Assembly (NCBI GenBank): GCA_044892525.1
Contig: CM097885.1
Location: 248,001-312,000 of the forward strand
Direction of reading: 5' to 3'
Length of the DNA: 64,000 bases
From: Schmidtea polychroa
Taxonomy: Eukaryota
Of the stretch, positions 1 through 64,000 are shown one piece after another. The notes beneath the pieces were generated by a model. It made no database searches, was not told where the DNA came from, and saw only the letters and a list, made by a program, of their open reading frames with translations. The translations under genes were made by a program, and so were the position numbers. Positions within the stretch are counted from its first letter, which is position 1. Every line of letters begins with the position of its first letter.

Positions 1-3000
1 CCTATAATGTCCATATGCCAAACTTTGATTTTTATCCACCCAATTTCGCTTATCATCTCTACATGTCAAGGCTCTTTTATTATTTTTAATACTAAAAAGT
101 TGGTGATTTTTTGACGTTATTCTAAACTGAGGGACTGTGTATATTTTATCATTTAAATAACAATCTAGATACGACTGATGTGTTAGTCCAGTATCTTTCA
201 TACTTATCCCCTTAGCCTTCATACTTTCCTCATCACCCATCAAACTGTAACATTTAGGTCTCAAGAACACCCAATCTTTATATAATTACCCTTTATTCTC
301 GTCTTTGAATTAACCAATAACAGAATCAAGGTTCCTACTATATAAAGGATGATTTGGGTCATAATTCGAAGTATCTAATAATTGATCTCTAATCATCGCA
401 GGTAAAAGATGTCAAGACTACAATGTTTAATTTCCAAGAAGAAGGAATATGTGTCCCCAGCAACGATATTAATTTCGCAGTCGAATTCGTCGCGATATTT
501 TTGCAACTCTTCATACTGCAGCTGGTACATCCTGAGTTTGGATAATCTAGTACAGTTTGACCAATGTAACTAGGTCTATTCAAACACACTATGTCCTTCT
601 TCAATAAAACCGAAATCAAGTCATCATCGATTTTCGTGGATTTACGAAAAGTCGGTTTCGAACAGAATGTTAATAATCTCTGTGAAGAATTACACAGACG
701 TAAATTAATACGTTTTTTAAGATTTTCAACAGTCTTGCCGTAAAGACTGTTGTTTAATAATTTATAAAAAATTTTATCGAGTTTATTTGTCGACGCTGCT
801 CGTAACGCCGAATTTGTGTTAATATAATTTTTGAAAATTTTATCTTGTTTAAAATTAATTGCTCTATGTGTTTTTGATATTTTAACACCTAATTTAATAA
901 ATATTTGTAGAAGCCTCCAATGAAGAACGTAGTTCCTCTTGGGGCTGTGTGTAAGCAACAGCTTCTCTATTTTCGAACCCGGTACACACATCTTTTCAGC
1001 GGCAACGGGAAGATCGTCCAGTTTGTCGTGAATTGACATCGGTATTTCTAAATCCACTTTTATGGTATAACCATAATCAAGCAGATCTAAATCTACCATT
1101 GTGCATTCAACAATTATATTATTTAATAAATTATCATCAGTAACCCATTCAAAGTCACTGCAAGGTAATGGTTGACTTAAAGCCCAACCGTATAAATTAT
1201 TTATATCTATGTAAAGCAAAGCGGTATCCGGGTCTGTTTTTACATAATGTTTATTTACAAAAGTTAGTCCGCCACGGATACCGCCCTCGAAAAAGTTATA
1301 CATCTCCATATCGGTGAGGAGCTCAATTGGAGAGTTTAAAGTTAATAAGGCTGAATTCCAAGACATACCTGGAATCCCTAAGAAATTTAGTGGCTCTAGT
1401 CGGTTATGAGCAATGGACTTAGCTCTAAATTGCTGGAAAAAATCGGCAAAATGGAAAACATCAAGTTTTAAATAAACCATCATGTAATCGAAAAGTGATG
1501 TACATGAAGTTTCAACCCAAATTTGCTGAGCTGTCTCATATTCAGCGGGAGTCATATCTTTCCAAATAGGAGGTAACTGACGAGTGCTATGTAAAACCTC
1601 TAATGAAGTTGCGGCATCATAAGGAAAAATTCCCTTTGCAATTATTATTGTACCCTGAAATTTTGATTCGGTCAAGGGTAAAGATGATAAAGTTTTGACA
1701 GCATTATTTAAAGACTCGCTGACAAATTGATAAGAGTCTATAAATTTAACAGTTAATGAGTCAATCCTAGCAAAAAGACTAAGGAATTTCTCGCTGGTTA
1801 AAGGAATACAATAAATATTCCATGAATGATATTTTGAAAGGCCAAATTTCAAGATATGATGCAGATCATAACCCTTTAAATTATGAAATACTACAGGAAG
1901 GGTATGTCTAATTTGCCTCGACAGATTACAAGTTGTACAAGCGGCACCAAGATATAGACCGGTAAAATGATCATGGGCCCTAAATGGACTAACTAAAGGC
2001 TTATTGCACAAATAACATGATGTGCTGTTTTCAAACATTAATTGTTGCTCATCTGTAATTATCATTTTCTTTTGATAATTTTTATAATAATAAGGAGTTA
2101 CAATATATTTCCCTATCATTTCAATTTCAGTAAGAAATTGATCGACACAATCTAAACCGGTGAACGACTTATAAATTTTTACGCCCGTGAAATTATTAAT
2201 AAAAAGCATACCGGCAGAAATAGGCAGATGACGTTGAAAGTAGCGAGTGTCTTTAGGTAAGATAGTCTCAAAGTCAGCGTAAATAACAAAGGGAGGAGTG
2301 ACTGTTTACTCCAATCAGTAAATTCTAAATATTTATTTTTAGGCAATGTGTACAAGGTAGTACCAAGCTGATTTTTATCACAAAGACCCTTATGTCTATT
2401 AAAAGCGTCATCATACCTAAAACCGTTTAAACATCTAGGGCACCACTGACTACAAATCCTAACAGGAGTGATTGAACTATTCCTACAATTAAGGAATCTA
2501 TTTAGGTCTGTGATTCCAAGATAATGATAATTATCATTCTTTTCGATTAATAATAAATTGATAGGTATGGCTCCTACTATCTTACTCCTGTATATTATAT
2601 CAATAAAGGGATGTTTCATAACTGCATCTTCATCGGAAATGTCAATCAAAGCCTTTTCGTTATAAGTAAGAACAATAATACTATAACCCGGATTTTGTTG
2701 TTCAAATTTACTTATATTTGATAGTTTCATCGGCATATCATTAGGATCAAATTTAATTTCAGAAAGATTGTATGAATTAGGGCGATTTCTATCTTGCCTA
2801 TTTATACTATCATATTTAATAATTGACAAGAAACTATACAAAAGGCAGAAGTGGTCATTAATAACTACATTAACGAGACAGCTTAAGTTTCTTAAAGATT
2901 TTGGGGTTTCAATAAAACTTCTACCACTTAACCGACTTATTTCAGCAAATTTAGTCAGAACAAAGCTTATGTATTCTATTTTATAGTCCAATTACTACCT

Positions 3001-3242
3001 TTCTCATTAATTTTAATTATTTTTTCATTTAAACGAGCAATACCTTCGCCAATGAATGTATCGCTCCAAACTCGGGCGGAATTCGAGATTACAAAAGATT
3101 GTAACTCATCATCTTTTATAAATTCCACCTTTAGACAAAATTGAATTTTACATGATTTTAATTTATTTACATATAAATTTAATTTATTTATTAAAATGTC
3201 TGGTACAGAGACCGTTTTTAAATCTAAAGACGAAACGTCCAT
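1..3242 (-). pseudogene. Degenerate Maverick/Polinton protein-primed family B DNA polymerase (pPolB) with endonuclease VII-like Zn insert
   Basis: Consecutive ORFs 2976-3242, 2179-2991, 389-2209. Motifs: ADFE (exo I, in the shifted frame), CYLC..HDHFTG..C..CNL, FHNLKGYD, YIDINNLYG (pol A), KLLNNSLYGK (pol B). Frameshifts near 2990, 2305 and 545, and an in-frame TAA near 310. The C-terminus (..FAYGHYR) runs to the window start. Collinear with the PolB at 60178-63725. Confidence 0.93.
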
Positions 3243-3445
3243 TTTTAATATAATATGATTATTATTTAAATCACTGGTGACATCTACGATACCATAACCT
3301 ACTTGATTAATATTATTATAATTATTATTATTATTATTATTACCATTATTATAATAAATATTACTACTACTACTACTATTATTATTATTATTATTATCAA
3401 TTTCATCATCACTTATGTTGATTATTTCATCATCACTTATTGTGA

Positions 3446-3606
3446 TTACATCAATAACTTTAGATTTTTACTTGGTATTGAATTTATTTTTTCATTATTT
3501 TTTCTTTTATTCATATTAATAAGATTATTTATTTGATCATTTAATTTATTTACTTGATCTTTTAGATTATTTATTTCGTTTATATCATTATTATTGGTGC
3601 TGTTGA

Positions 3607-3652
<46 letters not shown>

Positions 3653-3774
3653 GATATTATTATTGTTGTTGATATTATTATTATTGTTGATATTATTGAT
3701 ATTGTTGTTGATATTATTATTATTATTATTGATATTATTTTTATTGCTGTTGATATTATTATTATTATTGTTGA

Positions 3775-3826
<52 letters not shown>

Positions 3827-4036
3827 GATATTATTATTATTGCTGTTGATATTATTATTGTTAACAAACGATTCATATAAGCTATAGAAAAGAGATTTCT
3901 TAGAAGGTTTAAATTGTTGGAGATGGAGTCTATGCTTATTATAAAATTCCTTATACGTTATAACTTCAATAACCTCACATTTAGGGCATAGGATGTAGGT
4001 GACACCGTTATATTTATGACTATAATATCTTTCCAT
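3446..4036 (-). CDS. Upstream/N-terminal segment of the Maverick pPolB locus with CxxC..HxxH motif and poly-Asn microsatellite expansion
   Basis: YILCPKC..FYNKHRLHLQQF aligns with YICPEC..FVRQHGHHLRRF in ORF 59741-60001, which is in the same position upstream of the other PolB. (AAT)n gives poly-N. Confidence 0.6.
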
Positions 4037-4501
4037 TATAATCGCAGTCGTTATGATATTGACTATTACAAAAGTTTTGGTATTTCAAACCTATGAAAAT
4101 ATTTTTATCATAAAATGTTTAAAAAATGTTAAGATAATTTTAATAATCATTTTCAAAGTTTAAGATATTTCGTAAGATATTATTCAAAATTGTCTTTTAA
4201 ATAGTATCTTATAAAAAATATTATAAAAAATAATATAAAATATATAATTTAATTCATTTTCATAAATAAATAATTCATTTTCTAAAATAGATTTTATTTT
4301 CATAAATAATTAAAATAAATTATGATTCCAAATAATATACAAAAGTTATTAATTATAATGTTCAAAATCATCATATTTAATAAATCTTCTTTTCATAAAT
4401 CTTCCTTTCAAAATCATCATAAATAAATAAATCTTCTTTTAAAATATCTTCTTTTCATGAATAAATCTTCTTTTCATATGTTTCTTTATAATCTTCTTTT
4501 A

Positions 4502-4609
<108 letters not shown>

Positions 4610-4659
4610 ATTGTTTAAAAAACTTAAAAACCTCAAAAACGTATAACAATAAATAAATA

Positions 4660-4948
4660 CTTACATTTTCGTCCTTTCGAAAGAAATTTTCCAGCATCAG
4701 AACCAGCAGAAGTTATTATTACATTTATATCTTAAAAAATAATAAAAATAATAATGATTATAATAGTAAATTATTACCATTTATTCTATTCATGTCTACA
4801 TTTTGTCCGTCGATATTCATTTTAATTTGTTGATTAGTACCTAATAATCATATTAAAAATAATAAAATAATAAAATAATAAATTTACCATTAATTCCTCC
4901 AACGATCTTTCCGACAACTCTTTGAATATTGTTGTTGTTGTTGTTCAT
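4660..4948 (-). CDS. Small multi-exon gene of unknown function, probably part of the left Maverick
   Basis: ATG at 4948; two short GT-AG introns join an open frame (MNNN..RVVGKIVGGIN/GTNQQIKMNIDGQNVDMNRIN/DINVIITSAGSDAGKFLSKGRK). 3' end uncertain. Confidence 0.35.
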
Positions 4949-5386
4949 GTTGTTAAATATTGTTAATAGATTTTTAAAAGTAATGAAAAAATGAAAGTGT
5001 AGACTATATAAGAGAGATATTACAGGTTTTATTAACCGACCAATGAAAATAGAGATAGGATAGGAAAAGACACTACATGTTTGTTTATACAAACCATGAC
5101 GAAATAATGGCCTTTACATGTCTTTATTACTCAGTGCTTTGTTACTTTGCACTGTGCATGCACTGAACATGTAATAGTATTACATAATATTTTTAAACAT
5201 AAAATTTAACAAATAATATTTTAAACATATAATAATAGTTAAATCCATCTTTAGATCCATCTTTAAATTTGCAGCAAAATCTTGAAACTAACAATATATA
5301 TTTTCTCAAAGAATTTATAAATAACAAATTTTAATTAATTCACAAAAACCGCAAATTCCTAATTATTAAAACAACCAGATATCTAA

Positions 5387-6370
5387 CTCTCCCCTTCTTA
5401 AGACTTTTTCCACTTTTTCAGCCACTCGATTCTTCTTTCTTTCGTTCCTTCTTGTGAATGTAGTTCGACTCGATGAGGTGATAGAAATCTGGCGATTTTA
5501 TATGGGCCATCGTATTGCATACCATCCTTGTGCCTGTTCTGCGGCTCTTTACGTACGAGTACCTCCTCCCCCACCTCGAAAACACGAGTGCCCCTCTTTG
5601 TCTTATCCATAGCTCTCATAGTGTCTGCGGCTTTACTCGAGTTAAATCTCGCGTCTTCGATTCTTTCGCTTCTTGATATCTCGGCTTGTTTCAGGTTAGA
5701 GTGTAGGTTAACACTCCGTCCATAAATTATCTCAAATGGTGATAAACCTGTAGCACTTTGTCGACTGCTATTTATAGTGAACTCTATTCTGGGTAGAAGT
5801 TCGTGCCAGTTTCTCTCTTCACATCCGCCTGCCAATGTTGCTGTAATAAGATCTCTTATCGTTCGTATGGCTCTTTCGGCTAAACCATTTGATTGGTGCT
5901 GATAGGGTGAGCTGAATTCCTGTTTGATTCCAAGTTTCTGTAGCTTCTGTCTTAGGAAATTCCTTTCGAATTTCGGCCTCTATCTGTTAAAGTACTCTTC
6001 GGTTTTCCAAATCGATAGATCCAACTATTAAGTATTTTTTTGAAAATGGTCCCTTCGTCTTGCTTTGTGATTGCCGTTAAAGAAATCAGTTTGCTAAAAC
6101 GGTCCACCATTACTACCATATATTTTTTTTGGCGTTTATTTCCATGTAAGCCACATCTATAACAATCTGTTCTAAGAATTCAGAGCTATATCTAGGAATA
6201 AATGTTTCCTTGGTTCTTGTCTGATCGATCTTTCTCTTAGCGCAGATCTCGCAACATTGTAAACAGAGTTGGATTGTTTCTTGCATTTTCGGCCAATAAA
6301 ATATCTTTTCCATATAATAAAATAATTTCTTAACTCCAATGTGACATAGTTCTTCATGTAGCGTTGTTGT
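5387..6370 (-). mobile_element. Ty3/Gypsy integrase remnant with polypurine tract
   Basis: Frameshifted pieces: FYWPKM..C..C (zinc-binding), IVIDVAY, SPYQHQSNGLAER, GLSPFEIIYGR, YDGPYKI (GPY/F). Minus-strand purine run AAGAAGGGGAGAG at the stop codon. Confidence 0.85.
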
Positions 6371-7101
6371 TAACAGTGTTAATGTGTAAATTCAAAATTG
6401 GTGTGCTAAAACGAAATCAAAATTTTGATCACGTCATATGCTTATAATATAAATAATTTAATTTCAAGAATCTAGAAATTTCTTATAAAAAAATTGAAAT
6501 TGATTACAAAATTGTAGATTAAAAAAAATTTAAATGTTACATATTCTCAGATTAAAATAAAAGTTAAAACATTGTGCAAATACCGATTAATATGTAGACA
6601 TTAAAAATAATTATAAAATTAATAAGTAGTGATAAAAAATAAAAATAGTTAATTTAAAGTAATTAAAATAAAATAAAAGTAAAACAACCAATTAAGAATT
6701 ATTAATTAAATAAAGTCAAGAATTTCAGAAAATATGATGGACCAAGGTAAACTATAGAGAAATAGAGAATCGTGAAAATTTCAAAAGTTAAATTATCATT
6801 TTCAATTAATATTTTAAAAACATAAAATTACAATTTTTGAAATTCTAAATATCTTGATTAACATTTTTTGCCATAAATTTTAAAAATACAAAAATTTTAC
6901 ACAATTTTCAAATTGAATATTAAATATTTTAAAAATTTTAGATTTGATATTCTTTATTCTTTTTTATGTTTATTCTTGATATGGTTTGCCCATGAGAAAA
7001 TTCACAATTGAACAAATGCAAAAACTTTAAATTTTAATTCTATAAAAAATACTTTTCAAAACCCCTTAAAGCTCTTGGGCAAAAGGAAAATACATTTTAG
7101 A

Positions 7102-7890
7102 CAGAAGCGTAGCTAGAAATCTTAGACCCCTATGCAATGAGTCATAGATGGGCCACCTATACTGCATACACAAGTGAAATATGTGCGGAGCACCATAGCG
7201 CCACAGGGAAAAATTTTTGGCCAACTTTGGAAGCACAACCAGGGTTTCCTAAACTTTTCCTGTGACGGAACACTTCGTAACTGTCAAAATTTTGATGGAA
7301 CACCTTGTTTATTTTGTACGGTATGAGACCAGTGGCGTAGGCCTACCCAATATTTTTTTTAAAAGGTAGGGGAGAGTGTTAATTGAAAGAAGGGCTTATC
7401 GTTACAGAGGAGTTTTGCGCCGCAGGCAAAACATTATTTGGGTCCTCTTTGGAAAGGCAATTTAATTAAATCAGTAGAGCTCAATATATGATATAACGGT
7501 AAATATCGTTAGAAAATGATAATAATGTATCAGGGACAGATGTGTATAGCCGACATGTGAAACAATTTTTTCGACCGTTATAAGAATGGACAATTTACAT
7601 AGATAACTAAAGTTCCTTGCTTATACAGTATATTATTAGCGAGGGAGAGGCAGAGGGGATTACATCAATAGGTAAAATGCAGGTAAATAATGTACTTAAT
7701 GCAATAAGTAAACAAAACACTGGAGCTTTATTACATAAAACCACAAATCGATCATTTGGAGGTCCTTGTTGACTGGTGCCTACCGTGCCATTGTTTTCTG
7801 AAGAAATTTAAGGAAACTTGGAAAAAAGGCCCCCTGTCTTGTGGGCCCCTATGCATTGCTTACTCTTGCTATATGGTACCTACGCCACTG
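7102..7890. mobile_element. Non-autonomous hAT-type element (MITE)
   Basis: Imperfect TIRs CAGAAGCGTAG (7102) and CTACGCCACTG (7890); 8-bp TSD ATTTTAGA on both sides; an extra internal CAGTGGCGTAGG end at 7330. Confidence 0.7.
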
Positions 7891-8251
7891 ATTTTAGAAT
7901 GTTAGTGAGTCAATTTCTTAATGAATTACAGAAGGGTATAGGACAATGTTCCAGTTCTCTATTTCGCATAATTTTATATCATAATATTTTATAAACATTT
8001 TCAATTAGAATTTGCAAATTATAAAAAAATATAAAAATTTTTATAAAGGAAACTTGGAAAAAAGGCCCCACCTGTAAAATTTAAAATAGAATATATTTAA
8101 ATACAAAAATACTGAAACTACATGAAAATATATCAAAATGTTTAAACAACTGACTTAAATTTAAATTAAAACCGAATTTTTCGAAATAATTTAATATTAA
8201 AAGTTAAATTTGTTTGAAAAATCAGTTTAAAATATATTAAACAAATTGCCA

Positions 8252-8725
8252 ATGTCTCAACAGGAATCAGAAGAAATGGAAATGTTATTGCATAACTTAT
8301 CTGAAGTTGTTAAAGAAGAAAAAAAAATAATCTATAAAATATCAATTCAAAAAGATGAAATTAATAAAACAATCAATTTAATTGAAAAACTACAACAATG
8401 TCACTGTGAACAACAGCAAATGCTTTCTAAAGTAAAATTAATTTCTCGACATTCTCTATTATTTATATCTAGTTTAAAGAAAAAGAGATGGATGTGGAAC
8501 TTAAGAAAAGAAAAATTAACCAAGGTAATATATATGTTGTAATACATTTAATATTTTTAGATATCCGAGATTTGAATGAAAGAGAAATTGCCAAACAAGT
8601 AGTGATTGGAGAATCAACAAGCCAATCACAATTAATTGAGTATGTTTGTATTTATGTTTTATCGATCATCAATATCACATAGGTTAAATGGCCATGAAAT
8701 AATTGATTTAACTGAAAGCGGGTAA
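8252..8725 (+). CDS. Small spliced coiled-coil protein gene, host-like, function unknown
   Basis: ATG at 8252, E/K/Q-rich exons separated by ~40 nt GT-AG introns, EIIDLT (SIM-like) near the end. Gene end uncertain. Confidence 0.35.
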
Positions 8726-8906
8726 ATTTTATTAATTGTATTTTATATTACACATTGAGATCGTTATGGAGTGAAATTTTATTTAATTACACTAATTTAT
8801 TTTAATTTAAATTATTTTTTTTTAAATTTTATTATTTAAAATCCTTAAATCTTTTTAATAAAAATTATATTTTACAATTATTAAAATTATTATATATACT
8901 ACTAAT

Positions 8907-9580
8907 CAGTGGCGGACCGAGGCAATGTTGCACCCCGGACGAACTCTTTGTTTTGGCGTCCCACAAATTTTCAATATTCTAAAATTGGTTGATGTAAAAA
9001 AAAATAAAATAATTAACAAATCAATTTTTATTCACAAAAGTAAGAAATAAAAACTTATAATTTACAATTATTTACAGTTACATTGATTTATTTCTAAGTA
9101 ATATTAATTCATTTAAAAATCATTTAAAAAAAATTAATTTTAAATCTGCAAATAATTTGATTCGTTCACTTATATCCACCTTCTGGGCATCTTCATTTTC
9201 AATTAATAATAAAGATAAAGAATTTTATCTTTCATTACTCATTGTCGATCGTAAATATATTGTTATAAGTTTCAATTTACTAAATTTTCATTCTGCTGTA
9301 GCGACCGTAATAGGAATGGTAAGCCAAATTCTTGACGCCACTCATTACTGTATTCTGTAAACTGGTGGTTTTTAAAAATTGTAATATTTTTAACAACGCA
9401 TCTGTATTTTTGTATACAGTGACACTTCACATTTTTTTTCACATTTTTTGGTTACAGTTTATTTTTCAGAAGATAAAAGGCCTTTATTTTATAAATTATT
9501 GATATGAATTTATTTGTATTTCCCAATTCTTATTTTGGCGCTCCTCTAACTCGGTCATCTCGACCGTTAATCCGCCACTG
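8907..9580 (-). mobile_element. Internally deleted hAT DNA transposon
   Basis: TIRs CAGTGGCGGA and TCCGCCACTG; 8-bp TSD CTACTAAT. Minus strand ~9130-9335 encodes a stop-containing hAT dimerisation domain (LTIPITVATAE*KFSKLKLI..YLRSTMSNER*NSLSLL.IE). Confidence 0.9.
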
Positions 9581-9769
9581 CTACTAATTTCATCAAGCAA
9601 CAATCATTTATCATTATTAACAAACAATTTCAAATATAATTATTACAATAATTGAAATTATTTTCATTTGTTTTTTTTGTTTTTGTTGTTGTTTGGTTTT
9701 TTGTTTTAATTTGCTAAAATCTGACAAACTAAATAATTTGGAAATTTCAAAAAAACTGTGGTTGATAAT

Positions 9770-12204
9770 CAAGATTTGATATTTCCCTTAAATGACTTAA
9801 TAAATATTTGAGTTTGCTAGCTCATACTACTGTAAGGTATTTTAACCAGGAAACAAATAAATTGTGGTTAGTAAACGTTTTTAATATGACATGGTCATTA
9901 TTTTTCAAAGGATAGGCGGATATGAGACATTGACTAGATCAACGAAAAATTCTTTGACACCGATTATAAGTAGCATTTGCACTTCACAGTTTTGCTAATG
10001 CACCTAAAAGTCAATATTAAAATTTCCTTATTGCGCTCTATCTCATTATGATCGTTATTGCACCAAAATATCTCCAAAAATTGGTCAACGGATTAATCAA
10101 TGCATTTTGAAAATCAATTTCTAAAAATATATTGCAATATTAAAAATTTAATTTTAGAGATGAGGAATCACAAAGAATATCAAAATTATACGCAATGGAA
10201 GACGGAGTCATCTCATCCGGTGAGAATGGATCCTTGGAACTTCACAAATGGAATGTAAGTTTTACTGAATAATAATTTCTCATCCAATACTTGACAATAT
10301 AAGGGCAATATCATTGATGTTTTACATTAGTAATGAATATCAGTAAATTCGAAACTTTAAGCAACTCAGTTAAAATGCAAACCAAATGGTGACCCAGGAG
10401 CTAGATAAAAATGTAACCTGCAACGTTACGGATTTCGTTATATATTTCGTAATTATATTTAAAACCATTTTCTTATATTTTTCTTATATTTTTCTTATAT
10501 TTCACATTGTAAACATTATTTTCTACGACCCTCCCAATTTGTCTACTTCCATACCGTCTGATTTCATTTGATTCTGTCTTGAAATTATCACATTTTACCT
10601 GATCTCAACAAATATGAAAGTTTTTTATTTCAATAATTTTCATATTAATGTATATTTATTTAATTTATAAATATACATATTCAGAACAATTAATGATAAT
10701 TAAGGTTTTAATTGGTAGCTCTCACAAAAATATCAATTTAATTTCCATAGCATAATACGCTCAAAAAATAGTATAAATAGCGACTTAAAATCACCTAAAA
10801 ATTGTAAGCTAAAATCAATTGAAATTTCAGTAATTGATATCATTTCGAGCATACAAAATTATTTAACCGACCTCAGGTAGCAACAAATAAGGATATAAAG
10901 CAAAAGAAACACAATAAGGAAAAATAAACAAAACAATTGTATAATTTTTATAAAAGGTGATTTTTGAACCAGTGTTTGTGTTCTTATTTATATAGGAGCC
11001 ATCAGGTTGATATTCTGTGAACATCAACAAAATGATTGAATTATAAAGATGAAACCAAAAATATGATAGATTTCTTTTATATTTTTTAATTAATAAAACC
11101 TTTGAAATATTTCATAATCATAAAATATACGGACTTGATCTGACTCCTTTACAGAACAATAAGGAACCAATACCATCAGGGACAACAGAAGATATATTAG
11201 ATTTTTATCTTATCAAAAAGAGGATCTTGGTATGTACATCATACGAAATTATTCTCACTGCTAGACCAGAAGTAAGGAAACCCAATTCAGAAAGAAATAC
11301 AATTTATGACTGATTTAGAAAAAAACACCCGTGAAAATTGTAAAGAGCTTTAAACCGCAGATAATCATTAATATCCAAAGAAATAACGACAAGTTCGAAA
11401 TAGCTCTACGAAACGGTGATATCTGGATTTATGATTTCCCTGAAGGCCCTTTTGTGAAGGTTTTCACTTGGAACTTCCAATTGAAATCAATAATCACAGT
11501 TAACAATCAATCGGTTGCGCTTTCCTCGGTAAATTCTTTATTCTTTCTTTTATTTGAATATTTTTCATGCAGAAATCCAAGGTCTATCAATCAACTAATT
11601 ATGAAAATGCTAATGAAATCAAATCTTTGGAAGGATGTCAACAAATTTATAGTGATACATCTTATAAACAGTTTTTAGCAACTTATATATCATCAATTCG
11701 AGTGATTAATTGGGAGGTACTTTTTATTTTATGTTGTTCGAGTGGTTCCATGGTCATGAAAGTATAACCACTAAAAGAATGATGATATATTCAAAGATCT
11801 TTGTTGTTATTGAGATCGTCATCACCTTATTATATATTATATATGAATAATAAATATTTTGCATTTAGAACTACAGCATTAAGCATGAAATACGAATTGC
11901 GGTTCCTCTGAAAAGTTTGTATTATTATTCGTCTTCCTTTGTGACAGTCGACATAGAAAACTATGTTACAATATTCAAGGTGAGATTAATTCATTAAATG
12001 TATTCATTGCCTCTATTGAAATTAGAAAACACCGAAGGGTTCCATAAATGTGGTTAGGAAATTTGTAGCAGAAAATGAAATAACTGCAATGTCAAACAAT
12101 TACTTTCAAAAGGTGAGACCAATTTATTCAATTGGGATATATTTATTGCATTTTAGATTTATATAGCAATTAACAATAAGATTCAGCTGCTCACCCTAAA
12201 CTAA
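9770..12204 (+). CDS. Multi-exon host-like gene, beta-strand-rich (possibly beta-propeller), product unknown
   Basis: Series of open exons (~10158-10253, 11155-11271, 11319-11528, 11572-11716, 11869-11979, 12025-12112, 12157-12204) with short GT-AG introns; AATAAA just after the stop. Start and some exons unresolved. Confidence 0.4.
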
Positions 12205-12795
12205 ACGCTTTTTGTTTACTAAATAAACTTTTTAATATATTTGTAATGTTTTGGTGATAAATTAAGGTCAATGAATTTTGTAATGTTGGGTTATTTGATT
12301 GGTGGTAATATTTAATTGTTGCCAATCAAATAGTTTCTATTAAAAGTTTCTATTTTATCAATCTAATTACTTATTTACAAATATTTCAAATTTTCTCTAT
12401 TGTTTGGTTCTGAATTATTTTCTCGATCAGTAAATGTTCTGATTCCATTAAGAAAACGACCTCACTTTCCCGACAGTTATGATAATTAATTTCTTTCATC
12501 CCTGTCCTCTCCATGTTTTGTACAGTTTCTGTATTATCACTAATATTTCTGCGTTCTGGAGAAATTGTGATTTTTTCATTTTTGTTTCTGGAATTTTCTA
12601 AACCTTTTTCTATTTCATCATGTTGGAGATGCTGTTTTTGTGTTTGTTTTCCAACTTTGGAATTTGTTTTTGATTTCTTGAACTTATTAATTAGCAATTA
12701 CCTTTCTCCGCTCTGTTGCCTGATTTCTTTTATTTGAACCTCTCCCATTTCTCAATTACTTTCTCTCCTGTTTTCTTTTTCAGGTTCTAGAGTCC

Positions 12796-15700
12796 TGTTG
12801 GCGTATGTGGGGAAAGAGAAAATATGCCCACCTGATCATCATACATCCCAAGTACTCTCTTCCGCTCCGATACTTCCCATACATACTCCAAAATGATCAA
12901 ATACATATTCCCACGTATGAGCCCGTGGTGGTGTTCCACGTTGGTGCTGCTCACACGGGTTGGAAAAGGTTAGCAGGTGAGCCCCTGCCTTAGGACTACT
13001 CCTAACCCTTTCTCGGTTCGGGTTCCATGGTGCCATAGAAGGTCTTACCCGTTTCTTCGCTCCTAATTCAGTCCAACCCTGGTCCAAAGGGACGACATTT
13101 GCGCTCGTACTATGTCTCCAGGAGCACCTTTTACTCAAATCAACCACAGCAAATCACACATACCATGAAAAAAAAAATCAAAGACTTCAAACAGTTGTAT
13201 TAAAGCGAAACATAAAAATACATTCACCATTAATTAAATAAGAACAAAACATCAAAGGTCATGTACAGGATAACGTCAACTTCTCCGAGTTCCTTCATAC
13301 CGCACAAAGATTGAGACAAATGAGAAAAAGGAATTCATTACGAAAACACTTCTCCTTCTGCGATCATTTCGTCAATGTCGACGGGCAACCGGCGATCTTC
13401 GAGGAATTTGATGCCGTCGGCCGGAACTACCCGAAATACTTCTTTCGTAGGGATAGAATGGGTGATTGTAATTTCCTTGATCGTCGATTTGGCTGCAGAT
13501 AACGATGCCTCGAGCGCGGCCATGGCGTTTCTGCGCTTCTGATTTTTCTCTGAGCGCGTCGGTCTCTTACGCTTTCGAGGTGGAAGAGTGGCTCCTGCTG
13601 GAGGCCGCGTGAGTGGCGACGCGAGGACTGGAGCCAAGATAGGGTCCGATGGACCGCCAGCCATAGGCCGATAGCCAGAAAGAACTGGGGCGGGAATTGG
13701 TGGCAATTGTAGGCCGTGTCCCTTGCAACTGATGGTTGATGAGGTTTCAGTGGATTGATGGTGTTCCGGGAACACGTTAGTCCCATCTTGTATTGGGTAT
13801 TCGCGAACTCGCTTCGCTATCTCGGATTCCGAATATACTTTGTGCAGTGCCTCTGATTGGGCTTTTATGGTTAGCCTCTGGCATCTGCTCTCCTCCAGGA
13901 GACTGTCACGGCAGTGCTCCAAACGTAGAATTTTTCTCTTCTCTTCCTTCATTTGTGGCGGGGAGAACCACGTGCCTTCGTAAAGGTCGATTCTTTTCTT
14001 TAAAGCCCCGATGTATAGATGAAGCTGCGCGATATCTGCGTTTTTATCTGCGCAGGAGAAACATGGGCGAAGAGTTTTCTCAGCAGTTGTAGGAGTAGTC
14101 ATCTAAAGAATGAGAAGTCCTTTATTTACATCATTAAAATCCTTTCTACTATTTGTTTTCTTTTTATCGTGAGCTTTATCCTGCCACATGTGCATACAAT
14201 CAGGATTGTCCCCCACATCCATACCTTTGACATCACTTAACTCATCCAAACCGTAAACCTTCAAATCAACTCATCATATCGTTCGTAAGGAAGAAAAAAA
14301 AATGAGAACCATCACACGTTATTTCTCTACCCATATTGATATTGTACCTAGGTTCCTGGGTCGACAGTTATCATCTAATCGCAATCAGTTACTCCTTACC
14401 ACTAATATATTTTTTCACTTTTATTTATTATGACCCATTGAAGGTGTGTCTACTCCCTTGCTATTATGGCTTATTGAGTTATGCCTGCTTTAATTTAGAA
14501 GAAGTAGTTCCATGCTGTTGATGCATTTTTGCGCTGTGTTAGGTTAAAACGAATGTGTTAAAAATTATTGTAAGTATTAATTTCCCCCATAAATTATAAT
14601 TTAATTATTTAAATTTTCGCATTTTATGTTGTCATAACGACGCATATTAGTATGTAGTTGTGTACTGGTTTCAGACTCTACCTGATGTGCGCTAATGTGT
14701 ATTATTTAGTTTTACTCAATTATCGCTGTCCTCTCTTAGCAAATTCTAGACATTGTGTCGGTTAGTGTACTTGATCTCGTCGCTTATTTATGCATGCCTA
14801 CGGACACATGCTACTATGACGCAATGATGATGTCGACTCACTCACGTCCCATGTATTAGTGGATTTATCTGTGTGTGGGTTTGGGTCTGCTTATCTCAGT
14901 TATAACATTATTAGCAGATGGGCTAGACGAACGGAAGATAAGGAGTCAGACTTATAGAAATAACGATTGTTATGATTTCAAGATGGCCTAAATCTGTTAT
15001 CGGGTAGCAAATGGATTTAATTTCTATCTCTCTCGTGAATGTTGACTATTCTCAAAAACCTAATCGTTTCATCGACTTGGCGCAAATCGTTCCACAATCG
15101 AACCGCTGGAATATTTTATCTACGCTACTTGCCTCTCTGCAATAGTCGTTTCTCGATCAGATGGAAAATTTATTGATAATTTGTTCGGAATGGTCGATGA
15201 AAATTTCCTTTAGGACTGTAGTAAGTGCTTATGATTAATTAGAACTTTGCTGTTTACTTTCCTGTCAGGACGAATCCTTATCGATGACAGTAGCTAATCG
15301 AAGGTTGATAACTAAGTCTCCTACTCGTCCAATAACATATCACCGCGACGGGTTGAATCGCTAACGTTCTCTTAATTTATCAATTCTTGGAAATATAGAA
15401 TGCTCCAGATTTTTTATCATTCATCAAGAAAACGAAAATGGACGTTAGAATTATCAGTGAGGTTCGAGAATTTCATTACCCTCAAGGATAGTCGGTGTTC
15501 ATATTCTGACGAAAAGAAGTCACCTAGCTCTAAATTGAATATGGCCGAACTCAAACTCGGATTAAATATCGAGAAATGTCGTCAATCTCCTAGAATTTTC
15601 AGTCAGCACGTTGTCGGCATCGAAACAGTATCGCTCAGAAGTTTCCTCAATCGAAAGTTTGCGACGGCTAATTCTCCAGATAGCACTCGATGAAAGGATC

Positions 15701-17040
15701 ATTGACTCGATTCGTTTTCTCTCACAGGGTTTCCTCACCCCTCACAACCCACCCAAGGACAGTACGCATTTCTGCCCACTGCCCTTGGACCGTCGTGAAG
15801 GACAACTCGACCCGACTTATCTCAAATCCTTCTCCAATAAATGTGCAATTAATAAATTCATATATGATCAAACAAATATGGGAATAATGAAATTAAAAGA
15901 AAAATCAAATAAATAAATGTTTACCTGGTGGCCACGCCAGCCGGATTCTGGGTATGATGACTCTTGCTAACGTAGGTTTTTACATTCATTTAGCAATCAT
16001 TGTAATACTAATATCCATGTAGATACTTGGCTGGTTCGGTCAGTGCAATTTCTGAGTATTCATATTCATAAGCTCTCTCTGAAAATGCATACGTAATTTA
16101 GCCGCATCATACCCGAGCTCCAGAGGACGTCGTCGCCAGCATCATAGAGAGAAAGCAACATCTTTTGGTTTTAAATATAAATTTTATTGAAAAATAAAAC
16201 GTCTTTTGATATTAAATTCATAATAAACATTAAAAATATCATACTAAAATTCAAAACATAATTTACCAAAATTCTCCGAAGGTGTTGAGATTGAAATCAA
16301 AGTCTTGTAAATTTTTCCTTAACGTTTTATTCTTCTCAACTGGATTCGATCTCGACTATTATCTGCCTCTAAGTAATATCTGTTATGTCCAAGTATGAAT
16401 ATTGTTCGTAAGTCTGTGCTCGTGAGTGGTTCCTAGCTTAGTCCTGTAGAGTTTCGGGTTAGAATGATAATTTTAAATAAATTTTACCTGTAGAGTTTCG
16501 GGTTAGAATGATACTCTACAGAGTTTTGTTGCTCTTTATATATATTTTTCCGTCCAATCAGGACACACCTTGCTTGTAATTTTGTTATTTATTATTATTT
16601 TATGTTTTTTCTTATCGTAGTATATTATATTTTAATGACCCTACCTATTTCTATTATTGTTTTATTTATTTTCCTATTTTTTATTATTTTTCTCCTATTT
16701 TTCTGTGGTTTTATTGCTATTTTATTTGTAACTTCATTTTTTGTTTTAATTAACCTTATGGATGATTTTATTTTTATTTTGTTTTCCTTTAGTTTTCGTT
16801 TGTTTTTCTTAAATTTTGTGCCATTTTATTTCTCTTTTACTGTTGTGCTCATTGGGTGCCTTCCCTTTTGTCTTATTTCCCCTTTACAGGTTTTGTTATT
16901 TTATTTAGTTATTCTTGTTTCTTTATGGATGTTTAATTTGTTTCTTCCTATGTTTCTCGTAATTTTTATATGTTTTTATTTTATTTACTCTATCTCTTCC
17001 TGGGTTCGTTTTTCCAACACCTTCAGAGCTTGGCCCAACA
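12796..17040 (-). repeat. 3' LTR (4245 bp)
   Basis: Direct repeat of 39113-42807; begins TGTTGG, ends CCAACA. Confidence 0.97.
13338..14102 (-). CDS. 254 aa protein encoded inside the LTR (CxxC, coiled coil, Pro-rich, basic NLS-like PPRKRKRP)
   Basis: ATG directly preceded by the acceptor-like TTCTTTAG; intact only in this LTR copy. Confidence 0.6.
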   Translation of the reverse strand: MTTPTTAEKTLRPCFSCADKNADIAQLHLYIGALKKRIDLYEGTWFSPPQMKEEKRKILRLEHCRDSLLEESRCQRLTIKAQSEALHKVYSESEIAKRVREYPIQDGTNVFPEHHQSTETSSTISCKGHGLQLPPIPAPVLSGYRPMAGGPSDPILAPVLASPLTRPPAGATLPPRKRKRPTRSEKNQKRRNAMAALEASLSAAKSTIKEITITHSIPTKEVFRVVPADGIKFLEDRRLPVDIDEMIAEGEVFS

Positions 17041-17295
17041 AATCACTCCGGGGGCCGTTAAAATTGCGTCCCGCAATTCACACAATATCATACATTTAGA
17101 TCATATCTTCTTTCGGTATAACCCATAATCTCACAATCAAAATCCACACAAACATAAAATCAAATTAACAAAAAAATACTTTAATTAAACAGAGAAAATG
17201 ACAAATATAAGCAAGCAGTGGCCACTTAAGGTGACCGGTTTCATCAGAAGATAATAAAACAGCAAAAATTTTGTCAATAGTTACAGTTCGAAATG

Positions 17296-17955
17296 TTATG
17301 TTTGTTGTTCGGTTGCCGTTGATGATGGATGATTTGGTTGTTGGGTTTCGATGTTGTAGTATATTCGGCGACTTGTGGACGGTCTGACTGTTTCTGCGAT
17401 GGAGGTTCGTTGTCGGAGATTTTCTTGGATTACGTCAGCCATATTAGCTTCTTGGGATCTTCGAGACGATCTTTCCGGTACGGGGTGACTTTTCTTCCAA
17501 ACTTGGTAGATATTATGGATTTTTAGGAGGATGATTACCATGATTACGGTGGTTTCGACGATTACCACGTAGAGGAGTTCATGGTGGTCATTTATTTCTT
17601 TGGCGATTTCTACTGGTTCGACTGGGTTTTGTATTTCTTGATGTTGGACCTGCTGTTCTAGCTGATCGAGTTGGTGAATTTGGTCCAGGATTCTTTTATC
17701 AATGATTTTGCACATGGGGTGGTTATTATAGATTAATCTGATATTGTTGACGTACGTTCGGGTAACTCGAATGTTGTCGGTAAGACGGGTTTTTATGATA
17801 CTTGGATAGAGGCATGATTTGGCTGTTGGTTCGGTCTTTTGGTGGGATTTTCTGCTGTCTCGAATATGTTCAATTTCGGGCTTTACGGGTTGTCGCCTTG
17901 TCAGATCAAGGATTATTGTCATCATCAGAATTATTATGATTGGTTTGTTTTTCAT
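17296..17955 (-). CDS. Accessory ORF: predicted type I membrane protein
   Basis: N-terminal hydrophobic run (PIIIILMMTIILDL), second hydrophobic run (LLYVVIVETTVIMVIILL), acceptor ATATCAG just before the ATG at 17955. Confidence 0.7.
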   Translation of the reverse strand: MKNKPIIIILMMTIILDLTRRQPVKPEIEHIRDSRKSHQKTEPTAKSCLYPSIIKTRLTDNIRVTRTYVNNIRLIYNNHPMCKIIDKRILDQIHQLDQLEQQVQHQEIQNPVEPVEIAKEINDHHELLYVVIVETTVIMVIILLKIHNIYQVWKKSHPVPERSSRRSQEANMADVIQENLRQRTSIAETVRPSTSRRIYYNIETQQPNHPSSTATEQQT

Positions 17956-18014
17956 ACTACTGATATACATTTAGTAATTTTACACACATTTATATACATC
18001 GCTTTTTGTCGGTT

Positions 18015-18722
18015 TTAATTTTGTCGTTTCTTTTTAGGGTTTTTCTCCCGGATTCGCATTAATTTAGACTCCGCTTTAATGACTCTATGTCGGAGTTCCG
18101 GCAACATTTCTAGTTGCCTCTCTTTCTCCTGGACCTTGTCTGTCAAGTGTCTTATCTCTCTTTTCAAGGTTTTTATCTCCTTCTTCTTTTCTTTCAGGTT
18201 CCGTTCCAGTTCCAATTGTAGGAAATCATTTTCCTCTGGGTCGTTTGTCTTTGAGTTTTGTTTCTGCCGTTTTGTTTCTATTTCTCGATATTTACTATTC
18301 CATTTCTCCATTTCTGTACTTTCTTGTACTTTTACTTCCAGCTGGTTTTCCAACTCCTTGATGGTTTCTTGTCGTTTCCTTGCTTCCGTTTTCCAATAAT
18401 CTTCGATTACTTCGTTTTCCTTGAAACTGGCTCTCTCCTGCCATAATTCTTCCGCGATCTTTTCCCAATTTCTCCCTCGCTTTCTTTGTTCGTGAAGCCA
18501 TTCGTTTTCTACTTCTACTTCTTTCTTTATTTCCTCCAATGTTTTGCATTCCCTTTTTAGCACCTTTATCATTCTTCGATCATCCATATATTTGTCTATC
18601 ATCCTTTCTTTTTCCTGTTTCTCCTCTATCAACTCGTCCTTCGGCGTTTTCATTTTTATGGGGTCTGTTTCAATTTCTCCCTCTTCTAGCTCGGTCATGG
18701 TGGATATTTCTTCTATTTTCAT
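18015..18722 (-). CDS. Accessory ORF: coiled-coil protein
   Basis: E/K/R-rich heptads; likely start MKIEEIS after the acceptor TTGTAG. Confidence 0.75.
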   Translation of the reverse strand: MKIEEISTMTELEEGEIETDPIKMKTPKDELIEEKQEKERMIDKYMDDRRMIKVLKRECKTLEEIKKEVEVENEWLHEQRKRGRNWEKIAEELWQERASFKENEVIEDYWKTEARKRQETIKELENQLEVKVQESTEMEKWNSKYREIETKRQKQNSKTNDPEENDFLQLELERNLKEKKKEIKTLKREIRHLTDKVQEKERQLEMLPELRHRVIKAESKLMRIREKNPKKKRQN

Positions 18723-18883
18723 GTCTACAATATTTACAATTAATAGTGCGCTACAGTGCGGCTTATACTTATACATTTATAGGTAATTTTATATAATCAG
18801 GGTAAATATTTTTATCGTACTAATAATTTTTTGTTGGGATACAGGTCCCGATTTTTTATATATTTTATCTTTTCCATTTATCT

Positions 18884-19921
18884 TTATGCAAAGGTTTCTT
18901 CCTGGCCTACGTATCCCTCATCGCTTTCTACTGACGTTTGTAGTTGGAGTGCGATGGGATCGAATGGGATGTAGTACCGGGGAATCTGCGCTCTAAGCTC
19001 CTGAACTTCGTCTCTTAGCGCTCTTGACACGTTGAGTTCCTCGTCCAACAGGTATGTTAGATACCTGGTTTCGTCGTCCCTTACCTCGATCTGTTTTTCT
19101 AACTCCTCCGCCTTTTCGCCGTTCTCCCATTTTTTGATCTCCTTTTCGAGGTTCTTGATATTTTCGTCATACATCTTTCTCTCGTTTTCCAATTTCTTGT
19201 TCTTACCGGCTAGCACTATATTCCTTTGTTCTAGTGCCCCCTTATAGCCGTTATTGTCTCTTTCAAGATCTGCCACCTTGTTTACGAGTTCGACGATTCT
19301 ACCTGACTGTTGTAGGATCATCTCTTCCATGGCGGTATTCTCCTGTTCCTTTATAGACAGTTTCATGGCCAGATGCCTTTCAAATTCCATGGCCTTGGTC
19401 TGCCAGGTTTGACTTCTAGCTGCTACTTTCCGGAGCCTTCTTAGCTCTTCTTTCTGATCCAGGTTTTCTTCCCATTTCCCTTGATTACTCTCGTGTTCCA
19501 ATCTCTGCGGTAATTCTCTCATCTCTTTTTGGATTTCTCGATGTTGTTTTTTCCACTTTCTGGCTTCTGCTAGTAGTTGGCGGGTCTTTCTTTCCTCCTT
19601 TTGTTTTTCTATTTCCCGCTTCTTATTCTCATCCGTTAGTCTTTTTCTTGACTCTTGTACCAGCTGCTTCAGGTAATGCCCGTGTGCCTCTTGCCTGGTA
19701 TTTTCTAATGCCGACCATTTGGCGGCTCTTTTGCAGGCCTCGGCCTCCGCCCGTAAATTCTGTACTAACCACTGGAACTGGTGGTTTTCCCACTCTCTTG
19801 CCTCCTCGAGGTAATTTCGTGTTTGATTTGATAATTGTGCCATCACTTTGGCCCATCTTTCTCTATGTATTCTACTGATGTTTATTTCGTTATTTGGGGC
19901 TTCCGTTTGATCTTGAGTCAT
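18884..19921 (-). CDS. Accessory ORF: 345 aa coiled-coil protein
   Basis: Long uninterrupted ORF, heptad pattern, acceptor TATTTAG 6 nt before the ATG. Confidence 0.8.
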   Translation of the reverse strand: MTQDQTEAPNNEINISRIHRERWAKVMAQLSNQTRNYLEEAREWENHQFQWLVQNLRAEAEACKRAAKWSALENTRQEAHGHYLKQLVQESRKRLTDENKKREIEKQKEERKTRQLLAEARKWKKQHREIQKEMRELPQRLEHESNQGKWEENLDQKEELRRLRKVAARSQTWQTKAMEFERHLAMKLSIKEQENTAMEEMILQQSGRIVELVNKVADLERDNNGYKGALEQRNIVLAGKNKKLENERKMYDENIKNLEKEIKKWENGEKAEELEKQIEVRDDETRYLTYLLDEELNVSRALRDEVQELRAQIPRYYIPFDPIALQLQTSVESDEGYVGQEETFA

Positions 19922-20139
19922 CTTTGTCTAAATAACGATATCATTAACTCAACGTTGTACGCTTATATCTGGTTTATTATTTATTTATTTTTACAATTCG
20001 TTATAGGAGTTGTTTTAGAAGTTTTACGCTTAAGTTTACTTTTAGTAGATTTGGGGGATTTTTCTACACTACTATATAATGTTTTACGGGGTATATATGC
20101 CGATATTTACAATTAGTATATACAAAATTATTCGTCTCT

Positions 20140-21528
20140 CTACTCAGTCCTACTCTTCCCGTCTCGCCTCACCGCTATTTTTATGTATATAGTGTCGTTT
20201 CTCGTCATGTCTTCTACTTTCCGCTGTAGGATGAAATTCGGTGCTCCAGTTGCTGGTCCTTCTTCTTCCAAGGGCCTTTGGTAACATACGAGGTTTCCCG
20301 CTGTATGGAAACTCTGTTCATGTATACTTTGATAGTTCATCATTGCGAGGTCTATTTTTGCTTTGAATGGCCATTCTATTAACTCGTCGTATAGCCCTTT
20401 GCACATCAAGAAAAATACTGAGAAATGCGTTCCGTATGCACTTCCATCCCCATTGGGGTATGCTTTCATTTTCATTTTATACCCGTTTTTCCATGAGTAG
20501 AATGCTGGACTTAGTAATGTTGTATCCTTTCCATTTCTCGCTCTCTGCATCTTCTCTTTTACTCCCGTTATTTTCCATATGTATGGCGCCGTTGGTATTA
20601 ATTCGTTGAGGTTTAATTCGCTTACTCTTTGATGTAGTTCTTTCACCATAATGTTGCTAGTTTCCACTAGGTCTGTCTGTATCTTTGTACTTGTTCTCGC
20701 CTCCTCAAATGCTTCCTTTTCTTCCAATAACTCTTTTACCAACGCTTTTAGCGAGACCATTTCTTTCTCTAAGTTTTCGGTTTTCCTTTCGTTTTCTTGT
20801 AATACCGTTGACCATATTTCCGCGTGTGTTGATACGTTTTCTGCTAGATGTTGGGGTAATTCTCCTCGGTGTAATTGTTTCTGACATCCCCATTTTCCTA
20901 GCACACACGTTATCTTTTTCCTTTCACATTCTCTGAGATGTTGAGCGAGTCTTATTACTCCAGATTTATCGCATTTATTGGGACATTCTCCTCTGAACCC
21001 TGCGCACACTTTCTCCTCTTGTATGTTGTGATGTTGACTGATTAATTTTTTCCAGGTGTCGGTTTCTCCGCAATACTCACATTTCTCCAGTCTTTCTTCG
21101 CATCGACTTTGATGTTCTGCTTCTTCATTGACTTTAATCTCTTCTTGGCAACGTTTGCATTGACTGATTTTATATTCACATTGCTCCATATGTTGCCTCA
21201 CTTCCCATATCCCTCCTCGCCAATTGCATGGGGTGTTTTTACATCCTAAATTTGAATTTAACATATCTTTCACGGCTGCTTTATCTTCGTTTGTATCTCC
21301 CAAACTTGTTATCATGGTTTCTTTACATACTGGGCACCATTGTGGTCCCTTCTTTATTATCTCCTCTACACATTCTCTGCACATTCTGCATCCACATCTG
21401 GTTTGGTGAGGTTCTCTTAATAAGCTCTTGCATATTCCACACGTTACATGGTTGTGTATTCGAATTGTGGTGGACTTTCTGACTTGTTCAACAATTTCTT
21501 TGAATTCTTCTCGTTGTCGCTTATCCAT
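20140..21528 (-). CDS. TRAF: TNF receptor-associated factor (TRAF)-like E3 ligase/adaptor, intronless
   Basis: RING (CGIC..LLREPHQTRCGCRMCRECV..CPVC), several TRAF zinc fingers, coiled coil, MATH domain (YIWKI..LLSPAFYS..GYKM..YPNGDG..GTHFSVF..GLYD..WPF..NDTIYIK). Confidence 0.95.
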   Translation of the reverse strand: MDKRQREEFKEIVEQVRKSTTIRIHNHVTCGICKSLLREPHQTRCGCRMCRECVEEIIKKGPQWCPVCKETMITSLGDTNEDKAAVKDMLNSNLGCKNTPCNWRGGIWEVRQHMEQCEYKISQCKRCQEEIKVNEEAEHQSRCEERLEKCEYCGETDTWKKLISQHHNIQEEKVCAGFRGECPNKCDKSGVIRLAQHLRECERKKITCVLGKWGCQKQLHRGELPQHLAENVSTHAEIWSTVLQENERKTENLEKEMVSLKALVKELLEEKEAFEEARTSTKIQTDLVETSNIMVKELHQRVSELNLNELIPTAPYIWKITGVKEKMQRARNGKDTTLLSPAFYSWKNGYKMKMKAYPNGDGSAYGTHFSVFFLMCKGLYDELIEWPFKAKIDLAMMNYQSIHEQSFHTAGNLVCYQRPLEEEGPATGAPNFILQRKVEDMTRNDTIYIKIAVRRDGKSRTE

Positions 21529-21617
21529 TTCTATAATTATATATATACATATATTCGTTACTGGTACAGTTTCGTATTTTTATTTACAGTTATTTACATT
21601 GCTATTTTAGGTTATAT

Positions 21618-21977
21618 TTATTGGCTGGAAGAGTCGGCCTCTTGTCCGCCCTCTTCCCTACTGGTTAACCATTCTGACCAGTCTTCTATCTCCTCTCGCT
21701 CCATCTCTTCCGCGATTCTTATTAACTCCTCTTCTTGCACCTGGCTGTATCGTGATATTCGGTCTATCTCTCGCTGCATTTGTTCTATTTTTATTCGTTG
21801 GTCTTCGATTATTCTTACATAACTGAAGCCTTTATTTAAACTTTCGACTAAGCTTCTTTGTACAGCGAGTCCTTGTTCCTGTAAATTCGAAATCACTTGA
21901 GTTAACATTGCACATTGTTGTTTCCACATTTCCTCGGTTGTCGTACTGTGATTTACTTCCTCGCCTATTCGCTCCAT
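21618..21977 (-). CDS. Accessory ORF: small acidic coiled-coil protein
   Basis: Open frame between pol and TRAF; first ATG at 21977. Confidence 0.6.
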   Translation of the reverse strand: MERIGEEVNHSTTTEEMWKQQCAMLTQVISNLQEQGLAVQRSLVESLNKGFSYVRIIEDQRIKIEQMQREIDRISRYSQVQEEELIRIAEEMEREEIEDWSEWLTSREEGGQEADSSSQ

Positions 21978-22145
21978 TCTTAATTTATATATACTTTTCA
22001 ACCCTTATCCAATTTTATTTTTATATTATTTATCCCCATCGTTATATAATATTGATACCGCGGTTATATAAAAATATATCATACTGTTATATAAATAAAT
22101 ATTATCTACTTACTTTTTACAATCTATATACAGTCATAATCCTTT

Positions 22146-25100
22146 CTATATACGTGAGCTTGGAGGGCGCTGAGCATTCCAGGCCTCCACCCACTGTTCC
22201 TGCTTGATATTACTTGGTCGTTTTACATGATGTTGAAAATTTCTTATTCTGGCCATTTCTAGTTCTCCGCGATGCCGTCTATCTTTGATTATTTTTATTG
22301 TCCCCCCCGTTATGATTAAAAAGGCCCCTGTTATTATTATGCCGCTGATCCACATCATCTGTTTTACGCTTATAATTTCCGCTTTTTCCTTGTTCATTAT
22401 TGTTGATATTGCCTCTGTGCTTTTTAGATTACCGTCTTTGCCATTTCCTTTTATCATTCCTCGTATTCTTGCTATTTCCTCGTTCATACCTTCCTTTGCC
22501 ATTTTTTGTATTTTCTCCATCTCTTCCTCTGATACATAATTGACCTGATATTTCTCACCGGTTTTCTTGCGTTTTCCTTGCTCATCTTTTTCATCATTGA
22601 TTTTTCTTTTCTTCCCTCTTTTCCCAGGGTATCGTCGACATTCTCTTTCTGGACCGTTTCTCAGGATATAGACCGTATATTCCTTTGGTGGTTGTTGTTG
22701 CGTTACGTATTGTAGACAATTTTCTCCTGGTCCTAGCCTTGAAATACACACTTTGTGCTCTTTTCTTGGTTGAAGCTGTGTTATCACTATTTCACCTCCT
22801 TTACTTAGGTGTACCTCTTTCCATTTGACTTTTGTTATTTTCTTCCCGTTTCGATGTTGGTATGCTTCTTGTATTCCCACTTCCGTTATTGGTTCTGCAT
22901 CTTCATTTTTTAACACTAGTCTCTGATAAGCTCTAGACATACATCTTCCTAATATACACCTTTCTTTTAAATCCCATTCCTCTTTTAGATCCCATTGCTG
23001 CTCTTGTACTTGTTTTTTCTTTTCTTGTTTTAGTTCTTCCTCTTTGTTGTCCTTATTTTCCGTTTCTTTGGCTTCTTTTATCGTTCTCATTCCTCCCTGG
23101 GCTGTTATCATTTCCACCATTGTTAATACGAGTATCATTATCATCATATTTGTCTCCATTTCTTTGTTGGTAAAAAGTAGACATACCCTCTGTTTTCCAC
23201 TATTCGTCTTTTCTTCTTGCTTTATTCGGTTTCTCGGGTTATTTTCCTCTTTTTTCCTACTCGCGTCGTTATTTTCTTGATTATTCTCCTCTGATTTCTC
23301 TTTCTCTTTATTCCCGTTTCGACCTTTTTCGTTATTATCGTCGTCTTTATCGTCTTTATCTCCCCCGCTATCGTTTAAAATGTCGTCCTCGACATTTATA
23401 TCATTCAACAATCTGCGGTATGCCGTTAGCACTCTGTTTCTTGCTAATTTTGCTTCGAATTCGAACTCCTTTCTGCCTGTTGCTACATGTCTCTTTCTTT
23501 TCCATTCTTTCACTAATTCTCTTAATTGTATCCGACGATGTTTTCCGATTCGCTTTTGTTCGTTTAGATTCTGCGTGAATTTGAGATCTTCCCTGTTTAA
23601 TACGATCATTATGATTTTTGGAGTTCCTCCTTTTGTTAGTGTATTTTTAACCATAGCATTTTCTCCGTTTTCGTAAAACTCATTTATATTTATTGCATAT
23701 TTATTGCTTTGCGGTATTTTCCATGTTAACAATAACTTCATGGCTTCTAAGCTCATCCGTATCGTGTTCCATTGGAACTGCGACGTGTTTTTACAGATAT
23801 TTTCTACCTCAGTTCTTGTAGCATTTTTACAAATGAATCTAATCATTTCCAAGTTTGGTTGTATTGTTGCCCAATCCATGGCAGAATTTCCTTCGTTTGA
23901 TATTTCGTCAAGTCTCGAACCTGATTGATGTAGTATATGTAAGGTTTTCGGGTGTATCTTTGTTATTGCTGCATACATCATTGCTGTTTCTCCTTGTTCA
24001 TTTTTTGCATTAGATTCTTCTCCCAAGTCTCTAAGAATTCTTATGATGGTTATTGCTCTGTTTTCTTTTGCTGCTAAAATGGCTTGTTGTAATGGTGTTC
24101 TTGAATCTTTTGTTGGTAAGGTGAATGCTAGTGGTATAAATGCTTTTATTTTTCCTATGTCTAGATTTGTGGTCTGGTCTCTCGCGTAGGTGTGTACTGC
24201 TTTTGTTATTTTTGCTAGTATCGCTTCATCGGATAGATCTTGCATTTCTTCAAAGAATACTTCTTTAGCCTTACGTATTACTATCTCTTGGTCGGAGTTT
24301 ATTATCTTTGGTTTACTTGTTGTTGCTATATCGCTTATTATTTGATCGACTCGTTTCTCAGACTCTCTTACTGTTATTTTCTTGATTTTTATCTTTTTCT
24401 TGTTCGAACTGTTAATGCGTTCCTCTGCCGTTAGAACTTGAATAATACTTAGGTAAGTTTCTCGAATGTTATTCATATTTTCCATCATATATAATACACT
24501 CACGGTTTCCCAAAATTTTACTTGTACTTTATCGGTAAATTGAGATATAGCTTTTTCGAAGTCGGTAATTCGTTTTCTGATTAGTTGTTCGTCTTTGTGA
24601 TTTGAGAACTTTATGCCACGTTGTAGTAGTTGATTTGGAATTTCGAATAGGTGATGTCCTCTCATCGCTTCTCTCATCAAGGTGTTTTCTCCTTTGGTAA
24701 ATGTTTCGTTTATATCTACCATATAATCGTTTTTGATCGGGTTCCTCCATGCAATTAGTAATCCAGCAATTGTTATTAATTTCTCTTTGATTGCAGTTAA
24801 TAGCCCGTCATACATGTTTCCTATCTCCCTATTATCCTCGTATGATAATAGATCTACTAAGATTATGAAGGCTTTCGTACTTTTCCCTTCGATTGCATGA
24901 TGTAGTGCATTTTTCTGGTTGTCATCCTGTGTGGTTATCTTTGACCCAGTTTCAAGTAATGCGATAATAATATCTTTAGCTTTATCCCGATTGGCTGCTA
25001 TCATTAGTGGAGTGTAACCTTGGTTGTTTTCTTGATCCGTCGAAATGTTACAGTCGCGAAATGCTTCGATCGTTTCCAGTATTTGTTCATTATTCCCGAC

Positions 25101-28100
25101 CTTTAAAAGTTTGTGCAGCGGTGTATCTCCATAATGGTCTGTGATCGTAAATAATATAGGCCATTGACTTTTTACTACCCTGAGTAATGGGTGTGTTCTT
25201 TCTCGGTTTGCATAGTTTTCGATCATGGTTAGCAGACCTCCCAATATCTCAAAATCTAATCGGTCTTTTGCCCATCCGGGCATTTTAGCTTTCACTTCCT
25301 TTATGATTTTCTCGGCTTCTGATGGTTGTAACCCCAATCGGTTACCTGTTGGTTCGTTTATCTGCTGTAACATATTTATTCTATATGTTTGTGATCTTGT
25401 TGTTAATGTTCGCCCTTCCGGCTGGCTGGTGGCTGTTTTCGGTATTGGCTTACATCGTGCCACATTTACATATATTGGCCTCGTGAAGGGGTTGTTTACC
25501 AATCGTACTCTCACATTGGTTTCTCCGACGAATAAAATCTCATACGGACCTTTACCGTTTCGTTGTAATTTTTTGGTGGTTCCTGGAATTAATTCTGGTG
25601 TTTCGATCATCACCCAATCACCGGTTTGAAATGTATGTTGTTTAACGTTTTTCTTTCTATCATGCAGATCTTTGTAACTTTCCTGATAAAACTTTATATT
25701 TAATCCCGCAGTTTCCCAGATTTCTTGCATTCTTTCCTTGAACTTGGTTACATAATCGTCTATTTCCATGTATTGTGATATTGGTGGCTGATATTCTAAA
25801 TCCATTGGCATATTGCATTCTCTGCCGTACATCAACTTAAACGGACTCATCTTTGTGGACGCGTGAATCGACATTCTGTAAGCCATTAAACATAATTTTA
25901 TATACTCGTCCCAGTCGCGTTGATGGCGATCGACGTAATTTGATAACATTTGAATCAGTGTTCCATTGAATCTTTCTGTCATACCATTAGTTTGTGGATG
26001 GTACGGTGATGTTCTTAATTTTGCGATCTTGAAGTAGTTGGTGACTTCGCTCATTATTTCACTCATGAAGTTTGTTCCTTGATCAGTTAATATCTGTTTT
26101 GGTGTTCCATATCGACAGCATATCTCCTCTACTAGTATTTTTGCGATTGTTCTTGCTTTCTGATCTGCCATAGCGAATGCTTCGGGGAATTTTGTCAAAT
26201 AATCTGTGATTACCAATATATATATATATATATTCCCTCTATCTGATTCTGGTAGTGGACCGACTACGTCCATTGATATCACTGTCATTGGTTCTGCTGG
26301 TACTGGCATTGGCTTTAATGGTGCCTTCCATTTTGTTCCCGTGTTTTTTCTGGTTGCGCAGGTTATGCAATTTTTCACCCATTCCGTTACATCCTCGGTC
26401 AATGTAGGCCAGAAGTATTTTTGTTTCATTCGTGCCAACGTCTTTTTAGATGACATATGTCCTCCGAGTCTTCCGTCATGGTATTGTGTTAGCAGATCTT
26501 TACGTCTATTCTCGGGAATGCACATCAGTCTTTTCTCGCCATCCATTATCAATAACCAATCTTTCTCTATTATATATCGATGTCGATGTTTATCCATGTG
26601 CTCTTTCAATTTTTGATCTTTCTCATATACCTCTACTTTCCCTGTTTTCACATATTCAATGATTTGCTTCAACTCTGTATCCTCTTGTTGGTCTTTCCGT
26701 AATTGGCAAAAATCTAAATCTTCCGCCACCATCAGACATATTCGTTGCATTTCGTGATCTACTAAATCTGGAAAGATAAATCTTGACATACAATCTGCAT
26801 TGGCATTCGCTCTTCCCGCTTTGAATTTTATGAACGGTGAATATTCTTGTAACTGCATTGCCCATCGCATCAATCTACTTGAAGCTTCTTTGTGTTGGCC
26901 AAGCCATACTAGTGGTTGATGATCTGTTGTGATACATATTTCGTGTCCCCATAACAAATATCGAAAATGTTTAATCGCTTGTATAATTGCTAACGCTTCT
27001 CTCTCGGTTACGGAATAGTTTTTCTCATGCTTTTTAAACGTTCTGCTGTAGTATCCAATCACTCTTTCTTTTCCTTCTTCATCCAGTTGTCCTAATATTG
27101 CTCCGGCTGCATATCCACTTGCATCTGTTGCTAATAAGAACGGTTTCTTGAAATCAGGATGTACCAGTATTGGGGCTTCAATTAATTTATCTCGCAATGT
27201 CTCAAATGCTTTTTGTTGTTCTGCACCCCAAATAAATGAAATATCCTTTTTCACTAATTCCTGTATTGGTTTCGCAATACCTGCATAGTTTTTGATGAAT
27301 TTTCGATAATATCCGCATAATCCGAGAAATTCTTGAACTTGGGTGACAGTTTTTGGTGCTGGACATGTTTTTATTTTTTCTATGTTTCTTGGATCTGGTT
27401 CTTTGCCTTTTGCTGACACTATGTGTCCTAAGAACGTAACTTTTTCTTTTGCCCAATCACACTTTGATGGTTTGAGTTTCAATTTCCATTGTCGTAATCG
27501 AACGAACACGTTTCTGATATCTTCCAAATGTTGTTCGAATGTTGCTGAATATATTAATAAATCATCAATATATACCATGCACTGCTTGATCCCGTGCGTG
27601 ACGAAATTCATACATCTCTGAAATGATGCTGGGGCATTGGTCAGTCCAAATGGCATTTTCCTGAATTGATACAGGTCTCGACCCAACGTGAAGGCCGTTT
27701 TCTCCTTGTCTTCCTCTTTAACTTTGATCTGCCAATATCCGCTTTTTAGATCTAAAGACGTAAAATATGCGGCCCCTTGCAGCATAAGTAACATCTCATT
27801 GATGTCTGGTAACGGGTATGTGTCTCTTTTTGTTACTGCATTTAGTTTCCGATAATCGATACAGAATCTCTGGGTACCGTCTTTTTTCTTCACCATGACT
27901 ACTGGAAATTGCCATGGCGAACAACTTGGTTCGATCACTTGTGCATCTAGCATTTTTTGTACTTCTGCTTCGGCTATCTCTTTTTGCTTCTCTGCTAGTT
28001 TGTATGGACGTAGTGCGATTGGAGTTTCGTCTATTAATGGTATTGCGTGTAATGTAACATCGCATGCTCCCAAATCTAAGTCCGAAATAGCGAATATATC

Positions 28101-29945
28101 TTTATATTCTATCAATAATTGTTGAAGTCTTTCTTTTTCCTTTTCCGTTAGCAATGTGCTATCGATTGTCCATAATTCGTCAGCTTTCGTTGTTTCATTG
28201 GTGATTTTTGGTAATTCGATGTCTATCATGGGTGTCAATCTACCCAATCTTTCATTTTCATATATGATCTTGTCTTCTTCCTCGAAATTTGTGATGTTAA
28301 TTGGTATTTCCCCTTCGTCATTAATTGTTATTATTTCTCTTGCTAATGGTAATTCTCGTCGTTTTTCGAATGATTTGCTTGGCTCAAAAATGGCTTCTCC
28401 TTCCATTCCTGCATCCACTTTTATTTGACATATCATCTGGGATTTTGCTGGTACAATTATTTTCTCCGGACATCTGATTATTGCGTTCATTTTGCATATT
28501 CTACCCATTTTATCTTTTAGGCACATTGTTGTTAGATCTATTACTACTTCTTTGAACAATTCCGGCATTAAATCCGTTCCGATTATACATGGTTCACTCA
28601 GTTTGGGTATCACCGCCAGATACGTTTCAATTTCATTATCTTGATATCGTAACGTAGTCCACCATCTTCCTACTACGTCTACGGTTTCTTTACTGCATGC
28701 AATAATATGGATAGTTGTTTGTTCGATGTCTTTCCAACATTTACTGGGTATTTGGTTTATTGCTATTGCTGATACATTTGCTCCGGTATCTATCATTGCG
28801 CTTGTCTCTTTCCCGTTGATTTGGATCATGACTGTTACTGCCGCGCCTCCTGGTGAACTCATTACTGCTATTGTTCTGACGTCATCCGCTTGGTCTACAC
28901 TTTTCGTTCTTCGGGTCGGCATATAGTTCATACCTGGTTGACTTGGTAACTGTGGATACATATTTTGTGTCATGGTCAAAGCTGTTTGTTGTCCAACGAT
29001 ATCTGGTGGTATATAACTTCCGTTGGCTATCCAGGTATTCGTTTTTTCTTTCTCCCAAAATGGTGCTGTTTCTATTGGCTTTTCATTCGGGTTTCTACTT
29101 GGATATGGATATTTGTCATTCCCATTGTCGTCATCATCACTATCGCTGCTGTTTGATCGATTTCTAAATCTGTCTAAAAATTTTGGTTTGTTCTTTTTCA
29201 GTTGTGTCCTTGTTGCTTCATCATACATTGTTTTCCGAAATCGTCTACCGACTTCCTCGTCAGTCCCTTTTATTTTTGTCAGTATTTTTATTAATCGTTT
29301 TATTCTGTGTATATCTTTAGAATGACCGTGTAACACCATTGTTTTTGCCAAAAATGGTAGAAAACCTACTATCAACTTCCAATTTACTTTCTTTTCTCTC
29401 TTATAGATATCGAAACACGCTAACATTTGAGTCAATATTACTCTGACAATCTGAATAATTAAGATGATTCCCAGTATTCCTGCCATCATTTGACCGAACA
29501 CTAGAAATCTTCCCCACATTGCTTTCATCATGTTTGACGTGGCTTGTTGAAAATGATCGGGTGACAATAATAGTTCGTAATTGGGACCTGATTGGAAATT
29601 CGTTCCCCCAGTTATGGTAACCATATTTGATAGAATGGATTCTCGCCTTGCTGGGAATAGTACGTTTAGTCGTGCCGTTTCTAAATCCTCTGCTGAGTAC
29701 ATACCTGCTTTTGACACATCAATTGGTTTGAAATCTTGCTCCGTTGCGAGTTCTATTAATCCAAACTTTTTAGGCTCTTGTACTTCGGTTTTTACCGGTA
29801 ACATTATCCATTTCCCATCGGGTTTTTCATATAACGGTCCGTATGCATTTGAACAGTTGAAGGTGTTCGGATAAAATCCAATTGGGTTCATAATTCTAGT
29901 GACGGGTTGAACGAATCTGTTTTGCCCTTTGTAACTAATTTCCAA
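22146..29945 (-). CDS. pol: Polyprotein part 2: Env C-terminus/TM - aspartic protease - RT - RNase H - integrase - ankyrin repeats - C-terminal membrane protein
   Basis: IDTGA (28782-28790), YIDD (27561-27572), TDASG..YSVTEREALA..TDH, HHCC + D,D,E + GPY. Ankyrin motifs (GDTPLH, GYTPLMIAA, KNALHHAI, RTPLQQAI, GETAMMYAA, GNSAMDWA) at ~23600-25170. Hydrophobic segments at ~23100-23147 and ~22290-22357. Confidence 0.95.
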   Translation of the reverse strand: MEISYKGQNRFVQPVTRIMNPIGFYPNTFNCSNAYGPLYEKPDGKWIMLPVKTEVQEPKKFGLIELATEQDFKPIDVSKAGMYSAEDLETARLNVLFPARRESILSNMVTITGGTNFQSGPNYELLLSPDHFQQATSNMMKAMWGRFLVFGQMMAGILGIILIIQIVRVILTQMLACFDIYKREKKVNWKLIVGFLPFLAKTMVLHGHSKDIHRIKRLIKILTKIKGTDEEVGRRFRKTMYDEATRTQLKKNKPKFLDRFRNRSNSSDSDDDDNGNDKYPYPSRNPNEKPIETAPFWEKEKTNTWIANGSYIPPDIVGQQTALTMTQNMYPQLPSQPGMNYMPTRRTKSVDQADDVRTIAVMSSPGGAAVTVMIQINGKETSAMIDTGANVSAIAINQIPSKCWKDIEQTTIHIIACSKETVDVVGRWWTTLRYQDNEIETYLAVIPKLSEPCIIGTDLMPELFKEVVIDLTTMCLKDKMGRICKMNAIIRCPEKIIVPAKSQMICQIKVDAGMEGEAIFEPSKSFEKRRELPLAREIITINDEGEIPINITNFEEEDKIIYENERLGRLTPMIDIELPKITNETTKADELWTIDSTLLTEKEKERLQQLLIEYKDIFAISDLDLGACDVTLHAIPLIDETPIALRPYKLAEKQKEIAEAEVQKMLDAQVIEPSCSPWQFPVVMVKKKDGTQRFCIDYRKLNAVTKRDTYPLPDINEMLLMLQGAAYFTSLDLKSGYWQIKVKEEDKEKTAFTLGRDLYQFRKMPFGLTNAPASFQRCMNFVTHGIKQCMVYIDDLLIYSATFEQHLEDIRNVFVRLRQWKLKLKPSKCDWAKEKVTFLGHIVSAKGKEPDPRNIEKIKTCPAPKTVTQVQEFLGLCGYYRKFIKNYAGIAKPIQELVKKDISFIWGAEQQKAFETLRDKLIEAPILVHPDFKKPFLLATDASGYAAGAILGQLDEEGKERVIGYYSRTFKKHEKNYSVTEREALAIIQAIKHFRYLLWGHEICITTDHQPLVWLGQHKEASSRLMRWAMQLQEYSPFIKFKAGRANANADCMSRFIFPDLVDHEMQRICLMVAEDLDFCQLRKDQQEDTELKQIIEYVKTGKVEVYEKDQKLKEHMDKHRHRYIIEKDWLLIMDGEKRLMCIPENRRKDLLTQYHDGRLGGHMSSKKTLARMKQKYFWPTLTEDVTEWVKNCITCATRKNTGTKWKAPLKPMPVPAEPMTVISMDVVGPLPESDRGNIYIYILVITDYLTKFPEAFAMADQKARTIAKILVEEICCRYGTPKQILTDQGTNFMSEIMSEVTNYFKIAKLRTSPYHPQTNGMTERFNGTLIQMLSNYVDRHQRDWDEYIKLCLMAYRMSIHASTKMSPFKLMYGRECNMPMDLEYQPPISQYMEIDDYVTKFKERMQEIWETAGLNIKFYQESYKDLHDRKKNVKQHTFQTGDWVMIETPELIPGTTKKLQRNGKGPYEILFVGETNVRVRLVNNPFTRPIYVNVARCKPIPKTATSQPEGRTLTTRSQTYRINMLQQINEPTGNRLGLQPSEAEKIIKEVKAKMPGWAKDRLDFEILGGLLTMIENYANRERTHPLLRVVKSQWPILFTITDHYGDTPLHKLLKVGNNEQILETIEAFRDCNISTDQENNQGYTPLMIAANRDKAKDIIIALLETGSKITTQDDNQKNALHHAIEGKSTKAFIILVDLLSYEDNREIGNMYDGLLTAIKEKLITIAGLLIAWRNPIKNDYMVDINETFTKGENTLMREAMRGHHLFEIPNQLLQRGIKFSNHKDEQLIRKRITDFEKAISQFTDKVQVKFWETVSVLYMMENMNNIRETYLSIIQVLTAEERINSSNKKKIKIKKITVRESEKRVDQIISDIATTSKPKIINSDQEIVIRKAKEVFFEEMQDLSDEAILAKITKAVHTYARDQTTNLDIGKIKAFIPLAFTLPTKDSRTPLQQAILAAKENRAITIIRILRDLGEESNAKNEQGETAMMYAAITKIHPKTLHILHQSGSRLDEISNEGNSAMDWATIQPNLEMIRFICKNATRTEVENICKNTSQFQWNTIRMSLEAMKLLLTWKIPQSNKYAININEFYENGENAMVKNTLTKGGTPKIIMIVLNREDLKFTQNLNEQKRIGKHRRIQLRELVKEWKRKRHVATGRKEFEFEAKLARNRVLTAYRRLLNDINVEDDILNDSGGDKDDKDDDNNEKGRNGNKEKEKSEENNQENNDASRKKEENNPRNRIKQEEKTNSGKQRVCLLFTNKEMETNMMIMILVLTMVEMITAQGGMRTIKEAKETENKDNKEEELKQEKKKQVQEQQWDLKEEWDLKERCILGRCMSRAYQRLVLKNEDAEPITEVGIQEAYQHRNGKKITKVKWKEVHLSKGGEIVITQLQPRKEHKVCISRLGPGENCLQYVTQQQPPKEYTVYILRNGPERECRRYPGKRGKKRKINDEKDEQGKRKKTGEKYQVNYVSEEEMEKIQKMAKEGMNEEIARIRGMIKGNGKDGNLKSTEAISTIMNKEKAEIISVKQMMWISGIIITGAFLIITGGTIKIIKDRRHRGELEMARIRNFQHHVKRPSNIKQEQWVEAWNAQRPPSSRI

Positions 29946-32900
29946 CTCGTTTGCGCATTTCCCTGGTGGTATTGTGGGTTTTCTTGGCAGTCGCGCAAAC
30001 GTCTTGGTACATACATTACCTCTCCCACCATTCTACCAAAATGTCCATCCGGTAACGGGAGTGATGGCATTGTGTTATCTGGGTGTGTTATTGCGATGGC
30101 TAATTTTGTTTTTAGTATCTCTTTATTCAATGAACAGTCATTTTGTATAAGATCGTAGTATACTTTTTGCATTGTCGTTTGTCCTCGATGAAATAAAAAG
30201 TCCATTTTGTTGTTGGCATAAAGGTACAACTTCACGTCCTCCGTTGATACTTTTCCTACTGCTCGGTCTATTACTTGCCTTGACATGTAGATACCTGCGT
30301 AGTTCGTCCGATATACTATGCTGTCACATTCGGTGGTCTCTTTTTCTCTGATGAATCTCATACCGATATCTGGATCATCTGTAATTAATGCCGTTGGTGT
30401 TTTTTGTGTTGTGAGTCTCTTTTCTTTGGGGGATGGTGGAACTGGTTTCCCATTTCGCATCCTTACGTTTCCATTCTCTTCATCGTCATCCTCGTTTTCG
30501 TAAATTTCTCCTTTTACTTCATTGAATAGAGCACTTTTTAACAATTGGAGTCGGCATTTTTGGGTGTTAGCTTCATATATTATAGTCGAAATTCCCGTTC
30601 TACACACGTTTTCCGTAGCTCTGCATGCTGGGTTGGTTTTCATTTGATAGTTGTTTGCGTCGAATTGTGCTTCGTATTCCTTCAACTCCACTGTGTAGGA
30701 CTCAATTACTACTACTCCCGAGATCACTTCTCCTCTGATCGTATATGTGCCTCCGTTACATGATCCATCAGTTGATTTTACTCGTCCGGCTACATAGATA
30801 CTTTCCGTCTTGATCATTCCGCTTTGTCCGTGTATTGTTACTCCATCCCTGATTCTCATCGCTCCGGTTCTAAAAAGCTCTTTACAGTCTTCCCGTTGTA
30901 TAGGTACTATTTCTTTATCTAATCCAGGTAATATGAGAGTTGAATACGAATATTGTCCACAGTAATATGCCAACACTTTCTTCGATACTACGCATTCTCT
31001 AGCTTGCGTCCTAATGAAATCTGATTCTTGGTATACGTGATAGGAGACTTTCTTTTTTACTATATCTAATTTATTCGGAGATGCCTGTCTACATTCCTCT
31101 ATATCTCTCAGGGAGTATCTTTCTCCTATTATTGAATTGTCACAGTCGTAAATTGTAAATCCAGCTGCTCCACTGGTGCAGAGCATCCATATCATCATGG
31201 TCATCATTAGTGAATTAATCGACGCTTTTCTGCTGGCTGGGTCTTTCAATGGCAATTCCCATTCCAGTTCGTTTAGCAATTTCTTCAACCGAATTTGCAT
31301 CGATCTCTCTTGCTCGTTTTTTCGTGGCGCTTGTATGAGTCTTTTCCACCCACCGGCACGGATAATATGTGGTTCGATTGTATTTTCAATGATTGTAACG
31401 GTCATTTCTACATGATTTGCGAATTGTTTGTTAGGTATTTTCCTTGCTGCTAATCCCATCAAATTGTACATTAGATACGTTAATACTACTAAATGATGTT
31501 CGTCGTCGTTTGCGTTTAAAGTTAATTGTTCAATTACCCTTCTTGTCTCTTCCCAATCGGTTTTAGTGGTTTTTGTCTTCTCTTTGATTAATTTCGGAAT
31601 TATTCCGGATATTGTATTCCATAGCTGTCTGGCATCTACGCTTGCTACTTTTCGTTGCCATAACCGTCGCAATTGTGGGTTCGTTATTATTAGCATATCT
31701 TTTACTAGCTCTCGTATCCATTTTTCGCCTCTTTCGATTGTTGGCTGGGCCTCTTTCAGATCCCACACTATTTTATCCAGTTTCTTCAATCTGACTTGTC
31801 CTTGTTCTTGTTTCAGTTGTTCTCTGGTTTTAAATTCTGGTTTTTCTCCTTGCTTCTTGGGTCTTCCTTTTGCCCGTTTCTCCATCATTGTTCCAGCTTC
31901 TCTTGTCGTTTCATAATTCGGGTTTCTCTCGTTATCTGTTCTTGGCAATGAGCTATCGTTGTTTCTCAGCCACTCATTCCATTCGTCTATTATTTTGTCC
32001 GTTTGACCTTCTGGTGTTGCTTTCGTCGGTCCTTTTGGTCGTTGGAATTGTTCGTCGGTTTCGGTTTCTGTTGTATTATCGATAATTTCCTCTATGTTCA
32101 GCTTATTTGGTTGTTGATAGCTAGTTGACGGTTGGCTTGTTGTCCATATTTCGGCTCCTGTCGGCCATCTTACCAGAATTGGTGATCTTTCTCCAGCTCC
32201 TTCATCGCTGTCTTCTAATATGATTTCCTCGATTTCCTCGGTTTCATTCGATTTACTCGCCACTTTGTTAGGGCTTGGTGTACTCAAGCTACCTTTCGTA
32301 GTTTTGCTGGATTTGCTCTTCCTTTTAATCGGTTTTCCCAATGTTTCTGCCATTGTCAATACATTGATCTCCCCCAATCTCATGGGTGTTATTCCGACAT
32401 CTGCATTATCATCTAACGATTTTCCGAATAGTTGTAGGTGAAATGGAGTTTCGTATGCTAACTTCTTTTTTAACTCTCTGATCTTTGTTGTTGGATGTAC
32501 TTCTATATCCTCAATGCTTTTGTCGGGATACTTGACTCGGATACGATACCTTTCCTGGGTATCTTGTGCCCATTCTTGGTTTCTCCATTTCCTAATAATT
32601 TGTTCTAGCTGTTCTGGGTACCATTCGTTATATTGTCGGTATTCCTCAATCGCTTTCGCCATTTCTCTTAGATTGTGGATATTCTCTGATGTCTTTAGGA
32701 TGATGTTAGCCAATGCTACTACTTGTCGTTTTTGATTTTTTGTTCCCGTTGCTAAGATGTCACCTAATTGTTTATATCTTTCCTTCTCTTCTCGTTCTCG
32801 AGCTTCCATCGCTTCTTCGCTGTCCATATCGGCATATTCGCGTTCCTTCTTTCTCATCGCATGAATATGTCTGGTTTCCGTTTCACTTTCGGACGTGACG

Positions 32901-35900
32901 TCCGTTTCGCTTTCCTCGTCCGATACCGGTTCTTTCTCTTCCTCTTCGTATTTTGGAGGTTCGTCTTCCTCTTCTTCTGATTTACTTTCGGTCTCGCCAA
33001 TGTCTGTTTCTACGAAAATTCCTTTCCTGACTTCCCACTCTTTATTTTCCGCATTCCACATCCTTTCCCAGGGAGTTCGTCTGCAAGATCTAGTACTTAG
33101 TTTCTTTATTTTTCCTTGTAGTTCCTTTTCCTTTAACCACTGTTGATGAATTTCAATTATCTCTACTGATTTTTGGTATAGCGTTTTCATCCTGTCCCGT
33201 ATCTCTTTCTGGTAGGTTACATCTCTTGTTCGGAATTCGTCCATGGGCAATATTCTAATTATTTGATGATTATCCCACATTCCCATTTCGCTTAACGATG
33301 TGTCGTCTTCAGCCCGTAATATTATTTTATCGTACATCATGACTACATCATCTATCATCCCGTCGCTACTCTCGCTTCGTACTTTTTCCGTTATCTCTTG
33401 GTTTATCTTGGTTACTAAGTCATCCACCGTACTCTGATTACTCATCTTTATTCGTCGTTTCTCCTCGTTTGGTAACCATATGGTTATTTCTAATTTCTGC
33501 GGTTGCGTTTCTTTTAATCTTCCGTATTTGTGGATCAAATTTATGGTTCTCCAATCGCTCATCCTGAGCAATTCTGTATCTCGTAATCGGCTCATTAGTT
33601 CATGCATATCTGGAGTTCGTCTTGCTATGAGTAAATCCCAGTTATCTTCGACTTGTTCTTGAATTTGTTTGATTAGTTTATCTAGATTCCGCCTTAAAGT
33701 GCATTGTTTTATTTGTTCCAATTTCAGCTTGATATTGAAATCGTATTCAGCCTTGGCGTCTTTAGCCCATTCATGAACATTAGTTGGTTGCTTCTCTTTA
33801 TGCAACTTCAATATTTGAGTTTCTCCTGGCCAGATCAATGCATCTATTAGGTGCATGTCTGGCTTAATTTGTTCTCCTTGGTATTGATATAAATACTCTT
33901 TCTTTCTCGAGCTGCCCAAATGTTCTCTTATCCAATCGAAAAGATCGTCTGTAACTGTATTTTTTATCCATATTCTCTCGAGTCCTTTACTCGTTCCGAT
34001 TTTATTACGTATTTTTTCCATATACTTCTTTATTATCGCTTTCTCCTCGCTTGGTATTAAATCTTTTTCGTTTCTTTCCAGTTTCATTATCTTTTGTATG
34101 AAGCGTCTGTATGGTATGATGTCAATGAAATCCTGGTTTCTTACCACCACTGGAAGTATTTCTTTTACTTGTTTTATCGCCTCTTCTTTTTCCTTTCTCA
34201 GTTTCATCTCGATATTCTCATCTTCACTTTCGCTTGCCACATCGCTTTCACTTTTCTCCTCATCTTCTCCGATCTTTTTCTTTAGTTGTTCGATATTTTC
34301 ATTTAACTGCAATATTTCTCCACCCAGGCTACTCACATTATCCTCATCGTCATCTGTTGACAATACCTTCTTTGTCGTCCTCATCATATTAATTCGTAAA
34401 TTCCTCATCCTTGGTACTTTCTTTAGCTTCTGGTTCTCGAATATCGTTAGCTCCTCTGAGTCTAATTCTTGTATCATATTATGATTTAGATGATTAATCT
34501 GCTTCTCATTTTCGTTATTTTCCGCTTCTACTCCGGTTTTGATTTTCTCGTGTTCCTTTTCGATTTTATCTTTTATCTTTTTCCAGAATATTTTCTGAAT
34601 TCTCTGATTCCCTTTTAATGGTGTTGTTGGGTTTTCCTTTTTCGCTTCTGTAATCGTTTCTTTCGGTGTCTCTGGTTCGATCAATGGGACTACTCTTGGA
34701 TTTTTCCCGTAATTGTAACAATATTGCTCTTTTATCTCCTTTACCATCCTCATCATATTTATTCGTAATGGTTGTTCTTGTCGCTGCTGAATTCGCTCTC
34801 TTTTTATTCTCTCTTCCTCAGCTTGTAGTCTCTGCCATTCTTGTGCATGTTGTTGTACTTCATAATTGTTAAGATTCTCGGTGCTCCTCATCAGGCGTAT
34901 ATTCTGAGTTTGTTGTGGTACTGGTTCTTGTCTTGGCCTCATCATTTGTTGCATCATTTGTTTCATTTGAGAAATTTCTTGCATCACATTCATTTGTTTT
35001 CCCTCACTGGGGTTACTTTGTCGTTGCGGATTTGGTGCATAATTATTGTTTCGTTGTGGTGGTCGTTGTTGTTGGCCCCTTTCTCGGCAATCTCTTGAGA
35101 TGTGACCTGGCTGACCGCAGTTAAAGCATCCTCTCAACTGGCATATATTTTCCGTGTGTCCTCGTCGTCCGCATCTATTACAATTTGCGTTTCGGTAACA
35201 ATCTCTGTACCAATGTCCTGGTTTACCGCATGTTCGGCATTGTTTGTTATCGTTCGTATTTCGTCGATTATTAAAATTATTTCCATTGTTCGAGTTGTTG
35301 CGTTCGCTGTTATTCCCGTTTGATCGTCCTTGCGGTGGTTTGAAAATTTGATGCGCACCTGGTATAAACTGATTCATCTTCGGTTCATGATTATTGTTAT
35401 CTCCATTTTCTGTTTTCGCCGTAGCTGCTGCGATTCTTCCCTCCTCTTGCATGACATTCATTTGTGCCGGGAGGTGTAGTTCGCATCTTGTGGCCCAATC
35501 TATGGCCTCCTCTAGTGTTTTACACATCTGACATCCCACCGAGGCTCTTACCTCTTCCCGGCGTAGTCCTTCTATGAAATAACCAATTAGGTTCTCTTCC
35601 GGCAAGTTTCCGTTCATGGCCTTCGTTGCCAATCTTCGCAATTCGCTTGCGTATAACGTTATTGATTCATTGGCTCTTTGTTTTCTACTCGCTAATTCTC
35701 CTAGGGCTTGATTTATTGGTTTGCTGGCCCCGAATGTTTTTCTCAAAAATGTTTTGATGTTTTCCCAATTGTCTAATTTCGTATTTCTTTCTTTTGCTTC
35801 TAGATACACTTCGAGTGCGCTATCGCACAAAAACAGAGGCATTCGTTTACTAATTGCTTCCGCTGTCCATCCGCACACATCGATATAGACTTCAAAATTT

Positions 35901-35992
35901 GTTATGAACGTTGCCAACTTGTTCGCATTCCCGTTAAACGGTTCGCCTCTAAATTTTTCTTTATACTCGTCGGTTTTTACCACATTCATCAT
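29888..35992 (-). CDS. gag: Polyprotein part 1: Gag (capsid, 3 CCHC knuckles) - ubiquitin-like domains - Bcl-2-like domain - envelope glycoprotein ectodomain
   Basis: Retrotransposon capsid motifs (PFNG..F..F..GW..L..SA..W..F..RKQ..ESI..Y..FIEGL) and three CX2CX4HX4C at 35087-35239. The frame stays open without an ATG up to ~36415. Env-like part starts after the hydrophobic MMTMMIWMLCTSGAAG at 31207. Confidence 0.9.
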   Translation of the reverse strand: MMNVVKTDEYKEKFRGEPFNGNANKLATFITNFEVYIDVCGWTAEAISKRMPLFLCDSALEVYLEAKERNTKLDNWENIKTFLRKTFGASKPINQALGELASRKQRANESITLYASELRRLATKAMNGNLPEENLIGYFIEGLRREEVRASVGCQMCKTLEEAIDWATRCELHLPAQMNVMQEEGRIAAATAKTENGDNNNHEPKMNQFIPGAHQIFKPPQGRSNGNNSERNNSNNGNNFNNRRNTNDNKQCRTCGKPGHWYRDCYRNANCNRCGRRGHTENICQLRGCFNCGQPGHISRDCRERGQQQRPPQRNNNYAPNPQRQSNPSEGKQMNVMQEISQMKQMMQQMMRPRQEPVPQQTQNIRLMRSTENLNNYEVQQHAQEWQRLQAEEERIKRERIQQRQEQPLRINMMRMVKEIKEQYCYNYGKNPRVVPLIEPETPKETITEAKKENPTTPLKGNQRIQKIFWKKIKDKIEKEHEKIKTGVEAENNENEKQINHLNHNMIQELDSEELTIFENQKLKKVPRMRNLRINMMRTTKKVLSTDDDEDNVSSLGGEILQLNENIEQLKKKIGEDEEKSESDVASESEDENIEMKLRKEKEEAIKQVKEILPVVVRNQDFIDIIPYRRFIQKIMKLERNEKDLIPSEEKAIIKKYMEKIRNKIGTSKGLERIWIKNTVTDDLFDWIREHLGSSRKKEYLYQYQGEQIKPDMHLIDALIWPGETQILKLHKEKQPTNVHEWAKDAKAEYDFNIKLKLEQIKQCTLRRNLDKLIKQIQEQVEDNWDLLIARRTPDMHELMSRLRDTELLRMSDWRTINLIHKYGRLKETQPQKLEITIWLPNEEKRRIKMSNQSTVDDLVTKINQEITEKVRSESSDGMIDDVVMMYDKIILRAEDDTSLSEMGMWDNHQIIRILPMDEFRTRDVTYQKEIRDRMKTLYQKSVEIIEIHQQWLKEKELQGKIKKLSTRSCRRTPWERMWNAENKEWEVRKGIFVETDIGETESKSEEEEDEPPKYEEEEKEPVSDEESETDVTSESETETRHIHAMRKKEREYADMDSEEAMEAREREEKERYKQLGDILATGTKNQKRQVVALANIILKTSENIHNLREMAKAIEEYRQYNEWYPEQLEQIIRKWRNQEWAQDTQERYRIRVKYPDKSIEDIEVHPTTKIRELKKKLAYETPFHLQLFGKSLDDNADVGITPMRLGEINVLTMAETLGKPIKRKSKSSKTTKGSLSTPSPNKVASKSNETEEIEEIILEDSDEGAGERSPILVRWPTGAEIWTTSQPSTSYQQPNKLNIEEIIDNTTETETDEQFQRPKGPTKATPEGQTDKIIDEWNEWLRNNDSSLPRTDNERNPNYETTREAGTMMEKRAKGRPKKQGEKPEFKTREQLKQEQGQVRLKKLDKIVWDLKEAQPTIERGEKWIRELVKDMLIITNPQLRRLWQRKVASVDARQLWNTISGIIPKLIKEKTKTTKTDWEETRRVIEQLTLNANDDEHHLVVLTYLMYNLMGLAARKIPNKQFANHVEMTVTIIENTIEPHIIRAGGWKRLIQAPRKNEQERSMQIRLKKLLNELEWELPLKDPASRKASINSLMMTMMIWMLCTSGAAGFTIYDCDNSIIGERYSLRDIEECRQASPNKLDIVKKKVSYHVYQESDFIRTQARECVVSKKVLAYYCGQYSYSTLILPGLDKEIVPIQREDCKELFRTGAMRIRDGVTIHGQSGMIKTESIYVAGRVKSTDGSCNGGTYTIRGEVISGVVVIESYTVELKEYEAQFDANNYQMKTNPACRATENVCRTGISTIIYEANTQKCRLQLLKSALFNEVKGEIYENEDDDEENGNVRMRNGKPVPPSPKEKRLTTQKTPTALITDDPDIGMRFIREKETTECDSIVYRTNYAGIYMSRQVIDRAVGKVSTEDVKLYLYANNKMDFLFHRGQTTMQKVYYDLIQNDCSLNKEILKTKLAIAITHPDNTMPSLPLPDGHFGRMVGEVMYVPRRLRDCQENPQYHQGNAQTSWKLVTKGKTDSFNPSLEL

Positions 35993-37270
35993 GACTGGTT
36001 CTTGTAACTCTATTGTTTCTTTTAAATTTTCCAGCGGTGTCGCTAAATTATGGACGGATAATTCTTCTGTTGACCCGGTTAGGTTGTTTGATATATCGGA
36101 TAGGCTTTCTCTGCTTCTAGATCGACTAGGGGTGTATCCGAGGTTTTCTTGGTCAAATGTTGGTACTTGATTTGTTCTTTTTGCTCCTTGTGATCTTCCT
36201 CTTTGCTGTTTTATGGATCGTCCTCTTCTGAGCTGTTCTAGTTCGTCTCCTGAAATTAATACGTCTCTCGACTTACTTGAGGATCTGAGATTCAGTTTCT
36301 CCGTGGTTCCTTTATACGCCTCTCTATCGTCTCTTAAGGGTTTCTCGGCAATTATCGGCTGCTGACTTGAGCGAATTCGGTTTTGTCGGTGTTCCGAGTC
36401 CTTGGCAATTGGTTGTTAGCGTTATGAGACGTCTTCCGTTCTTGGAATCTTCGGGTTGTGTTACTCCTACTGAGCGGGTTCTGGATTGGTTATTTCTAGT
36501 TGGTCGTTGATTTCTTCGAATTCCTTTGTGCAGGTTCTGGATTGGCTTGATTGACTGGATTGGTTTGGTATCTAAAATGAAAAAATGATCTCGTGTTGCA
36601 TCTGCTCACACGACTTCATCATTCTTTCTTCAACATTCAAACACAGACACCGTTTAGGGCCTCTGTTATACTTCTCCTTATTTCCCCATACAATTTCTCG
36701 TGGATTATAGTCACCCATCAACCCATAGTTTTCGTCGATTTTAAATTATCTATTTAGGGTAGTAATAATTATCTATATGGTCGTATGAATCATCTATAAT
36801 TATCATTTATAATATCGATAGGTCGTTGTCAGTTACTGCTTATCACCCCCCATATTCTCTTAATCCTTTTACGCGGTTCCGCTATTTTACTTAATCTTTC
36901 GTCTCTGTTCCCCTTCACTCGGTTCTACTCTGAACCAAAAAAAAAAAAAAAATCGGATTCGTTTATCCGGTTTAAACCAAAATTCTGTAGACTTTTGTCT
37001 ACTTACTTGGGATCCCCTTTAATTAATTAATTACCTTCCTTTTTACTCGTCATTTATTCCCACTTATTCTCTACTTTTACTATCTCTTCAATTCATTTTC
37101 CTTTTCTGATTCTCCTTTTCTACTAAAAGGGTTTTACTTTCATCTTCTACGAGCTCGTTTAATCCTTTCTAAATTCGACTTCTCGTATCCCAATTCAATT
37201 TGTTTCTAGCTAGCTTAATATTCTATCTCATTATCAACTTAAATATTATCCAATCATTTTCTAGGCCTTT

Positions 37271-37625
37271 ACGACTGGCTGGCACTTTTCAACAGCTCAA
37301 TCTTCTTCCTTCTGACCGGTTGGACTATTCGACAACTCGATCTTACGACTGGCTGGCACTATTCAACAGCTCAATCTTCTTCCTTCTGACCGGTTGGACT
37401 ATTCGACAACTCGATCTTACGACTGGCTGGCACTATTCAACAGCTCAATCTTCTTCCTCTCCAAACTGGCTGGACTTTTCACAGCTCAGTTTTTAATTTT
37501 TTTTCCTGACCGGCTGGACTTCTCGACAGCTCGGCCTTAATATCTCCCGACTGGCTGGACTTTTCACAGCTCAGTTTCAATTTCCCTGGCCGGCGGGACT
37601 ATTCAACAGCTCGGCCTTAATATCT
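37271..37625. repeat. Tandem repeat in the 5' leader (74-bp unit built from ~35-39 bp subunits)
   Basis: ACGACTGGCTGGCAC.. recurs at 37271, 37345 and 37419; degenerate (C/T)GGCTGGAC..TTC.ACAGCTC subunits continue to ~37625. Confidence 0.9.
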
Positions 37626-38198
37626 TCGACTCTGCATGCTGCTATCTTTTCTTTACCTTTATTCTAGACTGTCATCTCTCCTTTTATTTTTACTTTTTAT
37701 TTGTCGATCTAATCTGTGCCGCTTGAGAATGTTTCCCCTTTCCCCCCTTGCTCAAAACGCAAAACGATCGCATTGATCCATTTCTACATTGGTATGGTGA
37801 TCAGTCATACCGCAGAAACTTTTCAATATTCGCGATGGTACCTCGCCTTACATCTCTTACTCGGGGTGATCGGTTATCCCTTCCCAACCGGTTTTCGTGT
37901 ATCGTACCTCCCGAAGGTGGCTCGGTTTATTCCCCCTTTACTCCTATGTTGGGACTAGCTCCACTTTATTTTATTTGTTCAAATTAAATTTATAGATGCT
38001 CTCTCTCTATGGTGAAAATTATCATAAAGTTACTGAATTCACAATAAAATGAACACGCAAAACATTCTATTCATTAGTTGGCTTAAATCACATGCAATAT
38101 ACAAATTTACTAGAAAATTGTTGATACATCAATTAAATATAAAGGATTTAGTCAAATCGTCAATCAGATCAATTCTTTCACCGAGTGCTGCTCGCGTG

Positions 38199-38678
38199 TT
38201 AACTGAAGTAAATCGTGTGCTTCTCCTTTATTGCACATACACATAAAGAACAATGCGTTAAACTGACGGCGCATTCGTCGCAATGGCTAAGGTGTCCACA
38301 AGGTAGCATTAGAATTCTGGCAGGTCGCGTCTTACAAATGTTACAAGTTCTCAAGGCCGCTGCTTTTTCTATTATCGAGGTTCGTATTCTCTGAGATAGA
38401 GTTTTTACTTGTTCGCGTATTTTCACATATTCGAGGTTCAGAGCGGGGTCGTCGAGTCGTTGCTGCATCCATTGGTAATGGACAGACAAGTCGGTGTCGG
38501 TATTTGTTGACCCCAATCTGTCGGTTAGAAAGTTTTGTTTGGATATCAGCGGTGCGTTGTGGCGTTGTTGCTCTAGGGTTTCTATTTGTTGCAGTTTTTC
38601 TCTTAACGTCTTTATGGAATCGTTTTCTATGTCGACGAACCGGCTTAGTCGTTGTAGATGTTTCCTAGCTTCTGACAT
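38199..38678 (-). CDS. Coiled-coil + C-terminal IAP-type RING finger protein, upstream of gag
   Basis: CNIC..ARILMLPCGHLSHCDECAVSLTHCSLC..IKEKHTIYFS* matches the C-terminal RING layout and aromatic tail of IAP-like ligases; no BIR domain; acceptor TTTTTTAG 2 nt before the ATG. Confidence 0.85.
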   Translation of the reverse strand: MSEARKHLQRLSRFVDIENDSIKTLREKLQQIETLEQQRHNAPLISKQNFLTDRLGSTNTDTDLSVHYQWMQQRLDDPALNLEYVKIREQVKTLSQRIRTSIIEKAAALRTCNICKTRPARILMLPCGHLSHCDECAVSLTHCSLCVCAIKEKHTIYFS

Positions 38679-39087
38679 ATCTAAAAAAGTATGTTGTCAT
38701 TACTCGGTCTCACTTATAAAAATAAAAATAATATTATCGTGTTATAATCAATGTTCGTTTGGCTTTGTTCGCTATTGTTTCTAGTTTATGTATTTTATTC
38801 AATCTCTAATAATTCTTTTTTAATTTAATTCATTTAAAATTAAACAAAATTAGTCAATTCCCATTTTCTCTTCTCTTCATATTCAATCACATTCATTCAA
38901 ACTTATTTAGGTTCGTTTTTGTTCATAGCATGTTCTATTTTACGCAAAGACAGTTCGCATCATCATCTTAATACACTATAATATCAATTCATTTCAGTCC
39001 CGATTCCCTTTTTTATTATAATTAATTAAATTGTTAGTCTAACACATCGTAATACAGTAATAGGCAATCAAACAATTCGAAATCACA

Positions 39088-39105
39088 ATCCCGGCTGAGC
39101 CCCCA
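39088..39105 (-). promoter_or_regulatory. Primer binding site complementary to tRNA-Pro 3' end
   Basis: Minus strand TGGGGGCTCAGCCGGGAT, 16/18 identical to the classical tRNA-Pro PBS TGGGGGCTCGTCCGGGAT; 7 nt from the 5' LTR. Confidence 0.85.
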
Positions 39106-39112
39106 AAAATCA

Positions 39113-42100
39113 TGTTGGCGTATGTGGGGAAAGAGAAAATATGCCCACCTGATCATCATACATCCCAAGTACTCTCTTCCGCTCCGATACTTCCCATACA
39201 TACTCCAAAATGATCAAATACATATTCCCACGTATGAGCCCGTGGTGGTGTTCCACGTTGGTGCTGCTCACACGGGTTGGAAAAGGTTAGCAGGTGAGCC
39301 CCTGCCTTAGGACTACTCCTAACCCTTTCTCGGTTCGGGTTCCATGGTGCCATAGAAGGTCTTACCCGTTTCTTCGCTCCTAATTCAGTCCAACCCTGGT
39401 CCAAAGGGACGACATTTGCGCTCGTACTATGTCTCCAGGAGCACCTTTTACTCAAATCAACCACAGCAAATCACACATACCATGAAAAAAAAAATCAAAG
39501 ACTTCAAACAGTTGTATTAAAGAGAAACATAAAAATACATTCACCATTAATTAAATAAGAACAAAACATCAAAGGTCATGTACAGGATAACGTCAACTTC
39601 TCCGAGTTCCTTCATACCGCACAAAGATTGAGACAAATGAGAAAAAGGAATTCATTACGAAAACACTTCTCCTTCTGCGATCATTTCGTCAATGTCGACG
39701 GGCAACCGGCGATCTTCGAGGAATTTGATGACGTCGGCCGGAACTACCCGAAATACTTCTTTCGTAGGGATAGAATGGGTGATTGTAATTTCCTTGATCG
39801 TCGATTTGGCTGCAGATAACGATGCCTCGAGCGCAGAAGAGTTTTCTCAGCAGTTGTAGGAGTAGTCATCTAAAGAATGAGAAGTCCTTTATTTACATCA
39901 TTAAAATCCTTTCTACTATTTGTTTTCTTTTTATCGTGAGCTTTATCCTGCCACATGTGCATACAATCAGGATTGTCCCCCACATCCATACCTTTGACAT
40001 CACTTAACTCATCCAAACCGTAAACCTTCAAATCAACTCATCATATCGTTCGTAAGGAAGAAAAAAAAAATGAGAACCATCACACGTTATTTCTCTACCC
40101 ATATTGATATTGTACCTAGGTTCCTGGGTCGACAGTTATCATCTAATCGCAATCAGTTACTCCTTACCACTAATATATTTTTTCACTTTTATTTATTATG
40201 ACCCATTGAAGGTGTGTCTACTCCCTTGCTATTATGGCTTATTGAGTTATGCCTGCTTTAATTTAGAAGAAGTAGTTCCATGCTGTTGATGCATTTTTGC
40301 GCTGTGTTAGGTTAAAACGAATGTGTTAAAAATTATTGTAAGTATTAATTTCCCCCATAAATTATAATTTAATTATTTAAATTTTCGCATTTTATGTTGT
40401 CATAACGACGCATATTAGTATGTAGTTGTGTACTGGTTTCAGACTCTACCTGATGTGCGCTAATGTGTATTATTTAGTTTTACTCAATTATCGCTGTCCT
40501 CTCTTAGCAAATTCTAGACATTGTGTCGGTTAGTGTACTTGATCTCGTCGCTTATTTATGCATGCCTACGGACACATGCTACTATGACGCAATGATGATG
40601 TCGACTCACTCACGTCCCATGTATTAGTGGATTTATCTGTGTGTGGGTTTGGGTCTGCTTATCTCAGTTATAACATTATTAGCAGATGGGCTAGACGAAC
40701 GGAAGATAAGGAGTCAGACTTATAGAAATAACGATTGTTATGATTTCAAGATGGCCTAAATCTGTTATCGGGTAGCAAATGGATTTAATTTCTATCTCTC
40801 TCGTGAATGTTGACTATTCTCAAAAACCTAATCGTTTCATCGACTTGGCGCAAATCGTTCCACAATCGAACCGCTGGAATATTTTATCTACGCTACTTGC
40901 CTCTCTGCAATAGTCGTTTCTCGATCAGATGGAAAATTTATTGATAATTTGTTCGGAATGGTCGATGAAAATTTCCTTTAGGACTGTAGTAAGTGCTTAT
41001 GATTAATTAGAACTTTGCTGTTTACTTTCCTGTCAGGACGAATCCTTATCGATGACAGTAGCTAATCGAAGGTTGATAACTAAGTCTCCTACTCGTCCAA
41101 TAACATATCACCGCGACGGGTTGAATCGCTAACGTTCTCTTAATTTATCAATTCTTGGAAATATAGAATGCTCCAGATTTTTTATCATTCATCAAGAAAA
41201 CGAAAATGGACGTTAGAATTATCAGTGAGGTTCGAGAATTTCATTACCCTCAAGGATAGTCGGTGTTCATATTCTGACGAAAAGAAGTCACCTAGCTCTA
41301 AATTGAATATGGCCGAACTCAAACTCGGATTAAATATCGAGAAATGTCGTCAATCTCCTAGAATTTTCAGTCAGCACGTTGTCGGCATCGAAACAGTATC
41401 GCTCAGAAGTTTCCTCAATCGAAAGTTTGCGACGGCTAATTCTCCAGATAGCACTCGATGAAAGGATCATTGACTCGATTCGTTTTCTCTCACAGGGTTT
41501 CCTCACCCCTCACAACCCACCCAAGGACAGTACGCATTTCTGCCCACTGCCCTTGGACCGTCGTGAAGGACAACTCGACCCGACTTATCTCAAATCCTTC
41601 TCCAATAAATGTGCAATTAATAAATTCATATATGATCAAACAAATATGGGAATAATGAAATTAAAAGAAAAATCAAATAAATAAATGTTTACCTGGCGGC
41701 CACGCCAGCCGGATTCCGGGTATGATGACTCTTGCTAACGTAGGTTTTTACATTCATTTAGCAATCATTGTAATACTAATATCCATGTAGATACTTGGCT
41801 GGTTCGGTCAGTGCAATTTCTGAGTATTCATATTCATAAGCTCTCTCTGAAAATGCATACGTAATTTAGCCGCATCATACCCGAGCTCCAGAGGACGTCG
41901 TCGCCAGCATCATAGAGAGAAAGCAACATCTTTTGGTTTTAAATATAAATTTTATTGAAAAATAAAACGTCTTTTGATATTAAATTCATAATAAACATTA
42001 AAAATATCATACTAAAATTCAAAACATAATTTACCAAAATTCTCCGAAGGTGTTGAGATTGAAATCAAAGTCTTGTAAATTTTTCCTTAACGTTTTATTC

Positions 42101-42807
42101 TTCTCAACTGGATTCGATCTCGACTATTATCTGCCTCTAAGTAATATCTGTTATGTCCAAGTATGAATATTGTTCGTAAGTCTGTGCTCGTGAGTGGTTC
42201 CTAGCTTAGTCCTGTAGAGTTTCGGGTTAGAATGATAATTTTAAATAAATTTTACCTGTAGAGTTTCGGGTTAGAATGATACTCTACAGAGTTTTGTTGC
42301 TCTTTATATATATTTTTCCGTCCAATCAGGACACACCTTGCTTGTAATTTTGTTATTTATTATTATTTTATGTTTTTTCTTATCGTAGTATATTATATTT
42401 TAATGACCCTACCTATTTCTATTATTGTTTTATTTATTTTCTTATTTTTTATTATTTTTCTCCTATTTTTTTGTGGTTTTATTGCTATTTTATTGTAACT
42501 TCATTTTTTGTTTTAATTAACCTTATGGATGATTTTATTTTTATTTTGTTTTCCTTTAGTTTTCGTTTGTTTTTCTTAAATTTTGTGCCATTTTATTTCT
42601 CTTTTACTGTTGTGCTCATTGGGTGCCTTCCCTTTTGTCTTATTTCCCCTTTACAGGTTTTGTTATTTTATTTAGTTATTCTTGTTTCTTTATGGATGTT
42701 TAATTTGTTTCTTCCTATGTTTCTCGTAATTTTTATATGTTTTTATTTTATTTACTCTATCTCTTCCTGGGTTCGTTTTTCCAACACCTTCAGAGCTTGG
42801 CCCAACA
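39113..42807 (-). repeat. 5' LTR (3695 bp; 550 bp shorter than the 3' LTR)
   Basis: Direct repeat of 12796-17040 lacking 13518-14068; adjacent to the PBS. Confidence 0.97.
42211..42330 (-). promoter_or_regulatory. Putative LTR core promoter and first mini-intron (same in the 3' LTR at ~16443-16562)
   Basis: CCAAT box (42322-42326), minus-strand TATATAAAG (~42303-42313), Inr-like TCATTC ~30 nt downstream, then a 44-nt GT..AG segment (42255-42212). Confidence 0.5.
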
Positions 42808-43120
42808 GTCCTATCCTAATCCCCCTACCTTTTTTACCCCAAGTTATTTTATTTATGATACTATTCATTATTTAGGTATCTTCATCAATATTATTGTTTA
42901 GTAATTATAATATAATAAATTCTTTCGGGTTTTCCTAATTTAATTTTCTTTTAGATATCTTTTTGGCATTATATTTATTAAAAGCTTGACCATCCGAAGT
43001 GGTTTTTGGCGCGTTTAAAAAGTCCCCTTATTTGTTTTATTTTTAATTGTCTTGTCCCTTATTTTTGCCTTCCTGTGGATGCTGCTGTGTGAGCTGTACG
43101 ACTGAAAATGACAATAAATA

Positions 43121-43180
43121 GATTTGAACCGCTAGGTTCCAAATTATCAGTCGATAACACGCACCGCTGCACCATCCGGC
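43121..43180 (-). other. tRNA-derived remnant (SINE head or tRNA pseudogene), 3'-truncated
   Basis: GCCGGATGGTGCAGCGG (A-box-like), CTGATAA loop, GGTTCAAATC (B-box); no 3' acceptor stem. Confidence 0.4.
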
Positions 43181-43339
43181 AGTGATTATGTAGAAAATTA
43201 TTGACATTTCAGGGGAAAATTCCAGAAATTTTTATCAATGGTTATACGTTAGTAGATGGATTGGGCACCGCTAGCACAGTACCCCCTCCCCCTCCCCCCG
43301 GTCGTAAAATTTTCAAAAAATTCTAAGTCTAAAAGTACA

Positions 43340-43860
43340 TTTTTTTTCAAGGTCAAATTTAAACAAAGACATATGACTCATCAAGGTCATTGAAACAAAG
43401 ACCATGGCTCACCAGATGACTCATCAAATTTCTCAAGGGCATTTAAACAAAGACCATGACTCATCAAGGTCATTTTCAAGGTCGTATGACTCATACTATG
43501 ACTCACCAAGGTCATTTTCAAGGTCATATGACTCATCTGACGAGTCATAAAAATTTTAAAGGTCAGTCTCAAGGTCATATGACTCATCCGATGAGGCATA
43601 AAAATTTTCAAGGTCATTTAAACAAAGACCATGATTCATTCTCAAAGTCATATGACTCATTCAAGGTCATTCTCAAGGTCATATGACTCATTCAAGGACA
43701 TTCTCAAGGTCAAATGACTCATTCACGGTCATTCTCAAGGTCATATGACTCATACTATGACTCATCAAAAATTTTCAAGGTCATCTGAGGCACCCTATGA
43801 CTCATCAAGACCATTTTCAAGGTCGCATGACTCATCTAAGGCCATTCTCAAGGTCATATT
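43340..43860. repeat. Subterminal repeat array of TGACTCA and TCAAGGTCA motifs
   Basis: More than ten copies of each motif (some with one mismatch), interleaved with AAACAAAGAC. Confidence 0.92.
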
Positions 43861-44067
43861 ATTATTTTTAAAAAATATTATTATTTTTATTATTATTTTT
43901 AAAAAATATTATTATTTTTATTATTATTTTTAAAAAAAATTATTATTTTTAATATTTTCAAAGTTCCCGTCAACGAAAATTAATATTCGATAGCTCATTT
44001 TAAAGCTCAATTCAAGGCCTTTCGAATGAGCCATATATCCTGTTATTATGATTATTATTTCTAAAGA

Positions 44068-44269
<202 letters not shown>

Positions 44270-44456
44270 CTATATACACCGAGTCTATATACTCCGAGTC
44301 TATCCGACAAAATATTTTGTCCCCCTATGGGTAATGCTCACAAGGGTACTGGTCACGCTCAACAAATCAACAAATTAACAAAGGTAAACTAAATATTGAT
44401 GTACTACTATTCGCAGCAATATTGTTAGAAATTGGTAACGTTGAATTGATTTTCCA

Positions 44457-44769
44457 CTACCATCCGAGAGATTAAGACTGAACGCCTCTAAGTCTGAATC
44501 TCGCCTAAAAATCATGATATTTTGTGCCATCCTCGTAATGAGGCAATTTTATTATTCATTAACGCAAGTTAGTGGATGTGGCTTAGCCATATATTTAAAC
44601 TCTAACCATTCTATGAAAATAGTTTGGATGTTTGAATCATTTTTAATGATTTACGTGTTGGCATTAAATCGTTTGTAGACGACTTACTTTACGGTCGGGG
44701 AAGCGTAAGAATTCGAGTGGTGTAAACTGCGAGATTTTGAACTTCATCCCCATCTGACGCGATGATTTG
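44457..44769 (+). rRNA. Fragment of the 3' end of eukaryotic 28S (LSU) rRNA, non-functional copy
   Basis: CTACCATCCGAGAGATTAAGACTGAACGCCTCTAAGTCTGAATCTCGCC and TAAATCGTTTGTAGACGACTT..GGTCGGGG..CGTA..GAG..CTGCGA..TTGAA..TCATCCC match conserved LSU 3'-terminal blocks in the correct order. Confidence 0.88.
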
Positions 44770-44941
44770 ATTCTTTAGGAATCATTCATTGTGTAGATAT
44801 GTATTGAGTCTTTATGATTCATTAATGTCTTTTTTAAAATTAACTTTAAATTTCTAGATTGAAATTTAGATTAACTAATTGCCTGCATATTATAGTTTAT
44901 TAACTATATTATGTGGGCTTTTATGCTAAGAAAATTTTCAA

Positions 44942-45161
44942 GGCATTCGGTTAACTGGCTATTGGATGTTTTTTAACCACCATAAGCCAATTAACCCGTG
45001 GTAATAGTGTTTTCAATGCATTCGGTTAACTGGCTATTGGATGTTTATTAACCACCATAAGCCAATTAACCCCGTGGTAATAGTGTTTTCAATGCATTCG
45101 GTTAACTGGCTATTGGATGTTTTTTAACTACCATAATCCAATTAACCCAGTGGTAATAGTC
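44942..45161. repeat. ~77-bp tandem repeat, about 3 copies, overlapping the 3' end of ORF 45128-45562
   Basis: GCATTCGGTTAACTGGCTATTGGATG..CCATAAGCCAATTAACCC.GTGGTAATAGT repeated. Confidence 0.9.
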
Positions 45162-45562
45162 AATTGATATTCTATTGATCCTTTGATTGTTTGAATTTCT
45201 CTTAATAATAATTCAATCTTTTTTAACAAATAATCATGCTTCTTATCAATAATTTTCATATTCTTTTTATTTTCAGCAATAGAGTTATTGAAAACCTCAA
45301 TATGATCAATCAATTTAATTTTTATATTTTGTATATATTCAAATGTTAGTTCATAACTGTTTTCTAAATTCTCCAATCTTTGAGATATTCTTTTTCCTGG
45401 ATGCTTTGACCATTTTGGTTTATCGAGAATATATAAAATATCCATCAACTTGGCTGTATTCGGACAAACACATATTGATTTATTAAAAGACTCCAATGTT
45501 ATTGTTGTATTGTGTGAGCACACACTCGTTATAATAATTAGCAATATGAATATAGTTTTCAT
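45128..45562 (-). CDS. Predicted secreted coiled-coil protein (Maverick accessory gene)
   Basis: Signal peptide MKTIFILLIIITSVCS, CVCP motif, heptads; divergent from the Bcl-2-like gene across a CCAAT/TATA-containing spacer. Confidence 0.65.
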   Translation of the reverse strand: MKTIFILLIIITSVCSHNTTITLESFNKSICVCPNTAKLMDILYILDKPKWSKHPGKRISQRLENLENSYELTFEYIQNIKIKLIDHIEVFNNSIAENKKNMKIIDKKHDYLLKKIELLLREIQTIKGSIEYQLTITTGLIGLW

Positions 45563-45667
45563 GGTGTATCAAATCAAAACCTTTCTTTTACATTTATAGT
45601 CTATCAACCAATCAAAATCATACAGTATTAGTATAAATAAAACATCATATTTTAAATTATTGTAAAA

Positions 45668-46182
45668 ATGTCTCATTTTATGGAAAATCTTTTAAGAGAA
45701 CTCGTCAACAAGAATATTATGGAAAGCCTAAGTTTCCTGGTCGATCGGACCGAAAAGATTATAGAAGGTAATCACATTGATTATGAAGATGTGATCAATT
45801 CTGATTGTCTCGAAACCAAAAAATTCTATTTTAATAGAATTTTTAACTGTCTATGCGACGATCAGATGAAGTGGACCCGAATACTAGTAGGGTTCGCTTA
45901 TATGAAAATAATAATCCAAAGAAGTCTATGGGACTCAGAGCACTATTATCAGTGGTCTCAAGAAGTAATACTTTTATAATCTATATTTTAATAATATTTA
46001 TTTTCTAGATAATCAAGTCAAAGTTTCAGCCATGGATTGAAGCCAATGGCGGATGATGCGTGCTGAATCAACTCGCCAGAAATGCCAAGGAAGTAGATCA
46101 ACAGAAAATCAAATTTAAAAACTATTTAAAATTTGCAACAGGTGTTGCTATTTTGTATGTTTTACGTCGGTTTTTTAAATAA
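45668..46182 (+). pseudogene. Bcl-2 family homologue, two exons, nonsense codon in BH2
   Basis: BH1-like FNRIFNCLCDDQMKWTRILVGFAY; 44-nt intron 45965-46008; exon 2 IIKSKFQPWIEANGG*(TGA 46054-46056, expected W) then ..LKFATGVAILYVLRRFFK* tail anchor. Confidence 0.8.
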
Positions 46183-46259
46183 AAATTAATAAAGTTATTT
46201 TGTTTGATTTTTAAATAAAATTTTAAATAAATTTACAAACACTAATTAACTAAGATTTA

Positions 46260-46633
46260 TTAATTAACACATTTGCAGTCTTCATCTCCACATTTCATTA
46301 TATTTTCAACGACATGATCAATACAATCATTCGTAATATTATCTTTAGATTCATCTTTAGGTTCCTCTATAGGTTCATCTATAGGTTCATAGATTTTTTC
46401 TAGAGTTTCTTCCTCATCAATTTCTTGAGTTTCTTCCTCATCATCAAATCCTGTATCTTGACTCTCAACTAACCAGCCGATATTTAAGGCATTTGTAATA
46501 GATAATATGTCCTCAATTTTCAAACCAGATATTTCTGCTAACTTTTCCAACAAAAAGTTGATTAAAAATTCTAAATAATAAATAATTCGGTAATTAATTA
46601 ATCATGTTAACCTTTTTCTGCAGTCATTTTCAT
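46260..46633 (-). CDS. Small acidic protein, two exons, function unknown
   Basis: MKMTAEK exon, 41-nt intron ~46571-46611, then an acidic EE/EP-rich exon ending CGDEDCKCVN. Confidence 0.5.
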
Positions 46634-46759
46634 CACTTTAAAACTATATTATAAGTTTGTTTATAGATTTTCTTTGTTAAATTTGCATGTCATTTGCATT
46701 TATGTTGCAATTAATAAAGAAAAAAACAAATCTGACTAATACATTTATTAAATATAACA

Positions 46760-47170
46760 TTAAAATATTTGTGAAAGTCTAGCAGACATAATTTTCCAAA
46801 TAGGAGAATATACATCATTATTATCAACTTTATATCCCTGGATTGCAATTGTTATATACCAATTTTCATTTTCTTTGAAACTGATTTCATCAAAAGCATC
46901 ATAAAATCTTGCATATCTATTAATGAACCACGCATGTTGATTACACGATAGATTCGAATCTATCCGTTTAAAAACATCATCAATAGTTTTGACATCAATC
47001 ATTGAAAGCGTGCCGGATAAGAATTCAAATTTAGTTGGAATTAGCTTGACTGGTGCAACCAATTTCATATTGATTTCTTCTTTCAAAAAATACATTTTGT
47101 AGTTGTGGAACATTTGAACTGGTTGTACCATTTCTTTCGGTTTTTCGGTGCTTGAAATTTTCTTGGTCAT
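46760..47170 (-). CDS. Hypothetical Maverick protein (136 aa)
   Basis: Clean ATG ORF with upstream TATA and CCAAT and downstream AATAAA. Confidence 0.6.
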   Translation of the reverse strand: MTKKISSTEKPKEMVQPVQMFHNYKMYFLKEEINMKLVAPVKLIPTKFEFLSGTLSMIDVKTIDDVFKRIDSNLSCNQHAWFINRYARFYDAFDEISFKENENWYITIAIQGYKVDNNDVYSPIWKIMSARLSQIF

Positions 47171-47467
47171 CGTGAATAATGAATAAATTTAAATGTTACA
47201 GGGTTTTTATACCTTTGACTCATTCCTATCAACCAATCAGATTATAGTATGTCTTTTTTTAAATTGCATTCAAAATGCATTGATGTTGCATTGTCACATG
47301 TTCTATTATTTTTATTAATGTTTTATTATTAATGTTTTATTATTATTAATGTTTTATTATTTCTATTATTATTATTATTATTAATGTTTTATTATTTCTA
47401 TTATTATTATTATTATTACTATTATTATTTCAAATATAAAAAAGATAAAACACAATAAAAAATACAT

Positions 47468-47880
47468 TTATTGGTAACCTAAATCTACAATCCGGGAGTA
47501 GTGAATCCTTCTCAGAGTTTTCACTAACTCCCATTCGACATATCGCCGATATCGATCGGCACAGCATGAGCATCCGATGATGCATTGGTACTCCGGCTCC
47601 ATTTGCTTCATTGTTCTGTTGATTTTCACATCCCATAAAAATTGGTGAAAGACTATTATTCTAATTTGCGTGGCATAAAAAATCAAATCTGGTATGATTT
47701 CCGGTTCCCGATCTTTGATTACTTCAGCAATTTGCGAATAATAATATTTTATCCTATTGATCATTATTTCTAAATATTTTTCTAAAATAATAAATATAAA
47801 AAAATGTGAAAATAAAAATTTTAAATTTACCATAATCATCAATATCCTTCATGAGATTCGCGGCGCTCGGAATTTTGTAC
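47468..47880 (-). CDS. Hypothetical Cys-motif protein, probably two exons
   Basis: Main exon with QCIIGCSCCADRY; AT-rich GT..AG segment at ~47782-47830. Start uncertain. Confidence 0.45.
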
Positions 47881-47954
47881 ATAGTGAAATAAATGAATCC
47901 TAAACAAAAAACCGTTTGTTTAAATCAATCAATAACCAATTAGAAATTAACCAA

Positions 47955-48392
47955 TTAGAAATCGACCAATGAAATTATCTCATTTCGAACCTTGTCAACA
48001 AATTCTCTATACTCCAAATTTCTCAACCCCAACATGACAACCTTTCCACTAGCAAACACGTTGACACATATAGGGTTATATTTTAATAGTCTTAGTGCCG
48101 AAAACAATTCCGGTTCAAACATACAATCACATTTTTTCGACATGTTATATAGATTGATACTATGTCCCATATCCATAGTAACGGTAATTGATTGGATTAT
48201 AATATTATTTATTCGATATTGTAATTTATTAATATCCAAAGGTTTCTTACATCCCATGATTCTGCATTTACCAGTCTTGAAAAATATTATCGGATATTTC
48301 CCGCTTCTATCGATAATTTGCTGGGGTTTCCCTGGTGGGAACCTCATATTCGATACATCAAAATTTCCTCGATAATTTATATTTGCTAACAT
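47955..48392 (-). CDS. TATA-box-binding protein (TBP)-like, minimal and intronless
   Basis: Both TBP repeats recognisable: IIFFKTGKCRIMGCK; IQSITVTMDMGHSINL; FEPELFSAL; VNVFASGKVVMLGLR (cf. LIFSSGKMVCTGAK, YEPELFPGL, LLIFVSGKVVLTGAK). Confidence 0.88.
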   Translation of the reverse strand: MLANINYRGNFDVSNMRFPPGKPQQIIDRSGKYPIIFFKTGKCRIMGCKKPLDINKLQYRINNIIIQSITVTMDMGHSINLYNMSKKCDCMFEPELFSALRLLKYNPICVNVFASGKVVMLGLRNLEYREFVDKVRNEIISLVDF

Positions 48393-48491
48393 TATTAAAT
48401 CATTTATGAAAATTAGTCTTTATATACAAATTGAGCACGAGTTCATTAAATCATCGAATATAAACAAATACACATATATAAAATTTTTGAA

Positions 48492-49118
48492 ATGGAATTA
48501 AGAAATGATGCAGTATACCAAATCGTTGGTCCGAGTGGTAATGGAAAAACATTATTTGTTTGTAAATTACTAAAATCAAATTTATTCAAATCAAAATTCA
48601 ACAGGATTTATTGGCATAGGGGTGCTGATGAAGAACATGGATTAACTCAATCAAGTTTTTGTAAATTAAAAAACATGAAAATTGTAAAGGGATTCGATAA
48701 AAACTGGTCCAGCCGATTAAAGAAAGGTGATGTCATTATTATCGATGATTTGTATCAAGAAGCTAATAAAGAAAAAGATTTTAATAATTTATTTACAAAG
48801 ATCAGCAGACATGTCGGTGTAACAGTTATTTTCATAACACAAAATCTATTTCATCAAGGTGGGGCACATCGAACACGTAATTTAAATGTACAATATTTAG
48901 TTATTTTCAAGAATCCTAGAGATGCAACAGTGATTGATTTTCTTGCACGTCAAGCATACCCTAACAATCGTAATTTTCTTATCAGTGCATTTCAAGATGC
49001 AACAAAAATACCTCATGGATATATATTTCTTGATTTCACACAACAATGTTCCGATGATTTACGAGTAAAACCAGATATTTTCAACCCAAAAGGTGCCATG
49101 GTTTATAAACAAAGTTGA
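48492..49118 (+). CDS. A32-like (FtsK-HerA) genome-packaging ATPase
   Basis: Walker A GPSGNGKT, Walker B IIIDD, SRH, TQNLF, FKNPRD. Confidence 0.93.
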   Translation: MELRNDAVYQIVGPSGNGKTLFVCKLLKSNLFKSKFNRIYWHRGADEEHGLTQSSFCKLKNMKIVKGFDKNWSSRLKKGDVIIIDDLYQEANKEKDFNNLFTKISRHVGVTVIFITQNLFHQGGAHRTRNLNVQYLVIFKNPRDATVIDFLARQAYPNNRNFLISAFQDATKIPHGYIFLDFTQQCSDDLRVKPDIFNPKGAMVYKQS

Positions 49119-49136
49119 AAACCTCTATGAATAATA

Positions 49137-49670
49137 ATGTTTCTAAAAGCAAGGGTGAAAAATATTAGGAAATTAAGAAAAAGTATTAGAAAGAGTATTA
49201 AAGTTCCAAAAGTTCCACCAACAACTAGTTATACACCGTCTAAAAAACTTGTAACTGAAAATTTCTCTGCAATGAATCTTATTTCGAAAAATCCTAAACC
49301 TAAACGTAAAACCCGTAAAACTCGTAAAACCGGTAAAAAAGTAGTTAAAAATCATCGCAGTTTTCCATTTTTTAATGCATTGTTAAAGGCCCCGAGTATG
49401 AAAAGAATGAATATATTGCAATCATTCCCAAATTTTGTTGTCGATGATTTACTCAATATTATACTTAAAGTAGTCAAAGGCAAAATTAAAATCAGTAAAT
49501 CAAAAAAGAATTTATTGAGCAAACATAGGAAACCTTTATTATCTTTAGTAAATAATAAAAATCGTAAGCAAATGAGGAAAATTATATATAAACAACAATG
49601 TGGATTTATTGGTGCCTTGATACCTCTGGCATTATCATTATTAGGTGGAGTTGTAGGAAATCAATCATAA
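49137..49670 (+). CDS. Basic core/DNA-condensing protein of Maverick
   Basis: Very K/R-rich; C-terminal QQCGFIGALIPLALSLLGG resembles the QxGGF + hydrophobic tail of Maverick core proteins. Confidence 0.6.
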   Translation: MFLKARVKNIRKLRKSIRKSIKVPKVPPTTSYTPSKKLVTENFSAMNLISKNPKPKRKTRKTRKTGKKVVKNHRSFPFFNALLKAPSMKRMNILQSFPNFVVDDLLNIILKVVKGKIKISKSKKNLLSKHRKPLLSLVNNKNRKQMRKIIYKQQCGFIGALIPLALSLLGGVVGNQS

Positions 49671-49731
49671 ACAATTGGTGCTAATCCTTCATTGCCTGAC
49701 ATTAAATTTAATTTTAAATCTTCTTGTTGTA

Positions 49732-50846
<1,115 letters not shown>

Positions 50847-50850
<4 letters not shown>

Positions 50851-51254
50851 ATTTTTATATTATTTTACCTAGCAATAGCTGTCCACTTATTCATCCAGAT
50901 AATAAAGCCAGCAAATTCAGGGTCAATCTTCAAAATCCGATATATTTGGATAATAGCTGGGAAGTTGCTCTGTTGGATTTTACATTTGTATACCAAGCCT
51001 TTCCATTTTATAGTAAGGCTAAAATTGGATACAAAAAGAATGAGTGGCAGGATAGATTATTGTCTATGATCATTGATAATGCAGATGATGAAGTTCGGTT
51101 GTCTAATTCAACTGATCCAGCTGTGAAAATGTATATTAACCATCCATATATAGTAGTTGAATGTAAACATTATCCTTTTACTGTAAAATTTGATAGTTTG
51201 GAAATGGCAAAACGATTGGAATTAAAAACCCAAAGTCATAAAAGTAGTGAATAG
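50847..51254 (+). CDS. N-terminal part of Maverick minor capsid (penton-like) protein, truncated
   Basis: MNFYIILPSNS..PDNKASKFRVNL..PIYL..WEVAL is the typical N-terminus; ATGA overlap with the integrase stop; followed by non-coding AT-rich DNA. Confidence 0.7.
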
Positions 51255-51485
51255 TAAGGACTCCAACTCACTTTCAAGGTCATGGAATATCAAGATCAAA
51301 TATAGACCAATCGAATCATTTATTTTTTAAATTAACATTTTATTTAATTACTTCTTTTTAATTTTATTAATTAATTATTTTATGATGTTATATTTTAATT
51401 ACTTACTTTAGTTAATTTTTAATTTATTACATTTAATTAATTTATTAGTTTATTAATATTTTATTTTAATTACTTACGCCTTTTA

Positions 51486-51518
<33 letters not shown>

Positions 51519-51757
51519 TTTAATTTTATTTAATTACTTCTATTTTTTTTTCTCTTTAATTTTATTAGTTAATTATTTTATGATGTTATACTTTAATTAC
51601 TTATTTTAGTTAATTTTTAATTTATTACATTTAATTAATTAATTTGTTTATTAAAACTTTATTTTAATTGCCAACGTTATTTAATTATTATTTATTTTAT
51701 TTATTTATTTTTTAATTTTACATTATATTCTAACAAGAGCGTAAATTATAACAATAA

Positions 51758-54700
51758 TATTTCAATTTGAATAAAATTTTAATTGGTAATTATCATAAAA
51801 TAAAGCTGTGTTAATTTAAATAAAATGGGCATTAATTTTTCAAAACAAAGCAAAGTTTTTCATGATAAATAATAATTCTTACTTAAAACTAATTATCTAA
51901 ATTAATTGGACAAATGAATTATTAAATGATAAAACATATTTTAATTAACGAAGTCAAATAATTCACAATATATATTTTATTATTCACATAAATTTAATTG
52001 TTAAAGTTCTTGTTTCGATTTGCATTCATTTGTAGACGGAGCAGTTGCGATATGCATTTGACGAATCTTATAGTGACCGTAGGCATAGCTTTCATTAGAA
52101 TTGAACCAATACCTTTTTTCATCCAAACATTGGAGAGCTCGTTTTTCAGTAATGAAAGTATACAACTGATGACTAACACTTCCTATTCTCTTTTGTTCGA
52201 TGCTCACTGTTCCACCATCAGTATACACTTTTTTATAGGCTTCATGGGTGATATTAGAATTTGTAAGACTTATTCCTTTGGCTTTTAGAGTGTTTTTATC
52301 TCCTTGGAGTGAGTAGCACTTGGGTCGAAGAAACACCCATTCTTTATATTGATTTCCTTTATTCTCATCCTTGAATTTCCCGATTACCGAACAAATTTTA
52401 TCTGAGAACAATGGATCAGTCACCGGATAATTTGAAGTATCTAGGAGCCCATCGGCAATCATTTTTGGATACAGTTGTAAGCGTAAATCAACATTTTTAC
52501 ACTCTAAAAAGAAGGAATCTGTGTCACCGGCTACGATATTAATTTGACAATTGAATTCTTCTCTATAACTCTGTAGTTCTTTATATTGAAACTGGTACAT
52601 GCGAAGTTTAGATAAATCAAGTACGGTTTGTCCAATATACATTGGTCTATCTAAACACACCATTTCCTTATCAAGTATAACAGCAATGAGATCATCCGCA
52701 ATCTTGATGCTACGACGAAACATAGGATTACTACAATAAGTTATCAATCTTTTGCTTTTGCTGCATAATCTCAAATTTATACGTTTCTTAAGGTTTTCCA
52801 CGGTTTTACCATATAAACTGTTGTTCTTTAACTTATAATAATCTCGCTGAAATGAATCTGTACTAGCTGCTCTCATTTGAGTATTGTAATCAATATAGCG
52901 TTTGAAAATAGCTACTTGCTTGAATTCTACAGCACGATTAACTTTTGTGACTTTTGCGCCTTAACTCAACCACTCTGTCAAAACTCTACCATTAACTACA
53001 TAGTTTTTCTTAGGCTCATGAGTTAACAACAGCTTTTCAACTTTACTACCAGGTGGATAACAAAGCTCAGGAGCTATAGGTAAATCATCTAGCTTATCTT
53101 GTATACTATCAGGAATGACGATGTCAACCTCTAGAACATATCCACGATCTCCATCAAACTCATCCCCATTTGCACATCTTTCAACAATACCATTCATTTC
53201 AGTCTGATCATTTATCCATCTAAATTCACCAATAGGAAGTTTTTGCGACAGCGCCCATCCATATAAATTATTAACATCTAGGTATGACATTTGTGTTGAT
53301 TCATCAGCTTCAACATGATGTTTGTTGATAAATGTCATTCCACCACGAATACCAGCTTCAAATAAACGGTAAAGCTCTGGATCTTGAATAAGTTCTACCG
53401 GTTCAGGTAACTGTTTAATAGCTGATGCCCAACTTAATCCGGGTATGGAAACAAACGATAAAGCCTCAAGTCCATCTTCGTCAAATGTTTTTTCTCTGAA
53501 AGCTTCAAAAACATCGGCCAACACAAAAACATCGGCCAACACAAAAACATCCAACTTGAGATATACTAGCATGTAATCTAGCAGTGTCTCACAGTTATAT
53601 TGTCGCCAGATTTGATTTGCATGTATATAATCTTCTTGACTAACTCCCTCCTAAATCGATGGTAATTCTGTTATTGACTGTAAAACATCCATTGACGTAG
53701 CAATATCATAAGGAAATATGCCTTTACCAGTTATTAGATGCGAATTGAAAATCTTTGAAGTAAGTGGAAGACGTGGCAAGTTTTTTGATAAATTTGCCAA
53801 GCTGCTATTTAAAAATTGTAAAGAATCAATGAATCTAATTCTTCTGCCTTTCGATGTCGCTGTAAGTGTGAGAAACTTTTCTGTTGATTGAGGAATAACA
53901 ATTAAATTCCAATCTGGGAATTTTCCAATTGCATATTTTAATATATGATGAATGTCATATCCACGAAGATTATGAAATACAACAGGTAAAGACGGATTGA
54001 TTCTTCTAGCCAAATTACAATCTTGACACGCTGCTCCGAGATATTGACCAGTAAAATGATCATGATCTCGAACAGGTATATTGATAATCTTTTTACAAAG
54101 GTAGCAATGAGTTTGAGTCGTGAATTCTTCCTGCTCTTCCCAAGTGAGTTCCATCATTTCCTTTGATCCATTAATTTTATACCACGGATAAACTATGTCT
54201 GTAGCTATATCATCCAATGCTTGTATGAACTGAATGATACAGTTTTTCCCAACAAATGTTTCATTTCGGATCGGACAACCTTGATGGAGAAGCACAAATT
54301 CAGATGCAATCGGCTCATGTTTTTGGAAGTGTTTGTCATCTAGAGGTAATATCGATTCAAAGTCCGCGTAGACAACAAACTGCTGTTTTATAGTTTTACT
54401 CCAATCTTTAAATTCGATATATTTATTCTCTGGCATTGAGTATAGAGTCGTACGCTCCACATTCTTCCTACAAAGACCTATATGTCTTTCAAAAGCAGGA
54501 CGTTTTTGAAACCCATGAAGACACGTATGACACCAATGTGATTGGATTCTGACTCCTTCTACTCTATCTCTGTAATTCAGCAGTCGATCGAGATTAGTTA
54601 CAGCCAAAAAATGATAATTTAATTCTAAATTTAGTTAATATTTTTAATGATTAAAGGAAATATTACCTTCTTCAATCAATAGGAGATATATCTGAGATCC

Positions 54701-54911
54701 CGTCGAAGTACTTCTATATACCAAGTCAATGAACGGATTCTTGAAAATATCATTAGTTTTTTGTTTAATTGGATCTTTATTATATTTGAGAACATTGATC
54801 GCTAGATTTGGATTAATTGCTTCAAATTGGCAAATGTTAACCAACTTCATCGGAAACCATTCAAATTTCCATTTTAAGTCTTAAAAACAAAATTCAATGA
54901 TTTATGACATT

Positions 54912-54968
<57 letters not shown>

Positions 54969-57176
54969 CCACTTAAGTTATATTTTGTTGTTCTTTCTCT
55001 ATTCCGACGTATATCATCATAACGTAACACAGCTAGTATGCTATATAAAAAACAGAATTGATCATTGTTTTGAACATTAACTAAAGCCTGACAGTTTTTC
55101 AGGTAATTTGGCGTTTTAATGTAACTTGAACCTAAGTAATCTCTTGATTTATATATATAATAATGTAAATAATCTTACCAGATACATGTATTATGTCTGA
55201 TAATTTAGTTAAAATCATAGTAACTTCTAATATTTTATGAATTCTCCACCCACTACTTTGTTGAGTGTATTTCTCCAACTTTCTTTTAATTTTTCAATTC
55301 CATCATTAATAAATGAAGATGACATTGTAATTGCTTTATTCGACAAACACCATTTTTTAATTTCACCATCCTCTTTGATAAACTCTGCACAAAGTCCAAA
55401 TTGGATTTTTACTGTCCCCATTCGTTGAATATGATCTTCTATTTCTTTGATGAGACAATCTGGAACAACAATGTCAGGAGAATTAATTGCAGATACATCG
55501 CTTGTCAATTCAACACGAGAACCGTTTAAGTCAGACTCCCGACGTGGACACAATTGTATATTAGAGTCTCCATTTCCGTAAAATATTGACTTTCGTTTTG
55601 TGGTGCCAGAGTTTTGTCTAACTATATTTATAATTAATATTAAACAACTTAAATAACATAACTTGTAACATAATCTTTAATCTCCTTAGGATCGTATGAT
55701 GTATTCATTTTCGATTGTACTATAAAAAATTAATAATTGTTAATAGTAGAAAGAGTATTACTTTTAGTGATCATCCTGCTCTTCGTTTCTTCGAATCTTC
55801 TAAGATGGTGTCCGTGTTGTCGTACAAACATTAACCACCTACCTGGTGTTATAATGAGACATTCCGGACATATGTAACCCGATAAGGTAGAGTCATTTAT
55901 CTTGAAATATGATGATGTAACTGATTTACAGTTCTCCACATCTTCATGACTTTCGGCAATACAAAATTTATATAAACTGCATCCGTTCACTAAAAAATAA
56001 TCATTAATATTAGATAGAGAATAAAAATTTATTCACTTATATAAGTTAAATTAAAAGTTTAAATGACAAACATTTGAAAAGTTACTGCTTATATATTACA
56101 CATGATTAAATTCTGACCAATCAAAATCAAGGAAGGGGTAGGAAAAATAAATATATTCTGACCAATCAAAATCAAGGAAGGGGTAGGAAAAATACATGCA
56201 TTACATTGCAGTATTTTAAAACTTAAATTTTAAAACACATTTTGACGCTAAAGTTGACTTATTTAACATTTTCATAATAATTTAATAAAAATAATGTGTT
56301 GAACTCACAAAGTAATATCATTTTTTCATCAAATTGCAAAACAGTAATAACGTTTTCATAAAATTGTAACAAAGTAATAACATATTTCAGATAAATTTTC
56401 AACAGTTGTAAAATATTTAAACAAATTGTAACAAGATTAGAAAATATTACAACAAAGTAGTAACATATTTCAGAAAATTTCAACAAAGTTGTAAAATATT
56501 TATCAAATTGTAACTAAAATAATAAAAATATTGCAACAAAGTAATAAAATAATGATGTTAATTGGGACAAATCAATACATTATTTCGAAGACGGACAACA
56601 AATTAAAAAAGAATATTGTAATAAATTGTGAAGTCTTTCAGTAAATTACAACAAAGTAATAACATATTTCGGAAATATTTCACCAGATGTAAAATATTTA
56701 AGCAAATTGTTATAAGATTATAAAAATATTGCAACAAAGTAATAAAATAATACAACATTTTAAACTCTAGATCAATCCATTTTATAGAAAATTAAATTTT
56801 ATCTCTATAATATATGAATAAATATACAAGGAAATTACGTTAACGTATAATAAATACAAATTTATCGTAAAAACATGTGTGTATTACACACAAAACAAGA
56901 TACATAATTTCTAATCAATCCATTTTATAGAAAATTAAATTTTATCTATATATCATATGAATAAAATCCTAAGAAAATTACGTTAACCGCGCGAAAAATA
57001 CAAATTTATTGTAAAAACATGTGTGCATTACACACAAAGCACCAAACTGAAATTGTAATTGCGCCGTGTTGTAGAGAATTAAATTCTGCCTATACATTGT
57101 TACACTTAAATTTCGATCAGACCTGTGAAAAGAGACATAAAAGAGAAAGAACAGTAGAGTAGTATGATTGGGGCCA
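51758..57176 (-). repeat. Left arm of a long inverted duplication (mirror of 58411-64000)
   Basis: Reverse-complement near-identity; mirrored ORFs 55730-55990/59741-60001, 54644-54850/60894-61100, 56259-56486/59245-59472. The outer limit cannot be fixed because the right arm leaves the window. Confidence 0.96.
52001..55990 (-). pseudogene. Inactivated copy of the Maverick pPolB
   Basis: Versus the plus-strand copy: TGG>TAG (53651-53653), TAC>TAA (52961-52963), 18-nt duplication (VFVLAD twice), 1-nt deletion near 55280. Confidence 0.93.
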
Positions 57177-58428
57177 TCCAGACCAGGAGCTCCCCTGGCC
57201 ACATACACCCCCTCCCCCCCCCGGAAAAAAAAATTTTTAGAACGATGCCACATATTTTTAGAACTATTACGTAATCGATGCCACATATTTTTAGAACTAT
57301 TACGTAATCGATGGTACATACTTTTAGAACGACGCCACATATTTTTAGAACTATTACGAAATCGATGCCACATATTTTTAGAACGATGCCATGTTATTAG
57401 TGGCCCAGCGGGCTCACACTTTTTTTTCATCCCAAAAGTTAATGTTCCCGCCATCAGATTTTATTGGACGATACCTCATCTTAAAGCCCAGTGCAGGACC
57501 TTTAAGATGTGCTATAGGTATTTTATATATCTTTAATAGTTTTAATGTTATTAACATTTAATGACCACCATCTTTTCAAAGTTAAATTATTATTATTTGT
57601 CAAAATATTATTAATTGGCCCAGCGGGCTCACACTTTTTTTCATCTCAAAGATTAATGTTCCCGCCAACATATTATATTGATCGATAGCTTATTTTAAAG
57701 CTCTGTGCAAGAACTTTCTAATGAGATATAGATTTTTATCATACGATGACTCATCACATTTTTAGAACAAAGACAGTGACTCATCATATTTTTAGAACTA
57801 TTACGTAATCAACGCCTAATATTTTTAGAACGATGTCTAATATTTTTAGAACGATTACGTCATATTTTTAGAACGATGCCTCTTATTTTTAGAATGATTA
57901 CGTCATAATTTTAGAACGATGCCTCTTATTTTTAGAATGATTACGTCATAATTTTAGAACGATGCCTAATATTTTTAGAACGATGCCTCTTATTTTTAGA
58001 ATGATTACGTCATAATTTTAGAACGATGTCAAATATTTTTAGAACGATGCCTCTTATTTTTAGAATGATTACGTCATAATTTTAGAACGATGCCTAATAT
58101 ATTTAGAACGATGCCTATTATTTTTAGAATGATTACGTCATAATTTTAGAACGATGTCTAATATTTTTAGAACGATGCTTAATATTTTTAGAACTATTAC
58201 GTAATTTTTTTTTTTAAATTAATTGGTCCAGCGGTGACCTACTTTTTTTCTTCCCAAAAGTAATGTTTCCATCATCCGAATTTATTAATCAAACACTTAT
58301 TTTAAAGCCCAGTGCAAAATCTATATACTGATATATAAATATTATTATTAACATTATTTTACACACGGGGGGAGAGGGTATATGTGGCCGAGCGGGCTCC
58401 TGGCCAGGCGGGCCCCAATCATACTACT
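57158..58428. mobile_element. 1271-bp segment bounded by Maverick-like termini, filled with short repeats
   Basis: AGTAGTATGATTGGGGCC.. and ..GGCCCCAATCATACTACT, with imperfect inverted similarity for ~60 bp including a C-tract; internal TTTTTAGAAC, TTACGTAA and TTACGTCA repeats. Confidence 0.7.
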
Positions 58429-60763
58429 CTACTGTTCTTTCTCTTTTATGTCTCTTTTCACAGGTCTGATCGAAATTTAAGTGTAACAATGTATAGGCAG
58501 AATTTAATTCTCTACAACACGGCGCAATTACAATTTCAGTTTGGTGCTTTGTGTGTAATGCACACATGTTTTTACAATAAATTTGTATTTTTTCGCGCGC
58601 TTAACGTTATTTTCTTGGATTTTTATTCATTTAATATATAGATAAAATTTAATTTTCTATAAAATAGCTTGATTAAAAATTATGTCTCGTATGTTGTGTG
58701 TAATACACACATGTTTTTACGATAAATTTGTATTTTTCGCGCGGTTAACGTAATTTTCTTAGGATTTTATTCATATGATATATAGATAAAATTTAATTTT
58801 CTATAAAATGGATTGATTAGAAATTATGTATCTTGTTTTGTGTGTAATACACACATGTTTTTACGATAAATTTGTATTTATTATACGTTAACGTAATTTC
58901 CTTGTATATTTATTCATATATTATAGAGATAAAATTTAATTTTCTATAAAATGGATTGATCTAGAGTTTAAAATGTTGTATTATTTTATTACTTTGTTGC
59001 AATATTTTTATAATCTTATAACAATTTGCTTAAATATTTTACATCTGGTGAAATATTTCCGAAATATGTTATTACTTTGTTGTAATTTACTGAAAGACTT
59101 CACAATTTATTACAATATTCTTTTTTAATTTGTTGTCCGTCTTCGAAATAATGTATTGATTTGTCCCAATTAACATCATTATTTTATTACTTTGTTGCAA
59201 TATTTTTATTATTTTAGTTACAATTTGATAAATATTTTACAACTTTGTTGAAATTTTCTGAAATATGTTACTACTTTGTTGTAATATTTTCTAATCTTGT
59301 TACAATTTGTTTAAATATTTTACAACTGTTGAAAATTTATCTGAAATATGTTATTACTTTGTTACAATTTTATGAAAACGTTATTACTGTTTTGCAATTT
59401 GATGAAAAAATGATATTACTTTGTGAGTTCAACACATTATTTTTATTAAATTATTATGAAAATGTTAAATAAGTCAACTTTAGCGTCAAAATGTGTTTTA
59501 AAATTTAAGTTTTAAAATACTGCAATGTAATGCATGTATTTTTCCTACCCCTTCCTTGATTTTGATTGGTCAGAATATATTTATTTTTCCTACCCCTTCC
59601 TTGATTTTGATTGGTCAGGATTTAATCATGTGTAATATATAAGCAGTAACTTTTCAAATGTTTGTCATTTAAACTTTTAATTTAACCTATATAAGTGAAT
59701 AAATTTTTATTCTCTATCTAATATTAATGATTATTTTTTAGTGAACGGATGCAGTTTATATAAATTTTGTATTGCCGAAAGTCATGAAGATGTGGAGAAC
59801 TGTAAATCAGTTACATCATCATATTTCAAGATAAATGACTCTACCTTATCGGGTTACATATGTCCGGAATGTCTCATTATATCACCAGGTAGGTGGTTAA
59901 TATTTGTACGACAACACGGACACCATCTTAGAAGATTCGAAGAAACGAAGAGCAGGATGATCACTAAAAGTAATACTCTTTCTACTATTAACAATTATTA
60001 ATTTTTTATAGTACAATCGAAAATGAATACATCATACGATCCTAAGGAGATTAAAGATTATGTTACAAGTTATGTTATTTAAGTTGTTTAATATTAATTA
60101 TAAATATAGTTAGACAAAACTCTGGCACCACAAAACGAAAGTCAATATTTTACGGAAATGGAGACTCTAACATACAATTGTGTCCACGTCGGGAGTCTGA
60201 CTTAAACGGTTCTCGTGTTGAATTGACAAGCGATGTATCTGCAATTAATTCTCCTGACATTGTTGTTCCAGATTGTCTCATCAAAGAAATAGAAGATCAT
60301 ATTCAACGAATGGGGACAGTAAAAATCCAATTTGGACTTTGTGCAGAGTTTATCAAAGAGGATGGTGAAATTAAAAAATGGTGTTTGTCGAATAAAGCAA
60401 TTACAATGTCATCTTCATTTATTAATGATGGAATTGAAAAATTAAAAGAAAAGTTGGAGAAATACACTCAACAAAGTAGTGGGTGGAGAATTCATAAAAT
60501 ATTAGAAGTTACTATGATTTTAACTAAATTATCAGACATAATACATGTATCTGGTAAGATTATTTACATTATTATATATATAAATCAAGAGATTACTTAG
60601 GTTCAAGTTACATTAAAACGCCAAATTACCTGAAAAACTGTCAGGCTTTAGTTAATGTTCAAAACAATGATCAATTCTGTTTTTTATATAGCATACTAGC
60701 TGTGTTACGTTATGATGATATACGTCGGAATAGAGAAAGAACAACAAAATATAACTTAAGTGG

Positions 60764-60832
<69 letters not shown>

Positions 60833-63800
60833 AATGTCATAAATCATTGAATTTTGTTTTTAAGACTTAAAATGGAAATTTGAATGGTTTCCGATGAAGT
60901 TGGTTAACATTTGCCAATTTGAAGCAATTAATCCAAATCTAGCGATCAATGTTCTCAAATATAATAAAGATCCAATTAAACAAAAAACTAATGATATTTT
61001 CAAGAATCCGTTCATTGACTTGGTATATAGAAGTACTTCGACGGGATCTCAGATATATCTCCTATTGATTGAAGAAGGTAATATTTCCTTTAATCATTAA
61101 AAATATTAACTAAATTTAGAATTAAATTATCATTTTTTGGCTGTAACTAATCTCGATCGACTGCTGAATTACAGAGATAGAGTAGAAGGAGTCAGAATCC
61201 AATCACATTGGTGTCATACGTGTCTTCATGGGTTTCAAAAACGTCCTGCTTTTGAAAGACATATAGGTCTTTGTAGGAAGAATGTGGAGCGTACGACTCT
61301 ATACTCAATGCCAGAGAATAAATATATCGAATTTAAAGATTGGAGTAAAACTATAAAACAGCAGTTTGTTGTCTACGCGGACTTTGAATCGATATTACCT
61401 CTAGATGACAAACACTTCCAAAAACATGAGCCGATTGCATCTGAATTTGTGCTTCTCCATCAAGGTTGTCCGATCCGAAATGAAACATTTGTTGGGAAAA
61501 ACTGTATCATTCAGTTCATACAAGCATTGGATGATATAGCTACAGACATAGTTTATCCGTGGTATAAAATTAATGGATCAAAGGAAATGATGGAACTCAC
61601 TTGGGAAGAGCAGGAAGAATTCACGACTCAAACTCATTGCTACCTTTGTAAAAAGATTATCAATATACCTGTTCGAGATCATGATCATTTTACTGGTCAA
61701 TATCTCGGAGCAGCGTGTCAAGATTGTAATTTGGCTAGAAGAATCAATCCGTCTTTACCTGTTGTATTTCATAATCTTCGTGGATATGACATTCATCATA
61801 TATTAAAATATGCAATTGGAAAATTCCCAGATTGGAATTTAATTGTTATTCCTCAATCAACAGAAAAGTTTCTCACACTTACAGCGACATCGAAAGGCAG
61901 AAGAATTAGATTCATTGATTCTTTACAATTTTTAAATAGCAGCTTGGCAAATTTATCAAAAAACTTGCCACGTCTTCCACTTACTTCAAAGATTTTCAAT
62001 TCGCATCTAATAACTGGTAAAGGCATATTTCCTTATGATATTGCTACGTCAATGGATGTTTTACAGTCAATAACAGAATTACCATCGATTTGGGAGGGAG
62101 TTAGTCAAGAAGATTATATACATGCAAATCAAATCTGGCGACAATATAACTGTGAGACACTGCTAGATTACATGCTAGTATATCTCAAGTTGGATGTTTT
62201 TGTGTTGGCCGATGTTTTTGAAGCTTTCAGAGAAAAAACATTTGACGAAGATGGACTTGAGGCTTTATCGTTTGTTTCCATACCCGGATTAAGTTGGGCA
62301 TCAGCTATTAAACAGTTACCTGAACCGGTAGAACTTATTCAAGATCCAGAGCTTTACCGTTTATTTGAAGCTGGTATTCGTGGTGGAATGACATTTATCA
62401 ACAAACATCATGTTGAAGCTGATGAATCAACACAAATGTCATACCTAGATGTTAATAATTTATATGGATGGGCGCTGTCGCAAAAACTTCCTATTGGTGA
62501 ATTTAGATGGATAAATGATCAGACTGAAATGAATGGTATTGTTGAAAGATGTGCAAATGGGGATGAGTTTGATGGAGATCGTGGATATGTTCTAGAGGTT
62601 GACATCGTCATTCCTGATAGTATACAAGATAAGCTAGATGATTTACCTATAGCTCCTGAGCTTTGTTATCCACCTGGTAGTAGAGTTGAAAAGCTGTTGT
62701 TAACTCATGAGCCTAAGAAAAACTATGTAGTTAATGGTAGAGTTTTGACAGAGTGGTTGAGTTACGGCGCAAAATTCACAAAAGTTAATCGTGCTGTAGA
62801 ATTCAAGCAAGTAGCTATTTTCAAACGCTATATTGATTACAATACTCAAATGAGAGCAGCTAGTACAGATTCATTTCAGCGAGATTATTATAAGTTAAAG
62901 AACAACAGTTTATATGGTAAAACCGTGGAAAACCTTAAGAAACGTATAAATTTGAGATTATGCAGCAAAAGCAAAAGATTGATAACTTATTGTAGTAATC
63001 CTATGTTTCGTCGTAGCATCAAGATTGCGGATGATCTCATTGCTGTTATACTTGATAAGGAAATGGTGTGTTTAGATAGACCAATGTATATTGGACAAAC
63101 CGTACTTGATTTATCTAAACTTCGCATGTACCAGTTTCAATATAAAGAACTACAGAGTTATAGAGAAGAATTCAATTGTCAAATTAATATCGTAGCCGGT
63201 GACACAGATTCCTTCTTTTTAGAGTGTAAAAATGTTGATTTACGCTTACAACTGTATCCAAAAATGATTGCCGATGGGCTCCTAGATACTTCAAATTATC
63301 CGGTGACTGATCCATTGTTCTCAGATAAAATTTGTTCGGTAATCGGGAAATTCAAGGATGAGAATAAAGGAAATCAATATAAAGAATGGGTGTTTCTTCG
63401 ACCCAAGTGCTACTCACTCCAAGGAGATAAAAACACTCTAAAAGCCAAAGGAATAAGTCTTACAAATTCTAATATCACCCATGAAGCCTATAAAAAAGTG
63501 TATACTGATGGTGGAACAGTGAGCATCGAACAAAAGAGAATAGGAAGTGTTAATCATCAGTTGTATACTTTCATTACTGAAAAACGAGCTCTCCAATGTT
63601 TGGATGAAAAAAGGTATTGGTTCAATTCTAATGAAAGCTATGCCTACGGTCACTATAAGATTCGTCAAATGCATATCGCAACTGCTCCGTCTACAAATGA
63701 ATGCAAATCGAAACAAGAACTTTAACAATTAAATTTATGTGAATAATAAAATATATATTGTGAATTATTTGACTTCGTTAATTAAAATATGTTTTATCAT

Positions 63801-64000
63801 TTAATAATTCATTTGTCCAATTAATTTAGATAATTAGTTTTAAGTAAGAATTATTATTTATCATGAAAAACTTTGCTTTGTTTTGAAAAATTAATGCCCA
63901 TTTTATTTAAATTAACACAGCTTTATTTTATGATAATTACCAATTAAAATTTTATTCAAATTGAAAAATTACTAATTAAAATTTTATTCAAATTGAAATA
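58411..64000 (+). repeat. Right arm of the inverted duplication
   Basis: Mirror of 51758-57176; has one extra ~145-bp tandem unit (58560-58960 array) and a longer (TA)n. Confidence 0.96.
59741..63725 (+). CDS. Apparently intact, intron-containing Maverick protein-primed DNA polymerase B
   Basis: Introns 60554-60600, 60763-60864 and 61078-61119 join one open frame. Motifs YADFES, CYLC..DHDHFTG..C..CNL, FHNLRGYD, YLDVNNLYG, KLKNNSLYGK, GDTDS, KFKDE, PKCY. 5' exons upstream of ~60114 unresolved. Confidence 0.92.

Follow-up and report, generated by a model that had tools for sequence, protein, structure and literature searches.

The 64,000-nucleotide window of the Schmidtea polychroa genome considered here (the whole stretch of DNA that was analysed, whose numbering is used throughout) raises the question of whether a helical segment encoded just ahead of the Env region of a giant retroelement belongs to the Bcl-2 family, and what such a domain would do inside a polyprotein. 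A preliminary description of the locus had placed a divergent Bcl-2-like domain, acting as an inhibitor of apoptosis or innate signalling, at 31335..31770 within a Gag polyprotein. The stretch is in place, its limits lying 1–2 nt off the codon frame, so that reading them literally produces stop codons on either strand (in frame, it corresponds to aa 1408–1552 of ORF1, minus strand), and the three peptide strings quoted for it are all exact, falling on the minus strand at 31337–31546 (ORF1 aa 1483–1552). With regard to the host of this segment, blastn within the window recovered direct repeats at about 12793–17040 and 39110–42807; these have TG...CA ends and are flanked by GTCC, and the element is therefore delimited as 12796–42807, a length of 30,012 bp. 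Its components are the following:

12796–42807, minus strand: the whole LTR retroelement, 30,012 bp, with 4-bp GTCC flanking repeats (12792..42811)
39113..42807, minus strand: 5' LTR (element orientation), 99.6–99.8% identical to the other LTR by blastn, with TG...CA ends
38199..38678, minus strand: upstream accessory ORF, 159 aa, carrying a RING domain at its C terminus (zf-C3HC4_3, PF13920, E 1.7e-8)
29888..35992, minus strand: ORF1, 2034 aa, with Gag, CCHC knuckles, two ubiquitin-like stretches, the Bcl-2-like domain, and the N-terminal part of Env
ORF1 aa 52–145, minus strand: Retrotrans_gag (Pfam)
ORF1 aa 251–265 and 287–303, minus strand: CCHC zinc knuckles (Pfam)
ORF1 about aa 268–284, minus strand: third CCHC zinc knuckle, recognised by eye
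30012 (about), minus strand: site of a 10-nt deletion, the window copy lacking 10 nt found in three other copies (L004, L010, L015)
22146..29945, minus strand: ORF2, 2599 aa, with Pfam matches to the rest of Env (aa 4–182), protease, RT, RNase H, integrase, and ankyrin repeats (aa 1624–2037)
20140..21528, minus strand: downstream accessory ORF, 462 aa, combining RING (zf-C3HC4, E 9.5e-5) and MATH (TRAF-like; PF22486 and PF21355, E ~8e-25) domains
12796..17040, minus strand: 3' LTR, with 551 extra nt at 13518–14068

The order of domains along the element is thus Gag, two ubiquitin-like stretches (weak Pfam matches N-terminal of the Bcl-2-like domain), the Bcl-2-like domain, an Env of the Monjiviricetes-type viral fusion glycoprotein class (PF24664, E 7e-36, from aa 1594 of ORF1), protease, RT, integrase, and ankyrin repeats; the element is a giant Ty3/gypsy-type, virus-like LTR retroelement with a Gag-Env-Pol polyprotein. 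The absence of 10 nt at about 30012 splits the long frame of the window copy into ORF1 and ORF2. A search of the same genome (781 Mb, AT-rich, with four chromosome-size contigs) with a 217-aa segment spanning the domain returned 913 candidate loci; the 150 that were scored are 93–100% identical to it, with the 217-aa stretch stop-free in 143 of them and unbroken Gag-Env-Pol frames of 4731–4811 aa in many. The preliminary placement within a Gag polyprotein was accordingly right as to the polyprotein but incomplete: the latter is a Gag-Env-Pol product of up to 4811 aa, and the domain lies outside Gag proper, about 1070 aa C-terminal of the zinc knuckles, with its GGW motif about 42 aa N-terminal of the Env signal peptide.

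This organization recalls the Burro elements of planarians. In the account by Arkhipova & Yushenova 2019 (PMC6431247), these are giant gypsy-like LTR retrotransposons of Schmidtea mediterranea, >30 kb in length and present in thousands of copies, with a Gag carrying three CCHC knuckles, an Env in frame between gag and pol that matches mononegavirus glycoproteins, a BCL2-like motif standing between a SUMO-like motif and env, and ankyrin, MATH/TRAF, BIR, and RING motifs; the same text credits the BCL2-like motif to Grohme et al. 2018 and calls for experiments. A second paper (PMC11410931) names Burro elements of >30 kb as a feature of the Schmidtea mediterranea genome. The window element is likewise a ~30 kb LTR element with long LTRs, a gag with three CCHC knuckles, an env with mononegavirus-type glycoprotein homology that shares the frame of the flanking gag and pol, a Bcl-2-like motif preceded by a ubiquitin/SUMO-like stretch and directly followed by env, ankyrin, MATH/TRAF, and RING modules, and hundreds to thousands of copies; its host genome, too, is AT-rich, ~780 Mb, and in four chromosome-size contigs. 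It differs from Burro-1/GYPSM1 as described in the same source in that MATH is part of the polyprotein there whereas it is found in a separate downstream ORF in the window copy, and from the Burro description in general in that BIR is reported there, while Pfam gave no match to BIR or dUTPase in the window element at E <= 0.01. From this match, which is by description of features and not by sequence, we infer that the window element is a planarian element of the Burro type. The presence of a BCL2-like motif at this position of planarian Burro elements has already been published (PMC6431247), and its recognition here is a rediscovery; our literature searches found the motif described only in that paper and returned no study of how the domain functions or folds. 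What is added here is the grouping of the window's very diverged version with a better-scoring version from a sister family, the strong purifying selection, and the Env signal peptide as a possible membrane anchor.

At the level of single sequences, Bcl-2 (PF00452) is the sole Pfam match of a 247-aa piece covering the segment at E <= 10 (E 0.047, 14.7 bits; profile positions 35–100, extending to the end of BH2). The gathering cut-off of this profile, 31.4 bits, is missed both by the window segment (14.7 bits) and by the domain of a sister family (27.1–30 bits). The latter family emerged from a PF00452 scan of the same genome, in which 150 of 909 candidates were scored: short canonical ORFs reached up to 68 bits, and many matches of 28–30 bits fell in open frames as long as 3090 aa, fifteen loci of this class being retrieved as the second element family. 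Its domain (VLKILFTTGVNRDKVITAMAYL...MPWIKLKGGWKIL) matches PF00452 with 27.1 bits as protein (E 6.4e-6) and with 28–30 bits in the genome scan; it occurs after a ubiquitin-like stretch and the sequence RRGRGRPRK, and is followed by a signal peptide and by an Env whose start is clearly homologous. The two element families are colinear across the domain (BLASTP E 6e-21, 27% identity over 320 aa), with the domain alone aligning at E 0.003 (24% over 129 aa) and the preceding GRP.K kept in the alignment of both; phmmer with the 217-aa segment did not recover the sister-family frames at E <= 10.

A profile comprising eight element sequences only, four per family and including that of the window (A1), was searched against 177,635 distinct PDB sequences. 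The best 51 matches were all Bcl-xL constructs (E 0.028–0.13), with the Bcl-2 family accounting for 55 of the 60 matches shown, and the alignment to Bcl-xL is in register from the BH1 position to BH2. The 51 Bcl-xL entries are variants of one protein and thus amount to one marginal match, though the expected one. Canonical Bcl-2-like ORFs from the same genome provided a further reference: hhalign of A1 against an alignment of six such ORFs (A4) gave 90.2% probability (E 1.5e-6, 67 columns) versus 49% (E 1.7e-4, 41 columns) with the window's family alone, and in a set of 279 frames the A1 HMM picked out the canonical ORF L042 (E 1.4e-6), while an HMM of the window's family alone recovered no canonical Bcl-2 ORF there. 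Conversely, the A4 HMM scored the segment at 17.8 bits against 13.7 for the best shuffle (0/2000 shuffles reached 17.8), and when 187-aa windows were slid over both ORFs (72 in all), the top three places went to those overlapping the segment (15.3–17.9 bits; next 6.2). An additional trimmed alignment (A3) included three canonical ORFs that the A1 profile had let in (E 1.4e-6 to 3.5e-4); its profile matches Bcl-xL at E 1.8e-7, a value that is non-independent, as A3 includes the canonical ORFs. A prior MAFFT alignment with L044 (A2) was dropped for A3 on account of a 13-column gap in the BH1 region. Among proteins at large, an exhaustive phmmer search of 1.84 billion representative proteins with the 217-aa segment gave no match, the ESM Atlas gave no usable match for the segment, and word-indexed searches of 5.8 billion proteins with the 217-aa segment and the 2034-aa ORF gave a sole match (P0002), a fragment of 1497 aa that carries Gag, shows 57% identity, and ends inside the Bcl-2-like domain. 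The best match of this fragment in the genome studied here is 56–59% identical, and it therefore does not come from an element family of that genome; it was left out of all alignments.

Judged by these comparisons, the likeness of the segment to the Bcl-2 family exceeds chance, and it very probably derives from that family by strong divergence. The converse reading, namely that this is an unrelated helical spacer in which GGW and the other matches reflect chance or convergence, is opposed by the shuffle and sliding-window controls, the profile-profile probability of 90%, the alignment with canonical ORFs in register from alpha1 to BH2, the sister family being nearly at the Pfam cut-off, and the PDB sequence and Foldseek lists (see below), which are headed by the Bcl-2 family only; we consider it unlikely.

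Structure prediction points in the same direction with less force. An AlphaFold model of 187 aa computed on A1, which contains no canonical sequences (model 1), has eight helices (pLDDT 57.9, pTM 0.54). A Foldseek search of the PDB with it gave nothing at E <= 0.001, and all 39 matches listed belong to the Bcl-2 family (E 8.8e-3 to 6.6e-2, TM on target 0.40–0.52, rmsd 6–11 Å); against BFVD, ranks 1–4 are viral Bcl-2 homologues by name (E 0.09–0.4). Model 2 (145 aa), computed on A3, has seven helices (pLDDT 61.2, pTM 0.48), and the Bcl-2 family again occupies all 38 PDB matches listed (E 0.014–0.11, none at E <= 0.001); this model is not independent of the Bcl-2 idea because A3 contains canonical Bcl-2-like ORFs. 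The all-helical character ascribed to the stretch is thus reproduced by both predictions, and the AlphaFold and Foldseek check proposed with it yielded only Bcl-2 family members among the PDB matches listed, albeit at pLDDT 58–61 and E 0.009–0.1. These models weakly suggest a Bcl-2 bundle, and fold prediction by itself leaves the Bcl-2 assignment unsettled. Of the divergent Bcl-2 fold originally proposed, the homology stands, through the sub-threshold Pfam match, the sister family, the profile searches, and the published Burro annotation (PMC6431247), the fold proper being a prediction. As a separate observation, the Bcl-2 matches of the window domain do not separate pro-death from anti-death members of the family.

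The domain and its immediate surroundings in ORF1 can be delineated as follows:

31748..31870, minus strand: basic KGRPKK motif (AT-hook-like, by eye) and an extra N-terminal helix (helix 16–41 of model 1), N-terminal of the core
31328..31744, minus strand: core of the Bcl-2-like helical domain, ORF1 aa 1417–1555, from PF00452, profile A1, hhalign, and the helical AlphaFold models
31517–31546, minus strand: TRRVIEQLTL, aa 1483–1492, exact match in the ORF1 frame
31493..31510, minus strand: BH1-equivalent position NDDEHH, aa 1495–1500 (alignment A3)
31460–31498, minus strand: HHLVVLTYLMYNL, aa 1499–1511, exact match in the ORF1 frame
31442..31495, minus strand: predicted central hydrophobic helix (alpha5 equivalent) HLVVLTYLMYNLMGLAAR, from Kyte-Doolittle values and a helix in both models
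31337–31396, minus strand: TIIENTIEPHIIRAGGWKRL, aa 1533–1552, exact match in the ORF1 frame
31346..31378, minus strand: BH2-like motif IEPHIIRAGGW, aa 1539–1549, with GGW at aa 1546–1548 (alignment A3)
31223..31327, minus strand: 35-aa linker from the domain to the Env signal peptide (ORF1 translation)
31157..31222, minus strand: hydrophobic segment SINSLMMTMMIWMLCTSGAAGF, recognised by eye as the Env signal peptide and possibly anchoring the upstream product in a membrane, second in hydrophobicity within ORF1

The BH2 region carries the clearest signature: EPHIIRAGGW aligns to EPWIQENGGW of Bcl-xL, with P and GGW kept and the first W replaced by H, and P, G, and W of this region are invariant in 11/11 sequences of A3. 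The fit to BH2 claimed from the sequence was therefore well founded. The predicted central helix (HLVVLTYLMYNLMGLAA) is the top hydrophobic 17-aa window among all 2034 residues of ORF1 (Kyte-Doolittle 1.44), and an alpha1-like helix (KWIRELVKDML) aligns with canonical Bcl-2 helices in A3. The window domain shares with the cellular pro-survival proteins (Bcl-xL, Bcl-2, Mcl-1, and the protein A1; PF00452) the predicted helix order, the central hydrophobic helix, the P..I...GGW pattern of the BH2 region, the alpha1-like helix, and a downstream hydrophobic segment. It differs from them in having no NWGR and a Pfam score far under the cut-off, in being embedded in a polyprotein that reaches 4811 aa rather than a free protein of 20–30 kDa, and in that the hydrophobic segment following it serves as signal peptide for the domain that comes next. 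The viral Bcl-2 proteins (BHRF1, KSHV Bcl-2, A179L, ORFV125, and those of adintovirus and iridovirus) are, in contrast, encoded by separate genes of DNA viruses, whereas the domain described here lies within the polyprotein of a reverse-transcribing element.

As to function, we favor a role as an inhibitor of cell death acting through BH3 binding, a predicted function to which we assign a probability of roughly 0.5. The canonical pattern is broken at BH1, where NWGR (also visible in the alignment to Bcl-xL) had rightly been described as lost: at this position of A3, the window domain has DDEH, the sister family NRDK, and the canonical ORF L042 RWSR. The Arg of NWGR contacts the Asp of BH3. The loss of this motif counts against the favored role and speaks for another reading, in which a domain of Bcl-2 fold but without affinity for BH3 ligands would block innate or NF-kB-type signalling, as the poxvirus Bcl-2-fold proteins A52, B14, K7, and N1 do by acting on signalling through TRAF6, IRAK2, or IKK; the RING+MATH TRAF-like ORF, the RING ORF, and the ankyrin repeats of the same element would suit such interference as well. 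We regard this as a rather doubtful account of the domain. A Bax/Bak-like pro-death or pore-forming version, which would permeabilise membranes late for particle release, appears highly improbable: by eye, no BH3 motif (of the L...GDE type, helix 2) is seen in aa 1440–1475, which counts against the favored role too, and an element persisting in hundreds of copies in the germline or stem-cell lineage more likely spares the cell.

Between subfamilies of the window's element, the domain differs by 2–19% in nucleotides and by 0–7% in residues, with dS 0.54–3.5, dN 0.018–0.053, and omega 0.01–0.04; third codon positions account for 79/104, 56/72, 40/53, and 12/13 of the nucleotide differences, and in the sister family omega is 0.10–0.14 between its two subgroups. 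The domain is under strong purifying selection, and the whole polyprotein, domain included, has been kept working through many copying rounds. A special constraint on the domain alone was considered and rejected, as pN/pS is 0.03–0.08 in all parts, the neighbouring linkers and Env being as constrained as the domain. That selection does not single out the domain is compatible with its being a Bcl-2 derivative turned to a structural job, such as Gag-side membrane attachment, Env biogenesis, or ER assembly, and uninvolved in cell death; the fixed location of the domain immediately ahead of the Env signal peptide in the two element families and the very hydrophobic hairpin region would also agree with this. 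Against it, we know of no precedent for a Bcl-2-derived domain with a purely structural job, and the retained GGW and P, which are typical of functional Bcl-2 proteins, fit a Bcl-2-type activity better, making the structural explanation very unlikely.

For the favored anti-death function, the domain architecture suggests how the protein might operate. The polyprotein would be translated in the cytosol until the Env signal peptide, about 42 aa beyond GGW, directs the chain to the ER, where cleavage would release an upstream product ending in the hydrophobic segment. Since this product would end in such a segment, the Bcl-2-like domain would come to lie on the cytosolic face of the membrane, like the tail-anchored cellular Bcl-2 proteins. 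In that position, it could bind pro-death Bcl-2 relatives of the host (Bak/Bax-like or BH3-only), with the producing cell surviving as a consequence, and might act beside the RING, TRAF-like, ubiquitin-like, and ankyrin modules of the element. We further put forward, tentatively, the possible though doubtful idea that the Env signal peptide doubles as a Bcl-2-like tail anchor, such that one cleavage would generate an ER-tethered Gag-ubiquitin-like-Bcl-2 product that couples particle assembly to the suppression of host cell death. If this tail-anchor reading is true, a retrovirus-like agent would possess a host-manipulation set (Bcl-2-like, RING, TRAF-like, ankyrin, and ubiquitin-like components) that is otherwise seen in large DNA viruses. 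It is unusual for the polyprotein of a reverse-transcribing element to contain a cell-death regulator, and the predicted presence of one here suggests that these 30-kb elements may control whether planarian cells expressing them survive.

Multi-copy Bcl-2-like genes are found elsewhere in the same genome, as recovered in a genome scan with the Bcl-2 family profile PF00452:

L053:1405-1836, minus strand, Bcl-2-family ORF of 144 aa with a hydrophobic tail (PF00452, 32.7 bits, over the cut-off)
L053:2542-2988, plus strand, TBP-domain ORF of 149 aa at the same locus (PF00352, E=1.9e-14)
L046-L051, L059 and L060, locus position about 1501-1810, second multi-copy Bcl-2-like gene (PF00452 scan)
G000:C4:89.95-90.83 Mb, one contig, cluster of the canonical Bcl-2 ORF (L031-L037)

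The canonical ORF with the top score in the scan (68 bits) is represented by seven copies grouped within about 0.9 Mb. The locus combining the Bcl-2-family and TBP ORFs is multi-copy (similar copies L054-L058), with at least eight near-identical copies among the matches listed, and could represent a further mobile or virus-like element that carries a Bcl-2 gene of its own. The second Bcl-2-like gene accounts for 33 matches with one or two in-frame TAG codons among the 150 scored of 909 candidates; in each, an in-frame TAG lies within some 50 nt of T-rich sequence immediately upstream of the BH2 motif, and this sequence looks like a short intron.

Within the Burro-type element itself, the 3' LTR contains 551 GC-rich nt (window 13518-14068) that its 5' LTR lacks. 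The 3' region encodes further ORFs:

13338..14102, minus strand, ORF of 254 aa spanning the 551 extra nt
17296-19921, minus strand, three more ORFs of 224, 253 and 345 aa, flanked by the TRAF-like ORF on one side and the 3' LTR on the other

The 254-aa ORF had no match in a Pfam scan, and none of the other three had one at E ≤ 0.01. A tandem array with a period of 9-15 nt (43995-44324) lies outside the element, about 1.2 kb beyond the 5' LTR.

Comparison of window 30800-33370 with the subfamily loci L079, L081, and L076 revealed synonymous sites near saturation (pS 0.5-0.85) alongside 93-97% protein identity, linkers included, a pattern that points to lineages long separate from one another and tightly constrained at the protein level.

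Upstream of its Bcl-2-like domain, ORF1 shows the following features, with a counterpart of the last in the sister family:

about 33233-33493 and 32342-32551, minus strand, two ubiquitin-like stretches (Pfam, weak)
31853-31870, minus strand, basic GRP motif KGRPKK, immediately before the domain
L061, about 700-740, sister family, basic GRP motif RRGRGRPRK, immediately before the domain

Pfam support for the ubiquitin-like stretches is weak (PI3K_rbd, E=0.014; ubiquitin, E=0.039), and the ubiquitin-like match in the sister family is to Rad60-SLD (E=0.035). A basic GRP motif adjoining the Bcl-2-like domain is common to both element families; by eye it looks like an AT-hook, a resemblance that is notable given the AT-rich genome.

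What the first reader, a model, noticed from the sequence alone, without database searches (positions are those of the whole stretch)
45668..46182. Hidden spliced Bcl-2 homologue in the Maverick: second, independent Bcl-2 capture in this window
Seen: the ORF track shows only exon 1. Removing the 44-nt intron 45965-46008 adds PWIEANGG*, where TGA replaces the conserved BH2 Trp, and a tail anchor. Known: adenoviruses, herpesviruses and poxviruses carry anti-apoptotic Bcl-2 mimics. Inference: both the DNA-virus-like element and the neighbouring retroelement have converged on apoptosis suppression in this host; this copy is probably inactivated.
Basis: partly seen in the sequence, partly recalled or inferred. 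Interest (0 to 1): 0.75.

Follow-up and report, generated by a model that had tools for sequence, protein, structure and literature searches.

The report
Broken Bcl-2 gene in a Maverick
A virus-like Maverick transposon in what looks like a planarian genome carries its own two-exon cell-death regulator (Bcl-2) gene, kept under selection in over a thousand copies, and the copy in this window is one of the few cut short by a stop codon.

Summary
Exon 1 (45668-45964), a 44-nt GT..AG intron (45965-46008) and exon 2 (46009-46182) join in frame. Exon 2 reads PWIEANGG, then TGA (46054-46056), then 41 more open codons with a hydrophobic tail.

It is a real Bcl-2 homologue.
- Sister copies with 3n-long introns pass Pfam PF00452 when read through (34.6 and 33.1 bits, cut-off 31.4).
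- The window's spliced product, with X at the stop, scores 43.3 bits against a planarian Bcl-2 profile. The best of 1000 shuffles scores 12.7.

The intron rests on comparison only; no RNA test was possible. 1322 genomic copies keep it, with lengths from 30 to 63 nt (many not 3n), and none lacks it. Intron-less homologues align without a gap across the junction.

Between subfamilies dN/dS is 0.03-0.25. The exact BH2 context ends in TGG in 725 copies and in TGA in 7, and those 7 lie in different sublineages. This copy is therefore a decayed one.

The neighbouring Burro retroelement's Bcl-2-like domain is already published. Whether the two captures were independent is plausible but unresolved (AU p=0.36). 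Anti-apoptotic function is inferred, not tested.

The parts
45632..45639 (+). TATAAATA, a TATA-box-like motif 29 nt upstream of the ATG
   Evidence: Read directly. It is a consensus resemblance in AT-rich DNA and was not tested.
45668..45964 (+). Exon 1: 99 codons covering helices alpha1-alpha6, including a BH1-like KWTRILVGF at 45869-45895
   Evidence: Open frame. Alone it matches Pfam Bcl-2 at E=0.0052, 17.7 bits, below the 31.4 cut-off. It is open in 30 of 30 sampled copies.
45965..46008 (+). 44-nt spliceosomal-type intron (GTAATA...TTAAT...TTTTCTAG)
   Evidence: Sequence. The position is kept in all subfamilies, with lengths of 30 to 63 nt. No genomic copy lacks it. Intron-less homologues align without a gap across the junction. 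No RNA evidence was obtained.
46009..46182 (+). Exon 2: BH2-like PWIEANGG (46030-46053), in-frame TGA (46054-46056), 41 further open codons, TAA at 46180-46182
   Evidence: Exon 2 alone has dN/dS of 0.07-0.35 between subfamilies.
46054..46056 (+). Premature TGA at the BH2 tryptophan position
   Evidence: The other 29 of 29 sampled copies read TGG here. The exact 27-mer context ends in TGG 725 times and in TGA 7 times genome-wide. The 7 TGA copies belong to different sublineages.
46132..46164 (+). Hydrophobic tail-anchor-like segment FATGVAILYVL, flanked by basic residues. It lies downstream of the stop, so this copy does not make it.
Evidence: Translation. Assessed by inspection only.
46188..46193 (+). 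AATAAA, 6 nt after the stop codon
   Evidence: Read. Consensus resemblance only.
43341..44223 (.). TIR-like end of the Maverick
   Evidence: This stretch matches a sister element twice, in opposite orientations about 18.5 kb apart.
45128..51254 (.). Maverick gene block. On the minus strand: a 144-aa coiled-coil ORF, a 136-aa ORF, a 123-aa ORF and a TBP-domain ORF (47955-48392). On the plus strand: the Bcl-2 gene, an A32-like ATPase (48492-49118), a 177-aa ORF, an rve+chromo integrase (49732-50850) and a 152-aa ORF.
   Evidence: Pfam. The block is collinear at 95-97% identity over 45166-51242 with three sister copies.
61308..63725 (+). Protein-primed DNA polymerase B with an N-terminal endonuclease VII domain. 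A broken inverted duplicate lies at 52001-54436 (-).
   Evidence: PF03175 E=5.7e-32. Inverted repeats I1-I4 are 98-100% complementary.
12793..42787 (-). Neighbouring Burro-type giant LTR retroelement, with direct repeats 12793-17020 and 39110-42787. Its Bcl-2-like segment lies in 31202-31903 (-), just upstream of an in-frame fusion glycoprotein.
   Evidence: Repeats. Pfam finds gag, PR, RT, RNase H, IN, ankyrin, Monjiviricetes_fusion and MATH/TRAF. Bcl-2-like segment. Literature: PMC6431247 (passages).

Best explanation
A family of Maverick/Polinton virus-like DNA elements in this genome carries, close to one terminal repeat, its own small Bcl-2-family gene. The gene has a TATA-like promoter, two exons split by a very short intron, and a polyadenylation-like signal. 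After splicing it would give a 156-160-residue protein with the Bcl-2 helical fold, BH1-like and BH2-like motifs, and a short basic-flanked hydrophobic tail.

Most likely the protein works like the Bcl-2 mimics of large DNA viruses. It would be anchored in the mitochondrial outer membrane or the ER, hold back the host's Bak-type effectors or BH3 proteins, and so keep alive a cell in which the element replicates or integrates.

The copy in this window has a TGA at the BH2 tryptophan codon. Its product would end after PWIEANGG and lack the last core helix and the tail. It is a decayed copy of a gene that the element family as a whole keeps intact.

Shown here: homology, fold, copy statistics, selection between subfamilies, and the element context.
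Inferred: that the intron is spliced (comparative evidence only), the membrane targeting, the pro-survival direction, and the benefit to the element.
For: Homology:
- Exon 1 alone scores 17.7 bits for PF00452.
- Sister copies 68-78% identical to each other, with 45- and 51-nt introns read through with X, score 34.6 and 33.1 bits against a cut-off of 31.4.
- A profile built only from planarian host-type Bcl-2 proteins gives the window's spliced product 43.3 bits. Exon 1 alone gives 23.5 and exon 2 alone 9.8. The best of 1000 shuffles gives 12.7.
- hhalign against that host set gives 97.5% probability, E=7.4e-12, over 102 columns.
- In the PDB sequence searches, all 60 rows shown and 59 of the 60 shown are Bcl-2 family.

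Fold:
- The AF2 model of a sister copy has pLDDT 73.8 and pTM 0.65.
- All Foldseek rows shown are Bcl-xL, Bcl-2 or schistosome sjA, at probability 1.00 and TM 0.53-0.69.

Intron:
- It sits at the same codon boundary in all subfamilies, with lengths of 30, 42, 44, 45, 48, 51, 54, 60 and 63 nt and also 46, 47, 50, 52 and 55 nt.
- 1322 copies have it and 0 lack it.
- The intron-encoded residues are gapped out against intron-less homologues, and spacing is conserved exactly.

Selection: dN/dS is 0.03-0.25 between subfamilies and 0.74-1.36 within one subfamily.

Decay of this copy: 725 TGG against 7 TGA. The TGA copies are each closer to a TGG copy than to one another.

Element:
- ATPase, integrase and pPolB are present.
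- The block is collinear with sister copies, one of which has inverted ends.
- An ORF in a sister copy resembles double-jelly-roll capsid proteins (Atlas score 0.98).
- A second, distant Maverick family (PolB 53% and TBP-like 54% identical) also carries a Bcl-2 gene next to the same neighbours.

Direction of action (weak evidence):
- The nearest host-type gene (L072) has the single-exon-to-GGW layout that PMC8998228 (passages) describes for pro-survival members.
Against: - No RNA evidence for the junction could be obtained.
- The protein collections hold only the unspliced exon-1 ORFs of 103-108 aa.
- The window's own exon 1 is below Pfam's cut-off, and exon 2 alone matches nothing.
- The folded model is of a sister copy with 10 intron-encoded residues left in. 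Foldseek E-values stay above 0.001.
- The BH1 glycine of the recalled NWGR motif is replaced (KWTR).
- The hydrophobic tail is only about 11 residues.
- Nothing here tells pro-survival from pro-death action.
Confidence: 0.75

Rival explanations
1. The protein is a pro-death, Bak/Bax-like pore former. The element would use it to kill and open the cell, for example to release particles, rather than to block death.
Against: The top structural and sequence matches are pro-survival members. The nearest host-type relative has the two-coding-exon layout described for pro-survival genes. From recall, the multi-motif viral Bcl-2 homologues characterised so far are pro-survival.
Confidence: 0.1
2. It has a Bcl-2 fold but does a non-apoptotic job, such as blocking innate-immune signalling or autophagy, as some poxvirus Bcl-2-fold proteins do.
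For: Listing and abstract of PMC2494871: vaccinia A52 and B14 share the fold but inhibit NF-kB. The BH1 motif here is degenerate.
Against: Unlike those proteins, this one is still recognisable by sequence as Bcl-2 family, has a GGW-type BH2 and has a tail-anchor-like end.
Confidence: 0.1
3. The Maverick and Burro Bcl-2 sequences come from a single capture, followed by transfer between the elements, rather than from two independent captures from the host.
For: The AU test does not reject a joint Maverick+Burro clade (p=0.36 and 0.356). The deep nodes of the tree are unresolved.
Against: Each matches the host-type profile far better than it matches the other: 97.5% and 92.8% against 31% over 45 columns. 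The architectures differ: a free-standing, intron-bearing gene against a domain inside a polyprotein upstream of env. The Maverick gene's best hit outside its own family is a host-type protein (P0003, E=1.4e-7).
Confidence: 0.3
4. The TGA is decoded (as Trp, as Sec, or by read-through), so the window copy is functional.
For: The frame stays open for 41 codons after the TGA.
Against: Only 7 of 732 copies of the exact context have TGA. They are scattered over sublineages whose nearest relatives have TGG. Other ORFs of the element end normally under the standard code.
Confidence: 0.02
5. The 'intron' is never removed. The gene product would be the 103-aa exon-1 ORF, and exon 2 would be a relic.
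For: Only unspliced-length ORFs are in the protein collections. No RNA data were obtained.
Against: Exon 2 is under purifying selection (dN/dS 0.07-0.35). It stays open in 29 of 29 sampled sister copies. It is in frame with exon 1 only after the intron is removed, since many intron lengths are not multiples of three. It supplies the BH2 motif that raises the profile score from 23.5 to 43.3 bits.
Confidence: 0.04

Closest known systems
Bcl-2 homologues of large DNA viruses (ASFV A179L, herpesvirus BHRF1, M11 and KsBcl-2, poxvirus M11L, F1L and DPV022, iridovirus GIV66). Adenovirus E1B-19K is a functional analogue (recalled).
   Different: It is carried by an integrating Maverick/Polinton present in over 1300 genomic copies, not by a free large virus. 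It has a spliceosomal-type intron. It is still detectable by sequence as a relative of the host's own Bcl-2 genes. Its activity is untested.
Planarian cellular Bcl-2 genes of the L072/P0003 type
   Same: These are its closest relatives by sequence: P0003 at E=1.4e-7 and about 25% identity. Spacing between the conserved Trp of helix 6 and the PW of BH2 is identical.
   Different: The cellular genes sampled here end their first coding exon exactly at GGW, followed by GT (7 of 7 loci; GTGAGT in L072). This is the boundary described as conserved from sponges to mouse (PMC8998228, passages). The Maverick gene reads straight through GGW and instead has an intron 16 codons upstream, where L072 has none.
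BCL2-like domain of Burro giant gypsy-like retroelements (Grohme et al. 2018, as cited and extended in PMC6431247; only passages of the latter were read)
   Same: Same genome, same protein family, also mobile-element cargo. The window holds one such element 2.9 kb from this gene.
   Different: In Burro it is a domain inside a multi-thousand-residue polyprotein, directly upstream of an in-frame fusion glycoprotein, and has no intron. Direct similarity between the two is confined to BH2 (hhalign 31%).
Intron-less Bcl-2 gene of a second Maverick family in the same genome (L032/L091 type)
   Same: A Maverick-borne Bcl-2 gene next to homologues of the same 136-aa ORF and TBP-domain ORF. It passes Pfam at 32.7 bits.
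   Different: It has no intron and is 43% identical to host L072, against about 26% for the window type. It is head-to-head with the 136-aa ORF, whereas the window gene is tail-to-tail with it.

Membership tests
Bcl-2 family (Pfam PF00452, Bcl-2 fold) | Profile match above the curated threshold | tested here: met
   For the window itself, exon 1 alone scores 17.7 bits, below 31.4. The spliced form could not be sent to Pfam. Sister copies read through with X score 34.6 and 33.1 bits. The window's spliced product scores 43.3 bits against a local planarian Bcl-2 profile, with a shuffle maximum of 12.7 out of 1000.
Bcl-2 family (Pfam PF00452, Bcl-2 fold) | Globular bundle of about eight helices around a central hairpin | tested here: met
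Bcl-2 family (Pfam PF00452, Bcl-2 fold) | BH1 motif (NWGR-type; the motif is recalled) | tested here: inconclusive
   The window has KWTRILVGF. Trp and Arg are kept and Gly is replaced by Thr. It aligns to NWGRIV of Bcl-xL and A1.
Bcl-2 family (Pfam PF00452, Bcl-2 fold) | BH2 motif ending in GGW | tested here: not met
   In the window copy the Trp codon position is TGA. The motif is met in sister copies: 29 of 29 sampled, and 725 of 732 exact-context copies. The family has the motif; this copy has lost it.
Bcl-2 family (Pfam PF00452, Bcl-2 fold) | C-terminal tail anchor | tested here: inconclusive
   There is an 11-residue hydrophobic stretch with basic flanks, encoded after the stop in the window. 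The segment was modelled as a terminal helix only at pLDDT below 50. No transmembrane predictor was available.
Bcl-2 family (Pfam PF00452, Bcl-2 fold) | [quoted passage not shown] This is a hallmark of the cellular genes (PMC8998228, passages). | tested here: not met
   The Maverick gene has no intron after GGW; its intron lies 16 codons upstream. The sampled host genes do have the GGW boundary. This bears on the gene's origin, not on protein-family membership.
Bcl-2 family (Pfam PF00452, Bcl-2 fold) | Binds BH3 ligands and regulates mitochondrial permeabilisation | not testable with these tools
   No assay was possible. A complex prediction was not attempted because the spliced sequence cannot be submitted.
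Maverick / Polinton | [quoted passage not shown] | tested here: met
   PF03175 E=5.7e-32 at 61308-63725. Broken copies lie at 52001-54436.
Maverick / Polinton | Retrovirus-like (rve) integrase | tested here: inconclusive
   rve scores 25.9 bits (E=1.3e-5), below Pfam's 32.6 cut-off. rve_3 and a chromo domain match weakly.
Maverick / Polinton | A32/FtsK-type packaging ATPase | tested here: met
   PF04665 scores 27.3 bits against a cut-off of 22.8, at 48492-49118.
Maverick / Polinton | Double-jelly-roll major capsid protein | tested here: inconclusive
   It is not in the window, where collinearity with sister copies ends at 51242. A 407-aa ORF of a sister copy resembles DJR-like clusters by language-model features (score 0.98; PF21738 in 15-65% of members). 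This is a lead, not an alignment.
Maverick / Polinton | Terminal inverted repeats | tested here: inconclusive
   Window 43341-44223 matches a sister element at both of its ends, in inverted orientation about 18.5 kb apart. The window's own second end was not found, because the element is rearranged by an inverted duplication.
Burro giant gypsy-like LTR retroelement (the neighbour) | Long LTRs, a giant gag-...-BCL2-like-env-PR-RT-RH-IN polyprotein, and ankyrin and MATH/TRAF extras | tested here: met
   The description is in PMC6431247 (passages).

The most novel reading that the evidence does not exclude
Planarian Mavericks took up a host pro-survival Bcl-2 gene as an intron-less (processed) copy, and that gene later gained a new, very short spliceosomal intron inside the virus-like element. 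The gene is kept because Mavericks, like Burro retroelements, can only spread in the animal's damage-sensitive stem cells, and so must switch off mitochondrial apoptosis there. This would make cell-death control a general requirement for mobile-element success in this host. It would also give Polintons an accessory function parallel to adenovirus E1B-19K.
Probability: 0.3. Interest if true: 0.75.

Novelty: new member of a known kind. Interest (0 to 1): 0.6.

Why it matters
Bcl-2 mimics are a classic tool of large DNA viruses. I found no paper describing one in a Maverick/Polinton. I searched 'maverick/polinton/bcl-2', 'schmidtea+maverick', 'planarian+polinton', 'planarian+bcl-2 family+transposable element' and 'polinton/apoptosis/bcl-2-like'. 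The library is limited, and Grohme et al. 2018 is not held.

If the gene is active, it supports the view that these elements replicate as viruses inside living cells rather than simply transposing. It would also show that two unrelated element classes in one animal carry the same kind of host cell-death gene. Finally, it gives a clean example of an intron present in a mobile-element gene but absent from its nearest cellular relative.

Planarian Polintons are reported as piRNA/SMEDWI-2 targets that are de-repressed during differentiation (PMC8532177, passages). An experimental route to test this therefore exists.

Tried and rejected
- RNA test of the junction. The look-up of sequencing runs listed no RNA holder.
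- Processed, intron-less genomic copy as a proxy for splicing. The junction pattern with a 0-2 nt gap gave 0 matches.
- Annotated spliced protein. The search for homologous proteins with exon 1 (54-174 aa range) returned one cluster of unspliced 103-108-aa ORFs. The 1.84-billion-representative profile search gave 3 hits, none of them a spliced form.
- Relatives in viral contigs and metagenome contigs. Pattern matches were found, but none was confirmed by tblastn.
- First structure model (L034 read-through, 18-row alignment). It reached pLDDT 57.2, and Foldseek gave no match at E<=0.001 with TM about 0.3. I set it aside as inconclusive.
- Tree for independence of captures. The Maverick genes form one clade (98/97), but the deep nodes are open, and the AU test does not reject Maverick+Burro as one clade.
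- Bcl-2 in the Burro accessory ORFs of the window. Pfam found none at E<=1. The domain is inside the gag-env ORF instead.
- Earlier notes of this scan. Nothing relevant was found.
- Reading the TGA as decoded. Rejected on copy statistics.

Full report
**What is there.**
An ATG at 45668 opens 99 codons that end ...YYQWSQE at 45964.
- The next 44 bases begin GTAATA and end TTTTCTAG. They contain a TTAAT 17 nt before the acceptor and no other AG.
- From 46009 the same frame continues IIKSKFQPWIEANGG, then TGA (46054-46056). It stays open for 41 more codons (CVLNQLARNAKEVDQQKIKFKNYLKFATGVAILYVLRRFFK) to TAA at 46180-46182.
- A TATAAATA lies 29 nt before the ATG and an AATAAA lies 6 nt after the stop. 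These are consensus resemblances only.
- A plain ORF list shows just the unspliced 103-aa frame.

**Where it lies.**
- The genome held for this window is 781 Mb, with four very large contigs.
- Window 12793-42787 is a giant LTR retroelement on the minus strand. Its direct repeats span at least 4.2 kb.
- That retroelement encodes gag, a zinc knuckle, an in-frame Monjiviricetes-type fusion glycoprotein, protease, RT, RNase H, integrase, ankyrin repeats and a separate RING+MATH/TRAF ORF.
- This is the architecture published for Burro elements of the planarian Schmidtea mediterranea, including a BCL2-like motif between the MATH/TRAF region and env (PMC6431247, passages read).
- On that basis I take the host to be a dugesiid planarian. 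I did not verify this with a marker gene.
- Right of the retroelement, from about 43.3 kb, lies a Maverick/Polinton. It starts with a TIR-like stretch (43341-44223) that matches both ends of a sister element in inverted orientation.
- Its genes follow: a coiled-coil ORF, the Bcl-2 gene, two small ORFs, a TBP-domain ORF, an A32-like ATPase (27.3 bits, cut-off 22.8), an rve+chromo integrase (25.9 bits, below the cut-off) and a protein-primed PolB (E=5.7e-32).
- The block 45166-51242 is collinear at 95-97% identity with three sister copies.
- Beyond 51.2 kb the window copy is rearranged by a 98-100% complementary inverted duplication that includes PolB.
- In one sister copy, a 407-aa ORF downstream of the integrase resembles double-jelly-roll capsid clusters by language-model features (score 0.98). 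This is a lead only.

**Is it Bcl-2? Sequence evidence.**
- Exon 1 alone gives a sub-threshold Pfam hit (PF00452, E=0.0052, 17.7 bits against 31.4). Exon 2 alone gives none.
- I could not submit a spliced sequence to the external tools.
- Several subfamilies have introns whose length is a multiple of three, with the acceptor TAG as the only in-frame stop. Read through with X, two of them pass Pfam's cut-off despite the inserted residues (34.6 and 33.1 bits).
- A phmmer search of the PDB with one of them returns 75 sequences at E<=1, and all 60 shown are Bcl-2 family (best A1/Bfl-1, E=0.0047).
- A profile of the family returns 100, and 59 of the 60 shown are Bcl-2 family (best Bcl-xL, E=6.6e-4).
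- Profile-profile comparison with nine planarian host-type Bcl-2 sequences gives 97.5% probability, E=7.4e-12, over 102 columns.
- I built an HMM in a script from those nine sequences only. It scores the window's own spliced product (X at the stop) at 43.3 bits. Exon 1 alone scores 23.5 and exon 2 alone 9.8. The best of 1000 shuffles scores 12.7.

**Is it Bcl-2? Fold evidence.**
- A first model was poor (pLDDT 57.2; Foldseek TM about 0.3).
- The second model used a sister copy with a 30-nt intron read through, without the tail, and a 27-row alignment. It reached pLDDT 73.8 and pTM 0.65, with eight helices.
- All Foldseek rows shown are Bcl-xL, Bcl-2 or schistosome sjA, at probability 1.00, TM 0.53-0.69 and rmsd about 3 A, although the best E-value is only 0.0068.

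**Is the intron real?**
- I could not get RNA evidence.
- The comparative evidence is strong. In gene models from diverged subfamilies (66-79% protein identity) the intron sits at the same codon boundary, with lengths of 30, 42, 44, 45, 48, 51, 54, 60 and 63 nt.
- A genome-wide pattern finds 1322 copies with an intron of 28-58 nt. Lengths of 44, 46, 47, 50, 52 and 55 nt, none a multiple of three, appear among the rows listed.
- No copy has the two exon ends abutting.
- Exon 2 is therefore in frame with exon 1 only after the intron is removed, yet it is open in 29 of 29 sampled sister copies.
- Between subfamilies exon 2 evolves at dN/dS 0.07-0.35.
- Intron-less homologues are a host-type gene (L072), an unnamed 166-aa database protein (P0003) and the Bcl-2 gene of a second Maverick family. 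All align across the junction with the intron-encoded residues gapped out. The spacing is identical: ten residues between the helix-6 Trp and the PW of BH2.

**Is the gene maintained?**
- I compared seven intact gene models, giving 21 pairs.
- The 18 between-subfamily pairs give whole-gene dN/dS of 0.03-0.25. Synonymous sites are often saturated, and one pair had an undefined dS.
- The three pairs within one subfamily give 0.74-1.36.
- This is the pattern expected when a gene is selected while the element is active and then decays neutrally after each insertion.
- Among the 30 nearest copies there are only 17 distinct sequences, which points to recent amplification.

**Is this copy dead?**
- The exact 27-base BH2 context ends in TGG 725 times and in TGA 7 times in the genome.
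- Each of the six other TGA copies is closer to a TGG copy than to the window. One is 98% identical to L013 and two are 98-99% identical to L062, whereas the window's nearest sampled relative is 95.5% identical.
- The stop has therefore arisen repeatedly as ordinary decay and has not been propagated.
- The window product would end at residue 114. It would lack the BH2 Trp, the last core helix and the tail.

**Origin, and the 'second independent capture'.**
- The retroelement in this window does hold a Bcl-2-like segment, within 31202-31903 on the minus strand, just upstream of a hydrophobic segment and the fusion glycoprotein. It is 25% identical over 359 residues to the equivalent region of a commoner Burro family, which Pfam scores at 27-29 bits.
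- That segment scores 17.4 bits on the host-type profile, against a shuffle maximum of 7.8. hhalign gives the Burro alignment 92.8% against the host set.
- So the window does contain two mobile-element Bcl-2 sequences. The Burro one is already in print.
- Whether the captures were independent is not settled.
- For independence: each matches host-type Bcl-2 far better than it matches the other (97.5% and 92.8% against 31% over 45 columns), and the architectures differ.
- Against certainty: the tree resolves only the Maverick clade (98/97). Forcing Maverick and Burro together costs 1.8 log-likelihood units (AU p=0.36).
- Two further observations bear on origin.
- First, the seven host-type loci I sampled all end their open frame at GGW followed by GT (GTGAGT in L072). 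This is the boundary described as conserved across animals (PMC8998228, passages). The Maverick gene reads through GGW and has its intron 16 codons upstream, where L072 has none.
- Second, a distant Maverick family (PolB 53%, TBP-domain ORF 54% and 136-aa ORF 35% identical) carries an intron-less 144-aa Bcl-2 gene. That gene scores 32.7 bits in Pfam, is 43% identical to L072, and sits next to the same neighbours, but head-to-head rather than tail-to-tail.
- The simplest reading is that a processed host transcript was taken up by an ancestral Maverick and that the window-type lineage later gained an intron. Separate uptakes at one cargo site, or intron loss in the other lineages, are not excluded.

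**How it most likely works.**
- The protein has the Bcl-2 fold, the Trp and Arg of BH1, a GGW-type BH2 and a basic-flanked hydrophobic end.
- Planarians are described as using Bak/Bcl-2-controlled cytochrome-c release (PMC8998228, passages).
- I therefore think the intact protein is a tail-anchored pro-survival factor that blocks mitochondrial apoptosis in cells where the Maverick is active, as viral Bcl-2 proteins do.
- The pro-survival direction rests only on the ranking of matches and on the gene layout of the nearest host relative. It is inference, at roughly 60-65%.

**Novelty.**
- Viral Bcl-2 homologues and the Burro BCL2-like domain are known.
- None of my five literature searches returned a Bcl-2 gene in a Maverick/Polinton. 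Those searches cover only the held library.
- I rate it a new member of a known kind. Added interest comes from the element-specific intron, the very high copy number, and the co-occurrence with Burro.
- The particular copy flagged is an ordinary pseudogene of that family.

Noticed in passing
window 47955-48392 (-); also L091:5914-6363 (+): The Maverick encodes a 145-aa protein with a single TATA-binding-protein repeat (PF00352, E=4e-14). It is conserved at 54% identity in a second, distant Maverick family (E=1.9e-14 there). I did not check whether a TBP-like gene is known as Maverick cargo.
   Followed up: partly
L091 (G000:C1:15401001-15411000), gene at 4774-5208 (-): A second Maverick family carries an intron-less 144-aa Bcl-2 gene. 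It scores 32.7 bits in Pfam and is 43% identical to a host-type gene. At least 8 genomic copies appear in the PF00452 scan. It sits beside homologues of the same 136-aa and TBP-domain ORFs.
   Followed up: partly
window 29888-29891, junction of ORFs 29888-35992 (-) and 22146-29891 (-): The Burro fusion-glycoprotein match is split across two giant ORFs that overlap by 4 nt. Profile positions 3-208 are at the end of one ORF and positions 425-579 at the start of the next. The published element has a single ORF, so this copy probably carries a frameshift inside env, unless the shift is programmed.
   Followed up: no
window 51755-57232 and 58354-63971: There is a near-perfect inverted duplication (98-100% complementary arms totalling about 5.5 kb). 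It includes the Maverick PolB, leaving one intact 805-aa ORF and one broken copy. It could be a palindromic rearrangement or an assembly artefact.
   Followed up: no
window 38199-38678 (-); sister copy L038:4988-5332 (-): IAP-type RING fingers (zf-C3HC4_3, E=1.7e-8 and 1.5e-7) are encoded both in the Burro element and near the far end of a sister Maverick. This is another ubiquitin/cell-death-type cargo shared by the two element classes.
   Followed up: no
sister copies L002, L013, L033, L034 (gene and flanks): Identity between subfamilies is mosaic. For L002 against L013, the 200 nt upstream are 99% identical, exon 1 is 95% and exon 2 is 86%. For L002 against L033, the upstream region is 87% identical but the exons only 74%. 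The intron is as conserved as the exons (73-87%) although synonymous sites are saturated. This suggests recombination between subfamilies and perhaps constraint on the intron.
   Followed up: partly
window 389-2209 (-): A third PolB ORF (606 aa, PF03175 E=5.1e-28) lies left of the Burro element. It belongs to another Maverick fragment that shares no long match with the three sister contexts compared.
   Followed up: no
P0002 (unnamed ENA record, 738-nt contig): A 104-aa unspliced exon-1-type ORF, about 61-73% identical to the copies here, exists in a public assembly from an unnamed source. Relatives of this gene therefore occur beyond the sampled copies.
   Followed up: no

Follow-up and report, generated by a model that had tools for sequence, protein, structure and literature searches.

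The question raised by this locus is whether a mobile element carries a TBP of its own, where such a gene came from and which promoters it would serve. The window, that is the whole stretch of 64,000 nucleotides of the Schmidtea polychroa genome that was analysed, holds a 145-aa reading frame that the initial annotation described as an intronless TBP homologue with a reduced first repeat, lying head-to-head with the virion-module genes of a Maverick/Polinton. The frame was found exactly so on the minus strand (Table 1). It is single and uninterrupted, in contrast to the host TBP core, which has introns, and the divergent arrangement with 99 bp to the ATPase start codon was likewise borne out. 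A 113-aa antisense frame (48034-48375, plus strand) resembles relatives merely through its overlap with the conserved TBP frame and was discarded.

The element and its genes

By its gene content the element appears to be an adintovirus-like Maverick/Polinton of ~18 kb, present in very many near-identical copies in the genome. The genes predicted for it are pPolB, an rve integrase, an A32-type ATPase, an adenain-like protease and virion-module genes, together with ~1-kb terminal inverted repeats. In a full copy (copy C), the inverted arms (2458-3463 and 19752-20557) are 73-87% identical, and the element spans ~18.1 kb. The copy in the window stops at ~51242, and full copies run on past p355 into the p122, p406, protease and PolB genes.

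Table 1. Features of the element copy and its surroundings, in window positions.
Feature	Position	Strand	Remarks
Left terminal repeat region	43251..44382		Tandem sub-repeats; inverted at far end of full copies
103-aa ORF	45668..45979	+	Weak Bcl-2 match PF00452, E 0.006, 17.5 bits, below cut-off 31.4
136-aa protein, p142 family	46760..47170	-	Predicted OB fold resembling viral SSBs, AF2 pLDDT 88.6
123-aa ORF, lineage-specific	47468..47839	-	Immediately 3' of TBP-like gene; no Pfam family, no TFIIB signal at E<=1
TBP-like gene	47955..48392	-	145 aa; ORF, Pfam TBP, AF2 model, fold matches, intact copies
Divergent intergenic region, TBP-like/ATPase	48393..48491		99 bp; one promoter-like element per direction
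TGTATATAAAG, canonical-looking putative TATA box	48418..48428	-	~34 nt upstream of TBP-like ATG
TATAAACAA motif, candidate late promoter element	48459..48467	+	33 nt upstream of ATPase ATG
A32/FtsK-type packaging ATPase	48492..49118	+	PF04665 Pox_A32, 27.3 bits vs cut-off 22.8
TATAAACAA motif	49104..49112	+	33 nt upstream of 'core' ATG, within ATPase coding end
Lysine-rich 177-aa protein	49137..49670	+	No Pfam or PHROG family
ATAAACAA motif	49667..49674	+	65 nt upstream of integrase ATG
rve-type integrase with C-terminal chromodomain	49732..50850	+	Sub-threshold Pfam matches
ATAAACAA motif	50777..50784	+	19 nt upstream of p355 (355-aa gene) ATG
p355, first 152 of 355 residues	50796..51254	+	Element copy stops within this frame
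Palindromic pair of sister-lineage PolB ends	51755..63971		Outside this element; abuts truncated copy

In the ATPase-core-integrase-capsid cluster of the initial annotation, the "capsid" frame comprises only the beginning of p355, and a capsid identity of p355 and p406 was not established by Pfam, PHROG, Atlas or PDB profile comparisons. For p406, one of the seven family members had a weak match to PF21738 (DJR-like; E 0.039), one Atlas cluster had a 15% share of the PF21738-type family, and a profile search of the PDB gave no matches. The integrase matches PF00665 (rve) with an E-value of 1.3e-5 (25.9 bits, below the cut-off of 32.6) and also Chromo (18.5 bits) and rve_3, both under their curated cut-offs; in this copy it is interrupted by an in-frame poly-isoleucine microsatellite (~50121-50220). 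The lysine-rich 177-aa protein possibly has a core or DNA-condensing role, judging from its composition alone. The protease was identified as a 155-aa ORF of another copy (copy A; PF00770, 25.9 bits vs a cut-off of 21.3).

The PolB genes of the window belong to a sister Maverick lineage and lie in a palindrome with arms at 51755-57098 and 58633-63971. The 871-aa PolB of this lineage matches PF03175 (E 7e-32). An 861-aa ORF of copy A, from the lineage that carries the TBP-like gene, is 54% identical to it over 823 aa and did not itself reach PF03175 at E<=0.01.

The typical neighbour of the TBP-like gene is p142, syntenic in 15 of 49 metagenome loci. Its model is closest to ASFV CP312R (Z 7.4), the Enc34 SSB (Z 7.0) and T7 gp2.5 (Z 6.5), and p142 was dropped as a candidate TBP cofactor because of this likeness to viral SSBs. 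No TFIIB or cyclin partner was detected at E<=1 among 14 ORFs that adjoin TBP-like genes or lie at other places of the element, nor at E<=0.01 among the ORFs of copy A. The host TFIIB gene is split by introns, and the single-exon host match of TFIIB type is, we assume, BRF1-like. The genome also has multi-copy TFIIB-like ORFs.

A TBP with a reduced first repeat

The HMM search supports TBP homology: PF00352 matches the protein in two stretches with an E-value of 4e-14 (52.6 bits vs a cut-off of 22.9), and the sister allele in locus L093 reaches 62.5 bits. Among PDB sequences, 35 of the 36 chains matched at E<=1 by phmmer are TBPs, with the E. cuniculi TBP at the top (4e-8). The AF2 model (pLDDT 97.4, pTM 0.86) predicts a TBP fold, and the Foldseek matches in the PDB at E<=1e-3 are TBPs in 44 of 44 cases (top E 6e-9, TMq 0.74). 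The predicted saddle is common to cellular TBP (PF00352; PDB 1YTB, 1CDW and 7EGB chain P), with query-normalised TM-scores of 0.68-0.77, and the likeness includes a complete repeat 2, the stirrup E-P-E-L-F and, judging by alignment, probably three of the four Phe that intercalate into DNA. In contrast, the cellular core is encoded by the host and has ~180 aa, whereas the present protein is encoded by a mobile element and its repeat 1 is devoid of H1 and H2.

The reduction of the first repeat, already seen in the initial annotation, is recovered in the model, where repeat 1 consists of strands only (aa 2-48) and is helix-free. Repeat 2 is complete, with a strand-helix-strand-helix arrangement at aa 62-142 and strands across 62-123. 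In the alignment to host TBP, both helix positions of repeat 1 are deleted and both are retained in repeat 2, and the repeat 1 stirrup is shortened in the alignment as well as in the model. In cellular TBP, the repeat-1 helices make up half of the convex face. As modelled, the protein has thus retained the DNA saddle and the C-terminal stirrup and lost both repeat-1 helices, and to our knowledge it is the smallest natural two-repeat TBP.

Residues were mapped to DNA and TFIIB contacts by sequence alignment to host TBP and from general knowledge of TBP structures. Cellular TBP has four DNA-intercalating phenylalanines, two per repeat. F38, F97 and F113, which are invariant or near-invariant across 78 sequences, align with what we take to be three of these four, and the fourth position corresponds, by alignment only, to I26, a variable aliphatic residue. 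The stirrup is present as E93-P94-E95-L96-F97, with E95 invariant and E93 and F97 near-invariant in the same 78 sequences; its E-P-E-L residues are presumably those that contact TFIIB in TBP. Finally, several DNA-facing positions are altered relative to host TBP in the alignment and have become constant across the family (N6, I26, R44, M46, S68, T70 and N111).

Distribution, origin and selection

Relatives of the TBP-like protein are widespread. In the protein database, 63 of 69 candidates are short relatives, all with PF00352, and 491 representative clusters match at E<=1e-3. Among the 49 metagenome loci with a relative, 27 also contain element genes, and all 11 contigs of at least 3.5 kb have ATPase, integrase, capsid-module and PolB neighbours. 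IMG/VR viral contigs contained no relatives of the TBP-like protein, the ATPase or the p406 family. Judged by this distribution, the gene is conserved in the whole Maverick/adintovirus-like lineage.

A host origin was considered, in which the gene would be a recent TBP/TRF retrocopy or a decaying passenger captured by this single copy. Its lack of introns, as opposed to the intron-bearing host TBP, is compatible with this, as is the presence in the host genome of several full-length TBP paralogues that are also intronless. However, identity to host TBPs is 19-23%, and a branch with an SH-aLRT of 99 separates Maverick-type from full-length TBPs in a tree of 87 Maverick-type rows and full-length TBPs that include two host paralogues. 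The same reduced architecture also recurs in hundreds of database clusters, Maverick genes surround it in unrelated metagenome contigs, and the gene is under apparent purifying selection. Taken together, identity, tree, database spread, synteny and selection rule out a recent host retrocopy, to which we give virtually no credence. The two outcomes contrary to the initial annotation, absence of a TBP fold and a one-off recent host retrocopy, were both examined and neither was found.

Four alleles of the gene occur in the genome, with pairwise dN of 0.29-0.37, dS from 1.1 to saturated and a dN/dS of ~0.15; although old (dS >1), they are housed in near-identical element backbones. All 150 genomic matches that were scored, from 4147 first-look candidates, are intact, with 97-100% amino acid identity. 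These substitution patterns point to purifying selection on the gene as a genuine TBP-family member of the element's gene set. Among near-identical copies (29 of 30 loci, the frame having escaped a string search in the other), a pN/pS of 0.08 was obtained, a value biased by the choice of loci as best protein matches and left out of the case for selection.

TBP-like proteins with the TBP fold are likewise encoded by Nucleocytoviricota (the asfarvirus B263R family and the mimivirus-type TFIID/TBP), and 26 fold matches at E<=1e-3 were found in BFVD, the top one from Heterosigma akashiwo virus (2.6e-8). These proteins are longer than the 145-aa protein, and its identity to them (7-19%) is lower than to cellular TBPs (20-25%). 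Most Nucleocytoviricota TBPs serve a virus-encoded RNA polymerase.

Closer to the present case, the gene label "TBP" appears in the legend of Fig. 5 of Starrett et al. 2021 (PMC8502044) for MELD viruses with an adintovirus-like PolB, pointing likewise to a TBP-like gene in a Maverick-related virus of middle size with PolB and integrase. In the parts of that article available to us, the label is a bare legend abbreviation in a section on datasets from non-animal eukaryotes, with no analysis alongside, and the text of one of its supplements has no match to "TBP" or "TATA". A literature search on Maverick, Polinton or adintovirus with TBP or promoter gave nothing beyond this legend. The statement of the initial annotation that TBP is not among the Maverick core genes therefore needs qualifying, at least as far as this legend goes.

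A late-gene motif and its possible reader

The two directions of the divergent intergenic region differ in their promoter-like elements. Towards the TBP-like gene lies a putative TATA box of the type TGTATATAAAG, matched once in the window against 0.11 expected. Towards the ATPase lies the motif T-ATAAAC-AA of the virion module, which is new in this analysis. The region has only ~55-66% nucleotide identity to those of the sister alleles, yet ATATAAACAA is kept in four of four. The motif is identical in all four TBP alleles, so there is no covariation of protein and motif to draw on. In all 10 non-redundant relatives from metagenomes, the ATPase gene is preceded by the core ATAAAC.

The most frequent 8-mer of upstream regions is TATAAACA (27 of 130, vs 2.6 expected). 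Within 130 nt upstream, sense-strand ATAAAC is found at 36 of 38 virion-module genes (antisense, 0 of 38), and at 5 of 50 TBP, p142 (SSB) and PolB genes. In the background, 9.2% of windows contain it, and the Fisher p is 7e-17. The counts do not represent independent events, since many of the sites fall within the coding sequence of the preceding gene and share a common descent. In the window itself the motif precedes four of four late genes and none of the three genes TBP, p139 and p142, and the sister alleles are alike. Its distance to the start codon is mostly 31-51 nt, and the 65-nt spacing to the integrase recurs in L092, L093, L094 and L098. The base before the core varies (T in 28 of 39 sites), a variation that a classical TATA box would poorly tolerate. 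Across the whole window, TATAAACA occurs 8 times against 8.2 expected, i.e. at chance, and the signal is thus positional.

These data lead us to favour, with reasonable though not high confidence, a late-promoter TBP encoded by the element and working with host Pol II, whose binding to the motif we infer. This reading gains support from the specificity of the conserved ATAAACAA motif for the virion module and from the conservation of the TFIIB-contact stirrup. Points against it are the variable base before the core, the fit of ATAAACA to a forkhead consensus, the shared descent of the sites, the chance-level abundance of TATAAACA in the window, the uniform motif of the four alleles and the failure to detect a TFIIB-like gene among the 14 ORFs searched. 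The TBP-like gene would be transcribed by the host machinery from an ordinary TATA-plus-initiator-like promoter, and its product would bind T-ATAAAC-AA before the ATPase, core, integrase, p355, p122 and p406 genes. The retained stirrup would recruit host TFIIB and RNA polymerase II, and the virion (late) module would be switched on. The element encodes no RNA polymerase and probably steers that of the host to its own late genes; as the initial annotation proposed, Pol II may in this way be redirected to late promoters. Cellular TBP places its repeat 1 on the 3' half of a TATA box, and the altered repeat 1 would here come to lie on the non-canonical "ACAA" stretch of the motif. The loss of the repeat-1 helices may in addition let the protein evade those host regulators that hold TBP by this surface.

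Other readers of the motif can be envisaged. Host factors, either of forkhead type or host TBP taking the site as a plain TATAAA, could read ATAAACAA, and the TBP-like protein would then act elsewhere, for example on early or replication genes or by bending the AT-rich terminal repeats during protein-primed replication. In favour of this, the forkhead consensus RYAAAYA has ATAAACA as a matching core, the position before the core is variable, the TBP-like gene adjoins a replication-type SSB-like gene, and the link between protein and motif is one that we infer. Nevertheless, we find this rather unlikely: the distance to the start codon is narrow, the sites are on the sense strand only and stand before nearly every tightly packed late gene, a pattern more in keeping with a core promoter element than with an enhancer site. 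In addition, the most conserved residues of the family are those of the DNA saddle and the TFIIB stirrup. The motif could also have no reader of this kind and act, through its ATAAA, as a variant polyadenylation signal of the preceding gene, the link with TBP being coincidental. Genes are tightly packed, so that the 3' end of one is the 5' flank of the next, and TATAAA is a weak variant of AATAAA. However, the motif before the ATPase lies between divergent genes, and no gene on its upstream side runs in the same direction (in the window, the four alleles, L050 and L076), and conservation reaches past the hexamer to C-A-A, which makes this explanation very improbable.

The protein could alternatively be a decoy or repressor, a minimal TBP that would sit on TATA boxes or sequester TFIIB, fail to support assembly of a full pre-initiation complex and in this way dampen host transcription or keep the element quiet (latency). 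The repeat-1 helices form much of the cofactor surface of TBP, and a protein that has lost both and kept the stirrup could behave in this manner. Against this, the family is conserved in many lineages along with the late-gene motif, nothing that was observed points to repression, and the known viral analogues of TBP act positively, namely giant-virus TBPs and the herpesvirus late-gene factors (abstract of PMC12529657; fold matches in BFVD). We therefore consider repression unlikely, slightly more so than a reading of the motif by host factors.

For the favoured late-promoter TBP, the nearest functional parallel is with the TBP mimics of herpesvirus late genes (KSHV ORF24, EBV BcRF1 and HCMV UL87), which share the proposed principle by analogy only. 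These mimics are large and recruit Pol II directly. No sequence relationship between them and the TBP-like protein is detectable, and unlike them the latter is a bona fide PF00352 member with a TFIIB stirrup; BcRF1 (E 3.7e-2) and a herpesvirus U58 protein (1.1e-2) are among the weak fold matches in BFVD, at ranks 40 and 50. In that principle, a DNA virus of the nucleus that lacks an RNA polymerase encodes a TBP-like factor, which recognises a late promoter of non-canonical TATA type and brings host Pol II to it (cf. the abstract of PMC12529657).

Joining these observations, we tentatively suggest a self-contained two-step programme, possible but for now less probable than its late-promoter component. 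A host-type TATA-plus-initiator promoter would yield the minimal TBP, which would displace host TBP at a late promoter of its own, T-ATAAAC-AA, before every virion-module gene. With its repeat-1 helices gone, this protein would go unnoticed by the host factors that hold TBP in check or take it off DNA, and the TBP gene with its promoter region would form a cassette swapped by recombination between element lineages that reside in the same genome.

Mavericks/Polintons are considered ancestral or closely related to many DNA viruses of eukaryotes. A pared-down element TBP together with a conserved late-gene motif provides a concrete, testable model of how virion genes are switched on in the nucleus by Mavericks. 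The great abundance of intact, nearly identical copies suggests that the element was active recently, and this genome would be a setting where the late-promoter model could be tried. The minimal two-repeat TBP may also be useful for asking which parts of TBP serve promoter recognition and TFIIB recruitment. If the model is true, the strategy of a viral TBP for late genes, as in herpesviruses and giant viruses, would extend to small integrating viruses of animals.

A TBP-fold protein encoded by a Maverick/Polinton element

The 145-residue product of the TBP-like ORF matches the Pfam TBP profile PF00352 in two stretches, the stronger at residues 64-125; the score is 52.6 bits, where the curated cut-off stands at 22.9, and the E-value is 4e-14. 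When the PDB was searched with its sequence, 35 of the 36 chains at E<=1 were TBPs, the best being that of E. cuniculi (4e-8). A structure model built with an alignment of 78 relatives (pLDDT 97.4, pTM 0.86) displays a complete TBP repeat at residues 62-142 (strand, helix, four strands, long helix), preceded at residues 2-48 by four strands and zero helices. All 44 Foldseek matches in the PDB at E<=1e-3 are TBPs (best E 6e-9; query-normalised TM-scores to PDB TBPs 0.68-0.77). Giant-virus TBP-like proteins come on top of the 26 matches at E<=1e-3 among predicted viral structures; their identity to the element protein (7-19%) is below that of cellular TBPs (20-25%). The ORF is on the minus strand, and its start codon is divergent to that of the A32-type ATPase gene and 99 bp from it; the coordinates, size, orientation and reduced first repeat given in the initial annotation are therefore all correct. 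TBP identity and membership in the element can be regarded as virtually certain.

Compared with the host TBP, the element protein lacks most of helix H1 of repeat 1 and a 13-residue block at repeat-1 helix H2, and its repeat-1 stirrup is shorter. Five columns are invariant across the 78 sequences (F38, E95, N111, F113 and G116) and ten nearly so (P23, R44, M46, G47, L81, E93, F97, P107, V110 and G122). From alignment to the host TBP and the structures of TBP-DNA and TBP-TFIIB complexes, we take F38, F97 and F113 to be three of the four intercalating phenylalanines, the fourth position being held by a variable aliphatic residue (I26), and E93-P94-E95-L96 to be the stirrup that contacts TFIIB. 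The strongest constraint thus falls where DNA binding and TFIIB recruitment would be expected. R44, M46 and N111 presumably lie at DNA-facing positions, where canonical TBP has V, T and L. On these alignments, the DNA-facing surface appears to be changed, above all in repeat 1.

The window copy of the element is truncated. In three further copies of this genome, similarity to the window is confined to one segment, beyond which come genes that the window copy lacks. A full copy opens on one strand, in this order, with a Bcl-2-like ORF, the SSB-like p142, the small ORF p139 and the TBP-like gene. The other strand then carries the ATPase, a basic 177-aa protein (core), the integrase, p355, p122, p406, an adenain-like protease of 155 aa (PF00770, 25.9 bits, cut-off 21.3), three ORFs of unknown family, a PolB of 861 aa and the RING-finger ORF. 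This PolB is 54% identical to the other PolB of the window, which matches PF03175 (E 7e-32). Copy C, one of the fuller copies, spans ~18.1 kb and has inverted terminal repeats of ~1 kb. The genes present are those of an adintovirus-type Maverick/Polinton; p406 and p355 as capsid genes are only a lead. No RNA polymerase gene was present among the element ORFs scanned, and no TFIIB-like neighbour of the TBP-like gene was found by Pfam.

Several other ORFs of the element deserve mention (Table). The usual neighbour of the TBP-like gene, a 136-aa ORF, has a predicted OB-type domain (pLDDT 88.6). The structures that it matches best are those of viral single-stranded-DNA-binding proteins (ASFV CP312R, Z 7.4; phage Enc34 SSB, Z 7.0; T7 gp2.5, Z 6.5; baculovirus LEF-3, Z 5.0). 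Judging from the model, it is probably the replication SSB of the element. An in-frame poly-isoleucine microsatellite (ATT/ATA-type) extends the integrase ORF of the window copy to 372 aa, against 295-366 aa in other copies. The 144-aa ORF, kept in copy C, has an N-terminal signal-like hydrophobic stretch and weak coiled-coil-type matches (Fib_alpha, E 7e-4, below cut-off). The Bcl-2-like ORF matches PF00452 weakly (E 0.006, below cut-off), and the RING-finger ORF, situated towards the PolB end in full copies, matches PF13920 (E 6e-10); Bcl2 and IAP homologues are mentioned in adintoviruses by Starrett et al. (PMC8502044).

Elsewhere in the window, the arms of a large palindrome, 98-100% complementary as assembled, consist of PolB ends from a sister lineage of Mavericks. 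Two in-frame stops and a duplication of 18 nt break up the PolB of the left arm, and that of the right arm is a single open 871-aa frame; the structure is either a genuine head-to-head insertion or a fold-back artefact of assembly. Another region differs from the remaining window by a strongly negative AT skew (-0.25 to -0.47) and a GC of about 0.34-0.40.

Table. Location of the features discussed (window positions unless a locus or contig is named)
Feature	Location	Strand
TBP-like ORF	47955-48392	-
ATPase (A32-type) start codon	48492	+
Segment shared with three other copies	about 45166-51242	
136-aa ORF (homologues in loci L040-L078)	46760-47170	-
Poly-isoleucine microsatellite, integrase ORF	50121-50220	
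Bcl-2-like ORF	45668-45979	+
144-aa ORF	45128-45562	-
RING-finger ORF	L033:2838-3161	+
Palindrome arms	51755-57098 / 58633-63971	
Skewed region	16000-38000	
Intronless host TBP paralogue	L089:5069-5713	-
Intronless host TBP paralogue	L090:4835-5443	-
Host TBP paralogue	L091	
TFIIB-cyclin-repeat ORFs, outside window	G000:C3:38.2-39.1 Mb and C1:23.8-24.2 Mb	
~190-aa ORF, TBP-like gene after protease gene	L060, L064, L066, L067, L071, L073	

Copies, relatives and exchange of the TBP-like gene

In the 781-Mb assembly that contains the window, 150 matches to the protein were scored out of 4147 first-look candidates; every one is full-length and stop-free, with 97-100% amino acid identity. Among the 30 best loci, the ORF was located in 29, where it differs by 0.69% of nucleotides on average. 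The canonical host TBP, which has introns inside its core, and two intronless full-length host paralogues share 19-23% identity with the element protein. Among 69 protein-database candidates, 63 are relatives, all short (96-194 aa) and all with PF00352, and an exhaustive search of 1.84 billion representatives gave 491 clusters at E<=1e-3, 101 of them at E<=1e-10. Some metagenome members already bear the name "TATA-box binding protein" in the automatic JGI annotation. A quick maximum-likelihood tree had 97 rows and omitted partial host exons. To 78 relatives selected because their coverage was nearly full, it added three sister alleles, two paralogues from the host, seven TBPs of full length and seven longer odd forms. 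A branch with an SH-aLRT of 99 parts 87 Maverick-type rows from the full-length TBPs, with which one row, P0200, groups. The intact copies, the low identity to host TBPs, this branch and the width of the family show that the gene is neither a host retrocopy nor a one-off.

The genome also holds, outside the window, several intronless two-repeat TBP paralogues (PF00352, 157 and 131 bits), with no Maverick genes within 5 kb of them, and two further intron-containing paralogues besides the canonical gene. The TFIIB cyclin repeat (PF00382, 38-44 bits) is matched by at least 12 intronless ORFs of 301-310 aa that lie in clusters and may belong either to a mobile element or to a host gene family.

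Relatives are encoded at 49 metagenome loci, out of 141 pattern matches. A search with the ORFs of copy A, another fuller copy, found other element genes at 27 of these, including all 11 loci of at least 3.5 kb. The TBP-like gene lies 5' of the ATPase gene and co-directional with it at nine loci, divergent from it as in the window at two, and 3' of the p406 and protease genes at six; it is thus a stable gene of the lineage, flexible in position. At six loci where the TBP-like gene follows the protease gene, a conserved ORF of ~190 aa, which belongs to no known family, begins ~50-140 nt after it and could be a lineage-specific partner.

At least three further TBP alleles exist in the same genome (154, 156 and 170 aa), 54-62% identical to the window protein and each lying head-to-head with the ATPase gene, in elements whose ATPase, core and integrase are 90-97% identical to those of the window. 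Nucleotide identity falls from 93-100% to 55-67% inside the first half of the ATPase gene and, at L094, a carrier of one sister allele, climbs again past the TBP gene. Between alleles, the TBP gene has a dN of 0.29-0.37 and a dS from 1.1 to saturation, and the flanking ATPase and SSB-like genes a dS of 0.32-0.51. The alleles are therefore old, under purifying selection, and shifted between backbones by recombination. From these sequence comparisons, the TBP region appears to be an exchangeable cassette.

Two classes of upstream sequence

The TBP-ATPase intergenic regions of the four alleles align poorly, yet all hold ATATAAACAA ~32-34 nt 5' of the ATPase start codon. In an unbiased count over the 70 nt upstream of 130 ORFs from 27 metagenome loci, TATAAACA was the top 8-mer (27 regions, 2.6 expected). 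The core ATAAAC, which agrees with the forkhead consensus RYAAAYA, was counted on the sense strand up to 130 nt upstream after removal of near-duplicate loci (40 of 49 kept). It precedes the late genes, i.e. those of the virion module, in 36 of 38 cases (ATPase 10/10, core 4/4, p122 5/5, p406 6/6, p355 6/7, integrase 5/6; antisense 0/38), and the early genes rarely (TBP 5/35, p142 0/13, PolB 0/2), against a background of 9.2% among windows of 130 nt. Comparing late with early genes, Fisher's test gives 7e-17, for sites that are related by descent and many of which lie inside upstream coding sequence. The consensus reads T (28/39), ATAAAC, A (36/39), A (27/39), and the core lies 19-121 nt from the start codon, mostly at 31-51 or about 90-106 nt. 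Each of the four late genes that the window contains (ATPase, core, integrase and the stump of p355) has the motif upstream, and none of TBP, p139 and p142 does; window-wide, the 8-mer is at chance level (8 found, 8.2 expected). Close to the start codon, the TBP-like genes have TATA-like boxes together with short sequences of the TCA(T/G)T type instead; many relatives have a TTGTTT(T/A)A element as well. Two upstream-sequence classes are thus present in the element.

A candidate late-promoter factor

The TBP-like protein would be made from a host-type promoter and would bind the ATAAACAA element of the virion-module genes, its altered repeat 1 being placed over the non-canonical 3' part of that element. 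The retained stirrup would bring in host TFIIB and Pol II, and host factors that grip TBP via the repeat-1 helices may have been escaped. Taken as a whole, we consider this late-promoter reading somewhat more probable than its contrary. The finding itself is real, and the suggestion in the initial annotation of an element-encoded transcription factor that may direct Pol II to late promoters holds as far as computation reaches.

The nearest functional precedent is the herpesvirus late-gene TBP mimic (PMC12529657). The only link in print between these elements and TBP that we came across is a "TBP" gene label for related MELD viruses in the Fig. 5 legend of Starrett et al. (PMC8502044), one supplement of which gives zero matches to TBP or TATA. 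Virus-encoded TBPs are already known. The literature searched does not describe a solitary TBP with a helix-less first repeat that is a fixed gene in a Maverick lineage of animals and is accompanied by a dedicated late-gene motif.
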